Position numbers and translations under genes: made by a program
The notes under the pieces: generated by a model
What the model was told of the DNA's origin: nothing
The model's input: the letters and a program-made list of their open reading frames with translations, nothing else
The model's database searches: none
Assembly (NCBI RefSeq): GCF_044324785.1
Contig: NZ_CP172127.1
DNA: 64,000 nucleotides
Source: Escherichia coli
GTDB taxonomy: Bacteria; Pseudomonadota; Gammaproteobacteria; Enterobacterales; Enterobacteriaceae
Reading direction: 5' to 3' (one strand)
Part shown: piece after piece, positions 1-64,000 of the stretch
How the letters are laid out: each line of letters begins with the position of its first letter
How positions within the stretch are numbered: position 1 is the first letter of the stretch

Positions 1-11119: not shown

Positions 11120-12441
11120 TGCCCAAACTTGTCACTTGGATGAACAACCAGCGGGTAGGCGAGTTAACGAAGTTAGCCAACGGCGCGCACACCTTTAAGT
11201 ATGCACCGGAGTGGTTAGCCAGCCGTTATGCCAGACCGTTGTCACTTTCGCTGCCATTGCAGAGGGGGAATATCACCTCTGATGCCGTATTTAACTTCTT
11301 CGATAACCTGTTACCCGATAGCCCGATTGTACGTGACCGGATCGTTAAACGCTATCATGCCAAATCCAGACAACCGTTTGATTTATTGTCAGAAATAGGG
11401 CGAGACAGCGTTGGTGCCGTGACGTTAATACCCGAAGACGAAACCGTAACGCATCCGATAATGGCATGGGAAAAGCTTACTGAAGCCAGACTTGAAGAAG
11501 TATTAACGGCTTATAAAGCAGATATCCCGCTAGGCATGATTAGAGAAGAAAATGACTTTCGCATCTCGGTTGCTGGCGCACAGGAGAAGACAGCACTGCT
11601 CAGAATAGGCAATGACTGGTGCATTCCGAAAGGAATAACGCCGACGACGCACATCATTAAATTACCGATTGGCCAAATCAGGCAGCCCAATGCGACGCTC
11701 GATCTCAGCCAAAGCGTTGATAATGAGTATTACTGTCTGCTGCTGGCGAAAGAACTTGGGTTGAATGTTCCGGACGCAGAAATCATTAAAGCGGGAAGGG
11801 TGCGCGCGTTAGCGGTCGAACGTTTTGACAGGCGTTGGAATGCTGAGCGAACGGTTTTACTTCGCTTGCCACAGGAGGATATGTGTCAGACATTCGGTTT
11901 ACCTTCATCGGTGAAATATGAATCAGATGGAGGCCCAGGCATCGCGCGGATCATGGCTTTTTTGATGGGGTCCAGCGAGGCGCTGAAAGATCGCTATGAT
12001 TTTATGAAGTTTCAGGTGTTCCAGTGGTTGATTGGCGCAACGGATGGCCATGCAAAAAACTTCTCCGTATTTATTCAGGCTGGCGGCAGTTATCGACTCA
12101 CGCCATTTTACGACATCATTTCAGCATTTCCGGTATTGGGTGGCGCAGGAATACACATCAGCGATCTCAAACTGGCAATGGGGCTTAACGCATCCAAAGG
12201 CAAAAAAACGGCAATCGATAAAATTTATCCGCGACATTTTCTGGCGACAGCAAAGTTGCTGAAATTTCCGGAAGTGCAGATGCATGAAATCCTGAGTGAC
12301 TTTGCCAGAATGATTCCGGCAGCACTGGATAACGTGAAGACTTCATTACCGACAGATTTTCCGGAGAACGTGGTGACGGCAGTTGAAACCAATGTGTTGA
12401 GGTTGCACCGTCGGTTAAGCCGAGAATACGGTATTAAGTAA
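11119..12441 (+). CDS. hipA: Serine/threonine kinase toxin HipA
   Basis: 440-aa protein MPKLVTWMNNQRVGEL...; ORF opens at 11062 but start is set at the ATG overlapping the hipB stop, as in K-12. Confidence 0.93.
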   Translation: MPKLVTWMNNQRVGELTKLANGAHTFKYAPEWLASRYARPLSLSLPLQRGNITSDAVFNFFDNLLPDSPIVRDRIVKRYHAKSRQPFDLLSEIGRDSVGAVTLIPEDETVTHPIMAWEKLTEARLEEVLTAYKADIPLGMIREENDFRISVAGAQEKTALLRIGNDWCIPKGITPTTHIIKLPIGQIRQPNATLDLSQSVDNEYYCLLLAKELGLNVPDAEIIKAGRVRALAVERFDRRWNAERTVLLRLPQEDMCQTFGLPSSVKYESDGGPGIARIMAFLMGSSEALKDRYDFMKFQVFQWLIGATDGHAKNFSVFIQAGGSYRLTPFYDIISAFPVLGGAGIHISDLKLAMGLNASKGKKTAIDKIYPRHFLATAKLLKFPEVQMHEILSDFARMIPAALDNVKTSLPTDFPENVVTAVETNVLRLHRRLSREYGIK

Positions 12442-12721
12442 GATATGGGGTTTGGTCGTTGTTAATGAGCACGACAATCATGACCGCCAACGACTGGATT
12501 CTTCCTTGGTTTATGTTGGTGCGCATAATGTATATTATGTTAAATGGAGTTTGAGTGATGCGGAGTGATTTTCCGGTCGTCGTTATTACTTCAGGGTTCC
12601 AGAACATAAAGCCTCTCCTCTTTCATAATTGGCCTGTGCATACCGGATATAGCCTGGCTGATATGCAGGTTTGCCGTTTGCCGCATCTTCTCAGCGTTGA
12701 AGAGTCAGGCTGGCAAACCGC

Positions 12722-12976
12722 GTGCAAATGAACCCCCCCTCTTTCCATCAACACTTCAGACAGCTTGCGGGAATGAGTCCACTCCGGTATCAGAAATGGC
12801 TACGCCTCAATGAAGCCAGGCGACTGATGCTGAATGAACATTACGATGTCACCACTGCAGCCTATGCTGTCGGTTACGAAAGCTTATCCCATTTCAGTCG
12901 GGAATATTCGCGGATGTTTGGAGAGTCACCTAAGAGAGATATTACCAGGTTAAGAAAGTCTGTCGGTCAGCTTTAA
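12722..12976 (+). pseudogene. yneL: AraC-family regulator remnant (C-terminal HTH only), yneL-like
   Basis: 84-aa ORF (GTG start) carrying only the second AraC HTH (...SHFSREYSRMFGESPKR...); a short upstream ORF in another frame (about 12546-12731) ends here, so the locus looks like a decayed full-length gene. Confidence 0.7.
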
Positions 12977-13409
12977 TAAACCCTGCACTTATCTGTTTAG
13001 AGCAATTCCGTGTTAGTTACACCAGGCAAACATTAACTATAGCTAATGATTTATAGCCATATAAACCATTAGTCGCTCTTGACCTTTCCTGACACTTCCC
13101 TTGTTCGCAATAATATTCTGTTTAGTCGCTGTTTATAAATATCATGCATAATGAAATCGTCATGTTATTTAGCGACATAAAATGTTTTTGCAAATACTCT
13201 CTACAACAAGTGCTGCAATAAACTTGTTGTGATTAGGTGTCCTTGTAATTTAAAGATATTATCGTTCTTCGTGAAATGTAATAACCCTGGAAACTATATT
13301 CTCAGGGCAACAACCAATTAAGAATGATTCTTGTTTTATAAGCAATAACAGAATGACTTAATTGTTAACTCTCTTTATTCAGCTACTTAAATATAAATTT
13401 TGGAGAATT

Positions 13410-13973
13410 ATGAAACTCAAACATGTCGGTATGATTGTCGTTTCTGTGTTGGCGATGTCGTCTGCTGCGGTAAGCGCAGCCGAGGGTGATGAATCAGTAA
13501 CGACCACTGTTAATGGCGGTGTTATTCATTTTAAAGGTGAAGTGGTAAATGCCGCTTGTGCGATTGATTCAGAATCAATGAACCAAACGGTTGAGCTGGG
13601 TCAGGTCCGTTCTTCTCGTCTGGCTAAAGCGGGTGACCTCAGCTCCGCCGTTGGCTTCAATATCAAGCTGAATGATTGTGATACCAATGTTTCCAGTAAT
13701 GCAGCTGTTGCATTCCTGGGTACTACTGTCACCAGTAATGACGACACATTAGCGCTGCAGAGTTCAGCGGCAGGCTCTGCCCAAAATGTCGGTATTCAAA
13801 TTTTGGACCGTACGGGCGAGGTATTAATACTTGATGGTGCCACTTTCAGCGCTAAAACTGACTTGATTGATGGCACGAATATACTGCCGTTCCAGGCTCG
13901 TTATATTGCTCTCGGGCAGTCAGTAGCTGGTACTGCAAACGCTGATGCGACCTTCAAAGTTCAATATCTATAA
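13410..13973 (+). CDS. F9 (Yde/Fml) fimbrial major subunit, FimA-like
   Basis: 187-aa protein with signal peptide [23 protein letters not shown] and fimbrial subunit C-terminus ...[16 protein letters not shown] upstream; first gene of the chaperone-usher operon. Confidence 0.85.
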
Positions 13974-14326
13974 TTCAATCTTAAGGTGGCTATACGTCAT
14001 CTGAAATTGAAACAGGGTGTGTGTGGCATGGCTACGCACACCCGAGAAATTCACCAATGTTCATCTCATTATTAATGAGGAATAGTTTGTGTTTTGGAGC
14101 GGTATGAAAAAATCACATAATATCTAAACGTTCAATAAACAACAGTAGTTAAACTTACTGTTATTTAGAGTATTTACTTTATAGCAAGGTTTTCCTATTA
14201 AAAGAGAACCAACATTTATTTCAAACGCATTAAGTCTGGAAACCCGGCGACTCGCCAATGTATTAGCAACATTTACCGATTGTCTGATGTAACGGTTTCC
14301 CCGCTTATCCTCTTAACACATGGAGA

Positions 14327-15046
14327 ATGCATCAGATGCAAACTACGCGTACCCCCTACTCTGTTTCCTTTATGGCGACAGTGTTACTTTTATTGGTCTT
14401 TGCTTGCCATAGCACCATTGCCAACGCAGCTGTCGCACTGGGTGCGACGCGGGTAATTTATCCGGCAAACCAGAAACAGGTTTTATTGCCTGTCACGAAT
14501 AATGATCCTGCCAGTGTCTATCTCATTCAGTCATGGATAGAAAATGCAGGTGACCAAAAAGACACCCAGTTTGTCATTACCCCACCGCTTTTTTCCATGC
14601 AAGGTAAAAAAGAGAATACGCTGCGGATAATCAACGCCACTAATCATCAGTTACCAGGCGACCGTGAAAGCCTGTTCTGGGTTAATGTTAAAGCTATTCC
14701 TGCTATGGAAAAAGACCAGAAGAATGAGAATACATTACAGCTGGCAATTATTAGCCGCATAAAAATGTTTTATCGCCCCACGAACCTGGCAATGGCACCT
14801 GAAGAAGCGCCTGCAATGCTTCGGTTTCGTCGCAGCGGCAGCAAACTCACTCTTATTAATCCAACGCCCTACTTCATTACCGTAACAAATATGAAAGCAG
14901 GAAATAGCAATCTCCCAAACACCATGGTGCCGCCAAAAGGTGAAGTATCGGTGGATATCCCGCATGCTGCAACCGGGGATATCAGTTTTCAGACGATCAA
15001 TGATTACGGTGCATTAACTCCGCGTATTAAGGCAACCATGCAGTAA
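14327..15046 (+). CDS. Periplasmic fimbrial chaperone (PapD/FimC family)
   Basis: 239-aa ORF with signal peptide and PapD-like fold features; sits between major subunit and usher; exact start (14327 or a nearby ATG) uncertain. Confidence 0.85.
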   Translation: MHQMQTTRTPYSVSFMATVLLLLVFACHSTIANAAVALGATRVIYPANQKQVLLPVTNNDPASVYLIQSWIENAGDQKDTQFVITPPLFSMQGKKENTLRIINATNHQLPGDRESLFWVNVKAIPAMEKDQKNENTLQLAIISRIKMFYRPTNLAMAPEEAPAMLRFRRSGSKLTLINPTPYFITVTNMKAGNSNLPNTMVPPKGEVSVDIPHAATGDISFQTINDYGALTPRIKATMQ

Positions 15047-15087
15047 GCCAGTGACCTAATTAATAATAAACTCAATCGGAATCAATA

Positions 15088-17739
15088 ATGACATCCTTTC
15101 GTGCCGCATTTAAGGCATATCGTATGCATCAGGTGTTACTACTGCCTCGCTTTGCACGGCTTACCATTGCCCTTGGCTTAGCAACTGCGGTTTTTCCCGT
15201 TGACGCAGAGTATTATTTTAATCCACGGTTTTTAAGCAATGATCTTGCTGAATCTGTCGATTTATCCGCCTTTACTAAGGGACGCGAGGCACCACCTGGT
15301 ACATATCGGGTCGACATTTATTTGAACGACGAATTTATGACTAGTCGGGATATTACTTTTATTGCAGATGATAATAACGCAGATCTCATCCCATGCCTGA
15401 GTACAGATCTTCTTGTCAGTCTTGGCATAAAAAAATCAGCGTTATTAGACAATAAAGAACATTCGGCAGAAAAACATGTGCCGGACAACAGCGCATGCAC
15501 ACCACTTCAGGATCGTTTGGCCGACGCATCAACTGAGTTTGATGTTGGTCAGCAACATCTGTCACTCTCCGTTCCGCAAATTTATGTTGGCAGAATGGCT
15601 CGCGGCTATGTTTCTCCTGATCTGTGGGAAGAAGGAATAAATGCTGGGCTGCTAAACTATAGTTTTAATGGTAATTCTATTAATAATCGTAGTAACCATA
15701 ATGCAGGAAAATCCAACTATGCATATTTGAATTTACAGAGTGGCATCAACATTGGTAGTTGGCGACTGCGCGATAACTCAACGTGGAGTTATAACAGTGG
15801 GAGTAGCAATTCATCTGACAGCAATAAATGGCAGCATATCAATACGTCGGCTGAACGTGACATTATTCCCTTACGCTCACGCTTAACGGTAGGTGATAGT
15901 TATACCGATGGCGATATTTTTGATAGTGTGAACTTTCGTGGCCTCAAAATAAATTCAACAGAAGCGATGTTGCCCGATAGCCAACATGGTTTCGCTCCGG
16001 TGATTCATGGTATTGCCCGCGGCACCGCACAAGTGAGTGTAAAACAGAATGGATACGATGTTTATCAGACTACTGTCCCACCCGGCCCTTTTACTATTGA
16101 TGATATCAACTCTGCGGCCAATGGTGGTGATCTGCAAGTAACCATAAAAGAGGCAGACGGCAGTATTCAGACATTATATGTTCCTTATTCGTCTGTTCCG
16201 GTTCTCCAACGTGCTGGATATACGCGTTATGCGCTTGCCATGGGGGAATATCGTAGTGGAAATAACCTGCAAAGCTCCCCCAAGTTCATACAAGGTAGCT
16301 TGATGCATGGACTGGAAGGAAACTGGACACCTTATGGCGGAATGCAAATTGCAGAAGATTATCAGGCCTTCAACCTTGGTATTGGTAAAGATTTAGGACT
16401 TTTTGGTGCCTTTTCTTTCGATATCACGCAGGCCAATACGACACTTGCAGATGGCACCCGTCACAGCGGGCAATCGATTAAATCCGTCTACAGCAAATCC
16501 TTCTACCAGACGGGAACCAATATCCAGGTCGCAGGATATCGCTATTCTACGCAAGGTTTTTATAACTTATCCGACAGTGCCTACAGTCGAATGAGTGGTT
16601 ACACCGTCAAGCCTCCTACCGGAGACAGCAACGAGCAGACACAATTTATTGATTATTTTAATCTGTTCTACAGTAAGCGTGGTCAGGAACAAATAAGCAT
16701 CTCTCAGCAGCTTGGAAATTACGGTACGACATTTTTCAGTGCCAGTCGCCAAAGTTACTGGAACACGTCACGCAGCGACCAGCAAATATCATTTGGATTA
16801 AATGTGCCGTTTGGTGATATTACGACTTCGCTGAATTACAGCTTTTCCAATAATATATGGCAAAACGATCGGGATCATTTACTTGCTTTTACGCTTAATG
16901 TTCCCTTCAGTCATTGGATGCGTACAGACAGTCAGTCGGCATTTCGTAATTCAAACGCCAGTTACAGTATGTCAAACGATTTGAAAGGCGGCATGACCAA
17001 TCTATCAGGGGTTTATGGCACTCTGCTGCCGGATAATAACCTGAATTATAGCGTTCAGGTAGGTAACACCCACGGAGGTAATACATCGTCTGCCACCAGT
17101 GGTTACAGTTCTCTTAATTATCGTGGAGCTTACGGTAATACGAATGTCGGTTACAGTCGGAGTGGGGACAGCAGCCAGATTTATTACGGAATGAGTGGTG
17201 GGATTATTGCTCATGCTGATGGCATCACCTTTGGTCAGCCGCTGGGCGACACAATGGTTCTGGTTAAGGCTCCTGGCGCTGATAATGTCAAAATAGAGAA
17301 CCAGACCGGTATTCATACCGACTGGCGTGGCTATGCCATATTACCATTTGCGACAGAATATAGAGAAAATCGTGTCGCTCTTAACGCGAATTCCCTTGCA
17401 GATAATGTTGAACTGGATGAAACAGTAGTCACTGTCATCCCAACTCACGGTGCTATTGCCAGAGCAACATTTAATGCACAAATCGGCGGGAAAGTATTAA
17501 TGACGTTGAAGTACGGTAATAAGAGCGTTCCATTCGGTGCAATTGTCACACACGGAGAGAATAAAAATGGCAGCATTGTCGCGGAAAACGGTCAGGTTTA
17601 TCTGACTGGACTTCCACAGTCAGGGAAATTACAGGTTTCATGGGGCAAAGATAAAAACTCAAACTGTATTGTCGAGTACAAGCTTCCTGAAGTTTCTCCT
17701 GGTACCTTACTGAACCAGCAGACAGCAATCTGTCGCTAA
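15088..17739 (+). CDS. ydeT: Fimbrial outer membrane usher (FimD family), full length
   Basis: 883-aa ORF typical of ushers; K-12 ydeT is an N-terminally truncated usher as I recall, here it appears intact. Confidence 0.88.
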   Translation: MTSFRAAFKAYRMHQVLLLPRFARLTIALGLATAVFPVDAEYYFNPRFLSNDLAESVDLSAFTKGREAPPGTYRVDIYLNDEFMTSRDITFIADDNNADLIPCLSTDLLVSLGIKKSALLDNKEHSAEKHVPDNSACTPLQDRLADASTEFDVGQQHLSLSVPQIYVGRMARGYVSPDLWEEGINAGLLNYSFNGNSINNRSNHNAGKSNYAYLNLQSGINIGSWRLRDNSTWSYNSGSSNSSDSNKWQHINTSAERDIIPLRSRLTVGDSYTDGDIFDSVNFRGLKINSTEAMLPDSQHGFAPVIHGIARGTAQVSVKQNGYDVYQTTVPPGPFTIDDINSAANGGDLQVTIKEADGSIQTLYVPYSSVPVLQRAGYTRYALAMGEYRSGNNLQSSPKFIQGSLMHGLEGNWTPYGGMQIAEDYQAFNLGIGKDLGLFGAFSFDITQANTTLADGTRHSGQSIKSVYSKSFYQTGTNIQVAGYRYSTQGFYNLSDSAYSRMSGYTVKPPTGDSNEQTQFIDYFNLFYSKRGQEQISISQQLGNYGTTFFSASRQSYWNTSRSDQQISFGLNVPFGDITTSLNYSFSNNIWQNDRDHLLAFTLNVPFSHWMRTDSQSAFRNSNASYSMSNDLKGGMTNLSGVYGTLLPDNNLNYSVQVGNTHGGNTSSATSGYSSLNYRGAYGNTNVGYSRSGDSSQIYYGMSGGIIAHADGITFGQPLGDTMVLVKAPGADNVKIENQTGIHTDWRGYAILPFATEYRENRVALNANSLADNVELDETVVTVIPTHGAIARATFNAQIGGKVLMTLKYGNKSVPFGAIVTHGENKNGSIVAENGQVYLTGLPQSGKLQVSWGKDKNSNCIVEYKLPEVSPGTLLNQQTAICR

Positions 17740-17752
17740 GGAACAAGAGATT

Positions 17753-18283
17753 ATGAAATACAATAACATTATTTTCCTCGGTTTATGTCTGGGGTTAACC
17801 ACCTATTCTGCTTTATCCGCAGATAGCGTTATTAAAATTAGCGGGCGCGTCCTCGATTATGGCTGCACAGTCTCATCGGATTCGCTTAATTTTACCGTAG
17901 ATCTCCAAAAAAACAGTGCCAGACAATTTCCAACGACCGGTAGCACAAGTCCAGCCGTCCCTTTTCAGATTACGTTAAGTGAATGCAGTAAAGGGACTAC
18001 GGGGGTTCGGGTTGCATTTAACGGTATTGAGGATGCAGAAAATAATACTCTGTTGAAACTGGATGAAGGAAGCAATACGGCCTCCGGTTTGGGTATAGAA
18101 ATACTGGACGGAAATATGCGTCCGGTGAAATTGAATGACCTTCATGCCGGGATGCAGTGGATCCCACTGGTACCAGAACAGAACAATATTTTGCCTTACT
18201 CCGCTCGTCTGAAGTCAACTCAGAAGTCCGTCAATCCGGGACTGGTGAGGGCTTCGGCAACCTTTACCCTTGAATTTCAATAA
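17753..18283 (+). CDS. ydeS: Fimbrial minor subunit (FimF-like)
   Basis: 176-aa secreted pilin-like protein with signal peptide and conserved Cys pair; operon position matches ydeS. Confidence 0.85.
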   Translation: MKYNNIIFLGLCLGLTTYSALSADSVIKISGRVLDYGCTVSSDSLNFTVDLQKNSARQFPTTGSTSPAVPFQITLSECSKGTTGVRVAFNGIEDAENNTLLKLDEGSNTASGLGIEILDGNMRPVKLNDLHAGMQWIPLVPEQNNILPYSARLKSTQKSVNPGLVRASATFTLEFQ

Positions 18284-18295
18284 TCAGAGTCAGAT

Positions 18296-18799
18296 ATGAA
18301 AAGACTTCACAAGAGGTTCCTGTTAGCTACGTTTTGCGCGTTATTCACAGCAACTCTCCAGGCCGCCGATGTCACTATCACTGTTAATGGTCGGGTAGTC
18401 GCTAAACCCTGCACTATTCAAACCAAAGAAGCTAACGTTAATCTCGGGGATCTTTATACGCGCAATCTGCAACAACCTGGTTCTGCATCAGGGTGGCACA
18501 ATATTACTTTGTCATTAACCGATTGTCCGGTTGAAACAAGTGCAGTGACGGCAATCGTGACAGGTTCAACTGACAATACGGGTTATTACAAAAATGAAGG
18601 TACTGCCGAAAATATTCAGATAGAGCTAAGGGATGACCAGGATGCGACGTTAAAAAATGGCGATAGCAAAACGGTTATTGTTGATGAGATCACTCGTAAT
18701 GCACAGTTTCCACTTAAGGCAAGAGCTATCACGGTGAATGGAAACGCAAGCCAGGGAACGATCGAGGCGCTAATCAATGTGATCTACACCTGGCAATAA
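18296..18799 (+). CDS. ydeR: Fimbrial minor subunit (FimG-like)
   Basis: 167-aa pilin-like protein with signal peptide; operon position matches ydeR. Confidence 0.85.
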   Translation: MKRLHKRFLLATFCALFTATLQAADVTITVNGRVVAKPCTIQTKEANVNLGDLYTRNLQQPGSASGWHNITLSLTDCPVETSAVTAIVTGSTDNTGYYKNEGTAENIQIELRDDQDATLKNGDSKTVIVDEITRNAQFPLKARAITVNGNASQGTIEALINVIYTWQ

Positions 18800-18858
18800 C
18801 GTCGATTCGATTTTCTTAGCCTCCTTTTTAAATCAATTTTTTAACCTTAGGATATATC

Positions 18859-19773
18859 ATGGGTAAAACAATAAGTATGAAGCTTCTGTTCGGTATTTAT
18901 CTTCTATTAATGGCAGGCAAAGTTTTTGCCTTCAGTTGTAATGTCGATGGCGGGTCAAGTATTGGAGCAGGTACAACCTCTGTTTATGTTAATCTCGACC
19001 CTGTAATACAACCGGGCCAGAATCTGGTTGTAGACTTGTCTCAACATATCAGTTGCTGGAATGATTACGGCGGCTGGTACGACACTGATCATATAAACCT
19101 GGTACAAGGCTCAGCTTTCGCAGGCTCTCTACAGTCATATAAAGGATCGCTGTACTGGAATAATGTGACCTACCCCTTCCCGTTGACGACAAATACTAAT
19201 GTATTAGATATTGGTGATAAGACACCGATGCCATTACCGTTAAAACTCTATATTACCCCAGTCGGGGCGGCCGGTGGAGTTGTCATAAAAGCCGGGGAAG
19301 TTATTGCCCGTATTCATATGTATAAAATTGCCACGTTAGGAAGCGGAAATCCGCGTAATTTTACGTGGAATATTATTTCAAATAACAGTGTTGTTATGCC
19401 AACAGGCGGCTGCACTGTTGATAGTCGTAATGTCACCGTGAATCTCCCGGACTTTCCTGGAAGCGCAGAAATACCCCTTGGCGTATATTGCTCAAGCGAA
19501 CAAAAGCTCTCATTTTATCTTTCGGGTGCCACCACTGACAGTGCCCGACAAGTGTTTGCTAACACAGCACCAGATGCAACAAAAGCATCGGGAGTGGGTG
19601 TCTCTCTGATGCGTAATGGAAAAATACTGGCTACGGGAGAAAACGTCTCCCTGGGGACAGTAAATAAAAGCAAAGTACCTCTGGGTTTAAGCGCAACCTA
19701 TGGACAAACAGGAAACAAGGTTGCAGCCGGAACAGTTCAGTCAGTCATTGGTGTCACTTTTATCTATGAATAA
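18859..19773 (+). CDS. ydeQ: FimH-like two-domain fimbrial tip adhesin of F9 fimbriae (FmlH/YdeQ)
   Basis: 304-aa protein, signal peptide then FSCNVDGG... lectin-domain start resembling FimH FACKTANG, plus C-terminal pilin domain. Confidence 0.85.
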
Positions 19774-19845
19774 TTGTGATTTTGACATTAGTCTATGCGT
19801 TCCATTCACGAAAATTGTGCGGATAATTATTTTGTGAAGGCTATT

Positions 19846-19863
19846 ATCCTACACTTGTAAGAA
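19846..19863. promoter_or_regulatory. EvgA box upstream of ydeP (ATCCTACA-CT-TGTAAGAA)
   Basis: Near-perfect match to the EvgA inverted repeat TTCYTACA-N2-TGTARGAA; ydeP is a known EvgA target. Confidence 0.7.
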
Positions 19864-20111
19864 AATCCGCGCACAATTGAAGCCAGAGTCTTATTTTTTA
19901 TATTGAAAAACATGTTAATTTAAACACTATGAGAGATGATGCTTAACTTATCGTATTTATACCATTCTATTATTTAACGATAATAGATTAAAAATAGAAA
20001 GAGAGTAGTCCCCTACTCTTATATATCCAGGTTGATGATAAACCTATTATATATACTGTGCATCATCGCTATTACAAATCCTAATAATTCATTTCCACAC
20101 AGGATAAGCAG

Positions 20112-22391
20112 ATGAAGAAAAAAATTGAATCCTACCAGGGAGCTGCCGGTGGTTGGGGTGCTGTTAAATCCGTAGCAAATGCAGTACGTAAGCAGATGGA
20201 TATACGCCAGGATGTTATTGCCATGTTTGACATGAATAAGCCAGAGGGCTTTGACTGTCCGGGATGTGCATGGCCAGATCCTAAGCACAGTGCGTCATTC
20301 GACATTTGTGAAAACGGCGCAAAAGCAATCGCCTGGGAAGTCACGGATAAGCAGGTAAATGCCTCTTTCTTTGCTGAGAATACGGTTCAATCATTACTTA
20401 CCTGGGGAGATCACGAGCTTGAGGCTGCGGGGCGTCTCACTCAGCCTTTGAAATATGATGCCGTCAGCGACTGTTACAAGCCATTAAGCTGGCAACAAGC
20501 TTTCGACGAAATAGGCGCACGCCTTCAAAGCTATAGTGATCCCAATCAGGTTGAATTCTATACTTCGGGCCGCACTTCCAATGAAGCAGCCTTTCTTTAT
20601 CAGCTTTTTGCCCGTGAATACGGGAGCAATAACTTTCCCGACTGTTCCAACATGTGCCATGAACCGACCAGCGTGGGATTGGCAGCGAGTATCGGTGTAG
20701 GTAAAGGGACCGTGTTGCTGGAAGACTTTGAGAAATGCGATTTAGTCATTTGCATTGGGCATAACCCTGGTACAAACCACCCTCGCATGTTGACTTCGTT
20801 GCGCGCTTTAGTGAAACGGGGAGCGAAAATGATCGCCATCAATCCTCTACAGGAACGTGGCCTGGAGCGATTTACCGCACCGCAAAACCCGTTTGAAATG
20901 CTGACGAACTCTGAGACTCAGTTGGCCAGTGCCTACTACAACGTGCGCATTGGTGGTGATATGGCGTTGCTCAAGGGGATGATGCGCCTGTTAATTGAGC
21001 GCGATGATGCTGCAAGCGCCGCAGGTCGGCCCTCATTGCTTGATGACGAATTTATTCAAACGCATACCGTCGGCTTTGACGAGCTACGCCGTGACGTTCT
21101 CAATTCCGAGTGGAAAGATATCGAACGTATTTCTGGACTAAGTCAGACACAAATCGCCGAACTGGCTGATGCATATGCCGCTGCCGAACGCACCATTATC
21201 TGTTACGGAATGGGGATCACTCAGCACGAACATGGTACCCAGAATGTACAGCAACTGGTCAATCTGCTGTTGATGAAAGGTAACATTGGCAAGCCTGGTG
21301 CGGGTATCTGCCCACTACGAGGTCACTCTAATGTACAGGGCGACCGAACCGTCGGTATCACCGAGAAACCGTCTGCAGAGTTTCTGGCTCGCCTGGGTGA
21401 GCGCTATGGTTTCACCCCACCTCATGCACCTGGACATGCTGCAATTGCCAGCATGCAAGCAATATGTACGGGGCAGGCTCGAGCATTGATCTGCATGGGG
21501 GGCAACTTTGCACTGGCAATGCCAGATCGGGAAGCGAGCGCTGTACCGTTAACGCAATTAGATTTGGCGGTACACGTAGCCACTAAGCTTAACCGCTCTC
21601 ATCTGCTGACCGCACAGCATAGCTATATTCTGCCGGTTCTTGGGCGTAGCGAGATTGACATGCAAAAAAGCGGTGCGCAGGCGGTAACCGTTGAGGATTC
21701 AATGTCGATGATTCATGCCTCGCGTGGCGTGTTAAAACCCGCCGGTGTAATGCTGAAATCAGAGTGTGCAGTGGTCGCGGGAATCGCGCAGGCAGCACTA
21801 CCCCAGAGCGTGGTAGCCTGGGAGTATCTGGTGGAAGATTATGATCGCATTCGCAATGACATTGAAGCTGTGCTGCCAGAGTTCGCCGACTATAACCAGC
21901 GCATCCGACATCCTGGAGGTTTTCACCTGATAAACGCAGCTGCTGAAAGGCGCTGGAGGACGTCGTCAGGTAAGGCTAATTTCATTACCAGTAAAGGGCT
22001 GTTAGAAGATCCCTCTTCAGCGTTTAACAGTAAGCTAGTCATGGCGACAGTACGCAGTCACGATCAGTACAACACGACGATTTATGGTATGGATGATCGC
22101 TATCGAGGGGTATTCGGTCAACGAGATGTGGTCTTTATGAGTGCTAAACAAGCTAAAATTTGCCGTGTAAAAAACGGCGAAAGAGTTAATCTTATTGCGC
22201 TTACGCCAGACGGTAAGCGAAGCTCACGCCGCATGGATAGATTAAAAGTGGTCATTTACCCTATGGCTGACCGCTCACTGGTGACCTATTTTCCAGAATC
22301 GAATCACATGCTAACACTTGATAACCACGATCCATTAAGTGGCATTCCTGGCTATAAAAGTATTCCGGTTGAATTAGAACCATCAAATTAA
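20112..22391 (+). CDS. ydeP: Acid-resistance molybdopterin oxidoreductase YdeP (formate dehydrogenase-like)
   Basis: 759-aa ORF with N-terminal Cys cluster (CPGCAWPDP...) and molybdopterin oxidoreductase architecture; matches YdeP. Confidence 0.92.
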
Positions 22392-22404
22392 TTCGCCTCC
22401 TCAT

Positions 22405-22435
22405 TTCTTCTGCTGTCATCCGCACAGCAGAAGAA
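22405..22435 (+). terminator. Hairpin terminator after ydeP
   Basis: Perfect 11-bp stem TTCTTCTGCTG / CAGCAGAAGAA, 9-nt loop, followed by TTCCTCATT. Confidence 0.5.
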
Positions 22436-22510
22436 TTCCTCATTGACCATTGTCGCGCAATTTACTCACATGTGCTAAATTTAAACTGCTCGTTATAAGA
22501 TATATACCTC

Positions 22511-22528
22511 CTCCTACAGCTGTAAGAA
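22511..22528. promoter_or_regulatory. EvgA box upstream of safA-ydeO (CTCCTACA-GC-TGTAAGAA)
   Basis: Match to the EvgA inverted-repeat consensus about 110 bp upstream of safA; safA-ydeO is a known EvgA-activated operon. Confidence 0.7.
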
Positions 22529-22639
22529 ACTCCGCTCAGTACTGAAGCGCCAGTCCTATTTCCTCTACTCTCCAGCCTGTTATATTAAGCATACTGATTA
22601 ACGATGCTTAACGTCATTCGTTTAATAAACACATTTGAA

Positions 22640-22831
22640 ATGCATGCGACCATAGTGAAAAATAAAATCACGCAAAGAGACAACTATAAAGGGATCATGT
22701 CTGTAATTGTGGTTGTCTTATTACTGACCCTTACGGTGATAGCCATTTTTTCGGCAATTGATCAGCTGGGTATTTCAGAAATGGGTCGCATTGCAAGGGA
22801 TCTTACACATTTCATTATCAATAGTTTGTAA
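22640..22831 (+). CDS. safA: Small membrane protein SafA, PhoQ-activating connector (63 aa here)
   Basis: MHATIVKNKITQRDNYK... with single transmembrane segment; ORF opens at 22604; C-terminus two residues shorter than K-12 SafA as I recall it. Confidence 0.85.
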   Translation: MHATIVKNKITQRDNYKGIMSVIVVVLLLTLTVIAIFSAIDQLGISEMGRIARDLTHFIINSL

Positions 22832-22911
22832 GACTGAAAATAAACAGCAAATTATAAATATGAAATGTTAAAAAAGTATCGATAAAAACTTTATTGTTTT
22901 AAGGAGATAAA

Positions 22912-23673
22912 ATGTCGCTCGTTTGTTCTGTTATATTTATTCATCATGCCTTCAACGCTAACATTTTAGATAAAGATTACGCCTTCTCAGACGGCGAGAT
23001 CCTGATGGTAGATAACGCTGTTCGTACGCATTTTGAACCTTATGAGCGGCATTTCAAAGAAATCGGATTTAATGAAAATACCATTAAAAAATATCTACAA
23101 TGCACTAACATCCAGACAGTGACGGTGCCTGTTCCTGCGAAGTTTTTACGTGCTTCAAATGTACCGACTGGATTGCTTAATGAAATGATTGCTTATCTCA
23201 ACTCGGAAGAACGCAATCATCATAATTTTTCAGAACTTTTGCTTTTTTCTTGCCTGTCTATTTTTGCCGCATGCAAAGGTTTCATTACACTATTAACTAA
23301 CGGTGTGCTATCCGTTTCCGGGAAAGTGAGAAATATTGTCAACATGAAGCTGGCGTACCCATGGAAGCTGAAAGATATTTGTGACTGCCTGTACATTAGT
23401 GAAAGCCTGTTGAAGAAAAAACTTAAGCAAGAGCAAACGACATTCTCACAGATTCTTTTAGATGCCAGAATGCAGCACGCAAAAAATTTGATACGCGTAG
23501 AAGGTTCAGTCAATAAAATTGCCGAACAATGTGGTTATGCCAGTACATCTTATTTTATTTATGCGTTCCGCAAACATTTCGGCAACAGTCCGAAGAGAGT
23601 TTCTAAGGAGTACCGTTGTCAAAGGCACACCGGTATGAACACGGACAACACGATGAGTGCTTTAGCTATTTGA
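22912..23673 (+). CDS. ydeO: AraC-family acid-resistance regulator YdeO
   Basis: 253-aa ORF with C-terminal AraC HTH (...YASTSYFIYAFRKHFGNSP...); downstream of safA. Confidence 0.92.
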   Translation: MSLVCSVIFIHHAFNANILDKDYAFSDGEILMVDNAVRTHFEPYERHFKEIGFNENTIKKYLQCTNIQTVTVPVPAKFLRASNVPTGLLNEMIAYLNSEERNHHNFSELLLFSCLSIFAACKGFITLLTNGVLSVSGKVRNIVNMKLAYPWKLKDICDCLYISESLLKKKLKQEQTTFSQILLDARMQHAKNLIRVEGSVNKIAEQCGYASTSYFIYAFRKHFGNSPKRVSKEYRCQRHTGMNTDNTMSALAI

Positions 23674-24074
23674 TTATTTGCTAACGAGTAGTCAACCACA
23701 CACGCTACGTAAGAATTAAATGGGGCAGCCATTTCCTGCCCCGCGTTGTTTTTAGGCGATATATTTATTGAAATAAATAAGTGACACTCATCACATATTT
23801 ATGCATTTGCATAACCTGTTGCATAATTATTTATGATCTTAATTCGGAATTTTGTCAGTAAAATACAATAATTTATTAAATATCAATAGATTAGTTGTTT
23901 ATCTGCGAGAAATTACTTAGTAGAATAGAAAGTAATGTCAACAGTTTATGGACTGTTATTTCTCTTTTTTTAGCTAAATCTGCTATCTCTTTATGTGACT
24001 AACTTCACTTACATCCACTTATTTCTCTTCGTAAAATTACTTTGGAATTAAGTACAATAAGAAGAGGAACATTT

Positions 24075-25757
24075 ATGAAGTCTGCATTAAAGAAAAGTGT
24101 CGTAAGTACCTCGATATCTTTGATACTGGCATCTGGTATGGCTGCATTTGCTGCTCATGCGGCAGATGATGTAAAGCTGAAAGCAACCAAAACAAACGTC
24201 GCTTTCTCAGACTTTACGCCGACTGAATACAGTACCAAAGGAAAGCCAAATATTATCGTACTGACCATGGATGATCTTGGTTATGGACAACTTCCTTTTG
24301 ATAAGGGATCTTTTGACCCAAAAACAATGGAAAATCGTGAAGTTGTCGATACCTACAAAATAGGGATAGATAAAGCCATTGAAGCTGCGCAAAAATCAAC
24401 GCCGACGCTCCTTTCATTAATGGATGAAGGCGTACGTTTTACTAACGGCTATGTGGCGCACGGTGTTTCCGGCCCCTCCCGCGCCGCAATAATGACCGGT
24501 CGAGCGCCCGCCCGCTTTGGTGTCTATTCCAATACCGATGCTCAGGATGGTATTCCGCTAACAGAAACTTTCCTGCCTGAATTATTCCAGAATCATGGTT
24601 ATTACACTGCAGCAGTAGGTAAATGGCACTTGTCAAAAATCAGTAATGTGCCGGTACCGGAAGATAAACAAACGCGTGACTATCATGACAACTTCACCAC
24701 ATTTTCTGCGGAAGAATGGCAACCGCAAAACCGTGGCTTTGATTACTTTATGGGATTCCACGCTGCAGGAACGGCATATTACAACTCCCCTTCACTGTTC
24801 AAAAATCGTGAACGCGTCCCCGCAAAAGGTTATATCAGCGATCAGTTAACCGATGAGGCAATTGGCGTTGTTGATCGTGCCAAAACACTTGACCAGCCTT
24901 TTATGCTTTACCTGGCTTATAATGCTCCGCACCTGCCAAATGATAATCCTGCACCGGAGCAATATCAGAAGCAATTTAATACTGGTAGTCAAACAGCAGA
25001 TAACTACTACGCTTCCGTTTATTCTGTTGATCAGGGTGTAAAACGCATTCTCGAACAACTGAAGAAAAACGGACAGTATGACAATACTATTATTCTCTTT
25101 ACCTCCGATAATGGTGCGGTTATCGATGGTCCTCTGCCGCTGAACGGGGCGCAAAAAGGCTATAAGAGTCAGACCTATCCTGGCGGTACTCACACCCCAA
25201 TGTTTATGTGGTGGAAAGGAAAACTTCAACCCGGTAATTATGACAAGCTGATATCCGCAATGGATTTCTACCCGACAGCTCTTGATGCAGCCGATATCAG
25301 CATTCCAAAAGACCTTAAGCTGGATGGCGTTTCCTTGCTGCCCTGGTTGCAAGATAAGAAACAAGGTGAGCCACATAAAAATCTGACCTGGATAACCTCT
25401 TATTCTCACTGGTTTGATGAGGAAAATATTCCCTTCTGGGATAATTACCACAAATTTGTCCGCCATCAGTCAGACGATTACCCGCATAACCCCAACACCG
25501 AAGATTTAAGCCAATTCTCTTATACGGTGAGAAATAACGATTATTCGCTAGTCTATACAGTAGAAAACAATCAGTTAGGTCTATACAAACTGACGGATCT
25601 ACAGCAAAAAGATAACCTTGCCGCCGCCAATCCGCAGGTCGTTAAAGAGATGCAAGGCGTGGTAAGAGAGTTTATCGACAGCAGCCAACCACCGCTTAGC
25701 GAGGTAAATCAGGAGAAGTTTAACAATATCAAGAAAGCACTAAGCGAAGCGAAATAA
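24075..25757 (+). CDS. ydeN: Putative sulfatase YdeN (alkaline-phosphatase superfamily), secreted
   Basis: 560-aa protein MKSALKKSVV... with signal peptide and sulfatase signature region; ORF opens 11 codons upstream at 24042. Confidence 0.9.
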   Translation: MKSALKKSVVSTSISLILASGMAAFAAHAADDVKLKATKTNVAFSDFTPTEYSTKGKPNIIVLTMDDLGYGQLPFDKGSFDPKTMENREVVDTYKIGIDKAIEAAQKSTPTLLSLMDEGVRFTNGYVAHGVSGPSRAAIMTGRAPARFGVYSNTDAQDGIPLTETFLPELFQNHGYYTAAVGKWHLSKISNVPVPEDKQTRDYHDNFTTFSAEEWQPQNRGFDYFMGFHAAGTAYYNSPSLFKNRERVPAKGYISDQLTDEAIGVVDRAKTLDQPFMLYLAYNAPHLPNDNPAPEQYQKQFNTGSQTADNYYASVYSVDQGVKRILEQLKKNGQYDNTIILFTSDNGAVIDGPLPLNGAQKGYKSQTYPGGTHTPMFMWWKGKLQPGNYDKLISAMDFYPTALDAADISIPKDLKLDGVSLLPWLQDKKQGEPHKNLTWITSYSHWFDEENIPFWDNYHKFVRHQSDDYPHNPNTEDLSQFSYTVRNNDYSLVYTVENNQLGLYKLTDLQQKDNLAAANPQVVKEMQGVVREFIDSSQPPLSEVNQEKFNNIKKALSEAK

Positions 25758-25808
25758 CTAAACCTTCATGCGGCGGATTTTTCCGCCGCCTTATTGAGCG
25801 AGATAGCG

Positions 25809-26966
25809 ATGCACGTTACAGCCAAGCCCTCCAGTTTTCAATGTAATCTCAAATGTGATTACTGTTTTTACCTTGAAAAAGAGTCGCAGTTTACTCATGA
25901 AAAATGGATGGATGACAGCACTCTGAAAGAGTTCATCAAACAATATATCGCAGCGTCTGGCAATCAGGTCTATTTTACCTGGCAAGGGGGTGAACCCACT
26001 CTGGCTGGCCTGGATTTTTTCCGTAAAGTTATTCACTATCAACAACGCTATGCAGGCCAAAAACGTATTTTTAATGCATTACAAACGAATGGCATTTTAT
26101 TGAGTAATGAATGGTGTGCCTTTCTCAAAGAACATGAGTTTCTGGTTGGTATCTCGATCGATGGCCCCCAGGAGCTACATGACCGTTACAGACGCAGTAA
26201 TTCAGGTAACGGTACTTTTGCAAAAGTGATAGCAGCCATCGAGCGTCTGAAATCATATCAAGTAGAGTTTAATACGTTAACCGTCATTAATAACGTTAAT
26301 GTCCATTACCCTCTTGAGGTTTATCATTTTTTAAAATCTATCGGCAGTAAACATATGCAATTTATCGAATTGCTCGAAACCGGGACGCCGAATATTGATT
26401 TCAGTGGTCATAGTGAGAACACATTCCGTATCATTGATTTTTCTGTGCCTCCTACGGCTTATGGCAAGTTTATGTCGACCATTTTTATGCAATGGGTTAA
26501 AAACGATGTGGGTGAAATTTTCATCCGTCAGTTTGAAAGCTTTGTCAGCCGTTTTTTGGGGAATGGGCATACCAGTTGTATTTTCCAGGAGTCCTGCAAG
26601 GATAATCTGGTTGTTGAAAGTAATGGAGACATTTACGAATGCGACCATTTTGTCTATCCACAGTACAAAATTGGAAACATTAATAAATCTGAACTCAAAA
26701 CGATGAACAGTGTTCAACTGACAGCGCAAAAAAAACGGATTTCAGCGAAATGTCAGCAATGTGCATATAAACCTATCTGCAATGGCGGTTGTCCTAAGCA
26801 TCGTATTACTAAAGTAAACAATGAGACTGTTTCCTATTTTTGCGAAGGTTATAAAATCCTTTTTTCAACCATGGTACCTTATATGAACGCCATGGTGGAG
26901 TTAGCTAAGAACAGAGTACCGCTTTACCACATTATGGATGTTGCAAAACAAATGGAGAATAATTAA
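25809..26966 (+). CDS. ydeM: Radical-SAM anaerobic sulfatase-maturating enzyme homolog YdeM
   Basis: CNLKCDYC radical-SAM cluster motif near the N-terminus plus C-terminal Cys-rich SPASM-like region; partner of ydeN; ORF opens at 25794. Confidence 0.9.
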
Positions 26967-27256
26967 TAACGCTCCCCCTTAGTTCCATTCTTAGCCTCCT
27001 TCTTATGACCTTAACAAGGCACCCGACATAAATTCCTGTCGGGTGTTTCGTCATCATCATCTTCCCTTGCGAAAATCCTGGCATACGTGGTATTCGTCAG
27101 GGCATTAGCAATACCCTTGATTATCAATAGCATAACCATAACCACTGAAAATTAAATATTTCTTTATATTTCATATTGTTAAATGATACTTAAATAAATT
27201 TCATCAGTAAATCATTGCCATAGATAATCATTGGATGGCACAATCAATTTTCGCTA

Positions 27257-28942
27257 ATGATAACCATTCCCATTACATTTCGTATGTTGATAGCAAAGTA
27301 TCTCTGTCTGCTGAAGCCCTTTTGGCTGCGTAAGAATAATAAAACTTCAGTGCTGTTAATCATTATTATCCTCGCCATGATCCTTGGCGTTGTTAAAATT
27401 CAGGTCTGGTTAAACGACTGGAATAATGATTTTTTCAATGCGCTAAGCCAGAAAGAAACCGATAAGCTTTGGCAGCTTGTTCTTTGGTTCCCTGCCCTGC
27501 TGGGGATCTTTGTATTAATATCCGTAAACAAAACATGGTTAATTAAACTACTGACTATTCGCTGGCGCGAATGGTTAACAGATTACTACCTTAATCGCTG
27601 GTTTGCAGATAAAAACTACTACTTCACGCAAATCTACGGCGAGCATAAAAATACAGATAACCCTGACCAACGTATCGCTGAGGACATTCTCTTACTGATC
27701 AGTAAAACGCTCAACCTTTCATTTGGCTTCATCCAGTCGCTTAGCATGCTGATCACCTTTACCGTTATTCTTTGGCAAAGCGCGGGTACGCTCTCATTCA
27801 CTGTTGGTGGAACAGAATGGAATATCCAGGGGTATATGGTCTATACCGTCGTGCTCATTGTGATCGGTGGAACTTTATTTACTCATAAGGTTGGTAAACG
27901 TATTCGTCCGCTTAATGTGGAAAAACAACGTAGCGAAGCGACATTTCGAACTAATCTTGTGCAGCATAATAAGCAGGCTGAACTGATTGCGCTAAGCAAT
28001 GCTGAGTCTCTACAACGCCAGGAGTTGAGCGACAATTTTCATACCATTAAAGAGAACTGGCATCGTTTAATGAATCGTCAGCGGTGGCTTGATTACTGGC
28101 AGAATATTTATTCGCGCTCGCTTAGCGTTCTTCCCTACTTTCTGTTATTGCCGCAGTTTATTAGCGGACAGATCAATCTGGGCGGACTGATGAAATCGCG
28201 CCAGGCATTTATGCTGGTATCGAACAATTTAAGCTGGTTTATTTATAAATATGATGAACTTGCTGAACTGGCTGCGGTTATCGATCGCTTGTATGAGTTC
28301 CATCAACTCACCGAACAGCGCCCTACGAATAAGCCTAAAAATTGCCAACATGCGGTACAAGTGGCTGACGCGAGTATTCGTACTCCTGATAATAAGATCA
28401 TATTAGAGAACCTAAACTTTCATGTTTCGCCAGGCAAATGGCTATTACTGAAAGGTTACTCTGGTGCGGGAAAAACCACACTGCTTAAAACATTATCCCA
28501 CTGCTGGCCGTGGTTTAAAGGTGATATTTCTTCTCCTGCTGACAGTTGGTATGTGTCACAAACACCGTTAATCAAAAGCGGCTTACTGAAAGAGATTATT
28601 TGTAAAGCACTTCCCCTGCCTGTAGACGATAAATCGTTGAGCGAAGTACTGCATCAGGTTGGTCTGGGGAAATTGGCTGCGCGTATTCATGACCACGATC
28701 GCTGGGGCGATATTCTTTCCAGCGGCGAAAAACAACGTATCGCCCTGGCACGATTAATTTTACGACGTCCGAAATGGATATTTCTTGACGAAACTACCTC
28801 TCATCTTGAGGAACAAGAGGCTATCCGCTTACTGCGTTTAGTGCGTGAAAAACTACCCACAAGCGGCGTCATTATGGTTACACATCAACCCGGTGTCTGG
28901 AACCTGGCTGATGATATTTGTGACATTAGCGCGGTTTTATAA
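27257..28942 (+). CDS. yddA: Fused permease/ATPase ABC transporter YddA (SbmA/BacA-like membrane domain)
   Basis: 561-aa ORF; Walker A GYSGAGKTT and signature LSSGEKQR in the C-terminal half. Confidence 0.92.
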   Translation: MITIPITFRMLIAKYLCLLKPFWLRKNNKTSVLLIIIILAMILGVVKIQVWLNDWNNDFFNALSQKETDKLWQLVLWFPALLGIFVLISVNKTWLIKLLTIRWREWLTDYYLNRWFADKNYYFTQIYGEHKNTDNPDQRIAEDILLLISKTLNLSFGFIQSLSMLITFTVILWQSAGTLSFTVGGTEWNIQGYMVYTVVLIVIGGTLFTHKVGKRIRPLNVEKQRSEATFRTNLVQHNKQAELIALSNAESLQRQELSDNFHTIKENWHRLMNRQRWLDYWQNIYSRSLSVLPYFLLLPQFISGQINLGGLMKSRQAFMLVSNNLSWFIYKYDELAELAAVIDRLYEFHQLTEQRPTNKPKNCQHAVQVADASIRTPDNKIILENLNFHVSPGKWLLLKGYSGAGKTTLLKTLSHCWPWFKGDISSPADSWYVSQTPLIKSGLLKEIICKALPLPVDDKSLSEVLHQVGLGKLAARIHDHDRWGDILSSGEKQRIALARLILRRPKWIFLDETTSHLEEQEAIRLLRLVREKLPTSGVIMVTHQPGVWNLADDICDISAVL

Positions 28943-28979
28943 AAACAATAAAAGCCCTGCTGTACGGAGATATAAATAA

Positions 28980-31352
28980 ATGAAGCGAGTTCTTATTCCT
29001 GGCGTCATTTTATGTGGCGCTGATGTGGCGCAGGCCGTCGATGACAAAAACATGTACATGCATGTTTTTGAAGAGATGACGGTCTATGCTCCTGTCCCTG
29101 TACCCGTAAACGGCAACACGCATTACACCAGTGAAAGCATCGAGCGTTTACCGACCGGGAATGGCAATATCAGCGATCTGCTGAGAACCAACCCTGCGGT
29201 ACGTATGGATTCAACGCAAAGTACCTCGTTGAACCAGGGAGATATTCGCCCTGAGAAAATCTCTATTCACGGTGCGTCGCCCTACCAGAATGCCTATTTG
29301 ATTGACGGTATTAGTGCAACTAATAACCTGAACCCAGCGAATGAGTCCGATGCCAGTAGTGCAACCAATATTAGCGGGATGTCACAGGGGTATTATCTTG
29401 ATGTCAGCTTACTGGACAATGTGACGCTTTATGACAGTTTTGTGCCGGTTGAATTCGGTCGCTTCAATGGCGGGGTAATTGATGCAAAGATCAAACGCTT
29501 CAATGCTGATGATAGCAGCGTGAAACTGGGTTATCGCACTACGCGTTCGGACTGGTTAACATCGCATATCGATGAGAATAACAAGAGCGCATTTAATCAA
29601 GGTTCTTCAGGAAGTACTTATTACTCTCCAGATTTTAAAAAGAACTTTTATACTTTGTCATTTAATCAGGAACTCGCTGATAACTTCGGCGTTACCGCCG
29701 GTTTATCGCGCCGCCAGTCTGATATCACCCGCGCGGATTATGTTTCGAATGACGGCATTGTCGCCGGTCGGGCACAGTATAAAAACGTTATCGATACTGC
29801 ATTGAGCAAATTTACCTGGTTTGCCAGCGACCGCTTTACCCACGATTTAACCTTAAAATATACCGGCTCCAGTCGTGATTATAATACCAGCACCTTCCCG
29901 GAGTCTGATCGCGAAATGGGTAATAAATCCTATGGTCTGGCATAGGATATGGATACCCAGCTCGCATGGGCCAAACTGCGTACCACCGTTGGTTGGGATC
30001 ATATTAGTGATTATACCCGTCACGATCATGACATCTGGTACACCGAACTTTCATGTACATATGGTGATATTTCAGGGCGTTGCACCCGTGGCGGATTAGG
30101 ACACATTTCCCAGGCTGTAGATAATTACACCTTCAAAACACGCCTGGACTGGCAAAAATTCGCCGTGGGTGATGTTTCGCATCAACCCTACTTCGGCGCG
30201 GAATACATCTATTCCGATGCATGGACTGAACGCCATAACCAGTCTGAATCCTATGTGATTAATGCTGCCGGAAAGAAAACTAACCATACCATTTACCATA
30301 AAGGTAAAGGCAGCCTGGGAATTGACAACTACACGCTGTATATGGCGGATCGCATTAGCTGGCGGAATGTGTCGTTAATGCCCGGCGTGCGGTATGACTA
30401 TGACAACTATCTGTCAAACCACAATATCTCCCCGCGCTTTATGACGGAATGGGATATTTTTGCTGATCAAACCTCAATGATTACCGCCGGTTATAACCGT
30501 TACTATGGCGGGAATATTCTTGATATGGGATTACGTGACATCCGCAATAGCTGGACGGAATCGGTATCAGGCAATAAAACCCTGACGCGTTATCAGGATT
30601 TGAAAACACCTTATAACGATGAACTGGCAATGGGATTGCAGCAAAAAATCGGTAAGAACGTTATTGCGCGCGCAAACTATGTTTACCGTGAAGCGCATGA
30701 TCAAATCAGCAAAAGCAGTCGTACCGACAGCGCGACTAAAACCACCATTACTGAATATAACAACGATGGCAAAACCAAAACGCATTCGTTTAACCTCAGT
30801 TTTGAACTGGCCGAACCCCTGCATATCCGCCAGGTAGATATTAACCCACAAATTGTCTTTAGCTATATCAAGAGCAAGGGCAACTTGTCGTTAAACAATG
30901 GTTATGAGGAGAGCAATACCGGTGATAACCAGGTGGTTTATAACGGTAATCTGGTCTCTTACGATAGCGTTCCAGTGGCAGATTTTAATAACCCATTAAA
31001 GATCTCCTTAAACATGGATTTCACGCATCAACCGAGCGGGTTGGTGTGGGCGAATACGCTGGCCTGGCAAGAAGCGCGTAAAGCTCGCATTATCCTCGGT
31101 AAGACGAATGCGCAATACATCAGCGAATATTCAGATTACAAGCAGTATGTTGACGAAAAACTGGATAGCAGCCTGACCTGGGACACCCGCTTGTCCTGGA
31201 CGCCACAATTTCTGAAACAACAAAACCTGACGATCAGTGCCGATATTCTCAATGTACTGGATAGCAAAACCGCGGTTGATACAACGAATACCGGTGTGGC
31301 GACCTACGCCAGTGGCCGTACTTTTTGGCTTGATGTCAGCATGAAATTTTAA
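28980..31352 (+). pseudogene. yddB: TonB-dependent-receptor-like outer membrane protein YddB interrupted by an in-frame amber codon (TAG at 29943-29945)
   Basis: Two same-frame ORFs (28980-29945, 321 aa; 29949-31352, 467 aa) separated only by TAG; 321+1+1+467 = 790 codons, the length I recall for K-12 YddB; C-terminal ...FWLDVSMKF is a typical beta-barrel terminus. Confidence 0.8.
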
Positions 31353-31396
31353 TAGTTCGGATTTTACTTAACCGGGTAAATTCGCCCGGTTTTCGC

Positions 31397-34192
31397 ATGG
31401 AGATAATTATGAGAAACCTCTGTTTCTTACTGACGTTAGTGGCAACTCTGTTGCTCCCCGGGCGACTGATTGCCGCCGCCTTACCGCAGGATGAAAAGTT
31501 AATTACCGGGCAACTGGACAATGGCTTGCGATATATGATTTATCCGCATGCTCAACCAAAGGATCAGGTAAATTTATGGCTGCAAATTCATACCGGTTCA
31601 TTGCAGGAAGAGGACAATGAGCGCGGCGTGGCTCATTTTGTAGAACATATGATGTTTAACGGCACAAAAACATGGCCGGGTAATAAAGTCATCGAAACAT
31701 TTGAGTCGATGGGTCTGCGCTTTGGTCGCGATGTTAATGCCTATACCAGCTATGACGAAACGGTGTATCAGGTAAGTTTGCCGACTACGCAGAAACAAAA
31801 TCTGCAACAAGTGATGGCAATATTCAGTGAATGGGGTAATGCCGCAACCTTTGATAAACTCGAAGTAGACGCTGAACGCGGCGTAATTACTGAGGAATGG
31901 CGTGCCCATCAGGATGTGAAATGGCGCACCTCTCAGGCGCGCCGCCCTTTCCTGCTGGCAAATACCCGTAATTTAGACCGTGAACCTATCGGCCTGATGG
32001 ATACTGTCGCCACTGTCACACCGGCACAATTGCGCCAATTTTATCAACGCTGGTATCAACCAAATAATATGACCTTTATCGTGGTCGGCGATATTGACAG
32101 TAAAGAAGCGCTGGCGCTGATTAAGGATAATTTAAGTAAGCTTCCGGCTAACAAAGCCGCTGAAAATCGCGTCTGGCCGACAAAAGCAGAAAACCACCTG
32201 CGCTTTAATATCATTAATGATAAAGAAAACCGGGTGAACGGCATCGCTCTCTATTATCGTCTGCCAATGGTACAAGTGAACGATGAGCAAAGCTTTATCG
32301 AACAAGCTGAATGGAGCATGTTGGTTCAGCTGTTCAATCAGCGTCTGCAGGAACGCATACAGTCGGGCGAGTTGAAGACTATTTCTGGCGGCACTGCGCG
32401 CAGCGTTAAAATTGCATCCGATTATCAGTCGCTGTTTTTCCGTGTAAATGCACGAGACGATAATATGCAGGATGCTGCGAATGCATTAATGGCAGAGTTG
32501 GCAACTATTGATCAGCATGGTTTTTCTGCTGAAGAACTCGATGATGTCAAATCTACCCGCCTCACCTGGCTGAAAAATGCGGTTGATCAGCAAGCTGAAC
32601 GTGATTTACGTATGCTGACCAGTCGCCTGGCATCCAGCTCATTAAATAATACGCCGTTCTTGTCGCCGGAAGAGACATATCAACTTTCGAAACGTCTGTG
32701 GCAGCAAATTACCGTGCAAAGTCTGGCGGAAAAATGGCAGCAGTTAAGAAAGAACCAGGATGCATTTTGGGAGCAAATGGTAAACAATGAGGTTGCTGCC
32801 AAAAAAGCATTGTCTCCTGCGGCTATCCTGGCGCTGGAAAAAGAGTACGCCAACAAAAAGCTGGCGGCTTACATCTTCCCAGGCAGAAATTTATCGTTAA
32901 CAGTAGACGCTGACCCACAGGCGGAAATTAGCAGCAAAGAAACGCTGGCTGAGAATCTGACATCATTAACACTTTCCAATGGTGCCAGGGTTATTCTGGC
33001 AAAATCCGCGGGTGAAGAGCAAAAGCTACAAATTACTGCCGTATCTAATAAAGGCGATTTAAGTTTCCCTGCGCAGCAAAAATCACTTATCGCGCTGGCA
33101 AATAAAGCAGTAAGCGGAAGCGGCGTTGGTGAACTCTCCTCTTCCAGCCTGAAACGCTGGAGTGCGGAAAACTCGGTAACCATGAGCAGTAAAGTCAGTG
33201 GCATGAATACATTGCTCTCTGTTAGCGCGCGGACTAATAACCCTGAACCTGGTTTCCAGTTGATTAACCAGCGAATCACTCACAGCACGATTAATGATAA
33301 TATTTGGGCATCGCTACAAAATGCTCAAATTCAGGCGTTGAAAACGCTCGACCAGCGTCCAGCGGAGAAATTCGCCCAGCAGATTTATGAGACGCGCTAT
33401 GCTGATGACCGCACGAAATTACTGCAAGAAAATCAGATTGCACAGTTTACTGCCGCAGATGCGCTGGCTGCCGATCGCCAGTTGTTTTCATCTCCAGCGG
33501 ATATCACGTTTGTCATTGTCGGTGATGTCGCAGAAGACAAACTTCTTCCGTTAATTACGCGTTACTTAGGATCAATCAAACACTCTGATTCGCCATTAGC
33601 CGCAGGTAAACCATTAACTCGCGCGACGGACAATGCATCGGTTACGGTAAAAGAACAAAATGAACCTGTGGCACAGGTTTCACAGTGGAAGCGTTATGAT
33701 TCCCGGACACCTGTAAATCTGGAGACGCGTATGGCGCTCGATGCTTTTAACGTCGCACTGGCAAAAGATCTACGCGTTAATATTCGTGAACAGGCATCTG
33801 GAGCATACAGCGTTTCTTCTCGCCTCTCGGTTGATCCTCAGGCCAAAGATATCAGTCATTTGCTGGCTTTTACTTGTCAACCAGAACGACATGATGAACT
33901 GTTAACGTTAGCGAATGAAGTGATGGTTAAGCGTCTGGCTAAAGGGATCAGTGAGCAAGAACTGAATGAATACCAGCAAAACGTTCAGCGCAGCCTCGAT
34001 ATCCAACAGCGTAGCGTTCAACAATTAGCGAACACCATTGTAAATAGTCTTATTCAATATGACGATCCTGCAGCATGGACTGAGCAGGAGCAATTGTTGA
34101 AACAAATGACGGTAGAGAATGTTAACACTGCCGTTAAACAATATCTTTCTCATCCGGTAAATACTTATACCGGAGTATTATTGCCAAAATAA
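31397..34192 (+). CDS. pqqL: Periplasmic M16-family zinc protease PqqL
   Basis: 931-aa ORF with signal peptide and inverted zinc-binding motif HFVEH...E; last gene of yddA-yddB-pqqL. Confidence 0.92.
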   Translation: MEIIMRNLCFLLTLVATLLLPGRLIAAALPQDEKLITGQLDNGLRYMIYPHAQPKDQVNLWLQIHTGSLQEEDNERGVAHFVEHMMFNGTKTWPGNKVIETFESMGLRFGRDVNAYTSYDETVYQVSLPTTQKQNLQQVMAIFSEWGNAATFDKLEVDAERGVITEEWRAHQDVKWRTSQARRPFLLANTRNLDREPIGLMDTVATVTPAQLRQFYQRWYQPNNMTFIVVGDIDSKEALALIKDNLSKLPANKAAENRVWPTKAENHLRFNIINDKENRVNGIALYYRLPMVQVNDEQSFIEQAEWSMLVQLFNQRLQERIQSGELKTISGGTARSVKIASDYQSLFFRVNARDDNMQDAANALMAELATIDQHGFSAEELDDVKSTRLTWLKNAVDQQAERDLRMLTSRLASSSLNNTPFLSPEETYQLSKRLWQQITVQSLAEKWQQLRKNQDAFWEQMVNNEVAAKKALSPAAILALEKEYANKKLAAYIFPGRNLSLTVDADPQAEISSKETLAENLTSLTLSNGARVILAKSAGEEQKLQITAVSNKGDLSFPAQQKSLIALANKAVSGSGVGELSSSSLKRWSAENSVTMSSKVSGMNTLLSVSARTNNPEPGFQLINQRITHSTINDNIWASLQNAQIQALKTLDQRPAEKFAQQIYETRYADDRTKLLQENQIAQFTAADALAADRQLFSSPADITFVIVGDVAEDKLLPLITRYLGSIKHSDSPLAAGKPLTRATDNASVTVKEQNEPVAQVSQWKRYDSRTPVNLETRMALDAFNVALAKDLRVNIREQASGAYSVSSRLSVDPQAKDISHLLAFTCQPERHDELLTLANEVMVKRLAKGISEQELNEYQQNVQRSLDIQQRSVQQLANTIVNSLIQYDDPAAWTEQEQLLKQMTVENVNTAVKQYLSHPVNTYTGVLLPK

Positions 34193-34454
34193 TAACAGCC
34201 TCGTCAACACATCGTTGGCGGGGATTTTATCAATATTCGCTATTTTTATGTAATAATTTTATAAATACGTTCAAAATAATAACCAAGTACTAATAGTGAT
34301 ATTTTAAGGTCTGATTTTTACGTGATAATTCAGGAGGCGTAGAAAGTGCATAAAAATAACAACATAAAACACCTTGCCACCACCCAAGAATTCAATAATA
34401 TATTGATTTTCAATGATAAAATATTATTCACATAATATCTCACGATAAATAACA

Positions 34455-34474
34455 TTAGGATTTTGTTATTTAAA
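34455..34474. promoter_or_regulatory. GAD box (GadE binding site) TTAGGATTTTGTTATTTAAA upstream of gadB
   Basis: Exact 20-bp match to the GAD box consensus, about 80-100 bp upstream of the gadB ATG. Confidence 0.8.
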
Positions 34475-34553
34475 CACGAGTCCTTTGCACTTGCTTACTT
34501 TATCGATAAATCCTACTTTTTTAATGCGATCCAATCATTTTAAGGAGTTTAAA

Positions 34554-35954
34554 ATGGATAAGAAGCAAGTAACGGATTTAAGGTCGGAACTACTCGATTC
34601 ACGTTTTGGTGCGAAGTCTATTTCCACTATCGCAGAATCAAAACGTTTTCCGCTGCACGAAATGCGCGATGATGTCGCATTCCAGATTATCAATGACGAA
34701 TTATATCTTGATGGCAACGCTCGTCAGAACCTGGCCACTTTCTGCCAGACCTGGGACGACGAAAATGTCCATAAGTTGATGGATTTATCCATTAACAAAA
34801 ACTGGATCGACAAAGAAGAATATCCGCAATCTGCAGCCATCGACCTGCGTTGCGTAAACATGGTTGCCGATCTGTGGCATGCGCCTGCACCGAAAAATGG
34901 TCAGGCCGTTGGCACCAACACCATTGGTTCTTCCGAGGCCTGTATGCTCGGCGGGATGGCGATGAAATGGCGTTGGCGCAAGCGTATGGAAGCCGCAGGT
35001 AAGCCGACCAACAAACCAAACCTGGTGTGCGGTCCGGTACAAATCTGCTGGCATAAATTCGCCCGCTACTGGGATGTGGAGCTGCGTGAGATCCCTATGC
35101 GCCCCGGTCAGTTGTTTATGGACCCGAAACGCATGATTGAAGCCTGCGACGAAAACACCATCGGCGTGGTGCCGACTTTTGGCGTGACCTACACCGGTAA
35201 CTATGAGTTCCCGCAGCCGCTGCACGATGCGCTGGATAAATTCCAGGCCGACACCGGTATCGACATCGACATGCACATCGACGCCGCCAGCGGTGGCTTC
35301 CTGGCACCGTTCGTCGCCCCGGATATCGTCTGGGACTTCCGCCTGCCGCGTGTGAAATCGATCAGTGCTTCAGGCCATAAATTCGGTCTGGCTCCGCTGG
35401 GCTGCGGCTGGGTTATCTGGCGTGATGAAGAAGCGCTGCCGCAGGAACTGGTGTTCAACGTTGACTATCTCGGTGGTCAGATTGGGACTTTCGCCATCAA
35501 CTTCTCCCGCCCGGCGGGTCAAGTGATTGCACAGTACTATGAATTCCTGCGCCTTGGTCGTGAAGGCTATACCAAAGTACAGAACGCTTCCTACCAGGTC
35601 GCTGCCTATCTGGCGGATGAAATCGCCAAACTGGGGCCGTATGAGTTCATCTGTACTGGTCGCCCGGACGAAGGCATTCCGGCGGTTTGCTTCAAACTGA
35701 AAGAGGGTGAAGATCCGGGATACACCCTCTACGACCTCTCTGAACGTCTGCGTCTGCGCGGCTGGCAGGTTCCGGCCTTCACTCTCGGCGGTGAAGCCAC
35801 CGACATCGTGGTGATGCGCATTATGTGTCGTCGCGGCTTCGAAATGGACTTTGCTGAACTGTTGCTGGAAGACTACAAAGCCTCCCTGAAATATCTCAGC
35901 GATCACCCGAAACTGCAGGGTATTGCCCAGCAGAACAGCTTTAAACATACCTGA
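34554..35954 (+). CDS. gadB: Glutamate decarboxylase beta (PLP-dependent)
   Basis: 466-aa protein [21 protein letters not shown]... with PLP-lysine motif SASGHKFG; called gadB rather than gadA because gadC follows; ORF opens at 34485. Confidence 0.93.
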
Positions 35955-35974
35955 TAACGTTTAACGGTAACGGT

Positions 35975-36000
35975 GTCCCGAAACGCACCCGTTTCGGGAC
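35975..36000 (+). other. Intra-operon hairpin between gadB and gadC
   Basis: Perfect 10-bp stem GTCCCGAAAC / GTTTCGGGAC with 6-nt loop; no U-tract, so attenuator-like rather than a full terminator. Confidence 0.35.
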
Positions 36001-36109
36001 AATTTCCAAAGTCTGTTCACTGGCATTAGCAACGGAAAATATTGTTCTGAATACGCTACAGAACAAAACAGGTGCGGTTCCGACAGGAATACCGTTTTAG
36101 GGGGATAAT

Positions 36110-37645
36110 ATGGCTACATCAGTACAGACAGGTAAAGCTAAGCAGCTCACATTACTCGGATTTTTTGCCATAACGGCATCGATGGTAATGGCTGTTTATG
36201 AATACCCTACCTTCGCAACATCGGGCTTTTCATTAGTCTTCTTCCTGCTATTAGGCGGGATTTTATGGTTTATTCCCGTGGGACTTTGTGCTGCGGAAAT
36301 GGCCACCGTCGACGGCTGGGAAGAAGGTGGTGTCTTCGCCTGGGTATCAAATACTCTGGGGCCGAGATGGGGATTTGCAGCGATCTCATTTGGCTATCTG
36401 CAAATCGCCATTGGTTTTATTCCGATGCTCTATTTCGTGTTAGGGGCACTCTCCTACATCCTGAAATGGCCAGCGCTGAATGAAGACCCCATTACCAAAA
36501 CTATTGCAGCACTCATCATTCTTTGGGCGCTGGCATTAACGCAGTTTGGTGGCACGAAATACACGGCGCGAATTGCTAAAGTTGGCTTCTTCGCCGGTAT
36601 CCTGTTACCTGCATTTATTTTGATCGCATTAGCGGCTATTTATTTGCACTCCGGTGCCCCCGTTGCTATCGAAATGGATTCGAAGACCTTCTTCCCTGAC
36701 TTCTCTAAAGTGGGCACCCTGGTTGTATTTGTTGCCTTCATTTTGAGTTATATGGGCGTTGAAGCTTCCGCAACCCACGTCAATGAAATGAGCAACCCAG
36801 GGCGCGACTATCCGTTGGCTATGTTATTGCTGATGGTGGCGGCAATCTGCTTAAGCTCTGTTGGCGGTTTGTCTATTGCGATGGTCATTCCGGGTAATGA
36901 AATCAACCTCTCCGCTGGGGTAATGCAAACCTTTACCGTTCTGATGTCCCATGTGGCACCGGAAATTGAGTGGACGGTTCGTGTGATCTCCGCACTGCTG
37001 TTACTGGGTGTTCTGGCGGAAATCGCCTCCTGGATTGTTGGTCCTTCTCGCGGGATGTATGTCACAGCGCAGAAAAACCTGCTGCCAGCGGCATTCGCTA
37101 AAATGAACAAAAATGGCGTACCGGTAACGCTGGTCATTTCGCAGCTGGTGATTACTTCTATCGCGTTGATCATCCTCACCAATACCGGTGGCGGTAACAA
37201 CATGTCCTTCCTGATCGCACTGGCGCTGACGGTGGTGATTTATCTGTGTGCTTATTTCATGCTGTTTATTGGCTACATTGTGTTGGTTCTTAAACATCCT
37301 GACTTAAAACGCACATTTAATATCCCTGGTGGTAAAGGGGTGAAACTGGTCGTGGCTGTTGTCGGTCTGCTGACTTCAATTATGGCGTTTATTGTTTCCT
37401 TCCTGCCGCCGGATAACATCCAGGGTGACTCTACCGATATGTATGTTGAATTACTGGTCGTTAGTTTCCTGGTGGTACTTGCCCTGCCCTTTATTCTCTA
37501 TGCTGTTCATGATCGTAAAGGCAAAGCGAATACCGGCGTCACTCTCGAGCCAATCAACAGTAAGAACGCACCAAAAGGTCACTTCTTCCTGCACCCGCGT
37601 GCACGTTCACCACACTATATTGTGATGAATGACAAGAAACACTAA
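36110..37645 (+). CDS. gadC: Glutamate:GABA antiporter GadC (APC family)
   Basis: 511-aa polytopic membrane protein matching GadC; operon partner of gadB. Confidence 0.93.
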
Positions 37646-37668
37646 CCATGTCTGAATGGTTATAAGAC

Positions 37669-37698
37669 AAGGGAGCGATAATTCATCGCTCCCTTTTT
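37669..37698 (+). terminator. Rho-independent terminator after gadC
   Basis: Stem GGGAGCGAT / ATCGCTCCC, 5-nt loop, followed by TTTTT. Confidence 0.75.
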
Positions 37699-37775
37699 CG
37701 TGCTCGCTGTCGTATTGACTTAACCGGGATAAGTACGAGAATGAGCGCACATCTGTTTACCGGAAACCAGCATAT

Positions 37776-39095
37776 ATGGATATCTGCTCCCGAAACGAGA
37801 AATTAGCGATTAGAAGACCAGCGGTACTGGTTGCACTGGCACTTTTACTGTGTAGTTGCAAAAGCACGCCTCCAGAGTCAATGGTGACACCACCAACAGG
37901 TTCAAAGCCACCAGCCACGACGCAACAATCGTCACAACCGATGCGTGGCATCTGGCTGGCCACAGTGTCTCGCCTCGACTGGCCACCGGTTTCCTCGGTT
38001 AACATTAGTAACCCCACCAGCCGGGCACGTGTACAACAACAGGCGATGATCGACAAACTGGATCATCTGCAACGTCTCGGCATAAACACGGTCTTTTTTC
38101 AGGTCAAGCCGGATGGTACCGCCCTGTGGCCATCGAAAATTTTGCCGTGGTCCGATCTTATGACCGGTAAGATTGGTGAAAATCCAGGTTACGATCCGCT
38201 GCAATTTATGCTCGACGAAGCCCACAAGCGTGGGATGAAAGTACACGCCTGGTTTAACCCCTATCGCGTATCGGTTAATACGAAGCCCGGTACTATCAGG
38301 GAACTGAATAGCACTCTGTCTCAACAACCGGCTAGCGTCTATGTGCAACACCGCGACTGGATCAGAACGTCCGGCGATCGCTTTGTCCTCGACCCGGGCA
38401 TCCCTGAGGTTCAGGACTGGATCACATCAATAGTCGCAGAGGTGGTTTCCCGCTATCCGGTAGATGGCGTGCAGTTTGACGACTATTTCTATACTGAGTC
38501 ACCAGCTTCACGGCTAAATGATAACGAAACGTACCGCAAATACGGAGGCGCATTTGCGTCAAAAGCAGACTGGCGGCGCAACAATACTCAGCAGTTAATT
38601 GCGAAGGTATCGCACACCATTAAAAGCATTAAGCCGGAAGTCGAATTTGGCGTTAGCCCGGCAGGCGTGTGGCGTAACCGATCACACGATCCGCTCGGTT
38701 CCGATACCCGAGGCGCGGCAGCCTATGACGAATCCTACGCTGACACCCGTCGATGGGTGGAACAAGGATTGCTGGATTACATTGCTCCCCAAATTTACTG
38801 GCCGTTCTCACGGAGTGCCGCACGTTATGACGTTTTGGCAAAATGGTGGGCGGATGTCGTTAAACCGACCAGGACCCGCCTGTATATCGGTATCGCCTTC
38901 TATAAAGTGGGTGAACCTTCAAAGATAGAGCCAGACTGGATGATTAACGGCGGCGTACCGGAACTGAAAAAACAGCTCGATCTTAACGATGCCGTGCCAG
39001 AAATTAGCGGCACAATCTTGTTCCGTGAGGACTATCTGAATAAGCCACAGACTCAACAAGCGGTTAGCTATCTGCAAAGTCGTTGGGGCAGTTAA
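37776..39095 (+). CDS. yddW: Lipoprotein YddW, glycoside-hydrolase-like family
   Basis: 439-aa ORF with lipoprotein signal and lipobox (...LALLLCSCKS); matches YddW. Confidence 0.88.
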   Translation: MDICSRNEKLAIRRPAVLVALALLLCSCKSTPPESMVTPPTGSKPPATTQQSSQPMRGIWLATVSRLDWPPVSSVNISNPTSRARVQQQAMIDKLDHLQRLGINTVFFQVKPDGTALWPSKILPWSDLMTGKIGENPGYDPLQFMLDEAHKRGMKVHAWFNPYRVSVNTKPGTIRELNSTLSQQPASVYVQHRDWIRTSGDRFVLDPGIPEVQDWITSIVAEVVSRYPVDGVQFDDYFYTESPASRLNDNETYRKYGGAFASKADWRRNNTQQLIAKVSHTIKSIKPEVEFGVSPAGVWRNRSHDPLGSDTRGAAAYDESYADTRRWVEQGLLDYIAPQIYWPFSRSAARYDVLAKWWADVVKPTRTRLYIGIAFYKVGEPSKIEPDWMINGGVPELKKQLDLNDAVPEISGTILFREDYLNKPQTQQAVSYLQSRWGS

Positions 39096-39469
39096 ACTCC
39101 CATTCATACTTTGTAACAAGCCGGTGCTTTCCCCCGGCTTGTTACCCTCTTGAAATATCCCACTAGTAATCATGCTTACTTAAGTCAAATTAACTACGCA
39201 ATTAACCACACTTAGTTAAACAGTCATAAATCCCCTAATAAAAATGTATGAATATGAAAAAACATACGATATTCGCTGTCACCGAAAAATAATTACGATG
39301 GGCTATACTCTTCTGAAGAACAGTAGCGTAGATTGAAACTGTCCTAAGTCGCTTATTTGTTTTCAGTATATCTTCATATTTCAGGAGAATATGGTGCAGT
39401 TAGTCGATCTCGCACGTTGCGTTTCGTTTTGATTCCGTCTGCTTTCCCAGCCTTATAAGGGTGTGAATT

Positions 39470-40852
39470 ATGGAGATGTATTTTAAAAGAATGAAAGATG
39501 AGTGGACCGGGCTTGTCGAACAAGCAGATCCGCTCATTCGTGCTAAAGCCGCGGAAATTGCCGTTGCGCATGCCCATTATCTGAGTATTGAGTTTTACCG
39601 AATTGTCCGTATCGACCCGCATGCCGAAGAATTCTTGAGTAATGAACAAGTTGAGCGGCAGTTGAAAAGTGCGATGGAACGCTGGATTATTAACGTGCTT
39701 TCTGCCCAGGTTGACGATGTCGAAAGGCTAATACAAATCCAGCATACCGTTGCGGAAGTGCATGCCCGCATAGGAATTCCGGTAGAAATTGTCGAGATGG
39801 GGTTTCGGGTGCTGAAAAAAATCCTCTATCCAGTCATCTTCTCTTCGGATTATTCCGCCGCAGAAAAACTTCAGGTCTACCATTTCTCGATTAACAGTAT
39901 TGATATCGCGATGGAAGTGATGACTCGCGCGTTTACCTTTAGTGACAGTAGTGCCTCAAAGGAAGATGAAAACTATCGTATCTTCTCGTTACTGGAAAAC
40001 GCCGAAGAAGAAAAAGAACGGCAAATAGCCTCAATACTTTCATGGGAAATAGATATTATCTATAAAGTCCTGCTGGATTCTGATTTAGGCAGTAGTTTGC
40101 CTTTAAGCCAGGCTGATTTTGGCCTGTGGTTTAACCATAAAGGTCGACATTATTTTAGCGGCATAGCCGAAGTGGGCCATATCTCCCGTCTGATTCAGGA
40201 TTTCGACGGTATTTTCAATCAAACCATGCGTAATACCAGGAATTTGAATAACAGAAGTTTGCGGGTGAAATTTTTATTACAGATAAGAAATACCGTATCG
40301 CAAATTATTACCTTGCTGCGTGAATTGTTTGAAGAAGTATCGCGCCACGAAGTCGGTATGGATGTCCTGACGAAATTACTTAACCGCCGTTTCCTACCGA
40401 CGATCTTCAAACGCGAAATTGCCCATGCCAACCGGACCGGTACACCGCTGTCAGTGCTGATTATTGACGTTGATAAATTCAAAGAGATCAACGATACGTG
40501 GGGCCATAACACTGGCGATGAAATTCTGCGTAAAGTCTCTCAGGCCTTTTATGACAACGTCCGCAGTAGTGATTATGTTTTCCGCTACGGGGGCGATGAA
40601 TTTATCATTGTTTTGACTGAAGCTTCGGAAAACGAAACGTTACGTACCGCAGAACGTATTCGCAGTCGGGTGGAGAAAACCAAACTGAAAGCCGCAAACG
40701 GCGAAGATATTGCCCTCTCACTTTCCATCGGTGCCGCCATGTTTAATGGTCATCCTGACTATGAGCGCCTCATTCAAATAGCCGATGAAGCTCTGTATAT
40801 CGCCAAAAGACGAGGTAGAAACCGTGTTGAACTCTGGAAAGCCAGTCTTTAG
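39470..40852 (+). CDS. dosC: Globin-coupled diguanylate cyclase DosC
   Basis: 460-aa ORF, N-terminal globin sensor and C-terminal GGDEF domain (RYGGDEF); stop abuts the next ORF. Confidence 0.93.
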   Translation: MEMYFKRMKDEWTGLVEQADPLIRAKAAEIAVAHAHYLSIEFYRIVRIDPHAEEFLSNEQVERQLKSAMERWIINVLSAQVDDVERLIQIQHTVAEVHARIGIPVEIVEMGFRVLKKILYPVIFSSDYSAAEKLQVYHFSINSIDIAMEVMTRAFTFSDSSASKEDENYRIFSLLENAEEEKERQIASILSWEIDIIYKVLLDSDLGSSLPLSQADFGLWFNHKGRHYFSGIAEVGHISRLIQDFDGIFNQTMRNTRNLNNRSLRVKFLLQIRNTVSQIITLLRELFEEVSRHEVGMDVLTKLLNRRFLPTIFKREIAHANRTGTPLSVLIIDVDKFKEINDTWGHNTGDEILRKVSQAFYDNVRSSDYVFRYGGDEFIIVLTEASENETLRTAERIRSRVEKTKLKAANGEDIALSLSIGAAMFNGHPDYERLIQIADEALYIAKRRGRNRVELWKASL

Positions 40853-40876
40853 ATGCGCCAGGATGCAGAGGTAATC

Positions 40877-43276
40877 ATGAAGCTAACCGATGCGGATAAT
40901 GCCGCCGATGGCATTTTTTTCCCCGCCCTTGAGCAAAATATGATGGGTGCGGTGTTAATTAACGAAAATGATGAAGTGATGTTTTTCAACCCCGCCGCAG
41001 AGAAGCTCTGGGGGTACAAACGTGAAGAAGTCATTGGCAATAACATTGATATGCTGATTCCGCGGGATTTGCGTCCCGCGCATCCTGAATACATCCGTCA
41101 CAACCGTGAAGGCGGTAAAGCGCGCGTCGAGGGGATGAGTCGGGAGCTGCAGCTGGAGAAAAAAGACGGCAGTAAAATCTGGCCCCGTTTTGCGCTATCG
41201 AAAGTGAGCGCCGAGGGGAAAGTTTATTACCTGGCACTGGTACGGGATGCCAGCGTAGAAATGGCGCAAAAAGAACAGACCCGACAATTGATTATTGCCG
41301 TTGACCATCTCGACCGACCGGTGATTGTCCTCGATCCGGAACGCCATATTGTGCAGTGCAATCGTGCATTTACCGAAATGTTTGGTTACTGCATTAGCGA
41401 AGCCAGCGGTATGCAGCCCGATACACTCCTGAACATTCCAGAATTCCCTGCTGATAACCGCATTCGTTTACAACAGTTGCTATGGAAAACCGCCCGCGAT
41501 CAGGACGAATTTCTGCTGTTGACGCGCACCGGTGAAAAAATCTGGATTAAAGCCTCTATCAGCCCGGTCTATGATGTGCTCGCGCATCTGCAGAACCTGG
41601 TAATGACTTTCTCGGATATCACCGAAGAACGGCAAATCCGCCAGCTTGAAGGCAATATTCTCGCCGCCATGTGCAGCAGCCCGCCATTTCATGAAATGGG
41701 GGAAATTATTTGTCGTAACATCGAATCTGTACTCAACGAATCGCATGTTTCGCTGTTCGCGCTGCGCAACGGGATGCCGATACACTGGGCGTCATCTTCG
41801 CACGGTACAGAAGTTCAAAATGCGCAAAGCTGGTCAGCGACCATTCGTCAGCGTGATGGCGCGCCGGCGGGGATCCTGCAAATTAAAACCTCGTCAGGAG
41901 CAGAAACCAGCGCCTTTATCGAACGCGTGGCAGATATCAGCCAGCATATGGCCGCGCTGGCGCTGGAACAGGAAAAAAGCCGTCAGCATATTGAACAACT
42001 CATCCAATTTGATCCGATGACCGGTCTGCCAAATCGCAATAACCTGCACAATTACCTCGATGACCTGGTCGACAAAGCCGTCTCTCCGGTGGTGTATCTC
42101 ATCGGTGTTGACCATATTCAGGATGTGATTGATAGCCTTGGCTATGCGTGGGCCGATCAGGCATTGCTGGAAGTGGTCAATCGCTTTCGTGAAAAACTCA
42201 AACCGGATCAGTATCTCTGTCGTATCGAAGGTACGCAGTTTGTCCTCGTGAGCCTCGAAAACGACGTCAGTAACATTACCCAGATCGCCGATGAGCTACG
42301 GAATGTGGTCAGCAAGCCGATAATGATTGACGATAAACCATTCCCGCTCACCTTGAGTATTGGCATCAGCTACGACGTGGGTAAAAACCGCGATTACCTG
42401 CTCTCCACTGCTCACAATGCAATGGATTTTATTCGCAAAAATGGCGGTAACGGCTGGCAGTTCTTCAGCCCGGCGATGAACGAAATGGTAAAAGAGCGTT
42501 TGGTTTTAGGCGCGGCGCTGAAAGAAGCAATTAGCAATAACCAACTGAAACTGGTTTACCAGCCACAAATCTTCGCAGAAACGGGTGAACTGTACGGCAT
42601 CGAAGCCCTTGCTCGCTGGCACGATCCCCTGCATGGTCATGTGCCCCCTTCACGGTTTATTCCTCTCGCAGAAGAGATCGGTGAAATCGAAAATATTGGA
42701 CGCTGGGTCATCGCGGAAGCTTGTCGTCAGTTAGCAGAATGGCGTAGCCAGAATATTCATATCCCGGCGCTTTCCGTTAACTTGTCGGCGCTGCACTTTC
42801 GCAGTAATCAACTGCCTAATCAGGTGTCTGATGCAATGCACGCCTGGGGTATTGACGGCCACCAGCTGACGGTGGAAATAACGGAAAGCATGATGATGGA
42901 ACACGATACCGAAATCTTTAAGCGCATTCAGATCCTGCGCGATATGGGCGTGGGTTTATCGGTAGATGATTTTGGCACGGGCTTTTCCGGATTATCCCGC
43001 TTAGTCAGTCTTCCGGTAACGGAAATCAAAATTGACAAAAGTTTTGTCGATCGTTGTCTGACCGAAAAACGCATCCTTGCCTTACTTGAAGCCATTACCA
43101 GCATTGGGCAAAGCCTCAATTTAACCGTCGTGGCGGAAGGCGTCGAAACCAAAGAGCAATTTGAGATGCTACGCAAGATCCACTGTCGCGTTATTCAGGG
43201 ATATTTCTTTTCCCGCCCCCTGCCCGCCGAAGAAATTCCAGGCTGGATGAGCAGTGTGTTACCGCTGAAAATCTGA
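40877..43276 (+). CDS. dosP: Heme-regulated c-di-GMP phosphodiesterase DosP (PAS-PAS-GGDEF-EAL)
   Basis: 799-aa protein MKLTDADNAADGIFFPALEQ... with EAL motif; ORF opens at 40853 right after the dosC stop, ATG at 40877 matches the conserved N-terminus. Confidence 0.92.
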   Translation: MKLTDADNAADGIFFPALEQNMMGAVLINENDEVMFFNPAAEKLWGYKREEVIGNNIDMLIPRDLRPAHPEYIRHNREGGKARVEGMSRELQLEKKDGSKIWPRFALSKVSAEGKVYYLALVRDASVEMAQKEQTRQLIIAVDHLDRPVIVLDPERHIVQCNRAFTEMFGYCISEASGMQPDTLLNIPEFPADNRIRLQQLLWKTARDQDEFLLLTRTGEKIWIKASISPVYDVLAHLQNLVMTFSDITEERQIRQLEGNILAAMCSSPPFHEMGEIICRNIESVLNESHVSLFALRNGMPIHWASSSHGTEVQNAQSWSATIRQRDGAPAGILQIKTSSGAETSAFIERVADISQHMAALALEQEKSRQHIEQLIQFDPMTGLPNRNNLHNYLDDLVDKAVSPVVYLIGVDHIQDVIDSLGYAWADQALLEVVNRFREKLKPDQYLCRIEGTQFVLVSLENDVSNITQIADELRNVVSKPIMIDDKPFPLTLSIGISYDVGKNRDYLLSTAHNAMDFIRKNGGNGWQFFSPAMNEMVKERLVLGAALKEAISNNQLKLVYQPQIFAETGELYGIEALARWHDPLHGHVPPSRFIPLAEEIGEIENIGRWVIAEACRQLAEWRSQNIHIPALSVNLSALHFRSNQLPNQVSDAMHAWGIDGHQLTVEITESMMMEHDTEIFKRIQILRDMGVGLSVDDFGTGFSGLSRLVSLPVTEIKIDKSFVDRCLTEKRILALLEAITSIGQSLNLTVVAEGVETKEQFEMLRKIHCRVIQGYFFSRPLPAEEIPGWMSSVLPLKI

Positions 43277-43533
43277 CAAATTCCTCTCGCCCGCACTCGC
43301 GGGTTTTCATTTAACGTGACACTGTCACTTAAATACTGTGATTTCAGCTACGATTCCGGGAGATTCCTTCCTTAACTTCCCCTCTTGCACCAAAACTGCA
43401 CTACGCTGCACAAATGTTGATCAAAAGTTAAAAAATATAACTTTAAGCCAGCATTCTGGCGCTTATCCCGGCATGGCATGAGATCTGCATAAGCGGAAAG
43501 CGCAGCAATTTTTGTCTTATACAGGAACCGTTT

Positions 43534-44115
43534 ATGTCGGATACCACCGAACTGGTTGATTTAGCCGTGATCTTCCCTGATCTGGAGATCGAACTGAAAT
43601 ACGCCTGCGCGGATAACATCACAGGTAAAGCTATTTATCAGCAAGCGCGTTGTCTGTTACACAAGGATGCGATTACCGCGCTGGCGAAAAGTATCAGCAT
43701 CGCCCAGCTGTCAGGCTTACAACTGGTGATTTACGATGCGTATCGCCCACAACAAGCACAGGCGATGTTGTGGCAAGCCTGCCCAGACCCGCAATATGTT
43801 GTTGATGTGACGGTCGGTTCTAATCACAGCCGTGGCACGGCGATCGACCTGACGCTTCGTGATGAGCACGGGAACATCCTGGATATGGGCGCAGAGTTCG
43901 ATGAAATGCACGAACGTTCCCATGCTTATCACCCTTCCGTCCCGCCCGCTGCTCAGCGCAATCGGCTGTTGCTGAATGCGATTATGACTGGCGGTGGCTT
44001 TGTCGGTATCCCGAGCGAATGGTGGCACTTCGAATTACCCCAGGCAGCGAGTTACCCACTACTCGCTGATCAATTCACCTGTTTTATATCCCCTGGCACA
44101 CAGCACGCCAGTTAA
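43534..44115 (+). CDS. ddpX: D-alanyl-D-alanine dipeptidase DdpX (VanX homolog)
   Basis: 193-aa ORF with VanX-like zinc-site residues (SNHSRGTAIDLT, EWWHFE); first gene of ddpXABCDF. Confidence 0.92.
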   Translation: MSDTTELVDLAVIFPDLEIELKYACADNITGKAIYQQARCLLHKDAITALAKSISIAQLSGLQLVIYDAYRPQQAQAMLWQACPDPQYVVDVTVGSNHSRGTAIDLTLRDEHGNILDMGAEFDEMHERSHAYHPSVPPAAQRNRLLLNAIMTGGGFVGIPSEWWHFELPQAASYPLLADQFTCFISPGTQHAS

Positions 44116-44128
44116 TCAGGAAACTGTC

Positions 44129-45679
44129 ATGAAGAGATCGATATCGTTTCGTCCTACATTGCTCGCGATCGTCCTTGCCACAACAATGCCGGTTGCGCAC
44201 GCCGCCGTACCGAAAGATATGCTGGTGATCGGTAAAGCTGCCGACCCACAAACCCTCGACCCAGCGGTGACAATTGATAATAACGACTGGACAGTGACCT
44301 ACCCGTCTTATCAGCGACTGGTTCAGTACAAAACGGACGGTGATAAAGGCTCAACAGACGTTGAAGGCGATCTGGCAAGTAGCTGGAAAGCGTCTGACGA
44401 TCAAAAAGAGTGGACGTTCACCCTGAAGGACAATGCTAAATTTGCCGATGGCACACCTGTCACTGCCGAAGCAGTAAAACTCTCTTTTGAGCGGTTACTA
44501 AAAATCGGCCAGGGGCCAGCAGAAGCATTTCCCAAAGATTTAAAGATTGATGCTCCCGACGAACATACGGTGAAGTTTACCCTTAGCCAGCCATTCGCAC
44601 CGTTCCTCTATACGCTGGCGAATGACGGTGCATCCATTATCAATCCGGCGGTCTTAAAGGAACATGCAGCGGATGATGCTCGCGGCTTCCTCGCGCAAAA
44701 TACCGCAGGTTCCGGACCATTTATGCTGAAAAGCTGGCAAAAAGGTCAGCAATTAGTTCTGGTGCCAAATCCGCATTACCCCGGCAATAAACCGAACTTT
44801 AAGCGAGTATCGGTAAAAATTATCGGTGAAAGTGCCTCCCGTCGCCTGCAGCTCTCCCGTGGTGATATTGACATTGCCGATGCGCTGCCAGTGGATCAAC
44901 TCAACGCCCTGAAGCAGGAAAACAAAGTCAATGTGGCAGAGTATCCGTCACTGCGCGTCACCTATCTGTATCTGAATAACAGCAAAGCGCCACTTAATCA
45001 GGCGGATCTGCGTCGGGCCATTTCCTGGTCTACCGATTATCAGGGTATGGTTAACGGCATTCTGAGTGGTAACGGAAAACAAATGCGCGGCCCGATTCCG
45101 GAAGGCATGTGGGGATACGATGCGACGGCAATGCAATACAACCATGACGAAACGAAAGCCAAAGCCGAATGGGATAAAGTGACGAGCAAACCCACCAGCC
45201 TGACGTTTCTCTATTCTGATAATGATCCGAACTGGGAGCCTATTGCTCTGGCGACACAATCCAGCCTCAACAAGCTGGGCATCAATGTGAAGCTGGAAAA
45301 ACTGGCGAACGCCACCATGCGCGACAGAGTGGGTAAAGGTGATTACGACATTGCGATTGGCAACTGGAGTCCGGATTTTGCCGACCCGTATATGTTTATG
45401 AATTACTGGTTTGAGTCAGACAAAAAAGGTCTGCCGGGTAACCGCTCGTTCTATGAAAACAGTGAGGTCGATAAGTTACTGCGCAATGCGCTAGCGACCA
45501 CCGACCAGACGCAGCGTACCCGGGACTACCAGCAGGCACAGAAAATCGTCATTGATGACGCTGCTTATGTGTACCTGTTCCAGAAAAACTACCAACTGGC
45601 GATGAACAAAGAGGTGAAAGGCTTTGTGTTCAATCCCATGCTGGAACAGGTCTTCAATATCAATACCATGAGTAAATAA
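44129..45679 (+). CDS. ddpA: D,D-dipeptide ABC transporter periplasmic binding protein DdpA
   Basis: 516-aa family-5 solute-binding protein with signal peptide MKRSISFRPTLLAIVLATTMPVAHA; ORF opens at 43994 inside ddpX, the 44129 ATG is preferred. Confidence 0.9.
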   Translation: MKRSISFRPTLLAIVLATTMPVAHAAVPKDMLVIGKAADPQTLDPAVTIDNNDWTVTYPSYQRLVQYKTDGDKGSTDVEGDLASSWKASDDQKEWTFTLKDNAKFADGTPVTAEAVKLSFERLLKIGQGPAEAFPKDLKIDAPDEHTVKFTLSQPFAPFLYTLANDGASIINPAVLKEHAADDARGFLAQNTAGSGPFMLKSWQKGQQLVLVPNPHYPGNKPNFKRVSVKIIGESASRRLQLSRGDIDIADALPVDQLNALKQENKVNVAEYPSLRVTYLYLNNSKAPLNQADLRRAISWSTDYQGMVNGILSGNGKQMRGPIPEGMWGYDATAMQYNHDETKAKAEWDKVTSKPTSLTFLYSDNDPNWEPIALATQSSLNKLGINVKLEKLANATMRDRVGKGDYDIAIGNWSPDFADPYMFMNYWFESDKKGLPGNRSFYENSEVDKLLRNALATTDQTQRTRDYQQAQKIVIDDAAYVYLFQKNYQLAMNKEVKGFVFNPMLEQVFNINTMSK

Positions 45680-45680
45680 C

Positions 45681-46703
45681 GTGACCTTCTGGAGTATTTT
45701 ACGCCAACGCTGCTGGGGGCTGGTGCTCGTGGTGGCGGGCGTCTGCGTGATTACGTTTATTATCTCGCACCTGATCCCCGGCGATCCGGCGCGGTTACTG
45801 GCGGGTGACCGCGCCAGCGATGCTATCGTGGATAATATTCGCCAGCAACTGGGACTGGACCAGCCACTGTACGTACAGTTTTACCGCTACGTCAGCGACC
45901 TGTTTCAGGGTGACCTGGGAACATCCATTCGTACCGGGCGTCCGGTGCTGGAAGAGTTGCGCATATTTTTCCCGGCGACGCTGGAACTGGCTTTTTGTGC
46001 CCTGCTGCTGGCACTCCTGATTGGCATCCCGCTGGGCATACTCTCTGCAGTCTGGCGAAATCGCTGGCTGGATCATCTGGTGCGAATAATGGCCATTACC
46101 GGAATCTCCACACCTGCGTTCTGGCTTGGGCTGGGTGTCATTGTGCTGTTTTATGGTCATCTGCAAATTCTTCCCGGCGGCGGAAGGCTTGATGACTGGC
46201 TGGATCCACCAACGCACGTTACCGGCTTTTATCTGCTCGATGCGCTGCTTGAAGGTAACGGTGAAGTCTTCTTCAATGCGTTGCAACATCTCATCTTACC
46301 GGCATTAACGCTGGCGTTCGTTCACCTGGGAATTGTCGCTCGCCAGATCCGCTCAGCTATGCTGGAACAATTGAGTGAAGATTACATTCGTACCGCCCGG
46401 GCCAGCGGCTTGCCCGGCTGGTATATTGTTTTATGTTATGCGCTACCCAATGCGTTGATCCCCTCGATTACCGTATTGGGACTGGCGCTGGGCGATTTGT
46501 TGTATGGCGCAGTGCTCACCGAAACCGTTTTTGCCTGGCCTGGAATGGGTGCATGGGTAGTAACATCAATACAGGCGCTCGACTTCCCGGCAGTGATGGG
46601 CTTTGCCGTCGTGGTTTCATTTGCTTATGTGCTGGTCAACCTGGTGGTGGATTTGCTCTATTTGTGGATTGATCCGCGTATCGGACGTGGAGGTGATGAA
46701 TGA
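45681..46703 (+). CDS. ddpB: D,D-dipeptide ABC transporter permease DdpB
   Basis: 340-aa DppB-like permease. Confidence 0.9.
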   Translation: MTFWSILRQRCWGLVLVVAGVCVITFIISHLIPGDPARLLAGDRASDAIVDNIRQQLGLDQPLYVQFYRYVSDLFQGDLGTSIRTGRPVLEELRIFFPATLELAFCALLLALLIGIPLGILSAVWRNRWLDHLVRIMAITGISTPAFWLGLGVIVLFYGHLQILPGGGRLDDWLDPPTHVTGFYLLDALLEGNGEVFFNALQHLILPALTLAFVHLGIVARQIRSAMLEQLSEDYIRTARASGLPGWYIVLCYALPNALIPSITVLGLALGDLLYGAVLTETVFAWPGMGAWVVTSIQALDFPAVMGFAVVVSFAYVLVNLVVDLLYLWIDPRIGRGGDE

Positions 46704-47596
46704 TGCTAAGCGAGGAAACGTCCGTCGTACGCCCACCAAAACAAACGCGATTTAACGGTGCAAAACTGGTATGGATGCTGAAAGGCAGTCCGCTCACCGT
46801 GACCGGCGCAGTCATCATTGTATTAATGCTACTGATGATGATTTTTTCACCGTGGCTGGCGACGCATGATCCCAACGCCATTGATTTAACCGCCCGCCTT
46901 TTGCCGCCTTCTGCGGCGCACTGGTTTGGCACCGATGAAGTGGGACGCGATCTGTTTAGCCGCGTACTGGTCGGCAGTCAGCAATCAATTCTCGCCGGAT
47001 TAGTGGTGGTCGCCATTGCGGGTATGATTGGTTCGCTACTCGGGTGTCTATCCGGTGTGCTTGGCGGACGCGCAGACGCCATCATCATGCGCATCATGGA
47101 CATTATGCTGTCGATTCCTTCGCTGGTGCTGACAATGGCGCTGGCTGCCGCACTTGGACCGAGTTTGTTTAACGCCATGCTGGCGATTGCTATCGTGCGT
47201 ATCCCGTTTTATGTGCGCCTGGCGCGGGGGCAAACATTAGTTGTTCGCCAGTACACTTACGTTCAGGCGGCGAAAACCTTTGGTGCGTCACGCTGGCATC
47301 TGATCAACTGGCATATTTTACGTAACTCCCTGCCGCCGCTGATTGTGCAGGCATCGCTGGATATTGGTAGCGCGATTTTAATGGCCGCCACGTTGGGATT
47401 TATTGGCCTGGGTGCTCAACAACCGAGTGCTGAATGGGGGGCGATGGTAGCGAATGGTCGCAACTATGTGCTCGATCAATGGTGGTATTGCGCATTTCCG
47501 GGGGCAGCGATTTTGCTTACCGCCGTCGGGTTTAATCTCTTTGGTGATGGTATTCGCGATCTGCTTGACCCGAAAGCAGGAGGAAAGCAGTCATGA
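46700..47596 (+). CDS. ddpC: D,D-dipeptide ABC transporter permease DdpC
   Basis: 298-aa DppC-like permease; start overlaps the ddpB stop (ATGA). Confidence 0.9.
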   Translation: MMLSEETSVVRPPKQTRFNGAKLVWMLKGSPLTVTGAVIIVLMLLMMIFSPWLATHDPNAIDLTARLLPPSAAHWFGTDEVGRDLFSRVLVGSQQSILAGLVVVAIAGMIGSLLGCLSGVLGGRADAIIMRIMDIMLSIPSLVLTMALAAALGPSLFNAMLAIAIVRIPFYVRLARGQTLVVRQYTYVQAAKTFGASRWHLINWHILRNSLPPLIVQASLDIGSAILMAATLGFIGLGAQQPSAEWGAMVANGRNYVLDQWWYCAFPGAAILLTAVGFNLFGDGIRDLLDPKAGGKQS

Positions 47597-48579
47597 CCCA
47601 ACCCGTTCTGGACATTCAACAGCTGCATTTGAGTTTCCCCGGTTTTAACGGTGATGTTCACGCGCTCAACAATGTGTCCTTGCAGATTAACCGCGGTGAA
47701 ATTGTCGGTCTGGTGGGAGAATCCGGCTCAGGTAAATCAGTCACTGCAATGTTGATTATGCGTCTGCTACCGACGGGCAGTTATTGCGTACATCGGGGGC
47801 AGATTTCACTGCTGGGAGACGATGTTCTTAACGCTCGGGAAAAACAGCTTCGTCAGTGGCGCGGCGCACGAGTGGCGATGATCTTTCAGGAACCGATGAC
47901 CGCCCTTAATCCGACACGTCGAATAGGTCTTCAGATGATGGACGTGATCCGCCATCATCAACCAATAAGTCGTCGGGAAGCCAGAGCTAAAGCGATTGCC
48001 CTGCTGGAAGAAATGCAAATCCCGGATGCCGTGGAAGTTATGTCGCGCTATCCGTTTGAGCTTTCAGGTGGTATGCGACAGCGGGTAATGATTGCGCTGG
48101 CATTCTCCTGCGAGCCGCAATTGATTATTGCCGACGAACCGACTACGGCGCTGGACGTCACGGTACAGTTGCTGGTACTGCGTCTGCTTAAACATAAAGC
48201 CCGCGCCAGTGGAACTGCGGTACTGTTCATCAGCCATGATATGGCCGTGGTGTCGCAACTGTGCGATAGCGTTTACGTGATGTATGCCGGAAGCGTGATT
48301 GAGAGCGGCGTGACGGCAGACGTTATCCATCATCCCCGGCATCCGTATACCATTGGTTTGCTGCAATGCGCACCGGAACATGGAATACCGCGCCAGCCAT
48401 TACCCGCCATTCCAGGGACGGTACCAAACCTCACCCATTTGCCTGACGGCTGCGCTTTTCGCGATCGTTGCTATGCGGCAGGTGCACAGTGTGAAAACGT
48501 CCCGGCGCTGACAGCGTGTGGTGACAACAACCACCGCTGCGCCTGTTGGTATCCTCAGCAGGAGGTCATTAGTGTCTGA
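47593..48579 (+). CDS. ddpD: D,D-dipeptide ABC transporter ATPase DdpD
   Basis: 328-aa ATPase, Walker A GESGSGKS, signature LSGGMRQR; start overlaps the ddpC stop. Confidence 0.9.
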   Translation: MTQPVLDIQQLHLSFPGFNGDVHALNNVSLQINRGEIVGLVGESGSGKSVTAMLIMRLLPTGSYCVHRGQISLLGDDVLNAREKQLRQWRGARVAMIFQEPMTALNPTRRIGLQMMDVIRHHQPISRREARAKAIALLEEMQIPDAVEVMSRYPFELSGGMRQRVMIALAFSCEPQLIIADEPTTALDVTVQLLVLRLLKHKARASGTAVLFISHDMAVVSQLCDSVYVMYAGSVIESGVTADVIHHPRHPYTIGLLQCAPEHGIPRQPLPAIPGTVPNLTHLPDGCAFRDRCYAAGAQCENVPALTACGDNNHRCACWYPQQEVISV

Positions 48580-49498
48580 TACGTTATTAACGTTACGCGA
48601 CGTCCATATCAATTTCCCGGCCCGAAAAAACTGGCTTGGTAAAACTACGGAACATGTTCATGCCATCAATGGTATTGATTTACAGATCCGTCGTGGTGAA
48701 ACCTTAGGGATCGTCGGTGAGTCAGGCTGCGGCAAAAGCACCCTCGCACAGCTTTTAATGGGTATGCTGCAACCTAGCCACGGGCAGTACATCCGTTCAG
48801 GATCACAACGCATTATGCAGATGGTGTTTCAGGACCCGCTCTCTTCGCTCAATCCGCGCTTACCGGTGTGGCGCATCATCACAGAACCGCTCTGGATTGC
48901 TAAGCGTAGTAGTGAACAACAGCGGCGAGCGTTGGCAGAGGAGCTGGCTGTGCAGGTGGGTATTCGTCCGGAGTATCTCGACCGCTTGCCTCATGCGTTC
49001 TCTGGCGGGCAGCGGCAACGTATCGCCATTGCCAGAGCACTCTCTTCGCAGCCTGACGTGATTGTGCTTGATGAGCCAACCTCGGCGCTGGATATCTCCG
49101 TGCAGGCGCAGATCCTCAATTTACTGGTAACGCTACAGGAAAATCGCGAGCTGACTTATGTGCTGATTTCACACAATGTCTCGGTGATACGTCATGTGAG
49201 CGATCGGGTGGCGGTGATGTATCTCGGGCAGATTGTGGAACTAGGAGACGCGCAACAGGTGCTAACGGCTCCGGCACATCCGTACACCCGATTATTGCTG
49301 GACTCCCTCCCCGCCATTGATAAACCGCTGGAGGAAGAATGGGCATTACGTAAAACGGATCTACCAGGAAACCGTACGTTGCCACAAGGCTGTTTTTTCC
49401 GCGAACGCTGCCCTCTGGCAACCCACGGATGTGAAGTCCGGCAATCATTAGCAATAAGGGAGGACGGACGTGAGATCCGGTGCTGGCGGGCGCTGTAG
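48572..49498 (+). CDS. ddpF: D,D-dipeptide ABC transporter ATPase DdpF
   Basis: Walker A GESGCGKST, signature FSGGQRQR; ORF opens at 48518 inside ddpD; GTG at 48572 gives the 308-aa product (VSDTLLTLRDVHINF...) I recall for DdpF. Confidence 0.85.
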   Translation: MSDTLLTLRDVHINFPARKNWLGKTTEHVHAINGIDLQIRRGETLGIVGESGCGKSTLAQLLMGMLQPSHGQYIRSGSQRIMQMVFQDPLSSLNPRLPVWRIITEPLWIAKRSSEQQRRALAEELAVQVGIRPEYLDRLPHAFSGGQRQRIAIARALSSQPDVIVLDEPTSALDISVQAQILNLLVTLQENRELTYVLISHNVSVIRHVSDRVAVMYLGQIVELGDAQQVLTAPAHPYTRLLLDSLPAIDKPLEEEWALRKTDLPGNRTLPQGCFFRERCPLATHGCEVRQSLAIREDGREIRCWRAL

Positions 49499-49513
49499 GA
49501 CGCGGCATCCGGC
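49495..49513. repeat. REP-like motif GTAGGACGCGGCATCCGGC at the ddpF-side boundary of the inserted block
   Basis: Overlaps the ddpF stop codon; resembles one arm of an E. coli REP unit; its 12-mer GCGGCATCCGGC recurs (one mismatch) in the palindrome at 56287-56308. Confidence 0.45.
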
Positions 49514-49534
49514 TATTGCATGTCTGCGGAAACG

Positions 49535-50425
49535 TTATGCGTCATAGGTTTTTTTTAACGTTTCCATCAACGCCTGCGCCGCAGTAGAAAGCTTATGGTG
49601 TGACGAACGCAGTACGCCTACTCGTCGCTCAATCACTGGATTATCCAGTTCCAGACACACTGCGCCCAGTTCGCTCATCTGCCTGCGGCACAGCGCAGGC
49701 ACAGCGCTTCCTCCCAAACCGTTTGCCACCAGCCGCCCAACCGTAACCAGTTGATGGCTTTCCAGCGCCACTTCCAGTTGCGTTCCACTTTGTGCCAACT
49801 GCTCCTCCAGCATCAACCTGACGGCTGACGGTCGCTGGAGGGTGATAAAATCGAGCGTCAGCAAATCCCGCCAACTCACGCGTTGCCGATTTGCCAGTCG
49901 TGAATCGGCTGGAACAATAGCGACAAACCGATCCACGCCCAGTGGGGTAAAATGCACATGGCCGCAATAGTCAGGTTCAAAGGCAATACCCATCTCCACA
50001 CGCCCTTCGCTCACCATTTCGATCACCTGCTCATTCACCACATCGTGCACGGTGACATTAATCCCTGAATAACAATCGCGGAAGGTTTTCAGCACCGGAG
50101 GCAGAACGTTGGCTGCAAATGACGGCATCGCTGCCACCGAGACTTTGCCCCGCCTGAGCGTGAATCGCTGACGCATGGCCTCCTCAGTGTTATCCCAGTC
50201 AGCCAGCAAAGGCCGTGCCATCGACAATAGCGTTTCCCCCTCCTGGGTTAATGTCACTTTTCGCGTAGTACGCAGCAGTAAAGCGCCCCCTAAGGCATCT
50301 TCCAGTCCTTTAATGGCAAGACTTAGCGCAGGCTGCGACATATTCAGCCGTTCACTGGCATGGGCAAAGTTCAGAGTGTGAGCTACCGCTAAAAACGCGC
50401 GTAACTGTTTGATGCTCATTTTCAT
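49535..50425 (-). CDS. LysR-family transcriptional regulator, divergent from the catabolic operon
   Basis: 296-aa ORF with N-terminal LysR HTH (...LNMSQPALSLAIKGLE...) and substrate-binding domain; 141-bp AT-rich divergent intergenic region. Confidence 0.85.
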   Translation of the reverse strand: MKMSIKQLRAFLAVAHTLNFAHASERLNMSQPALSLAIKGLEDALGGALLLRTTRKVTLTQEGETLLSMARPLLADWDNTEEAMRQRFTLRRGKVSVAAMPSFAANVLPPVLKTFRDCYSGINVTVHDVVNEQVIEMVSEGRVEMGIAFEPDYCGHVHFTPLGVDRFVAIVPADSRLANRQRVSWRDLLTLDFITLQRPSAVRLMLEEQLAQSGTQLEVALESHQLVTVGRLVANGLGGSAVPALCRRQMSELGAVCLELDNPVIERRVGVLRSSHHKLSTAAQALMETLKKTYDA

Positions 50426-50566
50426 CTGGCACTCCGTTAACCTACTGAATACATTTAATTAACATTATATTGATAAATAATACAAATGAATGAGTCACAA
50501 ATTTAAAATTAACAAATCATTTTTTGCCCTTAATGATGTTGAAAAGGACAACTGGAGGGCAACTGT
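50426..50566. promoter_or_regulatory. Divergent promoter / operator region between the LysR gene and the CoA-transferase operon
   Basis: AT-rich 141-bp spacer with several T-N11-A-type dyads (e.g. around TTAATTAACATTA); layout typical of LysR-controlled operons; inferred. Confidence 0.4.
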
Positions 50567-51274
50567 ATGGCTGGGTTGGATAAACGGGTCGCTACGTATC
50601 ACGAGGCGCTTGAAGGACTTACCAATGAGATGACGATTCTGGCAGGAGGTTTTGGCCTGTGCGGCATCCCGGAGAATCTGATTGCTGAAGTTCGCCACCG
50701 TGGAGTAACCGGATTAACGGTGGTTTCCAATAACTGTGGCGTAGATGGTTTTGGACTGGGTGTACTACTGGAAAGCCGACAGATCCGTAAAGTCGTCGCT
50801 TCTTATGTTGGCGAGAATGCTTTGTTTGAAAAACAGGTGCTTAACGGCGAACTGGAGGCGATTCTCACACCACAAGGAACCCTGGCAGAACAACTGCGCG
50901 CAGGCGGCGCGGGTATCCCGGCGTTCTTTACTGCCACCGGTTACGGTACTCCCGTTGCCGAAGGGAAAGAAGTCCGCGAATTCAACGGTCGCCCGTACAT
51001 CATGGAACAGGCTATCACCGGTGATTTTGCCCTGGTCAAAGGCTGGAAAGCCGACTGGTACGGCAACGTGATTTATCGTCATACCGCGCAAAACTTCAAC
51101 CCACTGATGGCGGCTGCCGGAAAAATCACCGTGGTGGAAGTGGAAGAAATCGTGCCACCTGGTGAACTTGATCCTGCCGCTATCCATACCCCGGGGATTT
51201 TTGTTAATCGCGTCATTCAGGGGCAATTTGAAAAACGCATTGAACAACGCACCCTTAGCCGCAAAGGAGCCTGA
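50567..51274 (+). CDS. 3-oxoacid CoA-transferase subunit A (ScoA/AtoD-like)
   Basis: 235-aa ORF with family-I CoA-transferase alpha-subunit motif (...ASYVGEN...). Confidence 0.85.
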
Positions 51275-51276
51275 CC

Positions 51277-51933
51277 ATGTTAACCCGTGAACAAATGGCG
51301 ATGCGAGTCGCCCGCGAATTGCGCGATGGCTATTACGTCAATCTCGGCATTGGTATCCCGACCCTGGTGGCAAACTACATTCCTGACGGGATGGATGTGA
51401 TGTTGCAGTCAGAAAACGGTTTGCTGGGAATGGGCGCATTTCCTACGGAAGACGAACTGGACGCCGACATGATTAATGCCGGTAAACAAACCGTTACCGC
51501 GCGGAAAGGCGCGGCAATTTTCGATTCGGCGCAATCATTCGCCATGATCCGTGGCGGTCATGTGGATCTGACTGTACTTGGCGCATTTGAAGTGGATGTG
51601 AATGGCAACATTGCCTCATGGATGATCCCCGGCAAGATGGTTAAAGGCATGGGCGGTGCCATGGATCTGGTTGCCGGTGCCGAGAATATTATTGTGGTAA
51701 TGACCCACGCCTCCAAATCCGGCGAATCCAAACTGCTTCCTGACTGTACCCTTCCATTGACCGGCGCCGGATGCATCAAACGCGTCTTAACCGACCTTGC
51801 TCTGCTGGAAATTGCTGACGGAGCTTTCATTCTGCGCGAGCGCGCGCCGGGAATCAGCGTTGCGGAAATCATCGCCAAAACCGCCGGTAAGTTGTTTGTG
51901 CCGGAACATGTCCCGGAAATGCAATTCAACTGA
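51277..51933 (+). CDS. 3-oxoacid CoA-transferase subunit B (ScoB/AtoA-like)
   Basis: 218-aa ORF with catalytic-glutamate SENG motif (MLQSENGLLG); begins 2 nt after subunit A. Confidence 0.85.
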   Translation: MLTREQMAMRVARELRDGYYVNLGIGIPTLVANYIPDGMDVMLQSENGLLGMGAFPTEDELDADMINAGKQTVTARKGAAIFDSAQSFAMIRGGHVDLTVLGAFEVDVNGNIASWMIPGKMVKGMGGAMDLVAGAENIIVVMTHASKSGESKLLPDCTLPLTGAGCIKRVLTDLALLEIADGAFILRERAPGISVAEIIAKTAGKLFVPEHVPEMQFN

Positions 51934-51942
51934 GGAATCACC

Positions 51943-53148
51943 ATGCAGGACGTTGTTATTGTTGCCGCTACGCGCACACCGATTGGCTGTTTTCATGGCG
52001 CTCTCGCCTCACTTTCTGCGGTTGATCTCGGCGCTGCCACCATCCGTTCATTGCTGGAGAAAACAGCACTTGCAGCAGAACAGATCGACGAAGTGATTTT
52101 TGGTCAGGTCCTGACTGCCGGAAGCGGACAAAATCCGGCACGGCAATCGGCGCTCAAAGCCGGGTTAAGCCACGATACACCCGCCGTTACCATCAACCTG
52201 GTATGTGGTTCCGGTCTGAAAGCAGTACACCAGGCCGTACAGGCGATCCGTTGCGGTGATGCACAGATAATTATCGCAGGTGGCCAGGAAAGCATGAGTA
52301 ACGCGCCCTATTTTATTGATGGCGCACGGGCAGGTTTACGCCTCGGGCATACCAGCATGAAAGACAGCGTGGTGCATGACGGACTATGGGACGCTTTCAA
52401 TGATTACCACATGGGCATTACTGCAGAAAACCTGGCGCAAAAATATGCCATCAGTCGCGAGCGACAGGACACATTCGCGCTACGTTCTCAGCAAAAAGCC
52501 GCTGCCGCAATGGAAGCCGGGCGCTTTGCAGACGAAATTACTCCGGTCAGCGTACCACAAGGTAAAAAACCACCACGCAGGGTAAATACCGACGAACAAC
52601 CACGTTCCGGGACGCAACTGGAAAAACTAGCACAACTGAAACCGGCCTTTCTTCCGGGGGCGGGAAGCGTCACCGCAGGAAATGCTTCTTCCATCAATGA
52701 TGGTGCCGCCGCAGTCATGTTAATGCGCGCCAGCAAAGCTGCCGAACTTGGCCTCCCAGTGCTGGCTCGGGTGGCTGGTTATGCCGTTTCTGGCGTCGAT
52801 CCTGCCTTTATGGGCATTGGTCCGGTCGCCGCTACCCGCGAATGTCTTAAGCGTTGCGGATGGACGCTGGAAGATATTGATCTTATTGAAGCCAACGAGG
52901 CTTTCGCAGCGCAGGCGCTGGCCGTTGGCGACGAACTGAACTGGGATTGCGACAAAGTGAATGTTAACGGCGGCGCAATCGCACTTGGGCATCCTATTGG
53001 CGCTTCCGGTTGCCGCATTCTGGTCACTCTCATTTATGAAATGGCGCGACGTAATGCGCAAAAAGGGCTGGCGACGCTGTGCGTCGGTGGCGGTCAGGGC
53101 GTGGCGCTGACACTGGAAAGAACCACAGGAGAACACCATGCAAACTGA
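51943..53148 (+). CDS. Acetyl-CoA C-acetyltransferase (thiolase II, AtoB-like)
   Basis: 401-aa ORF with thiolase active-site regions ([32 protein letters not shown]). Confidence 0.88.
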
Positions 53149-54061
53149 ACAATTTGCGGTACTGGGCGCCGGATTGATGGGCGTGGGGATTGCCACTCAT
53201 TTCGCCCGCTTTGGTCATGATATCTGGCTGTACGATACCGAGCAGAGCCGGATTGCAGAAATCCACGTAGTTGCAGGCGGAATTCTTGATGAGCTGATTA
53301 GCTGCGAACAGTTTACTGCCCCGGAAAAAGAGAATGTGCTTAAACGTCTGCACGGCACGACTTCTCTTGCAGACATCGCCGACTCGCAACTACTGATTGA
53401 GGCGATCCCGGAGCGACTTGAACTAAAACACGCATTATATACCGAGCTTGAAACGCTTATTTCTCCTGAGGCCATTGTCGCCAGCAATACCAGCGGTCTG
53501 CCGCCCGATGATCTGGCCGCGAAGATGCGCTACCCGCAACGACTGCTGATCGCCCATTTCTGGCATCCGCCGCACTTCATTCCACTTGTGGAGATTATCC
53601 CCGGCAGCGTTACCGAGCCAAAGCATTTGCACTGGCTGCAACACTTGCTTGTGTCACTGCAACTGGAAGCAGTGTTGCTGGATCGCGCTGCGCCAGGATT
53701 TGTCGGCAACCGTCTGCAATTTGCACTGTTGCGTGAAGCCCTGCATATCGTAAAAAGCGGCATCGCCAGTGCAGAAGTGGTGGATCAGGTGATGCGCGCC
53801 TCGCTTGGGCGACGTTATGCCATGGTCGGCCCGCTGGAGGCCGCCGACATGACCGGACTTTCGACGGTGCAGGATATTTGTCGCCATCTGCTCCCTGAAC
53901 TAGCGACTGGCAGCGACATGATGTCATTAGTTGCCGAAAAAGTGGAACGTGGAGACATCGGCGTACGTAGCGGTCAGGGATTTTACTGCTGGGATGAATC
54001 GCGGAAGCAGTACATCCAGCAGCGTCGGGAACATCAACTTCGCTTCGCCTTTAAAACATAA
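53138..54061 (+). CDS. 3-hydroxyacyl-CoA dehydrogenase family protein (Rossmann NAD-binding), possibly a free 3-hydroxyacid dehydrogenase
   Basis: 307-aa ORF with GAGLMGVG dinucleotide fold and [13 protein letters not shown] in place of the usual Hbd HFFNPVPVMKLVE; start overlaps the thiolase stop by 11 nt. Confidence 0.75.
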
Positions 54062-54106
54062 CTTCTCTCGCTGTACCCACTATAACAACGATATTGAGGA
54101 GTCCCG

Positions 54107-55498
54107 ATGAGTGTATTAATCGCCCTTGCCGCGCTTGGGCTGCTAATGCTGGCAGCCTATCGCGGATACAGCGTTATCCTTTTTGCCCCCATCGCAGCAT
54201 TAGGCGCTGTTCTTGTCACCGATCCGGGGGCCGTTGGCCCAGCATTTACCGGCCTGTTCATGGAAAAAATGGTCGGCTTCGTGAAATTGTACTTCCCGGT
54301 GTTTCTGCTCGGGGCCGTGTTCGGAAAACTGATTGAACTTTCAGGATTTTCTCGTTCGATTGTCGCTGCTGCAATCAACATTCTCGGCCGGCGGCATGCG
54401 ATTCCGGTGATTGTGCTGGTATGTGCATTACTCACCTATGGCGGAGTGTCGCTGTTTGTGGTGGCATTTGCCGTTTATCCGTTCGCGGCTGAATTGTTCC
54501 GCCAGAGTAATATCCCCAAACGGCTTATACCGGCAACGGTGGCCCTCGGAGCATTCTCTTTTACTATGGACGCTCTGCCCGGCACGCCACAAATTCAGAA
54601 CATTATTCCCACCAGTTTCTTTGGCACCAACGCCTGGGCCGCGCCGTGGCTGGGGCTTATTGGTTCACTGTTTATCATTGCCGTCGGGCTTATCTATCTG
54701 GAACGGCAGCGTCGTAAAGCACAGGCAAAAAATGAAAGTTACGGCACAGAGTTACTTAATGAACCTGAAACGCCGGACAACATCAATTTACCGAACCCAC
54801 TCATTGCGATTTCACCATTGATTCTGGTGGGGCTGTTGAACTTGTTGTTTACCTGGTGGATCCCTGTTTGGTACGGTGCGAGCCACCAACTGGAGTTGCC
54901 GGGACTTACTGCCCCGATTACCACAGATGTCGCCAAAATCACCGCAATCTGGGCCGTCGAAGCTGCGCTCATTGCCGGAATTTTGCTGGTAGTGATTTTT
55001 GGATATCGCAATATTCATGGAAGACTGGCAGAAGGAAGCCGTACAGCGGTAGGCGGCGCAATTCTGGCTGCGATGAACACCGCCTCAGAATATGGCTTCG
55101 GTGCGGTTATCGCCGCCCTACCCGGTTTTCTGGTGCTCTCAAAGGCGCTGGCCGCCATTCCTGATCCATTACTCAACGAAGCCATCAGCATCACCACACT
55201 TGCCGGAATTACCGGTTCAGCGTCCGGCGGGATGAGTATTGCTCTTGCGGCTATGTCCGACACTTTTATTGCCGCTGCGCACGCTGCCAATATTCCACTG
55301 GAAGTTTTTCACCGCGTGGCATCTATGGCCAGTGGCGGCATGGATACATTGCCCCATAACGGCGCTGTGATCACCCTGCTGGCAATTACTGGGCTGAGTC
55401 ACCGTCAGGCTTACGGCGGCATCTTCGCAATTACGATCATTAAAAGTCTGGCCGTGCTGTTTATCATCGGCGTGTACTACACCACCGGCATTGTCTAA
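54107..55498 (+). CDS. Polytopic membrane permease (GntP-like; candidate 3-hydroxybutyrate/short-chain acid transporter)
   Basis: 463-aa very hydrophobic ORF with at least 10 predicted TM segments and a central charged loop (...LERQRRKAQAKNESYG...); family assignment from memory only. Confidence 0.6.
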   Translation: MSVLIALAALGLLMLAAYRGYSVILFAPIAALGAVLVTDPGAVGPAFTGLFMEKMVGFVKLYFPVFLLGAVFGKLIELSGFSRSIVAAAINILGRRHAIPVIVLVCALLTYGGVSLFVVAFAVYPFAAELFRQSNIPKRLIPATVALGAFSFTMDALPGTPQIQNIIPTSFFGTNAWAAPWLGLIGSLFIIAVGLIYLERQRRKAQAKNESYGTELLNEPETPDNINLPNPLIAISPLILVGLLNLLFTWWIPVWYGASHQLELPGLTAPITTDVAKITAIWAVEAALIAGILLVVIFGYRNIHGRLAEGSRTAVGGAILAAMNTASEYGFGAVIAALPGFLVLSKALAAIPDPLLNEAISITTLAGITGSASGGMSIALAAMSDTFIAAAHAANIPLEVFHRVASMASGGMDTLPHNGAVITLLAITGLSHRQAYGGIFAITIIKSLAVLFIIGVYYTTGIV

Positions 55499-55509
55499 GG
55501 AAAATCATC

Positions 55510-56280
55510 ATGAATTTACAAGGTAAAACTGCGCTGGTGACGGGCTCCACCAGCGGTATCGGACTCGGTATTGCTCAGACACTGGCAAACGCTGGCGCGC
55601 AAGTGATCCTCAACGGCTTCGGTGATGTTGACGCGGCAATCAATGCGGTTTCTCGTATGGGTAAAACGCCTGGCTATCATGAGGCAGACCTCAGCGATGA
55701 ATCGCAAATTATCAACATGATGGCCTACGCACGGCGGGAATTTGGCGGTGTGGACATTCTGGTGAATAACGCAGGGATCCAGTATGTCTCCCCGGTTGAA
55801 TCTTTCCCTGTAGAAAAATGGAACGCCATTATCGCTATCAATCTCTCTTCTGTCTTTCACACCACGCGTCTGGCACTGCCAGAAATGCGCACTCGTAACT
55901 GGGGTCGGATCATTAACATTGCCTCTGTGCATGGGCTGGTAGCGTCGAAAGACAAATCAGCTTATGTTGCGGCAAAACATGGCGTGGTGGGACTCACAAA
56001 GACCATTGCTCTGGAAACTGCGCAGACGGGTATTACCTGCAACGCGCTCTGCCCTGGCTGGGTGCTGACGCCGCTGGTACAACAGCAGATTGATAAGCGC
56101 ATTGCGCAAGGCGAAGATGCGGAAAGCGCGCGTGACGCCTTACTGGCAGAAAAACAGCCTTCTCGTGAATTTGTGACTCCGCAACAACTGGGTGAACTGG
56201 CGCTGTTTCTCTGTTCGGATGCGGCAGCACAAGTGCGTGGGGTGGCGTGGAATATGGATGGCGGTTGGGTAGCGCAGTAA
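55510..56280 (+). CDS. Short-chain dehydrogenase/reductase, 3-hydroxybutyrate dehydrogenase (BdhA)-like
   Basis: 256-aa ORF with SDR cofactor motif TGSTSGIG, NNAG and catalytic Y-x3-K (YVAAK); begins 11 nt after the permease. Confidence 0.8.
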   Translation: MNLQGKTALVTGSTSGIGLGIAQTLANAGAQVILNGFGDVDAAINAVSRMGKTPGYHEADLSDESQIINMMAYARREFGGVDILVNNAGIQYVSPVESFPVEKWNAIIAINLSSVFHTTRLALPEMRTRNWGRIINIASVHGLVASKDKSAYVAAKHGVVGLTKTIALETAQTGITCNALCPGWVLTPLVQQQIDKRIAQGEDAESARDALLAEKQPSREFVTPQQLGELALFLCSDAAAQVRGVAWNMDGGWVAQ

Positions 56281-56286
56281 GTGTTC

Positions 56287-64000: not shown

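Follow-up and report, generated by a model that had tools for sequence, protein, structure and literature searches.

The 64,000-nucleotide stretch of Escherichia coli DNA analysed here (the window) carries, in this order, hipB, hipA, the dif site, the remnant of a regulatory gene, and the major-subunit, chaperone and usher genes of the F9 fimbrial cluster. The ORF list of the window contains an 84-amino-acid (aa) ORF with a GTG start on the + strand (12722-12976). It also contains, on the same strand and in a different frame, a 58-aa ORF with a GTG start (12555-12731), which shares a 10-nt overlap with the start of the 84-aa ORF. A preliminary description of the DNA, made from the letters alone, had placed a C-terminal helix-turn-helix (HTH) ORF with a GTG start between hipA and the fimbrial genes. 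Both the ORF and its location, between the hipA stop (12441) and the ATG of the gene for the F9 major subunit (13410), could be confirmed. The short upstream ORF to which it drew attention also exists, lies in another frame and meets the start of the 84-aa ORF, but starts at 12555 and not at 'about 12546'. The features of the region are as follows.

11119-12441, + strand: hipA, left neighbour of dif; the ORF ends at 12441 and RefSeq has a 1323-nt hipA at the equivalent position of locus L001
12467-12517, no strand assigned: left flank of dif, conserved; 75% identity between window 12467-12546 and Citrobacter youngae L009 3365-3444
12518-12545, + strand: dif, the 28-bp XerC/XerD chromosome dimer resolution site GGTGCGCATAATGTATATTATGTTAAAT; exact match
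12555-12731, + strand: 58-aa ORF, spurious; it reads antisense through the DUF2255 and hydrolase scraps and then through the first codons of the remnant out of frame
12556-12627, - strand: scrap of a DUF2255 gene; BLASTN identity 85-91% to Klebsiella L006 3668-3694 and 3710-3754 and to Enterobacter L010 2953-2997
12628-12647, no strand assigned: 20-bp interval between the scraps, with no match in any reference locus; the K-12-type allele shares it up to 12641
12648-12707, - strand: internal scrap of an alpha/beta-hydrolase gene; 88-91% identical to L009 5015-5074, L006 4295-4354 and L013 5073-5127, with E values down to 2e-18
12708-12709, no strand assigned: deletion junction, with hydrolase-derived DNA on the left and AraC-derived DNA on the right in alignments to L009 on both sides
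12710-12976, + strand: yneL remnant, by homology to intact orthologues codons 217-304 and the stop of a 304-aa AraC_N/HTH_18 regulator
12722-12976, + strand: 84-aa GTG ORF inside the yneL remnant
13123-13159, + strand: f9 promoter, with -35 TAGTCG, an 18-bp spacer and -10 CATAAT (13123-13152) and an inferred start at G 13159; exact pattern match

The 84-aa product matches the Pfam family HTH_18 with 80.3 bits (cutoff 33.6) over positions 6-76 of the 80-position profile, far above chance, and HTH_AraC is matched too. Such a match above the cutoff points clearly to an AraC/XylS family origin of the fragment. The upstream + strand ORFs 12555-12728 and 12452-12565 gave no Pfam family match.

RefSeq labels the gene 'helix-turn-helix domain-containing protein; incomplete; missing N-terminus' (a pseudogene), and its counterpart in MG1655 is the pseudogene yneL (b1506). 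Clearly, yneL is already known and catalogued as a pseudogene. The two annotations bear out the suggestion of the preliminary description that this is a decayed AraC-family gene and not a dedicated small regulator. The order hipA, dif, remnant, F9 cluster recurs in loci L001, L019 and L020 and in MG1655, where it is the position of yneL, and among 5,426 complete E. coli genomes a megablast search found the interval in practically every one. In a pairwise alignment with MG1655 1590241-1590701, the window is near-identical from dif to 12641 and again over 12773-12990, beyond the stop, and the junction block differs. Position, near-identity and a shared origin in an AraC-type C-terminal HTH all point to orthology of the window remnant with K-12 yneL. 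Compared with the K-12 gene, the window remnant is 19 codons longer, is accompanied by the internal hydrolase scrap and represents the rarer junction allele.

E. coli genomes differ more from one another in the flank of dif (12400-13400) than in the dosCP region (40000-44000), 28 kb away: most genomes show 90-95% identity across the former and 95-99% across the latter. The dosCP region of the window is 99.7% identical to that of E. coli strain N3.

The intact regulator and the deletion junction

The intact gene was reached through a search with the fragment, which led to longer partial Klebsiella proteins, and then through a scan of species-representative genomes. The consensus of four noisy Klebsiella assemblies was still frameshifted, and the protein patched from it served as a search probe only; clean full-length sequences were taken from loci L009-L013. 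These orthologues come from five species: Citrobacter youngae (L009), Enterobacter vonholyi (L010), Klebsiella michiganensis (L011), Enterobacter sp. MGH 24 (L012) and Enterobacter mori (L013). They are 304 aa long and carry an AraC_N domain (PF06719, 153.6 bits) together with HTH_18. The remnant, whose beginning corresponds to L009 6648, is 85-88% identical to them in DNA and 90% in protein.

In the intact loci the regulator is divergent from an alpha/beta-hydrolase gene, which is followed by a DUF2255 gene. The hydrolase ORF of L009 (4653-5834, - strand) matches Peptidase_S15, Abhydrolase_1 and DLH. In Enterobacter, and in an E. coli genomic island, a gene for an Fe-type alcohol dehydrogenase (ADH) sits between. 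AraC_N and HTH_18 together with a divergent operon are present in the intact loci L009-L013 and L016, and the window copy keeps scraps only.

The closest parallel that we can offer in E. coli itself is YqhC, the AraC_N-type activator of yqhD-dkgA, with which the intact regulator shares 30% identity over 255 aa (E = 1e-38). YqhC has the same architecture (AraC_N PF06719 plus HTH_18) as the intact ancestor, and the likeness extends to the neighbour, since the Fe-ADH with which the Enterobacter regulator is divergently paired is 33% identical to YqhD. However, YqhC is a paralogue and not the same gene: the ancestral operon adds an alpha/beta hydrolase and a DUF2255 protein and, unlike YqhC, the window copy is without any sensing domain. 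By analogy, the ancestral regulator would have controlled the divergent hydrolase operon.

The E. coli island (argW-intS) is prophage-like and is located about 0.9 Mb away. It carries the intact module (regulator WP_000622442.1) in 86 of the 5,426 genomes. The module belongs to the same gene family and gives a picture of the former state of the locus beside dif. The island module shares about 93% identity with the Citrobacter module, whereas for the window remnant and the Citrobacter gene the figure is about 87%, which argues that the module was acquired separately and is not the source of the remnant. A further piece of the gene was seen in Enterobacter vonholyi: about 1.9 kb downstream of the intact copy, beside a truncated MFS transporter gene, lies a second, 114-bp scrap of the 3' end of the regulator (L010 8757-8870), 87% identical to the window.

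When the window is compared with these loci (TBLASTN and BLASTN), homology to the intact regulator begins abruptly at 12709/12710, which is codon 217. To the right of this point, the DNA identity of 85-88% continues up to a few bases beyond the stop. To the left, the 280 bp from hipA to the start of homology do not represent decayed AraC sequence but contain colinear, opposite-strand scraps of the ancestral neighbours. The DUF2255 scrap retains the start codon (12607-12605) and about 17 codons of the N-terminus, from within which 15 bp are deleted, as well as the ribosome binding site (RBS) and upstream region; its minus-strand translation, MFWNPEVITT, aligns to DUF2255 N-termini. The hydrolase scrap has an in-frame TGA, read directly from the sequence, where the hydrolase has Trp, and also matches CDSs annotated as 'alpha/beta hydrolase' in E. 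coli. The DNA missing at the junction amounts to about 1.57 kb relative to L009 and 1.77 kb relative to L006. Gone with it are the hydrolase gene's 5' part, the promoter region that lay between the two genes and served both, and 216 regulator codons.

The preliminary description had taken the gene to be frameshifted or internally deleted, with the short ORF as its upstream part. At first sight a frameshift has some appeal: two ORFs in different frames abut, there is a C7 homopolymer run at 12733-12739, a superficial likeness ('SVEE' versus 'RVEE') occurs just before the junction, and a few ORF calls of 136-139 aa in the databases fuse both frames. The last of these we found among E. coli ORF calls with a hand-built fusion of frame 0 to frame 2 ('...LLSVEESGWQTACK' + 'MNPPSF...'), a model that was dropped when DNA alignment identified the upstream bases as the antisense strand of the hydrolase gene. 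The space available argues against a frameshift as well, since the 216 missing codons need 648 bp and the distance from the hipA stop to the ORF is no more than 280 bp. The check proposed in the preliminary description, TBLASTN with the full-length regulator (305 aa as used here), reconstructed no ancestral frame upstream and gave no match before codon 218. Moreover, the upstream DNA, including the 'SVEE' bases, is 88-91% identical to hydrolase and DUF2255 genes on the opposite strand. That a full-length gene is still present in frameshifted form, with 12555-12731 as its upstream part, is therefore scarcely conceivable. The preliminary description had itself named an unrelated upstream ORF as a finding that would count against it, and an ORF made of antisense neighbour scraps is exactly this. 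It also means that the gene was shortened by deletions and not by a frameshift. Judged from the alignments, then, the N-terminus was lost by deletion. 'Internally deleted' came nearer to this, but the loss is a 5' truncation that also took the promoter.

The following course of events would explain the present arrangement. A YqhC-like AraC_N/HTH_18 regulator would have stood on the right flank of dif, divergent from a hydrolase-DUF2255 operon that in some relatives also includes an iron-type alcohol dehydrogenase. Successive deletions, with no obvious microhomology, would then have removed most of the DUF2255 gene and of the hydrolase gene, the promoter region shared with the regulator, and the regulator's first 216 codons; these encode the sensing domain together with 13 residues at the start of the first HTH_AraC repeat. 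The remainder would be 88 regulator codons fused to antisense scraps; the 84-aa ORF would be the residual frame, and the 58-aa upstream ORF a chance frame across the scraps.

Another frame in the interval may mislead gene callers. On the minus strand, a 57-aa ORF (12434-12607) begins with the start codon left over from DUF2255, whose RBS is still present upstream, and crosses dif into the end of hipA. It is almost certainly meaningless and a likely source of spurious gene calls.

Junction alleles and the coding capacity of the remnant

The junction exists in two forms. Allele A, that of the window, was found in 813 of the 5,426 E. coli genomes and is 95-99% identical among strains. Allele B, the K-12 type, was found in 3,046 of the same 5,426, nearly all of which show at least 99% identity; this uniformity suggests a younger allele or a recent spread. 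In allele B (compared as L003 3238-3358) the sequence corresponding to 12642-12772 is replaced by a scrap of the hydrolase 3' end (L006 3859-3940), the AraC remnant begins 19 codons later, and a 1-bp deletion at the position of window 12884 breaks the frame. An inversion of 12642-12772 in K-12-type strains was considered and rejected: there is no minus-strand match and the block is a different hydrolase scrap. Since the hydrolase pieces in alleles A and B do not overlap, the two would descend from a longer common ancestor by different deletions.

Additional changes are seen around the junction. In K-12-type strains, including L003, the DNA is also missing from about window 13232 to a point within the usher gene ydeT. 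One E. coli locus carries an IS2 insertion in the interval between dif and F9, and an AraC-FimA fusion ORF (P0045) is known from the same interval and has been discussed as 'YneL with a FimA domain' (PMC9308461). Some E. coli lineages (ST131-type) are without the remnant entirely, yet retain the sequence just downstream.

It might be proposed that the 84-aa ORF functions as a stand-alone mini-regulator with a single AraC-type HTH. The strong HTH_18 match would fit, as would the 88-codon frame, which is open in all five allele-A sequences examined, although an open frame is expected by chance at 1-5% divergence over 267 nt. The DNA-binding domain, which in the AraC/XylS family measures about 100 aa and contains two HTH motifs, is however incomplete. 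In the intact protein the first HTH_AraC repeat comprises residues 204-244, and the domain aligns to MarA 13-107 from residue 197 onwards. With residue 217 as the start of the remnant and residue 221 as that of the ORF, the 84-aa ORF is without the first 17 residues of the repeat; the missing part presumably corresponds to helix 1 and most of helix 2 of MarA. In addition, the AraC_N (PF06719) sensing and dimerisation domain is absent from the window copy.

Signals for expression were also sought. A consensus scan of the + strand over 12300-12722 gave no sigma-70-like promoter site, the ancestral promoter region of the regulator being within the deleted interval, and direct reading found no clear Shine-Dalgarno sequence before GTG 12722 or ATG 12728. 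Both results speak against an active mini-regulator. A microarray signal for yneL in K-12, cited in a review (PMC9308461), speaks for one. Because a consensus scan over 12442-13450 found no intrinsic-terminator-like site after hipA, transcripts of hipBA may read through dif and the remnant, and this could account for the reported signal. According to a preprint, deletion of yneL alone in K-12 was without effect in its assay, the one reported. For the delB deletion in K-12, growth that depends on cSDR is likewise reported to be unchanged.

Constraint on the remnant was estimated as dN/dS over 88 shared codons from five allele-A remnants and the intact orthologues, a small sample with phylogeny ignored; the rows for L016, which had been sliced one codon out of register, were left out of the reading. 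The ratio is 0.38-0.88 for the remnants compared with 0.03-0.14 for the intact genes. Variable sites in the remnants are distributed 6:5:6 over the three codon positions. With 12 nonsynonymous and 7 synonymous changes, omega values of 0.08 (p = 8e-5) and 0.14 (p = 0.005) are rejected and neutrality is not (p = 0.17), the dN/dS being below 1 and not equal to 1. These values suggest that constraint is relaxed, and are supportive of decay without being decisive. Taken together with the broken frame in the majority, K-12-type allele and the loss of the remnant from at least some genomes (ST131-type), they make a functional mini-regulator very unlikely.

We consider it highly probable that 12546-12976 is the yneL pseudogene, without a function of its own, and that it is a deletion-made relic of a YqhC-like regulator beside dif. 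The junctions, the sources of the scraps, the orthology with yneL, the relaxed constraint and the adjacency to dif all come directly from this analysis; the product of the 84-aa ORF would be absent or inactive.

The dif site and recurrent deletion on its right flank

The interval singled out in the preliminary description, from 12546, begins one base after dif, which was not flagged there. This 28-mer (12518-12545) is the one functional element here, and it abuts the pseudogene without being part of it. It is identical at 28 of 28 positions to the experimentally confirmed E. coli dif (sequence quoted in PMC3025954) and occurs as a single exact copy in the window and in none of the shuffled sequences. 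A preprint places the K-12 dif in a 114-bp interval between yneL and hipA, and the activity of the identical K-12 site in Xer/FtsK recombination is established in the literature. The 28-bp block is conserved across Klebsiella, Citrobacter, Enterobacter and Escherichia loci: among the 12 related loci that contain it, the core is identical in 11 and has one mismatch in L007, and the flanks differ.

FtsK-orienting sequences (KOPS, GGGNAGGG) provide a second line of evidence. Ten such sites lie between 8762 and 56695 of the window; the + strand carries all three of those left of dif, and the - strand all seven of those to its right. The probability of this switch of polarity at dif arising by chance is about 0.001. 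The perfect polarisation implies that the window spans the replication terminus, the point of FtsK convergence. GC skew falls from positive to about zero at 12-16 kb with no sharp sign change and is uninformative alone; the decision rested on KOPS polarity. With a XerC arm, a 6-bp centre and a XerD arm that agree with the species consensus over 28 bp, a single copy and KOPS converging on it near the terminus, the element has the properties expected of a dif site.

Other identities were considered for the conserved 25-28-bp element (an IS terminal repeat, an operator, the leader of a small ORF, or an RNA) and rejected in favour of dif; an Rfam search with the element gave no match. The adjacency of ISKpn21 to it was judged coincidental or secondary. 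This adjacency is seen on the plasmid pECO-cbb3 (NZ_CP026206.1), where 33 bp identical to dif and its left flank (L018 2501-2533) lie about 100 bp from the start of the transposase gene of ISKpn21 (ISNCY family), and in several K. pneumoniae chromosomes, where ISKpn21 also abuts dif (L005-L008, about 400-430). The IS may target dif or may have captured a copy of it. An E. coli-type dif, together with a K-12-type yneL allele, also occurs on contig L015 (JARKOR010000214.1). This is binned as 'Candidatus Nanosynbacter' but is probably a misbinned Escherichia contig.

Erosion of the regulator beside dif is not confined to E. coli. In K. pneumoniae ATCC 13883 a single 5.28-kb deletion extends from just right of dif to about codon 223 of the same regulator, and in a second Klebsiella contig a deletion reaches about codon 134. 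The junctions (L014 5546-6013/6011-8000 and L008 3855-5582/5582-7454) show an overlap of 1-3 bp. K. pneumoniae lineages have truncated the regulator independently of E. coli, and decay beside dif is ongoing and recurrent.

Two ideas can be derived from this. One is that, across Enterobacteriaceae, deletions recur in a hotspot on the right flank of dif, and that the hydrolase-regulator module there has undergone erosion on at least four independent occasions. Its basis is the two E. coli alleles and the two K. pneumoniae lineages, in each of which the last 70-170 codons of the regulator survive. If true, deletion pressure associated with the terminus or with Xer would be implied, countered by selection for a boundary element in or just beyond the 3' end of the gene. 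The data are compatible with a hotspot on the dif flank with a protected boundary but do not establish it, and we regard it as rather doubtful. The other idea is that the DNA is kept for a role in cis, be it to buffer the H-NS-bound f9 promoter against dif, or because it forms the 3' boundary past which deletions spreading from dif would do harm to the neighbours. The endpoints of four independent deletions all lie within this one gene (codons about 134-236), with the 3' end left in place, and in both genera the next functional element is about 140-150 bp past the stop. The ST131-type lineages, however, have dispensed with the remnant and kept the sequence downstream, and no specific element was found (zero Rfam matches, terminators or repeats). 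A role in cis is accordingly unlikely.

The F9 operon and annotation of the locus

The F9 cluster is complete at its 5' end in the window, with a FimA-like major subunit (13410-13973), a chaperone (14327-15046) and an usher (15088-17739). The remnant is adjacent to it, has the same orientation, and its stop lies 147 bp upstream of the f9 -35 element. From its position the preliminary description had suggested that the gene was once the dedicated regulator of the F9 (ydeQRST/fml) operon. The intact orthologues do not lend themselves to this. They pair divergently with hydrolase, ADH and DUF2255 genes and never with fimbrial neighbours: no fimbrial gene was found within 6 kb of the intact regulator in Citrobacter, two Enterobacter loci, Klebsiella or the E. 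coli island. In the window itself, scraps of the hydrolase and DUF2255 partner genes are still present beside the remnant.

The operon also has its own promoter. In strain CFT073 the f9 promoter elements have been mapped, with transcription starting 251 nt upstream of the major-subunit ATG, and H-NS has been identified as the f9 repressor (PMC3966885). Subtracting 251 from the ATG at 13410 gives an inferred transcription start at 13159 in the window. The same study reports that the f9 operon is unique to E. coli and that the variable 5' region upstream of it contains hypothetical regulators, with no evidence that these control f9 (PMC3966885). With the intact gene free of fimbrial neighbours in every genome examined and a mapped, H-NS-repressed promoter in place, former control of F9 by this regulator is most improbable, and we have abandoned the suggestion. 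The remnant and F9 are adjacent because all that formerly separated them has been lost.

The biological weight of these results is small: the gene is a catalogued pseudogene, and what has been removed is a speculative tie to fimbrial regulation. The analysis adds the origin of yneL in a YqhC-like module next to dif, the precise junctions, the pair of E. coli alleles, the parallels in Klebsiella, and dif. In practical terms it is of some use for annotation. RefSeq still lists some 82-84-aa products of the locus as 'AraC family transcriptional regulator', and fused 136-139-aa ORFs or AraC-FimA chimeric ORFs have passed for real proteins. The repeated erosion beside dif may be of interest to students of terminus-region evolution.

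A final observation concerns the other side of hipBA. Upstream of it, the window contains an intact 1822-aa ORF of the ECSE_1600 autotransporter family (5174-10642); its counterpart in those K-12-like, O157:H7 and SMS-3-5 loci that were examined carries an annotation as frameshifted or truncated.

Follow-up and report, generated by a model that had tools for sequence, protein, structure and literature searches.

Does the chromosome of this Escherichia coli strain carry a complete F9 (Yde/Fml) pilus operon at the place where K-12 has only a truncated remnant, and, if so, how would that operon be controlled? In the window (the whole stretch of 64,000 nucleotides analysed here, from contig NZ_CP172127.1 of assembly GCF_044324785.1), the list of open reading frames contains six non-overlapping frames on the + strand, to which the yneL remnant, promoter, leader and hairpins described below are also assigned. 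They are free of internal stops and span positions 13410-19773, from the first ATG of the operon to its last stop codon. In order, they encode a major subunit, a chaperone, an usher, the FimF-like YdeS, the FimG-like YdeR and the adhesin YdeQ/FmlH, and they lie between hipBA (10835-12441) and ydeP (20112-22391), a layout that matches the published one (PMC3966885). Reading frames, family profiles, structure alignments and the match to the uropathogenic strain CFT073 all bear out the six-gene F9 identity put forward in the original prediction. Judging from sequence comparison, we consider it highly probable (about 93%) that this is the F9 chaperone-usher pilus operon of the E. coli chromosome, kept in the ancestral state without interruption. 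The operon is real but ordinary, being well studied and complete as in most strains: its gene order, hipBA and ydeP flanks, disruption in phylogroup A and K-12, repression by H-NS and promoter were already known (Wurpel et al. 2014). Because not only its structure, distribution, K-12 disruption and H-NS control but also its receptor and inhibitors have been published, it carries little weight as a discovery. The analysis nevertheless establishes this genome as a carrier of a fully intact F9 locus.

The major pilin, a homologue of FmlA/C1936 (13410-13973, 187 aa), scores 174 bits against the NCBIfam FimA-type model (cutoff 140) and can be aligned along its whole mature part with FimA structures. 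Its ATG at 13410 is preceded by GGAG 8 nt upstream; the mechanically delimited frame begins earlier, at TTG 13362. The PapD-like periplasmic chaperone (14336-15046, 236 aa; NCBIfam FimC-type, 258 bits) aligns to mature residues 2-204 of FimC and keeps the motifs GATRVIYP and NVKAIP. Initiation at another ATG, 14327, would lengthen it to 239 aa; in other strains the gene is annotated by RefSeq with 711 bp. In the FimC alignment the chaperone has the conserved subunit-anchoring Arg8 and Lys112 (FimC numbering). The outer-membrane usher (15088-17739, 883 aa) is full-length, covering positions 6-877 of the 877 in profile PRK15193 (985 bits), and its residues 42-883 align to FimD 2-833 (1146 bits), including the N-terminal domain, the barrel and plug, and the C-terminal domains; its C-terminal 382 aa differ at 4 residues from K-12 YdeT. 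The two adaptors, the FimF-like YdeS (17753-18283, 176 aa; NCBIfam FimF 239 bits, cutoff 200) and the FimG-like YdeR (18296-18799, 167 aa; NCBIfam FimG 257 bits, cutoff 220), align to FimF and FimG structures, respectively, and each differs from its K-12 counterpart by a single amino acid. Alignment to FimA, FimF, FimG and FimH structures, together with a two-domain adhesin, places these subunits among chaperone-usher pilins of the gamma-1 (Fim-like) clade. N-terminal extensions of 22-40 residues, seen in alignments to PDB entries, precede the mature start and are consistent with the signal peptides that had been predicted.

Scores above the cutoffs of the FimA, FimF and FimG equivalog models, and a gene order resembling fimACDFGH, might suggest that the region is the type 1 (fim) operon itself or has recently been duplicated from it, a reading also implied by the automatic RefSeq names fimA, fimF and fimG. 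We regard this as vanishingly improbable, given that the proteins are only 43-64% identical to the K-12 Fim proteins (64% for the pilin against K-12 FimA), that its position, between hipBA and ydeP, is not that of fim, and that the adhesin is FmlH, fully identical in the lectin domain and endowed with a galactoside rather than a mannose pocket. Two components of the fim system were also searched for. A fimS-like invertible switch was rejected, as no recombinase frame occurs between hipA and the pilin gene and an inverted-repeat search returned no pair bracketing the promoter as the 9-bp repeats do in fimS. The 353-bp spacer between pilin and chaperone was likewise rejected as a decayed fimI: NCBIfam matched none of its three forward frames (E <= 10), and tblastn gave no meaningful match to K-12 FimI.

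The tip adhesin, YdeQ/FmlH (also known as FmlD or C1931; 18859-19773, 304 aa), is a two-domain protein that aligns over its full length to FimH 1-279. A PDB search found residues 25-184 identical at 160 of 160 positions to the lectin-domain structures 6AOW and 5LNE, and the crystallised FmlH chain begins precisely at residue 25 (VFA/FSC). The galactoside pocket, composed of F1, Y46, D53, K132, N140 and R142 (PMC5866590), is complete, and the whole adhesin differs by 7 aa from K-12 YdeQ. Given this identity with the crystallised lectin domain, the FmlH of this strain should bind terminal beta-galactosides, namely Gal(b1-3)GalNAc (TF antigen), Gal(b1-3)GlcNAc and galactosylated xyloglucan. The receptor of FmlH and inhibitors of the adhesin have already been published, and the lectin domain encoded by this genome is identical to the structure used as a drug target.

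The original prediction also held that all six frames are intact, and this is supported by protein lengths equal to those of the CFT073 counterparts and by end-to-end alignment to solved Fim homologues, which together rule out hidden frameshifts in the usher or the adhesin. The CFT073 operon, c1931-c1936 (Ulett 2007; Wurpel 2014, PMC3966885), has a demonstrated function, and the same six genes were the source of plasmid pF9, the F9 over-expressing western-blot control (PMC3966885). Substitutions relative to CFT073 number 3, 3, 19, 2, 2 and 6 in gene order, 35 in total over the six proteins, which are thus about 98-99% identical. Against the much more distant strain E500002, amino acid identity is 92-99% despite 28% divergence at four-fold sites, which argues for purifying selection on the F9 proteins.

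How, then, does K-12 differ? Alignment of the window to K-12 ydeT-ydeQ and to the F9 operon of CFT073, the check proposed at the outset, both verified the equal frame lengths and mapped the K-12 deletion. By blastn against MG1655, the segment missing from K-12 is 13232-16512 (3281 bp), which takes in the leader from +74 onwards, the first two genes and the first 475 residues of the usher, but not the promoter. The junction shows 1 nt of microhomology, and its left end abuts an inverted repeat of the leader (13203-13230, described below). In agreement with the absence of the major subunit, the chaperone and the 5' end of the usher stated in the original prediction, the MG1655 annotation lists at this locus only ydeT (382 aa), ydeS, ydeR, ydeQ and the yneL pseudogene. 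Having neither pilin nor chaperone, and an usher without its N-terminal half, K-12-type strains would be unable to assemble the F9 pilus. Of 5426 complete genomes, 1379 (~25%) have precisely the K-12 junction, and these sequences indicate that K-12 and about a quarter of sequenced strains have one ancestral 3281-bp deletion in common, so that the K-12 state can be traced to a single event sparing the promoter. The 3281-bp segment was found in 3819 of the same genomes, with at least 80% coverage in 3514, a count based on segment coverage. The intact state is that of the majority (3514-3563 of 5426, ~65%), about one third of E. coli genomes having lost the operon wholly or in part. None of the complete RefSeq E. 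coli genomes is more than about 98.4-99.1% identical to the window in any segment compared, which places the lineage of this strain outside that collection. The rarity implied by the initial contrast with K-12 was thus overstated; it is K-12 that is the unrepresentative reference at this locus.

Upstream of the operon, blastn homology to CFT073 begins at 12997, and the regulatory DNA shared with that strain (12997-13122) includes the sites at -111 and -103 for which H-NS motifs have been published (PMC3966885). The f9 promoter, of the sigma-70 type, follows at 13123-13159, with a -35 box TAGTCG (13123-13128), an 18-bp spacer, a -10 box CATAAT (13147-13152) and a start G at 13159, 251 nt before the ATG at 13410. 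A regular-expression search matched the published hexamers and their spacing exactly, and the start site itself was mapped by 5'-RACE in CFT073 (PMC3966885). Within the spacer, position 13142 is T in the window but A in all five strains with which it was compared. The promoter stretch is 92% conserved relative to a strain with 28% neutral divergence. The AT-rich 5' leader (13159-13409, 251 nt, 70.5% AT) carries the H-NS motifs published at +8, +14, +57 and +89 (PMC3966885); it is 85-86% conserved relative to E500002, against 72% at four-fold sites, and its RNA fold has a z-score of -2.3. It contains a perfect 9-bp inverted repeat, ACAACAAGT-N10-ACTTGTTGT, at 13203-13230 (+45 to +72). In E500002 the left arm of this potential hairpin is unchanged, the right arm carries an A-to-G change that would form a U-G wobble, and the loop varies.

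The interval 12977-13409 had originally been described as a long AT-rich leader. Its AT richness stands (68.5% over 12997-13409 versus 51.7% for the whole window), but its extent has to be revised, the transcribed leader being 13159-13409 and the promoter 13123-13152. The accompanying suggestion of silencing by H-NS draws on experiments in CFT073, where H-NS was reported to bind, an hns mutant to be de-repressed and F9 to be expressed at 20 °C (PMC3966885). The mapped promoter and the AT-rich leader recur here with base-for-base conservation, so that silencing in the present strain appears plausible by analogy, through support that is indirect.

A further part of the original prediction, that a local regulator had been lost or had decayed, finds no support. 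The candidate is the yneL remnant (12722-12976, 84 aa), a C-terminal AraC-type HTH fragment that weakly matches NCBIfam regulators of the RhaS/AraC type at their C-terminal ends and has in-frame stops upstream. AraC-type regulators control some fimbrial operons, and yneL adjoins f9 on the same strand, so that it might be the vestige of a dedicated f9 activator whose decay explains the silence of the operon. However, the remnant lies outside the conserved f9 unit: with both CFT073 and LF82, homology sets in at 12997, immediately after yneL has ended. In these two B2 strains yneL is absent and the genes upstream of f9 are an SDR oxidoreductase and a LysR pseudogene; F9 expression in CFT073 is nonetheless regulated. 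In strain 2012C-4221, a 4.2-kb oxidoreductase cluster sits directly upstream of the yneL remnant, between it and hipA. yneL is a pseudogene in K-12, is annotated without its N-terminus in other strains and, in every sampled E. coli genome, is an N-terminally truncated or short HTH-domain protein, whether f9 is intact or deleted. Wurpel et al. likewise gave no evidence for a link between yneL and f9. We thus judge a former activator role of yneL very improbable.

A working model can be proposed for the F9 operon, drawn from the Fim and Pap paradigm and from experiments on F9 in CFT073 and O157. By occupying the AT-rich promoter and leader, H-NS would allow almost no expression in laboratory culture at 37 °C. 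When expressed, the subunits would be exported through Sec, captured by the PapD-like chaperone and polymerised at the usher by donor-strand exchange, FmlH forming the tip, followed by YdeR, YdeS and then many copies of the major pilin. The conditions under which F9 is reported to be expressed are temperatures of about 20-28 °C and the inflamed bladder. In a 2025 transcriptome and proteome study of CFT073, F9 expression was low and did not respond to temperature over 23-37 °C (PMC12890032), so that the temperature switch does not appear robust.

Very low expression under standard conditions in CFT073 and O157, an AT-rich leader and the loss of all or part of the operon in about a third of genomes, which marks it as dispensable, would also be expected if the operon were structurally intact yet cryptic, permanently silenced by H-NS and decaying as are several chaperone-usher operons of K-12. 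We consider this rather unlikely for the present strain: none of the six frames is broken, the proteins bear the mark of purifying selection noted above, the promoter core and leader are conserved beyond the neutral rate, and fmlH/f9 mutants have published phenotypes in mouse urinary tract infection and calf colonisation.

A side lead comes from the pilin-chaperone spacer, where a conserved hairpin follows the major-subunit gene at the position that the small RNA FimR2 occupies in fim. The element (13986-14045, 60 nt) is a 3'-UTR sequence made of a single-stranded stretch and a hairpin (14015-14043), which has 13 bp, is G+C-rich (-23.8 kcal/mol), begins 42 nt after the stop codon and has no U-tract, and therefore does not qualify as a canonical terminator. 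The hairpin is identical in the window, CFT073, LF82, 2012C-4221, O157 and 21F61. Relative to E500002, 58 of 61 positions of the element are conserved (binomial P = 5e-6 at 27.9% neutral divergence), and the remainder of the spacer is 75.6% identical. This conservation indicates that the hairpin is under purifying selection, and is its sole support, covariation being absent because the only substitution, in E500002, breaks a G-U pair and no compensatory changes occur. Rfam gave no match in the hairpin region and, over 12400-20200, returned only a chance-level OxyS match (E = 0.2), which falls within ydeQ on the reverse strand. At the other end of the operon, no convincing terminator was found after ydeQ (fold z = -0.8; sites from a consensus scan no more numerous than in shuffled sequence).

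By analogy, the hairpin most likely protects or attenuates the transcript, an effect that would leave the major pilin in excess over the assembly proteins. More speculatively, 13986-14045 could, beyond stabilising the mRNA, be released as a trans-acting small RNA similar to FimR2, a 35-nt sRNA derived from the fimA 3' UTR (Raad 2022, PMC9723502). The two elements share their place after the major-subunit stop, a single-stranded 5' part, then a G+C-rich hairpin whose last bases are CACCC, and an ACGTCAT heptamer at offsets of 20 and 17 nt after the stop. They differ in that K-12 fimR2 starts 11 nt after the fimA stop, and in that the F9 hairpin, placed 42 nt downstream of the pilin stop, is longer and has an AUG loop. 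The GGA motif in the loop that FimR2 needs to bind CsrA (PMC9723502) is absent from 13974-14045, loop and single-stranded part included. We hold release of such an sRNA to be improbable; were it true, the K-12-type deletion would have cost ~25-30% of E. coli strains not just a pilus but also a regulator.

Compared with known systems, the F9 operon of this strain shares with type 1 fimbriae a gamma-type architecture and assembly logic, each protein aligning end to end with its Fim counterpart, and both operons have a hairpin after the major-subunit gene. It departs from fimAICDFGH in lacking fimI, the fimB/fimE recombinases and the invertible switch. The K-12 remnant occupies the same place, between hipBA/yneL and ydeP, as the complete operon does here. 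The closest known counterpart is the F9 operon of CFT073, with which it shares all six genes, their order and the protein lengths, together with an identical -35 box, -10 box, start site, 251-nt leader length and FmlH lectin domain, the two loci being colinear and 97.3% identical in nucleotide sequence over 8004 bp, from 12997 to beyond ydeP.

The region at 13410–19773 is correctly identified as the F9 operon, which is real yet already known in nearly every respect. An ORF listing of the window shows six consecutive plus-strand frames without internal stops, coding for a FimA-type pilin (13410–13973, 187 aa), a PapD-like chaperone (14336–15046, or from 14327 with the upstream ATG), an usher (15088–17739, 883 aa), a FimF-like subunit (17753–18283), a FimG-like subunit (18296–18799), and a two-domain adhesin (18859–19773, 304 aa). 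The first five proteins match NCBIfam models end to end (the usher over profile positions 6–877 of 877), and in searches of solved structures all six align along the entire mature FimA, FimC, FimD, FimF, FimG or FimH. In these alignments, every protein has 22–40 residues before the mature start, N-terminal extensions consistent with those expected for signal peptides. The original prediction of an intact six-gene operon is thus confirmed exactly. The fimA, fimF and fimG labels that RefSeq gives this locus are automatic name transfers from paralogues.

The F9 cluster of the uropathogenic strain CFT073 (c1931–c1936) has been studied experimentally (PMC3966885). The six window proteins have exactly the CFT073 lengths and differ from them by 3, 3, 19, 2, 2 and 6 residues, in gene order, with no substitution in the lectin domain. 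At the same locus, the K-12 strain MG1655 is annotated with only ydeT (382 aa, the usher remnant), ydeS, ydeR, ydeQ and the yneL pseudogene. By blastn, K-12 lacks window positions 13232–16512 (3281 bp), a deletion with one base of microhomology at its junction that takes the leader from +74 on, the pilin, the chaperone and usher residues 1–475; the f9 promoter and 73 nt of leader are retained, joined to mid-usher sequence. Because the CFT073 lengths are equal and the K-12 deletion is mapped, hidden frameshifts and an intact operon in K-12 are both ruled out.

Among 5426 complete E. coli genomes, the whole locus reaches at least 80% coverage in 3563, and the segment missing from K-12 is found in 3819 (3514 at coverage of at least 80%), although coverage is not equivalent to intact frames, and somewhat fewer operons will really be intact than these counts suggest. 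The exact K-12 junction, present in 1379 of the 5426, points to what would be a single inherited deletion. The intact operon is the majority and ancestral state and K-12 the exception; Wurpel et al. (2014) agree on this distribution and describe the order of the six genes, flanked by hipBA and ydeP (PMC3966885). A few genomes carry divergent, fully intact alleles (19 records at 80–90% identity in the pilin–chaperone region). One of them, in E. coli E500002 (NZ_CM128599.1, 6511–12873), shares about 90–93% nucleotide and 92–99% amino-acid identity with the window and has an unrelated upstream flank (an ankyrin-repeat protein and an IS481 fragment), making it a useful outgroup in selection tests.

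In the mapping by Wurpel et al., f9 transcription starts at a G 251 nt before the start codon, preceded by the −10 CATAAT and the −35 TAGTCG with an 18-bp spacer (PMC3966885). The window has exactly this arrangement on the plus strand, with the −35 at 13123–13128, the −10 at 13147–13152 and the start G at 13159, 251 nt before the ATG at 13410. H-NS binds the promoter region, f9 is de-repressed in an hns mutant, and it is expressed at 20 °C (PMC3966885). The suggestion of H-NS silencing through an AT-rich leader therefore matches published experiments, and the leader is indeed 70.5% AT against 51.7% across the window, but it begins at 13159 rather than 12977. The temperature response depends on conditions, since in a 2025 study of CFT073 F9 expression was low and did not differ between 23 and 37 °C (PMC12890032). 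The leader also contains a perfect 9-bp inverted repeat, ACAACAAGT-N10-ACTTGTTGT, at 13203–13230 (+45 to +72). In the divergent strain the loop differs, while the stem still pairs, with a U-G wobble where A is replaced by G. K-12 keeps this hairpin, and the 3281-bp deletion has its left end directly 3' of it.

Upstream, an 84-aa ORF (12722–12976) with same-frame stops before it corresponds to the C-terminal helix-turn-helix of an AraC-type protein, yneL, which had prompted the suggestion of a lost or decayed local regulator of f9. This reading is not supported, because homology to the B2 strains CFT073 and LF82 starts at 12997, directly after the yneL stop, those strains having an SDR oxidoreductase and a LysR pseudogene there instead; because yneL is equally truncated in the intact-f9 and deleted-f9 strains compared; and because, according to Wurpel et al., nothing links the variable upstream regulators to f9 (PMC3966885). 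In 2012C-4221, an extra 4184-bp cluster encoding an NAD(P)H oxidoreductase, an aldo/keto reductase, a quinol monooxygenase and a carboxymuconolactone decarboxylase is inserted in the hipA–yneL interval (window positions 12534–12539), where it directly precedes the yneL remnant, truncated in this strain too. As an indel hotspot, the 5' flank of f9 varies between phylogroups. Upstream of hipBA, an uninterrupted 1822-aa ORF (5174–10642) occupies the position of the K-12 yneO pseudogene and of partial "ECSE_1600 family autotransporter" pseudogenes in 2012C-4221 and E57; this autotransporter looks intact in the window. For the tested segments 1–12440, 12440–20120 and 39000–63900, no complete RefSeq E. 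coli genome exceeds about 98.4–99.1% identity, and the top matches come from a different strain for each segment. The window's lineage apparently has no member in that collection and may be a Shigella or an unusual E. coli lineage. The last segment (25 kb, spanning dosC/dosP, maeA, ddp genes and a GntP-family permease) has a colinear match at coverage of at least 80% in only 228 of 5426 genomes; compared with most E. coli it thus carries a variable insertion or rearrangement.

Directly 3' of the major-subunit gene lies a conserved element (13986–14045) made of a single-stranded stretch and a 13-bp G+C-rich hairpin (14015–14043, 42 nt past the pilin stop, −23.8 kcal/mol) that is identical in six strains and followed by no U-tract. 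Taking as neutral yardstick the 27.9% difference at four-fold degenerate sites between the window and the divergent E500002 operon, the 61 aligned positions over the element are 95% conserved (binomial P = 5e-6). Since the rest of the pilin–chaperone spacer (75.6% identity to E500002) drifts at about the neutral rate, this conservation shows that the element is under selection. In K-12-type strains it is lost. Hairpins at the 3' end that raise pilin stoichiometry are known from other pilus operons (pap, fim), and by analogy the most economical reading would be a stabilising or attenuating hairpin of this kind. A putative trans-acting sRNA is possible. In the K-12 annotation, the sRNA FimR2 lies at the equivalent position directly 3' of fimA, and an ACGTCAT heptamer and a terminal CACCC are common to both; however, the F9 element has no GGA motifs, whereas FimR2 needs its loop GGA for CsrA binding (PMC9723502). 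An Rfam search gave no match for the F9 hairpin element.

Adhesin residues 25–184 are identical (160/160) to the crystallised lectin domain of FmlH (6AOW, 5LNE), and the pocket residues F1, Y46, D53, K132, N140 and R142 are all present. In FmlH, these residues recognise terminal Gal or GalNAc, with the TF antigen among the ligands (PMC5866590); Gal-beta-1-3-GlcNAc is also a ligand (PMC3966885), as is galactosylated xyloglucan in published F9 work. From the identical lectin domain, we infer that the window strain would have the same receptor specificity. Compared with fim, which has recombinase genes and an invertible element, neither was found at the F9 locus; fimI is absent, the 353-bp pilin–chaperone spacer having no protein-level signal. 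Since each F9 protein can be aligned in full to its counterpart in type 1 pili (43–64% identity), the Fim mechanism may be applied to F9, and assembly of a binding pilus in the window strain would be expected. Subunits would be exported by Sec, captured by the chaperone and joined by donor-strand exchange at the usher, with FmlH (YdeQ) incorporated first, followed by the FimG-like YdeR, the FimF-like YdeS and the major pilin.

Follow-up and report, generated by a model that had tools for sequence, protein, structure and literature searches.

Two EvgA-type repeats and a GAD box in an Escherichia coli-type chromosome segment are probable counterparts of known acid-resistance control sites

The DNA analysed here is one continuous stretch of 64,000 nucleotides (the window), and the two EvgA boxes and the GAD box that it contains are already known elements of the EvgAS–YdeO–GadE acid-resistance cascade. 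The three motifs are very probably the counterparts, in an E. coli-type genome other than K-12, of activator sites already characterised for the acid-resistance (AR2) network; finding the boxes in another genome of the E. coli lineage confirms only that the cis-elements of the circuit are conserved. We computed the presence of the motifs, their alignment with the K-12 repeats, their conservation and the intactness of the genes downstream. The window covers an E. coli-type stretch of chromosome from lsrR to ddp and beyond, reverse-complemented with respect to K-12, and its gene order and annotation are the same as those of K-12 and strain 2012C-4221. The genes evgAS, gadE and rcsB are located outside it. 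The coordinates of the features are given in Table 1.

Table 1. Positions in the window of the motifs, promoter elements and genes considered in this study
Feature	Position	Strand	Remarks
AT-rich tract	12442..34553	.	43.6% GC; ydeP, inside it, is an exception at 49.9% GC
EvgA-type 18-bp inverted repeat, 5' of ydeP	19846..19863	+	ATCCTACACTTGTAAGAA; ATCCTACA-CT-TGTAAGAA
Paralogous segment, copy 1	19847..19947	+	Box, spacer, extended -10, first ~18 nt of transcript
Alternative sigma-70-like promoter of ydeP	19877..19904	+	TTGAAG-16-TATATT; consensus scan
Putative extended -10 of ydeP	19913..19921	+	TG-T-TAATTT; invariant in 8 strains
ydeP	20112..22391	+	759 aa, intact; putative molybdopterin oxidoreductase, acid-resistance; 49.9% GC
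Perfect 12-bp hairpin	22405..22435	+	TTCTTCTGCTGT...ACAGCAGAAGAA; directly 3' of ydeP stop codon
EvgA-type 18-bp inverted repeat, 5' of safA-ydeO	22511..22528	+	CTCCTACAGCTGTAAGAA; CTCCTACA-GC-TGTAAGAA
Paralogous segment, copy 2	22512..22612	+	Extended -10 TG-T-TATATT at 22578-22586
safA	22640..22831	+	63 aa; codon 64 is TAA
ydeO	22912..23673	+	253 aa; AraC-family acid-stress regulator; 39.5% GC
GAD box (GadE / GadE-RcsB site)	34455..34474	+	TTAGGATTTTGTTATTTAAA; exact 20-mer, 5' of gadB
gadB and gadC	34554..37645	+	gadB 34554-35954, gadC 36110-37645; both intact

EvgA boxes

The initial annotation had placed two EvgA inverted repeats in the window, and both were found exactly at those coordinates, each with a single mismatch to TTCYTACA-NN-TGTARGAA. 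The pattern common to them, TCCTACANNTGTAAGAA, has two matches in the window at up to two mismatches against 0.09 expected, and only 1 of 100 shuffled sequences reached two. Their assignment to the ydeP and safA-ydeO promoters also stands: in our alignments the first falls on the K-12 repeat AGCCTACACCTGTAAGAA and the second on the K-12 repeat TGCCTACAGCTGTAAGAA, and both point the same way, toward two known EvgA target operons. The same inverted repeat recurs 5' of emrK, frc and yfdX in K-12 (four matches against 0.29 expected). Repeats bound by EvgA in K-12, at ydeP, safA/b1500-ydeO, emrKY, yfdX, frc and yegR, were reportedly described by Masuda and Church in 2003 and by Itou et al. in 2009. 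The sequences upstream of emrK/evgA, frc and yfdX have been given as EvgA-bound inverted repeats (PMC3720670), and, according to reviews, EvgA binds the promoters of ydeP and of safA-ydeO (PMC8147483, PMC9496106); the consensus and these statements of binding rest on such secondary sources together with our motif test on the K-12 EvgA targets.

Eight diverse strains were compared (the window, K-12 and six others). The core CCTACA..TGTAAGAA of the ydeP box is invariant among them, only the second position of the box and the second of the spacer being variable, and in the safA box variation is limited to box positions 1–2 and spacer position 2. The window resembles K-12 in the 18-bp architecture of 8, 2 and 8 bp, in having the TGTAAGAA half-site nearest the gene, and in the targets and orientation of the repeats. 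It differs in having T instead of G at position 2 of both boxes, so that both left half-sites lie nearer to the consensus, and in the spacer of the ydeP box, which is CT in the window and CC in K-12. Of the eight strains, only the window has this T in the safA box.

GAD box

The exact 20-bp GAD box reported upstream of gadB was recovered with no mismatch to the 20-mer, and it is the sole match in the window at up to three mismatches (0.02 expected). The GAD box of gadA and gadBC is said to have been described by Castanie-Cornet and Foster in 2001 and by Ma et al. in 2003. Assuming a transcription start 27 nt before the ATG at 34554, the box of the window spans -72 to -53 with its centre at -62.5, and its reference position is about 63 bp 5' of the gadA/gadBC start site. 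A gadB leader of 27 nt has been given for K-12 (PMC11210196), where the 20-bp GadE consensus and a GadE ChIP-exo signal at gadBC, with RNA-seq beside the ChIP-exo, are also on record (PMC4918353), and the factor on the GAD box is described as a GadE-RcsB heterodimer (PMC8147483). Compared with the known gadA/gadBC site (Seo et al. 2015, PMC4918353), the 20-mer and its location are the same and no difference is detectable. A GadX/W motif match 5' of gadB was not significant by itself.

Could these matches to the EvgA and GAD motifs be functionless chance occurrences in AT-rich DNA? The motifs are short and sited in AT-rich intergenic DNA, and when three mismatches to the degenerate EvgA consensus are permitted at least two matches occur in 18 of 100 shuffles. 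However, both EvgA boxes have only one mismatch, are co-oriented 5' of two known target operons and are kept in every strain looked at, and the GAD box is exact, so that we regard chance as very unlikely. Conserved position and cross-strain conservation effectively refute it.

Core promoters and start sites

A putative extended -10 element of ydeP, TG-T-TAATTT, is in register with TG-T-TATATT of safA, and each EvgA repeat lies about 52 bp 5' of its extended -10. We infer the start sites and the positions relative to them, as well as the mode of activation considered below: transcription of ydeP would begin at about 19929, with the centre of the box at about -74.5, and by the register with ydeP that of safA would begin at about 22593–22594. 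A ydeP leader from -178 has been used in K-12 (PMC11210196), and this position maps to 19929 of the window through the K-12 alignment. The leader lengths of -178 for ydeP and -27 for gadB agree with the conserved -10-like elements, although the '-178' leader of that study (PMC11210196) may be the boundary of a construct instead of a mapped start site.

The consensus scan also gave a sigma-70-like arrangement for ydeP, TTGAAG-16-TATATT, from which transcription would start at about 19911 with the box at about -56.5. The hexamers TTGAAG and TATATT have also been given for the ydeQ/ydeP spacer (PMC3946193). We favour this architecture less, because in safA the hexamer corresponding to the second one differs from strain to strain and has no A at position 2.

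Paralogous promoter segments

The two EvgA boxes open a 101-bp ungapped paralogous promoter segment, in which 70 of 101 positions are identical, and are not independent occurrences. The Smith-Waterman score of copy 1 against copy 2 is 39, compared with a mean of 10.8 (sd 1.5) for shuffled sequences and, as a second null, with a top score of 16 in comparisons with 839 other 300-bp segments of the window. The similarity begins exactly at the box and is even along the segment (17, 13, 13, 13 and 13 identities per 20 nt), and the DNA 5' of the box matches at the level of chance (6/30). In the Smith-Waterman comparisons, neither the frc, yfdX and emrK promoters of K-12 nor the rest of the window showed similarity above the level of the box. 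Our repeat search missed the segment, its seeds being too short and not extended at 69% identity.

GCCTGTTATATTAA of the safA promoter is invariant across the eight strains. The polymorphism of the 101-bp segment is not significantly lower than that of the flanking intergenic DNA in these eight strains, and we therefore make no claim of selective constraint on the spacer. A scan of the whole collection for the exact pattern CTACANNTGTAAGAAANTCCGC (box plus TCCGC), which is blind to diverged copies, gave four loci; one is labelled E. coli and the others a Nanosynbacter MAG, a Methanomethylophilaceae MAG and an uncultured bacterium, with no other bacterial genus among the labels, and the Nanosynbacter-labelled locus carries the E. 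coli gene order from ydeR to yddB.

Among the best 120 matches to YdeP, the closest homologue outside Escherichia/Shigella is that of Edwardsiella (E. tarda), 87% identical in amino acids, and no homologue was found between the E. coli/Shigella group and this genus. Edwardsiella ydeP has 61.6% GC and housekeeping neighbours (moa, nrdAB and gyrA), and a search for an EvgA box there found none. The ydeP product of the window is 99% identical to E. coli YdeP clusters. The strongest hint of a lateral origin, which comes from these comparisons, falls on ydeP, the sole gene that is not AT-rich.

All this bears on a reading in which the boxes are the 5' ends of one promoter cassette of about 100 bp that was duplicated within the locus, the copying having placed ydeP under EvgA; its 52-bp spacer, extended -10 and first ~18 transcribed nucleotides may hold further shared control, such as a YdeO-linked feedback repression or secondary contacts with EvgA. 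The ungapped alignment that starts at the box with evenly spread identity, the lack of anything comparable in the window or in the frc, yfdX and emrK promoters, and the box-less Edwardsiella gene, with no other genus closer among the best 120 YdeP matches, all argue for it; in addition, YdeO is described as a repressor of its own expression and, indirectly, of ydeP (PMC11210196). Against it count the polymorphism of the segment, the protein clusters at 90% identity, which mask other Escherichia species and make the taxonomic gap a rough one, and the inability of an exact-pattern scan to detect diverged copies. On balance we lean toward a duplicated cassette with modest confidence. The fuller proposal, in which one EvgA cassette exists twice, as the promoters of ydeP and of safA-ydeO, its duplication recruited a laterally acquired ydeP into the EvgA regulon and the spacer carries an extra, hitherto undescribed shared site, is tentative and rather doubtful. 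If the duplication is real, it would be a compact example of a gene wired into a regulon through promoter copying, and the 52-bp spacer would be the place to seek additional control.

Base composition and H-NS

The genes from ydeP through yddB had been described as visibly more AT-rich than the dos and ddp genes. This holds for the group as a whole (43.7% GC, against 53.1% for ddp) and for safA to yddB (42.1%), but not for ydeP itself, which at 49.9% is close to dosP (50.4%) and above dosC (44.6%). Moreover, the AT-rich tract is wider than described, extending from the end of hipA to the start of gadB and covering the ydeQRS fimbrial operon and pqqL as well. The lowest GC contents are found in intergenic DNA and leaders, namely the ydeP leader (27–31%), the gap between safA and ydeO (20%) and the region upstream of gadB (28.8%), and gadB, at the edge of the tract, has 53.8%. 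The argument from AT-richness is to be corrected to this extent: AT-richness does not extend to the enzyme genes ydeP and gadB, and the excess is mainly in regulatory DNA and in neighbouring unrelated operons. Nor do the data bear out a single acid-resistance block, since ydeN/ydeM, yddA/yddB and pqqL are interposed between the regulated operons, and our motif scans of the window found no EvgA or GadE box around them; the block includes genes for which neither EvgA nor GadE control has been reported.

The initial annotation took the AT-richness as consistent with horizontally acquired, H-NS-silenced DNA; to the reading of the tract as a genomic island of this kind we give somewhat less than an even chance. 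The tract is indeed poorer in GC than positions 43534–64000 (52.6%); strain MP1 lacks a 13-kb segment holding safA and ydeO (PMC5706723); binding of H-NS has been published for several promoters of the tract (PMC2984483, PMC3946193); and the H-NS motif has 15 matches in the window where 6.0 would be expected, an enrichment that is only suggestive. However, composition alone is insufficient for a claim of horizontal acquisition. The window has neither a tRNA gene nor flanking direct repeats of at least 25 nt, and the annotation of the corresponding regions of K-12 and 2012C-4221 shows no integrase, IS or other mobility gene. About 98% of the complete E. coli genomes (5307–5390 of 5426) carry the locus, and therefore any acquisition would be ancient. 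Furthermore, the tract is a patchwork of operons unrelated to one another, broken by ydeP and bordered by gadB, and its AT excess is largely intergenic.

In published work on K-12, fragments of the ydeP and ydeO promoters are bound by H-NS in vitro (PMC2984483), and an HNS flag is attached to the ydeQ/ydeP spacer (PMC3946193). EvgA might be mainly an anti-silencer, clearing H-NS off promoter and leader DNA that is very rich in AT, and not a direct recruiter of RNA polymerase. Consistent with this are the H-NS binding just cited (PMC2984483), the low GC content of the ydeP leader (27–28%) and of the safA-ydeO spacer (20%), and the selection of the HNS-flagged ydeQ/ydeP spacer in genomic SELEX with RNA polymerase holoenzyme alone (PMC3946193), which suggests that the core promoter can work without an activator. 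On the other hand, ydeP and safA share a fixed distance from box to -10, from which frc, yfdX and emrK deviate by eye by only a few bases, and this fits a position-dependent activator. In addition, no match to the H-NS nucleation motif at up to one mismatch was found in either EvgA promoter, so that the window-wide enrichment carries no weight for these two. We consider a mainly anti-silencing role unlikely. The locus is like the acid fitness island (slp-gadA) in its AT-rich regulatory DNA, in H-NS repression opposed by dedicated activators and in control by GadE, GadX and GadW (PMC2984483, PMC4918353), but it is a separate chromosomal region, mixes acid-resistance operons with sulfatase, ABC/TonB/PqqL and fimbrial operons, and has enzyme genes, ydeP and gadB, of average GC content.

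Proposed course of activation

That EvgA, GadE and H-NS bind and regulate these promoters is taken over here, by analogy, from the K-12 literature. A dimer of phosphorylated EvgA, a NarL/FixJ-type response regulator, would bind the 18-bp repeats of ydeP and safA-ydeO and activate both promoters when the pH is mildly acidic; with the centre of the box at about -74.5, it would probably act in a class-I-like manner on weak, AT-rich, H-NS-bound promoters. YdeO would next activate gadE, and GadE together with RcsB would bind the GAD box, centred at about -62.5, 5' of gadBC. BvgA of Bordetella is a homologue of EvgA, likewise of the NarL/FixJ type, whose upstream inverted repeat lies far 5' of the -35 of a weak promoter, and at BvgA promoters the cooperative binding of additional dimers extends as far as the -35 region. 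The two systems are alike in having such a regulator on an upstream inverted repeat, whereas an EvgA counterpart of the extra cooperative dimers, on the 52-bp spacer, is hypothetical.

Other features of the locus

A search with Rfam families gave no hit across the whole window, the long ydeP leader included. The product of safA, 65 aa in K-12, is two codons shorter in the window (Table 1). Directly after ydeP lies a perfect hairpin that was not among the calls of a terminator scan requiring a T tail; it is terminator-like, without a T-run, and is unchanged across the eight strains.

Regulatory sites upstream of ydeP, safA and gadB

The two EvgA-type inverted repeats and the GAD box flagged in the initial annotation are real: all three motifs lie at exactly the coordinates claimed. 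The reading built on these motifs is largely the already known biology of the EvgAS-YdeO-GadE network. Positions of the sites and of the associated promoter elements are listed in the table.

Regulatory and promoter elements in the window
Feature	Sequence	Position	Remarks
EvgA-type inverted repeat, ydeP	ATCCTACACTTGTAAGAA	19846-19863	ydeP ATG (20112) 249 bp downstream
EvgA-type inverted repeat, safA	CTCCTACAGCTGTAAGAA	22511-22528	safA ATG (22640) 112 bp downstream
Extended -10-like element, ydeP	TG-T-TAATTT	19913-19921	8 nt upstream of 19929; invariant in 8 strains
Corresponding element, safA	TG-T-TATATT	22578-22586	register exactly as in ydeP; also invariant
Alternative ydeP promoter	TTGAAG-16-TATATT	19877-19904	also in PMC3946193; EvgA box would sit at about -56.5
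GAD box	TTAGGATTTTGTTATTTAAA	34455-34474	ends 80 bp upstream of gadB ATG (34554)

Allowing up to two mismatches, the shared EvgA pattern has two matches in the window against 0.09 expected, and each box differs from the consensus TTCYTACA-NN-TGTARGAA at a single position. Aligned with K-12, the window repeats are the counterparts of the K-12 repeats at the two genes, AGCCTACACCTGTAAGAA in front of ydeP and TGCCTACAGCTGTAAGAA in front of safA. The motif was tested independently on the K-12 evgA neighbourhood, where four inverted repeats were found (0.29 expected), upstream of emrK/evgA, frc and yfdX. The frc repeat is a perfect palindrome, the yfdX upstream region carries two copies, and the repeats of both genes are inverted repeats bound by EvgA (PMC3720670). 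In all EvgA sites compared, the gene-proximal half-site, TGTAAGAA, is better conserved than the distal one. Box positions 1-2 and the second spacer base are the only ones that vary among eight diverse E. coli sequences, which include K-12, O157:H7 and an O25:H4 strain; position 2 is T in both window boxes and G in K-12, so that the window is slightly nearer to the consensus. By analogy with K-12, for which secondary literature describes binding and regulation, EvgA would bind these sites and activate transcription in the window strain.

The GAD box is the sole match in the window at up to three mismatches (0.02 expected). Its 20-mer is identical to the published GadE site; ChIP-exo places GadE at gadBC, with >50-fold activation (PMC4918353), and GadE works on the box together with RcsB (PMC8147483). 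With a gadB start site at 34527, the box would span -72 to -53, centred at -62.5. This agrees with the position of about -63 described for the GAD box. The H-NS nucleation motif TCGATAAATT has two overlapping one-mismatch matches at 34497-34512, which form the palindrome ACTTTATCGATAAATC and cover about -30 to -15, where the gadB core promoter is inferred to lie; 15 such matches occur window-wide against 6.0 expected. At 34307-34326, roughly 210 bp before the start site of gadB, AGGTCTGATTTTTACGTGAT differs by one mismatch from the published GadX/GadW ChIP-exo motif, a match that is not significant alone (0.34 expected).

A promoter segment shared by ydeP and safA

The EvgA boxes of ydeP and safA are not independent of each other. 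Positions 19847-19947 and 22512-22612 form an ungapped 101-bp alignment with 70 identical positions, which begins right at the EvgA box and, passing the extended -10 common to both promoters, reaches into the leader. The identical positions are evenly distributed (17, 13, 13, 13 and 13 per 20 nt), and the match falls to chance level (6/30) in the 30 bp upstream of the boxes. The Smith-Waterman score of the two upstream regions is 39, compared with 10.8 ± 1.5 for shuffled sequences and a maximum of 16 among 839 other window segments. Other EvgA promoters share nothing beyond the box with these segments, which look like copies of a duplicated promoter cassette. Polymorphism within the 101 bp is not significantly below that of the flanks in eight strains.

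Published leaders begin at -178 for ydeP and at -27 for gadB (PMC11210196), and the former falls on position 19929 when the window is aligned with K-12. From this leader start and the shared extended -10 register, both EvgA boxes would lie between about -83 and -66 (centre -74.5), a class-I-like position. The alternative TTGAAG-16-TATATT promoter would place the ydeP box closer to the start; the corresponding safA sequence differs from strain to strain and does not have the key A at position 2, and for this reason the extended -10 architecture, with predicted start sites, is favoured.

Base composition and origin of the region

The claim that ydeP-yddB is more AT-rich than the dos and ddp genes is right in part: the stretch as a whole has 43.7% G+C (42.1% for safA-yddB) versus 53.1% for ddp, but ydeP itself, at 49.9%, is level with dosP (50.4%) and above dosC (44.6%). 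The extent claimed is too narrow: the AT-rich tract runs from 12442 to 34553 (43.6% G+C), with the fimbrial operon and pqqL inside it. For gadB the value is 53.8%. The lowest values belong to regulatory DNA, namely the ydeP leader (27-28%), the safA-ydeO spacer (20%) and the region upstream of gadB (28.8%).

The region had been read as a horizontally acquired, H-NS-silenced acid-resistance block. H-NS has a binding preference for promoter fragments of ydeP and ydeO (PMC2984483), and the ydeQ/ydeP spacer is flagged HNS in an RpoD SELEX catalogue (PMC3946193); H-NS antagonism may operate in the window strain as in K-12. A 13-kb stretch with safA and ydeO is missing from strain MP1 (PMC5706723). 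Searches for tRNA genes and flanking direct repeats found none, the matching parts of K-12 and 2012C-4221 have no annotated integrase or IS, nearly all E. coli carry the region, and the tract is a mosaic of unrelated operons. Because of these features, such an origin is plausible for parts of the tract as an ancient event, but composition does not demonstrate it. The EvgA and GAD sites stand, whereas the G+C argument and the block framing are overstated.

Only ydeP has positive evidence of lateral origin, yet it is not AT-rich. Among the top 120 YdeP matches, in which 90% clustering hides other Escherichia species, the closest protein outside E. coli/Shigella is from Edwardsiella tarda (87% amino acid identity), with no other genus in between. 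The Edwardsiella gene (positions 6001-8280 of its locus; 61.6% G+C) has the housekeeping genes moaABCDE, nrdAB and gyrA as neighbours and lacks an EvgA box. This pattern would fit an old lateral transfer of ydeP, with promoter copying bringing the gene under EvgA control. An exact-pattern scan of the genome collection with a 22-nt E. coli promoter pattern returned four loci only. No other bacterial genus appears among their labels, and the two that could be placed are E. coli-type. In a contig from a metagenome-assembled genome (MAG) labelled Candidatus Nanosynbacter, the genes from ydeR to yddB stand in the E. coli order, and this contig is probably a binning contaminant; one from a MAG labelled Methanomethylophilaceae archaeon also matches the 22-nt pattern.

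Gene order and strain distribution

The window is a chromosome segment of E. coli type that runs as the reverse complement of K-12, with the order lsrR/lsrK, a large autotransporter gene, hipBA, a fimbrial operon (ydeQRS and usher), ydeP, safA, ydeO, ydeN, ydeM, yddA, yddB, pqqL, gadB, gadC, digH, dosC, dosP and ddpXABCDF. Of 5426 complete E. coli genomes, 5390 have a match to a 4-kb query around the boxes, and in 5307 the match covers at least 80% of the query; identity is mostly 95-99% and at best 99.1%. For the 24 kb from 26000 to 50000, none of the 5426 complete RefSeq genomes exceeds 99% identity; the best value, 98.5%, implies that the source lineage is about 1.5% diverged there from all of them. 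By contrast, the 338-bp ydeQ-ydeP spacer is 100% identical to that of strain WP4-S18-ESBL-07. The source lineage is absent from the set, and recombination seems to have made the locus a mosaic.

Several smaller differences were observed. The intact 1822-aa ORF at 5174-10642 occupies the place of the pseudogene yneO in K-12 and of a truncated ECSE_1600-family autotransporter in 2012C-4221. An in-frame TAG at codon 322 (29943-29945) divides yddB (28980-31352), a TonB-dependent receptor gene annotated as one intact 2373-bp CDS in K-12 and 2012C-4221, into ORFs of 321 and 467 aa. In safA, TAA at codon 64 (22829-22831) gives 63 aa versus 65 aa in K-12, trimming by two codons the periplasmic C-terminus, a region reported as the PhoQ contact. 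Directly 3' of the ydeP stop, a hairpin with a perfect 12-bp stem, a 7-nt loop and no T-run (22405-22435), invariant in eight strains, may be a terminator-like or RNA-stabilising element.

Follow-up and report, generated by a model that had tools for sequence, protein, structure and literature searches.

The closest described counterpart of the locus analysed here is yddB of Escherichia coli K-12 (b1495; PDB 6OFR), which is the same gene at the same locus (ydeM-yddA-yddB-pqqL-gadB) and comprises 790 codons. Its product is a 22-strand beta-barrel with an N-terminal plug (PMC6793856). A distant homologue of YddB is FusA (PDB 4ZGV), the ferredoxin receptor of Pectobacterium (E = 2e-80 over the N-terminal part), which shows 24% sequence identity to YddB and has the same fold (PMC6793856). 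The Fus uptake system and yddA-yddB-pqqL share an operon logic in which a transporter is combined with an M16 protease and an ABC transporter. In strain CFT073 yddA, yddB and pqqL are co-transcribed as one mRNA, are derepressed in a fur mutant and contribute to fitness in systemic infection (PMC3855560); operon deletion mutants grow normally in vitro (PMC6793856, PMC3855560). YddB is the TonB-dependent transporter of a Fur-regulated, protease-associated import system related to ferredoxin uptake in Pectobacterium; E. coli can do without this importer in the laboratory and frequently loses it.

Here we describe an interrupted yddB in a stretch of 64,000 nucleotides from E. coli contig NZ_CP172127.1 (assembly GCF_044324785.1), referred to below as the window. 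The YddB protein of the window is ~99% identical to the solved structure, but unlike the K-12 gene it has TAG instead of TGG at codon 322, which limits the product to its first 321 residues, and it is likewise truncated in comparison with FusA. The best explanation, which we consider highly probable, is a recent, lineage-private nonsense mutation (W322*) that has made yddB a pseudogene and would entail the loss of the importer. W322* is an ordinary lineage-private pseudogene and, for a gene already characterised, an event of a known type. Other natural knock-outs of yddB or pqqL in E. coli have the same outcome, i.e. importer loss, whereas in the window a nonsense point mutation of independent origin, at another site, is responsible. 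A search of the literature on yddB as a pseudogene found nothing relevant.

Table 1. Features of the yddA-yddB-pqqL region of the window, and the sister loci as compared with the window at position 29944
Feature	Position	Strand	Remarks
Promoter-like site upstream of yddA	27215..27244	+	Consensus match, weak
yddA	27257..28942	+	ABC transporter ATP-binding protein/permease; first gene of the operon, intact; exact protein widespread in E. coli assemblies
yddB frame	28980-31352	+	790 codons plus terminal TAA; sole internal stop at codon 322 (single-frame translation)
yddB 5' part	28980..29945	+	321-codon ORF plus TAG
Premature amber TAG, yddB codon 322	29943..29945	+	Mutated base 29944: A here, G in all relatives
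yddB 3' remainder	29946..31352	+	Codons 323-790 plus TAA
pqqL	31409..34192	+	M16 metallopeptidase; last gene of the operon, intact, downstream of the nonsense codon
Terminator-like hairpin just after pqqL stop	34199..34223	+	Consensus match
L009-L013, L025	29944		G; sole difference from the window over 7.4-10.8 kb
L014, L026, L027, L030	29944		G; one or two further changes relative to the window
L031	29944		G; one other substitution and an IS1 junction relative to the window

Genomic context and the yddA-yddB-pqqL operon

The surrounding 24 kb are syntenic with E. coli (ydeP, safA, ydeO, ydeN, ydeM, yddA, yddB, pqqL, gadB, gadC, digH, dosC), and the features of the operon are collected in Table 1. 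A consensus scan of the region yielded promoter-like sites in numbers at chance level, not above shuffle expectation; it revealed no convincing promoter or terminator within the operon, the sole matches being located before yddA and after pqqL. The published Fur box of CFT073, GGGAATGGTTATCATTAG, is absent upstream of yddA at up to three mismatches. Expression of the intact pqqL may drop through polarity, with about 1.4 kb of untranslated message ahead of it. The strain should be without YddB/PqqL import, which in systemic infection is a fitness factor for uropathogenic E. coli (PMC3855560), and we suggest that yddB be marked as a pseudogene in this isolate.

A premature amber codon in yddB

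Both the sequence and its translation in a single frame confirm what the first-pass annotation of this DNA had claimed, namely that an in-frame TAG lies within yddB. That annotation had also described the two resulting ORFs as parted by the TAG and nothing else, which is correct for the ancestral frame but not for the ORFs as called by the ORF finder: the second of these (29949..31352, 467 aa) is in the same frame as the first and begins at Met324 (ATG 29949), so that Asp323 also intervenes and the codons add up as 321 + 1 (TAG) + 1 (GAT, Asp323) + 467 = 790. The sum agrees with the length that had been given for K-12 YddB, and yddB in the K-12-like strain g62, where it is flanked by yddA and pqqL just as in the window, is indeed 2373 nt long, corresponding to 790 codons. 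More than 4,600 of the 5,426 complete RefSeq genomes of E. coli carry the gene under the annotation "TonB-dependent receptor plug domain-containing protein", and since the stop is a single difference from an otherwise conserved and annotated gene, the split is not a chance pattern of ORFs.

Codon 322 is TGG in g62, in strain N3 and in 11 sister loci (by locus, we saw TGG in L001, L009-L014 and L025-L031). The sister loci were picked by exact protein identity either to PqqL (L009-L014, n = 6) or to YddA (L025-L027, L030 and L031, n = 5) and come from near-identical draft E. coli assemblies, all 11 of which have TGG while matching the window over 7.4-10.8 kb. The comparison with K-12 yddB, made through the K-12-like g62, identifies Trp322 (TGG) as the ancestral codon. 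A single substitution of TGG to TAG, as had been proposed, is borne out by these relatives, in six of which position 29944 is the sole difference from the window. The survey was extended to complete RefSeq E. coli genomes with the 44-mer 29913-29956: none of the 3,314 genomes that match it has A at 29944, and each differs from it by exactly one mismatch. Since all 11 sister loci have TGG, the G-to-A change arose after the divergence of the window from its near-identical relatives. Deamination at a Dcm hotspot was considered as the origin of the change and rejected, as there is no CCWGG at the site.

Relative to g62, yddB of the window carries 40 nucleotide differences, 29 of which are synonymous. 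Comparison with three other alleles gives dN/dS values of 0.06-0.09 overall and of 0.05-0.11 for each half of the gene. As these values are low in both halves, yddB was under constraint until very recently, and neither half shows the changes expected of an old pseudogene. The suggestion that yddB is a recent pseudogene is further upheld by the existence of intact, near-identical relatives and by the confinement of the lesion to a few assemblies.

Domains of the truncated protein and its predicted fate

Pfam places the Plug domain (PF07715) at residues 48-162 (nt 29121-29465, E = 1.3e-6), and the precomputed Pfam match for the 321-aa product is also Plug. The segment EEMTVYA (residues 31-37), found near the N-terminus by inspection alone, resembles a TonB box, and the 321-aa product probably possesses a signal peptide. 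In intact YddB from a sister locus, residues 30-790 match the crystal structure of YddB (6OFR; 1731 bits), with FusA (4ZGV) as the next match. Mapped onto this architecture, the stop does not separate a plug half from a barrel half, as the first-pass annotation had it: the plug is indeed in the first half, but it ends at residue 162 and the break falls inside the barrel. For the same reason the truncated product is not devoid of the barrel; it loses about three quarters of it and keeps roughly the first 150 barrel residues. The 321-aa product thus includes, besides the plug, about one quarter of the barrel and ends in ...SYGLA; it lacks the aromatic C-terminal end ...SMKF, which is encoded solely at the end of the downstream ORF. 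With the frame cut at codon 322, no single polypeptide contains the complete 22-strand barrel. The 467-codon part specifies the rest of the 22 strands and has no signal peptide of its own.

Outer-membrane proteins need their C-terminal end for assembly, and the truncated YddB should be non-functional. We propose the following course of events. Within one E. coli clone, a single and very recent G-to-A transition at 29944 has changed Trp322 (TGG) to an amber codon in a sub-lineage of very small size. Translation would stop after residue 321 and release a secreted fragment, which in the absence of the remaining strands and of the C-terminal end should fail to insert into the membrane and would probably be degraded in the periplasm. 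The 467-codon part would be of no use even after a restart at Met324, as its product would have no signal peptide and would stay in the cytoplasm. The net effect would be the loss of the YddB importer.

Alternative explanations

A sequencing error had been offered as one alternative, in which yddB would be intact, with G as the actual base at 29944. What we observe, namely an A that is the sole difference from several sister loci over up to 10.8 kb, is also what a lone base-calling error would produce. However, 29944 lies outside any homopolymer or repeat, and exact-sequence look-ups found both the 321-aa and the 467-aa products in Logan read assemblies. Contig SRR31073010_183 contains both ORFs and shows 0 differences from the window over 14,740 bases, the TAG included. 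Since this contig stops at window position 34688 and the window continues past its end, the two are separate assemblies. The exact 467-aa product occurs on three Logan contigs of different recorded sizes (the longest of 65,777 bases, the SRR31073010 contig of 65,276 and a third in the 20-50 kb class), so that two further contigs carry the second half. W322* appears to be reproduced across assemblies, if we assume that the isolates behind the Logan runs are independent. With the same A recovered in another assembly, an artefact at 29944 is unlikely, and we attach very little probability to an intact yddB hidden by an error.

If the stop is real, the full-length protein could still be made in sufficient amount by an amber suppressor tRNA or by context-dependent read-through, or the two ORFs could be translated separately, with reinitiation at ATG 29949, to give two parts that form a functional transporter. 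E. coli does tolerate amber suppressors, e.g. supE44 in K-12 laboratory strains, and as the 64-kb window holds no tRNA genes, a suppressor could sit elsewhere in the genome. On the other hand, suppressors are rare in natural isolates and basal read-through of UAG is very low, TAG terminates lsrK (3099-4691), dosC (39470-40852) and ddpF (ends at 49498) in the same window, and the closest relatives encode the Trp by a plain TGG, so that there is no long-standing arrangement for read-through; we regard such a rescue as most improbable. All three of these genes do end in TAG, as the first-pass annotation had stated in arguing that the genome is not amber-recoded, and among the 41 main ORFs the stop codons are TAA in 27, TGA in 10 and TAG in 4, counting the internal stop of yddB; amber recoding is excluded. 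As for a split but functional gene, the ATG lies 3 nt after the stop, which makes termination-reinitiation conceivable, and in other TonB-dependent transporters plug and barrel expressed apart reportedly complement each other. In yddB, however, the break at codon 322 is not at the boundary between plug and barrel, the plug being complete by about residue 162, the second ORF lacks a signal peptide, and the sole Shine-Dalgarno-like motif, AGGA, is only 1 nt from the ATG and is probably too close to serve as a ribosome-binding site. Moreover, a single mutation created the split, which none of the relatives shares, and the probability that it is functional is practically negligible. We retain the recent nonsense mutation W322* as the explanation of the interrupted frame.

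The look-up of the 321-aa product returned six more matches in Logan (L003-L008), which we rejected as carriers of the mutation. They represent another, synonymously diverged allele with 13-15 differences in yddB. Each of these contigs runs out at 29942-29944, which truncates the gene call, and G is the base in both contigs that extend as far as 29944. These apparent carriers are a selection artefact of exact-length matching of calls truncated at contig ends. We note as a general pitfall that an exact look-up of a truncated product also returns intact genes that are cut by a contig end within the same codon. Another 321-aa protein, SQM98158.1, was likewise rejected as an instance of the same truncation, as it stems from an IS1 inserted close to codon 316 in a different lineage.

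Loss of the importer in other E. coli strains

About 785 of the 5,426 complete genomes (about 15%) have no match to yddB. Of 40 matching records sampled at even intervals, two have yddB disrupted by insertion sequences: OSUCMP42NDM (IS3) and D97-1 (IS1 in both yddA and yddB). Strain 510016 also has an IS1 in yddB. By accession, the records of other lineages with independent insertions of IS1 or IS3 in yddB are GCA_900479225.1 (L016), NZ_CM161509.1 (L018), NZ_CP087578.1 (L032) and NZ_CP025851.1 (L033). The insertion in GCA_900479225.1 is an IS1 near codon 316, which by coincidence also leads to a 321-aa product.

Further lesions are found in pqqL among the relatives that retain TGG in yddB. In L027 and L030 (GCA_023803095.1 and GCA_053151395.1) codon 480 of pqqL is changed from TAC to TAG (Y480*; window positions 32846-32848, changed base 32848). 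Y480* is thus a further amber knock-out of this operon within the clone, independent of W322*. Locus L031 (Logan contig SRR31140625_45, common to 5 samples) follows the window almost without change as far as 32614 and then continues with GGTAATGACTCCAACTTATTGATAGTG; as this sequence past ~32614/32615 is an IS1 end, L031 represents an insertion of IS1 into pqqL in the same clone. All seven point differences observed within the clone in the region 22757-33442 are nonsynonymous or nonsense, which is typical of very recent variation.

FusA is used as a receptor by pectocins, and it is tempting to ask whether yddB W322*, pqqL Y480* and the IS1 insertion in pqqL, together with the IS insertions elsewhere, reflect positive selection for loss of the importer, for instance if YddB served as a receptor for a phage or a protein bacteriocin. 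We consider this rather unlikely; the repeated loss could also be due to neutral decay. The data from the clone do not allow us to claim selected loss, because too few relatives were compared and the nonsense mutation itself was the route by which they were found. If the loss were selected, it might hint at the substrate of YddB or at something that exploits YddB.

The clone and other features of the window

Many draft assemblies and Logan contigs are 99.98-100% identical to the window, whereas none of the complete RefSeq genomes of E. coli is closer than 98.0% (positions 1-13000) or 98.9% (positions 18000-42000). With near-identical drafts and complete genomes at 98.9% or less, the clone is well sampled in the form of drafts and absent from the set of complete genomes. 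Shigella or a synthetic recoded genome was considered as the source of the window and rejected: the differences from g62/K-12 represent ordinary, mostly synonymous drift with no codon-specific pattern, the region compared contains no insertion sequence, and draft E. coli assemblies at 99.98% identity are numerous.

Between ddpF and osmC we found an island of seven genes (49535-56300) that strain N3 lacks. It specifies a LysR regulator, subunits A and B of a 3-oxoacid CoA-transferase, an acetyl-CoA acetyltransferase, a 3-hydroxyacyl-CoA dehydrogenase, a 463-aa protein without an NCBIfam hit and a 3-hydroxybutyrate dehydrogenase, and it looks like a cluster for the utilisation of 3-hydroxybutyrate and acetoacetate.

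A 2.8-kb segment of the ydeT-like fimbrial usher region (13700-16512) is deleted in the sister loci L020, L021 and L024 and present in L022; in the window the usher ORF (15088-17739, 883 aa) is intact. Exact look-ups with the ORF-finder starts of dosP and of an autotransporter gene, and with the annotated start of dosP, gave no match. This autotransporter, located between lsrK and hipB (5222-10642), is an intact protein of the ECSE_1600 family, and its exact 1806-aa sequence appears in 404 blocks of the collection of assemblies.

Follow-up and report, generated by a model that had tools for sequence, protein, structure and literature searches.

In Pseudomonas aeruginosa, the genes for the utilization of ketone bodies reportedly form the cluster dhcR-dhcAB-atoB ... 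bdhA-PA2004-hbcR (PA1998-PA2005), which, to our knowledge, comprises no second dehydrogenase of the HAD type. Enzymes of the HAD family act specifically on L/(S)-3-hydroxy substrates, and an (S)-3-hydroxybutyrate dehydrogenase of this family is said to have been characterised in Desulfotomaculum ruminis; this enzyme (3SHBDH), found in the strict anaerobes D. ruminis and Clostridium pasteurianum, uses NAD(P)H. L-3-hydroxybutyrate is also oxidised by EC 1.1.1.45.

The window, a stretch of 64,000 nucleotides of an Escherichia coli chromosome, carries a 6.8-kb island comprising a divergent LysR gene followed by genes for CoA-transferase subunits A and B, a thiolase, a 307-aa HAD-family dehydrogenase, a 463-aa permease and BdhA. 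In the BLASTN comparison with the K-12 ddpF-osmC region, homology stops at window position 49498 and restarts at 56293, 33 bp of the K-12 sequence being replaced by the island. Among 5426 complete E. coli genomes, about 230 (~4%) carry the block at 95% identity or more, on the chromosome in every case. The features are:

49499..56292, no strand: accessory island, precisely inserted in the ddpF-osmC interval as compared with E. coli K-12
49535..50425, minus strand: transcriptional regulator of the LysR family, read divergently from the operon (PGAP name, LysR family regulator)
50426..50566, no strand: AT-rich control region between the divergent genes, containing a promoter-like site at 50509-50537 (plus strand)
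50567..51274, plus strand: 3-oxoacid CoA-transferase subunit A (TIGR02429 pcaI_scoA_fam, 244.8 bits, cut-off 128.5)
51277..51933, plus strand: 3-oxoacid CoA-transferase subunit B (TIGR02428 pcaJ_scoB_fam, 327 bits, cut-off 243.6)
51943..53148, plus strand: acetyl-CoA C-acetyltransferase, thiolase (TIGR01930, 501 bits, cut-off 240.6)
53138..54061, plus strand: 307-aa HAD-family dehydrogenase placed in the free-acid branch, proposed NAD-dependent (S)-3-hydroxybutyrate dehydrogenase
53555..53593, plus strand: loop from catalytic His140 to Glu152, a 13-residue HFWHPPH-type motif (residues 140-152)
53807..53821, plus strand: C-domain insertion G224-R-R-Y-A228 with Arg226, aligned to lambda-crystallin GMRY, carnitine dehydrogenase GLRW and FHMPC dehydrogenase GYKI
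54107..55498, plus strand: 463-aa permease (PGAP: GntP family), proposed 3-hydroxybutyrate importer
55510..56280, plus strand: SDR (R)-3-hydroxybutyrate dehydrogenase BdhA, 256 aa (NF009093, 371 bits, cut-off 258)
56287..56308, no strand: 22-nt perfect palindrome GCCGGATGACGCGTCATCCGGC between the convergent bdhA and osmC

The operon starts at 50567, with the CoA-transferase genes. The first-pass annotation had given 53138-56280 and had paired the 307-aa protein with the SDR; both ORFs stand, but the operon extends further upstream, and the intervening permease (54107-55498) had gone unmentioned. The predicted identities of BdhA, both CoA-transferase subunits and the thiolase are established by scores above curated NCBIfam cut-offs. 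For BdhA, which had been described as a BdhA-like SDR, this holds for both NF009093 and TIGR01963 PHB_DH (343.5 bits, cut-off 307), and the residue pattern Q91, S139, H141, K149, Y152, K156 is found. The translation of subunit B carries the SENG motif; the thiolase scores 678 bits with NF004206, below the cut-off of 688. The permease has no Pfam or NCBIfam match. On an unrelated contig, the gene after that of a HAD homologue with 49% identity encodes a protein 67% identical to the permease, and of the 80 loci scanned, 32 have the permease gene together with a HAD-type gene and/or bdhA. The LysR gene, kept in the equivalent position with 65-97% identity (n = 16 loci), matches LysR-family NCBIfam models, none over an equivalog cut-off. 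The promoter-like site (TTAACA-17-AATGAT) is suggestive by its position alone, as the number of sites in the scan did not exceed the chance expectation. The right half of the palindrome is part of the K-12-homologous flank, and the absence of a T-run kept the palindrome from being called a terminator. No crotonase or acyl-CoA dehydrogenase gene was found among the ORFs and PGAP names of the island.

The 307-aa ORF is a genuine gene rather than a chance reading frame: its 99%-identical cluster includes 434 member sequences, it matches Pfam 3HCDH_N (E=4e-46) and 3HCDH (E=1e-18), and it occurs in the ~230 genomes mentioned above. AGGAG is located 9 nt upstream of its ATG. The ORF coordinates (start at 53138, thiolase stop at 53148) bear out the 11-nt overlap reported earlier, which is not conserved outside Escherichia and Citrobacter.

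The catalytic Ser, His, Glu and Asn are retained, and the His140-Glu152 loop aligns to the His-Glu dyad of both Hbd and lambda-crystallin. The loop has the form HFW(H/N)PPHxIPLVE, its NPP[H/Y]xIPLVE part being common to lambda-crystallin and FHMPC dehydrogenase, while carnitine dehydrogenase shares only xxPLVE. The atypical HFWHPPHF motif emphasized in the first-pass annotation is present at residues 140-152, but its His143 is not a distinctive mark: it alternates with Asn within Citrobacter and, judging from the alignment, is a trivial polymorphism of the widespread HFWNPPH motif, hence not diagnostic. A one-residue insertion before PGFVGNR and the three-residue G-R-R-Y insertion are common to lambda-crystallin, FHMPC dehydrogenase and carnitine dehydrogenase. 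Hbd, PaaH and FadB have neither this form of the loop nor the two insertions, the G-R-R-Y segment being deleted in the alignment. Arg226 is invariant in 69 diverse sequences, down to 34% identity to the query, to the same extent as the catalytic residues; its counterpart is Arg in lambda-crystallin (GMRY) and carnitine dehydrogenase (GLRW), and Lys in FHMPC dehydrogenase (GYKI). Asp33 is a NAD-type residue, as in the proteobacterial members generally. In Hbd, the CoA phosphates are bound by lysines (PMC11476959), whose aligned positions are occupied here by Glu52, Cys56 and Gln58.

The same division is seen in the neighbour-joining tree, the only type constructed, where CoA-type references split from the free-acid references and the query clade with moderate bootstrap (74-81%); lambda-crystallin and carnitine dehydrogenase form their own group (88%), with the query clade outside. 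The AlphaFold model (pLDDT 95) superposes on FHMPC dehydrogenase 4om8, also the best PDB sequence match (E=8e-49), with TM 0.89 and rmsd 3.2 Å, and on lambda-crystallins with TM 0.82-0.86 and 3.3-3.8 Å, vs TM 0.68-0.78 and about 8-10 Å for all 40-odd CoA-type chains. No NCBIfam model reaches its cut-off, the top scores being FHMPC_DH 220 (cut-off 500), Hbd PRK05808 181 (408) and carnitine dehydrogenase 142 (592). Taken together, the shared motif and insertions, the tree and the predicted fold place the 307-aa protein, as far as sequences and models can tell, in the non-CoA, free-acid branch of the HAD family. This agrees with the first-pass placement in the lambda-crystallin / carnitine dehydrogenase branch, apart from NPVY in the carnitine enzyme. 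Clustering with CoA-ester-specific Hbd, named there as the contrary outcome, was looked for and not seen in the alignment, the tree or the fold, and in the suggested profile-HMM search the protein scored under the cut-offs of all Hbd, PaaH and FadB models. Thus, the name 3-hydroxybutyryl-CoA dehydrogenase, given to relatives in JGI and in many UniProt entries, is most likely a misnomer here; the UniRef and AFDB label is 'L-gulonate 3-dehydrogenase', which UniProt also gives to many relatives.

The linkage of the HAD-type gene to bdhA, permease and CoA-transferase genes is recurrent across phyla. In Enterobacterales, Pseudomonas, Halotalea, Paraburkholderia, Bacilli and Negativicutes, relatives with 37-82% identity adjoin bdhA, the matching permease, acetoacetate CoA-transferase genes or a combination of these. 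The identical seven-gene layout is observed in Klebsiella, Citrobacter, Raoultella, Serratia, Pluralibacter and Azomonas, and P. oryzihabitans and Halotalea have a rearranged gene set that includes a sigma-54 activator. Five Paraburkholderia have HAD-activator-permease-BdhA without the transferase or thiolase; three loci (L007, L060, L061) retain HAD and permease only; Kurthia combines HAD with a true BdhA and CoA-transferase A/B, and Megasphaera, with LysR, the permease and a YdiF-type transferase. In Salsuginibacillus, canonical Hbd and the 307-aa-type HAD occur within one cluster, hence the two types are not redundant. The recurrent pairing fits the idea, raised in the first pass, that both enantiomers of 3-hydroxybutyrate are handled.

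We favour, with moderate confidence, the interpretation of the island as a self-contained catabolic operon for 3-hydroxybutyrate and acetoacetate, with the HAD enzyme acting on the (S) and BdhA on the (R) enantiomer. The permease would bring the free acid into the cell. The (R)/D enantiomer would be converted to acetoacetate by BdhA, and the free (S)/L enantiomer, with NAD+, by the 307-aa HAD-fold enzyme, using Ser119, His140, Glu152 and Asn191, while Arg226 may bind the carboxylate present in place of the CoA thioester. The two-subunit 3-oxoacid CoA-transferase would then form acetoacetyl-CoA, to be cleaved by the thiolase into two acetyl-CoA. The operon would presumably be induced by the divergent LysR protein. 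The 307-aa enzyme is thus most likely a NAD-dependent (S)-3-hydroxybutyrate dehydrogenase complementing the (R)-specific BdhA, a substrate and stereospecificity that we infer from this setting, although its closest characterised relative, FHMPC dehydrogenase (~30-36% identity), acts on a very different substrate.

As the CoA-type enzymes have the same catalytic residues, chemistry alone cannot separate the free-acid from the CoA-level reading. If the protein were a true (S)-3-hydroxybutyryl-CoA dehydrogenase, the transferase would make L-3-hydroxybutyryl-CoA, which the enzyme would convert to acetoacetyl-CoA for cleavage by the thiolase; both enantiomers would still be used, the L branch at the CoA level. 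Family-I CoA-transferases could in principle activate 3-hydroxybutyrate, their genes are frequent neighbours, and the position directly after the thiolase, with the overlap in E. coli and Citrobacter, would suit consecutive CoA-level steps; the Pfam HAD domains, the four catalytic residues and the JGI and UniProt names point the same way. Nevertheless, we consider this quite unlikely. The protein has neither the NPxPVMxLVE loop nor the short G-x-x-H-P-M-G-P loop of CoA-type enzymes, carrying the free-acid insertions and the basic residue instead, and the basic residues contacting CoA phosphates are absent; every Hbd, PaaH and FadB model stays below its cut-off, CoA-type references separate in the tree, and the superposition gives ~8 Å vs 3.2 Å for the best free-acid match. 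Moreover, several lineages pair the gene with the permease only, or with the permease and BdhA only, and canonical Hbd co-exists with it in one cluster.

Membership in the free-acid branch would also suit another beta-hydroxy acid (L-gulonate, L-carnitine, threonine isomers, 3-hydroxyvalerate, or a 3-hydroxyisobutyrate-like compound), the gene having been recruited into the operon or travelling with it. Enzymes of this branch are promiscuous for L-3-hydroxy acids. The UniRef/AFDB name points in this direction, as do ~50%-identical homologues in other contexts: 21 in Caballeronia/Paraburkholderia with a flavin-reductase-like neighbour gene, and one in Caballeronia SBC1, where a choline-type ABC transporter and a GbdR-like regulator are encoded nearby. 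We regard this as unlikely, since the carnitine dehydrogenase models score far under their cut-offs, the lambda-crystallin and carnitine dehydrogenase group excludes the query clade, the island has no beta-keto-acid cleavage enzyme gene, unlike the Rhizobium carnitine dehydrogenase locus, no sugar-acid genes occur in the island or nearby, and all other island genes, as well as the recurrent neighbours across phyla, point to C4 ketone bodies. In all family members the reaction can run in both directions, and the enzyme could, vice versa, be mainly an NADH-dependent acetoacetate reductase making (S)-3-hydroxybutyrate as a redox sink or a product for export; a permease gene lies next to it. This seems very improbable given the catabolic setting (importer-type permease, CoA-transferase, thiolase, LysR activator), the catabolic BdhA partner and the NAD-type Asp33 of the proteobacterial members.

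Compared with known enzymes, the proposed (S)-3-hydroxybutyrate dehydrogenase shares with lambda-crystallin / L-gulonate 3-dehydrogenase (EC 1.1.1.45; PDB 3ado, 3f3s) the NPP[Y/H]xIPLVE loop, G-x-R-Y-A with Arg, the one-residue insertion before GFVxNR, the fold, and the proposed action on free L-3-hydroxy acids. It differs in sequence (~24-32% identity); lambda-crystallin is a eukaryotic uronate-cycle enzyme grouping with carnitine dehydrogenase, whereas the island has no sugar-acid genes. FHMPC dehydrogenase of Mesorhizobium loti (4om8) is the best sequence and fold match in PDB, with the HWSNPPHIIPMIE loop and Lys at the Arg226 position, but it acts on a pyridine aldehyde of vitamin B6 degradation and lies in an unrelated genomic context, and its NCBIfam model stays below the cut-off, as given above. 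L-carnitine dehydrogenase (the Rhizobium leguminosarum pRlX3 gene served as the reference; P. aeruginosa CdhA was also named) is of the free-acid branch and has the xxPLVE loop and the G-L-R-W insertion with Arg at the Arg226 position. However, it has NPVY rather than NPP, Asp replaces Asn191, its models NF005716 and NF005471 are those scoring far under cut-off, and its gene always adjoins one for a beta-keto-acid cleavage enzyme. Clostridial Hbd, E. coli PaaH and the FadB HAD domain share both Pfam domains, the Ser-His-Glu-Asn set and ~28-33% identity, but differ in the loop, the insertions, the Arg226 equivalent, the CoA-phosphate lysines and the superposition, and their genes usually accompany those for crotonase and acyl-CoA dehydrogenase.

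The 3SHBDH of D. ruminis and C. pasteurianum resembles the E. coli enzyme in the HAD fold, the proposed substrate reaction and the acetoacetate CoA-transferase partner; relatives of the 307-aa protein in Negativicutes and Bacilli adjoin YdiF-type or ScoAB-type transferases. The E. coli enzyme differs in the NAD-type Asp33 and the aerobic-style operon with thiolase and (R)-specific BdhA, and its identity to the Firmicutes clade does not exceed about 40%. The P. aeruginosa PA1998-PA2005 cluster has in common with the island the divergent LysR, the two-subunit acetoacetate CoA-transferase, the thiolase, BdhA and the permease beside bdhA, and the sigma-54 activator of the P. oryzihabitans, Halotalea and Paraburkholderia versions resembles P. 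aeruginosa HbcR.

The genes around the island in the window (ddpBCDF, osmC, bdm, sra, maeA, adhP, fdnIH) are those of the E. coli chromosome. Homology to K-12, which has no island at the ddpF-osmC locus, ends at the ddpF stop codon (window position 49498) and restarts at 56293; thus, the island is a precise 6.8-kb insertion with 33 bp replaced. Of the 5426 complete genomes of E. coli, 231 carry the block, invariably in the chromosome, and in 230 the identity is at least 95%; E. coli PCN033 is an example of an island-positive strain. Neither an integrase, nor an IS element, nor direct repeats were found flanking it. The right junction with the K-12-homologous sequence (56293) lies inside a 22-nt perfect palindrome, GCCGGATGACGCGTCATCCGGC, at 56287-56308, between the convergent bdhA and osmC genes; the promoter and terminator scan yielded no more sites than shuffled sequence.

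Genes of the island: window coordinates, strand, product and basis of the assignment
49535-50425, minus strand: divergent LysR gene (island ORF)
50567-51274, plus strand: 3-oxoacid CoA-transferase A (passes the curated NCBIfam cut-off)
51277-51933, plus strand: 3-oxoacid CoA-transferase B (passes the curated NCBIfam cut-off)
51943-53148, plus strand: acetyl-CoA acetyltransferase, i.e. thiolase (passes the curated NCBIfam cut-off)
53138-54061, plus strand: 307-aa HAD-family protein, henceforth the query (Pfam PF02737 and PF00725)
54107-55498, plus strand: 463-aa permease (PGAP: "GntP family")
55510-56280, plus strand: 256-aa SDR, BdhA (two 3-hydroxybutyrate dehydrogenase models passed)

The genes of the ketone-body operon set (CoA-transferase, thiolase, BdhA, permease) follow one another on the same strand, and the regulator gene diverges from them. 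The first-pass annotation placed a two-dehydrogenase operon at 53138-56280; the genes it described there are real, but it left the permease between them unmentioned, and the operon starts 2.6 kb further upstream. Its second enzyme, an SDR 3-hydroxybutyrate dehydrogenase, is borne out, as the 256-aa protein scores above both curated BdhA cut-offs (NF009093, 371 bits, cut-off 258; TIGR01963, 343.5 bits, cut-off 307). It carries Q91, S139, H141, K149, Y152 and K156, that is, the Ser-Tyr-Lys triad and the Gln/His/Lys carboxylate-binding pattern, in a spacing that we take to be the same as in the Pseudomonas fragi HBDH. The permease is matched by neither Pfam nor NCBIfam, whatever the threshold. 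Even so, its conservation is among the highest in the system (70-99% identity across Proteobacteria, 48-50% in Negativicutes), and its homologues are always found near bdhA and/or a HAD-type gene, as we call homologues of the query gene.

The 11-nt overlap of the query gene with the thiolase gene, previously interpreted as a sign of translational coupling, is real, with AGGAG upstream. It is retained in E. coli and in 10 of the 10 Citrobacter loci examined, whereas in Raoultella, Serratia, Azomonas and Klebsiella the genes are separated by gaps of 11-46 nt; thus, coupling is locally plausible, but does not characterise the system as a whole. The overlap exists because the E. coli and Citrobacter thiolases have about eight extra C-terminal residues (…TTGEHHAN; window 53125-53148), compared to the typical 392-393-aa thiolases. 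The thiolases of Klebsiella, Raoultella, Serratia and Azomonas (loci L002, L023-L025) are shorter.

The query belongs to the HAD superfamily by its two Pfam domains (3HCDH_N for the N-terminal Rossmann domain, E = 3.8e-46, residues 6-180; 3HCDH for the C-terminal helical domain, E = 1.4e-18, residues 187-284). It was aligned with reference sequences taken from HMMER alignments (4om8, 4kug, 3ado, 3f3s, 4dyd) and from annotated records (a carnitine 3-dehydrogenase of Rhizobium, whose gene adjoins that of a beta-keto-acid cleavage enzyme, and PaaH and FadB of E. coli). The query has the GxGxxG motif (G10-A-G-L-M-G15), and its Ser119, His140, Glu152 and Asn191 coincide in the alignment with catalytic residues of Hbd and lambda-crystallin; these four are kept in every reference sequence. 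One 43%-identical representative relative, P0141, has Asn in place of the catalytic His140 (ANWWNPAH), and would be catalytically altered, provided that its sequence is correct.

At the level of curated models, the query falls below the cut-off for all 19 matching NCBIfam families. The best one is FHMPC dehydrogenase (NF042925, 220 bits, cut-off 500), and several generic models are below the cut-off as well. The scores (cut-offs in brackets) are 181 (408) for PRK05808, 151 (420) for PRK07530, 166 (669) for PaaH and 140 (870) for FadB among the CoA-type models, and 142 (592) for NF005716 and 112 (414) for NF005471 among those of carnitine dehydrogenase. The sequence search against PDB returned FHMPC dehydrogenase 4om8 at the top (E = 8e-49), followed by clostridial Hbd (about 1e-39) and lambda-crystallins (about 1e-32).

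The atypical 13-residue motif pointed out in the first pass is indeed present, at residues 140-152. It includes one of three features shared by the query with the free-acid enzymes (lambda-crystallin/L-gulonate 3-dehydrogenase, carnitine and FHMPC dehydrogenases) and absent from Hbd, PaaH and FadB: the loop NPP[H/Y]xIPLVE in place of the CoA-type NPxPVMxLVE (in full, H-F-F-N-P-x-P-V-M-x-L-V-E). The other two are one extra residue ahead of PGFVGNR and the three-residue insertion in GRRYAMVGP (G-R-R-Y-A), where CoA-type enzymes have the short G-x-x-H-P-M-G-P. The second arginine of G-R-R-Y-A, Arg226, aligns with the Arg of GMRY in lambda-crystallins (3ado, 3f3s), the Arg of GLRW in carnitine dehydrogenase and the Lys of GYKI in FHMPC dehydrogenase (4om8). 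Like the catalytic residues, it shows no variation across the 69 aligned sequences, which reach down to 34% identity to the query. Since the substrates of all three characterised free-acid enzymes have a carboxylate where the CoA enzymes see a thioester, Arg226 probably binds the substrate carboxylate. Glu52, Cys56 and Gln58 of the query align with the Hbd lysines that contact the CoA ribose and 3'-phosphate (PMC11476959).

On the other hand, the first histidine after HFW, His143, regarded earlier as distinctive, is not a deep feature, and we rejected it as a specificity determinant: it alternates with Asn among Citrobacter (Asn in C. werkmanii and C. youngae ATCC 29220) and recurs in Sporosarcina. 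HFWNPPH is the general motif of the large subfamily to which the query belongs. In Firmicutes and Negativicutes members (loci L068, L069, L072, L073, L074, L078, L080, L081, L084-L092), the position of Asp33 is occupied by Gly-Arg, Gly-Leu or Gly-Ile (query residues 30-34). As Asp33 is the NAD-ribose-binding residue of the proteobacterial enzymes, its absence suggests the use of NADP(H) in these lineages.

In a neighbour-joining tree of 42 sequences (100 bootstraps), the CoA-type references are split from FHMPC dehydrogenase, carnitine dehydrogenase, lambda-crystallin and the query-type clade with support of 74% when diketoreductase is included on the CoA side and 81% without it. Thus, the query groups with the free-acid enzymes, with moderate support from this single method. 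The clade of proteobacterial sequences that holds the query is supported at 93%, and lambda-crystallin and carnitine dehydrogenase form a group of their own (88%), leaving the query clade outside. The AlphaFold2 model of the query, built from the 69-sequence alignment (mean pLDDT 95.2), was compared with PDB by Foldseek. The matches were FHMPC dehydrogenase 4om8 (TM 0.89, rmsd 3.2 Å) and lambda-crystallins 3f3s and 3ado (TM 0.82-0.86, rmsd 3.3-3.8 Å); for 4om8, 3ado and chain A of 3f3s, TM was 0.85-0.89 and rmsd 3.2-3.4 Å. Every CoA-type chain (Hbd, FadB2, PaaH, PaaH1, human HADH, trifunctional enzymes) gave TM of 0.68-0.78 and rmsd of about 8-10 Å. Hence alignment, tree and predicted fold agree with the initial placement of the query in the free-acid branch resembling lambda-crystallin and carnitine dehydrogenase, apart from Hbd, and clustering with CoA-specific Hbd enzymes is absent by sequence, tree and fold.

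The query differs from the CoA-ester-specific Hbd/PaaH/FadB type in the loop, the insertions, the sub-cut-off scores, the tree and the fold. We considered three other specific identities and rejected all of them. An orthologue of L-gulonate 3-dehydrogenase (EC 1.1.1.45) is not supported by the identity of 24-32% and by the grouping of lambda-crystallin with carnitine dehydrogenase to the exclusion of the query clade; the island contains no uronate or sugar-acid genes. For L-carnitine dehydrogenase, both models are far under the cut-off, and the tree and the context are against it; the island lacks a beta-keto-acid cleavage enzyme (BKACE) gene, unlike the Rhizobium locus L004. FHMPC dehydrogenase, despite being the best model, was discarded by its score, the tree and the context.

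To describe the context, the seven island proteins were used to search 80 loci encoding proteins 36-92% identical to the query, one genome per species. In 41 of them, a count that includes several Bacilli with an unverified SDR only 31-40% identical to BdhA, as well as in Klebsiella locus L002 and metagenomic contig L007, genes for the permease, BdhA (or an SDR) and/or CoA-transferase are found within 8 kb. The complete seven-gene layout recurs in six other genera: Citrobacter (11 loci), Raoultella, Serratia, Pluralibacter, Azomonas and Klebsiella pneumoniae, where it adjoins the bud operon. Two loci are irregular: that of Pluralibacter gergoviae (L075) matches the HAD-type gene over its C-terminal half alone, and that of Citrobacter amalonaticus (L062) has fragmented matches to the transferase and the thiolase and a BdhA of just 58% identity; pseudogenisation or assembly errors could be the cause. 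Pseudomonas oryzihabitans and Halotalea have a rearranged set (HAD-type gene, sigma-54 activator with a PAS domain, permease, BdhA, transferase A/B, thiolase), and five Paraburkholderia species retain the HAD-type gene, activator, permease and BdhA without transferase and thiolase. Outside Proteobacteria, Kurthia has the HAD-type gene followed by a protein above the BdhA cut-offs, a PAS regulator and transferase A/B; in Sporosarcina, transferase A/B precede the HAD-type gene; in Megasphaera, the flanking genes encode an AtoE-like transporter, a LysR protein, a permease of the same type and a fused CoA-transferase of the YdiF/FadX type. One Salsuginibacillus cluster encodes a thiolase, a canonical Hbd (HYFYPVPVMSLVE, GANHKMGP) and a YdiF-type transferase and, separately, the query HAD type beside an SDR; thus, neither HAD type makes the other redundant. 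Linkage to acetoacetate/3-hydroxybutyrate genes extends over the entire clade and across several phyla.

There are also divergent contexts. As a counter-example, 21 Caballeronia/Paraburkholderia homologues (about 50% identity) are followed not by ketone-body genes, but by a flavin-reductase-like gene (about 200 aa, Pfam PF01613; L030:8920-9552 and 20 other loci, e.g. L044:8973-9572). The AFDB50 match A0A956WJB3 (484 aa, "Flavin reductase") seems to combine both proteins in one chain. On a plasmid of Caballeronia sp. SBC1 (L003:11891-15191), a GbdR-like AraC regulator and an ABC transporter of the choline/betaine type are encoded near a 51%-identical homologue, a hint that its substrate in this lineage is a quaternary-amine hydroxy acid. 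The neighbourhoods of representatives P0129 and P0131 were uninformative.

The reading that we favour, with confidence somewhat above even, is that the system would oxidise both enantiomers of 3-hydroxybutyrate as free acids. The permease would import 3-hydroxybutyrate, and BdhA, an SDR, would oxidise the (R) form to acetoacetate. The HAD family is specific for L/(S) substrates, and the query, having the HAD fold, would convert the (S) form to acetoacetate with NAD+, the expected cofactor because Asp33 is an NAD-type residue. The transferase would then turn acetoacetate into acetoacetyl-CoA, and the thiolase would cleave it to two acetyl-CoA. The main alternative is a route at the CoA level, with L-3-hydroxybutyrate activated by the transferase and the query acting as a real Hbd. 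The closeness of the query gene to the thiolase gene speaks for it, but the motif, insertions, model cut-offs, tree and fold all oppose it, and so do the loci of a Burkholderiaceae MAG, a Massilia MAG and a metagenomic contig, where the HAD-type gene is accompanied by the permease only (on the contig, 67% identical to the E. coli permease). Such loci argue that the enzyme acts on an imported substrate, that is, a free acid, and we consider the CoA-level route unlikely. It is similarly improbable that the true substrate of the query is another free hydroxy acid. The support for the free-acid interpretation is computational.

A broader reading, which we offer tentatively as a possibility, is that the query is the first recognisable member in an uncharacterised HAD subfamily of very large size ("HFWNPPH / G-R-R") that would oxidise free L-3-hydroxy acids, and the island a gut-Enterobacteriaceae device for both ketone-body enantiomers. 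This subfamily holds thousands of sequences, found in Proteobacteria, Firmicutes and Chloroflexi and on archaeal plasmids; the island is carried by about 4% of E. coli, as well as by Citrobacter and Klebsiella.

Public names of the query family conflict ("3-hydroxybutyryl-CoA dehydrogenase" at JGI, "L-gulonate 3-dehydrogenase" by UniProt rules, "HAD family protein" at NCBI), and the proposed function, if true, would correct a widespread mis-annotation, with the PPH-IPLVE loop, the two insertions and Arg226 as markers separating free-acid from CoA-ester members. It would also predict a strain-variable phenotype, growth of E. coli on racemic 3-hydroxybutyrate, which can readily be checked because K-12 has no island at this locus. 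As ketone bodies are metabolites of the host and the fate of (S)-3-hydroxybutyrate is poorly understood, a route in gut Enterobacteriaceae would be relevant to microbiome and metabolism researchers; the use of both enantiomers might bear on colonisation in ketosis or under ketone-ester supplementation.

The full-text literature search found no paper on the island or on a HAD-family (S)-3-hydroxybutyrate dehydrogenase, and the enterobacterial island and the query clade appear uncharacterised so far. Two candidate sources were set aside, as the Citrobacter amalonaticus carnitine paper examined FadJ instead, and the paper on an "atypical L-threonate 3-dehydrogenase" concerns an SDR. PDB entries 9jhe, 9jhy, 9jhz and 9ji0, considered as possible HAD-family (S)-3-hydroxybutyrate dehydrogenases, are the CoA-type 3-hydroxybutyryl-CoA dehydrogenase of Faecalibacterium; 9w15 has the same molecule name. 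A protein-database search with a Pelosinus homologue, aimed at the Desulfotomaculum ruminis and Clostridium pasteurianum proteins, returned only relatives of at least 67% identity with no informative names.

Each component of the system has precedents: BdhA, ScoAB-type transferases, the thiolase, the Pseudomonas cluster and a HAD-family enzyme from anaerobes; hence no new principle is involved. The Pseudomonas dhcR-dhcAB-atoB/bdhA/hbcR cluster is a precedent for the ketone-body genes. A HAD-family (S)-3-hydroxybutyrate dehydrogenase from anaerobes was reportedly described in an AEM study of 2022. If the D. ruminis enzyme falls outside the query clade, the HAD fold would have been recruited independently to the same reaction. 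The likeness of our system to that enzyme lies in the association of a HAD-type gene with acetoacetate CoA-transferase and other ketone-body genes.
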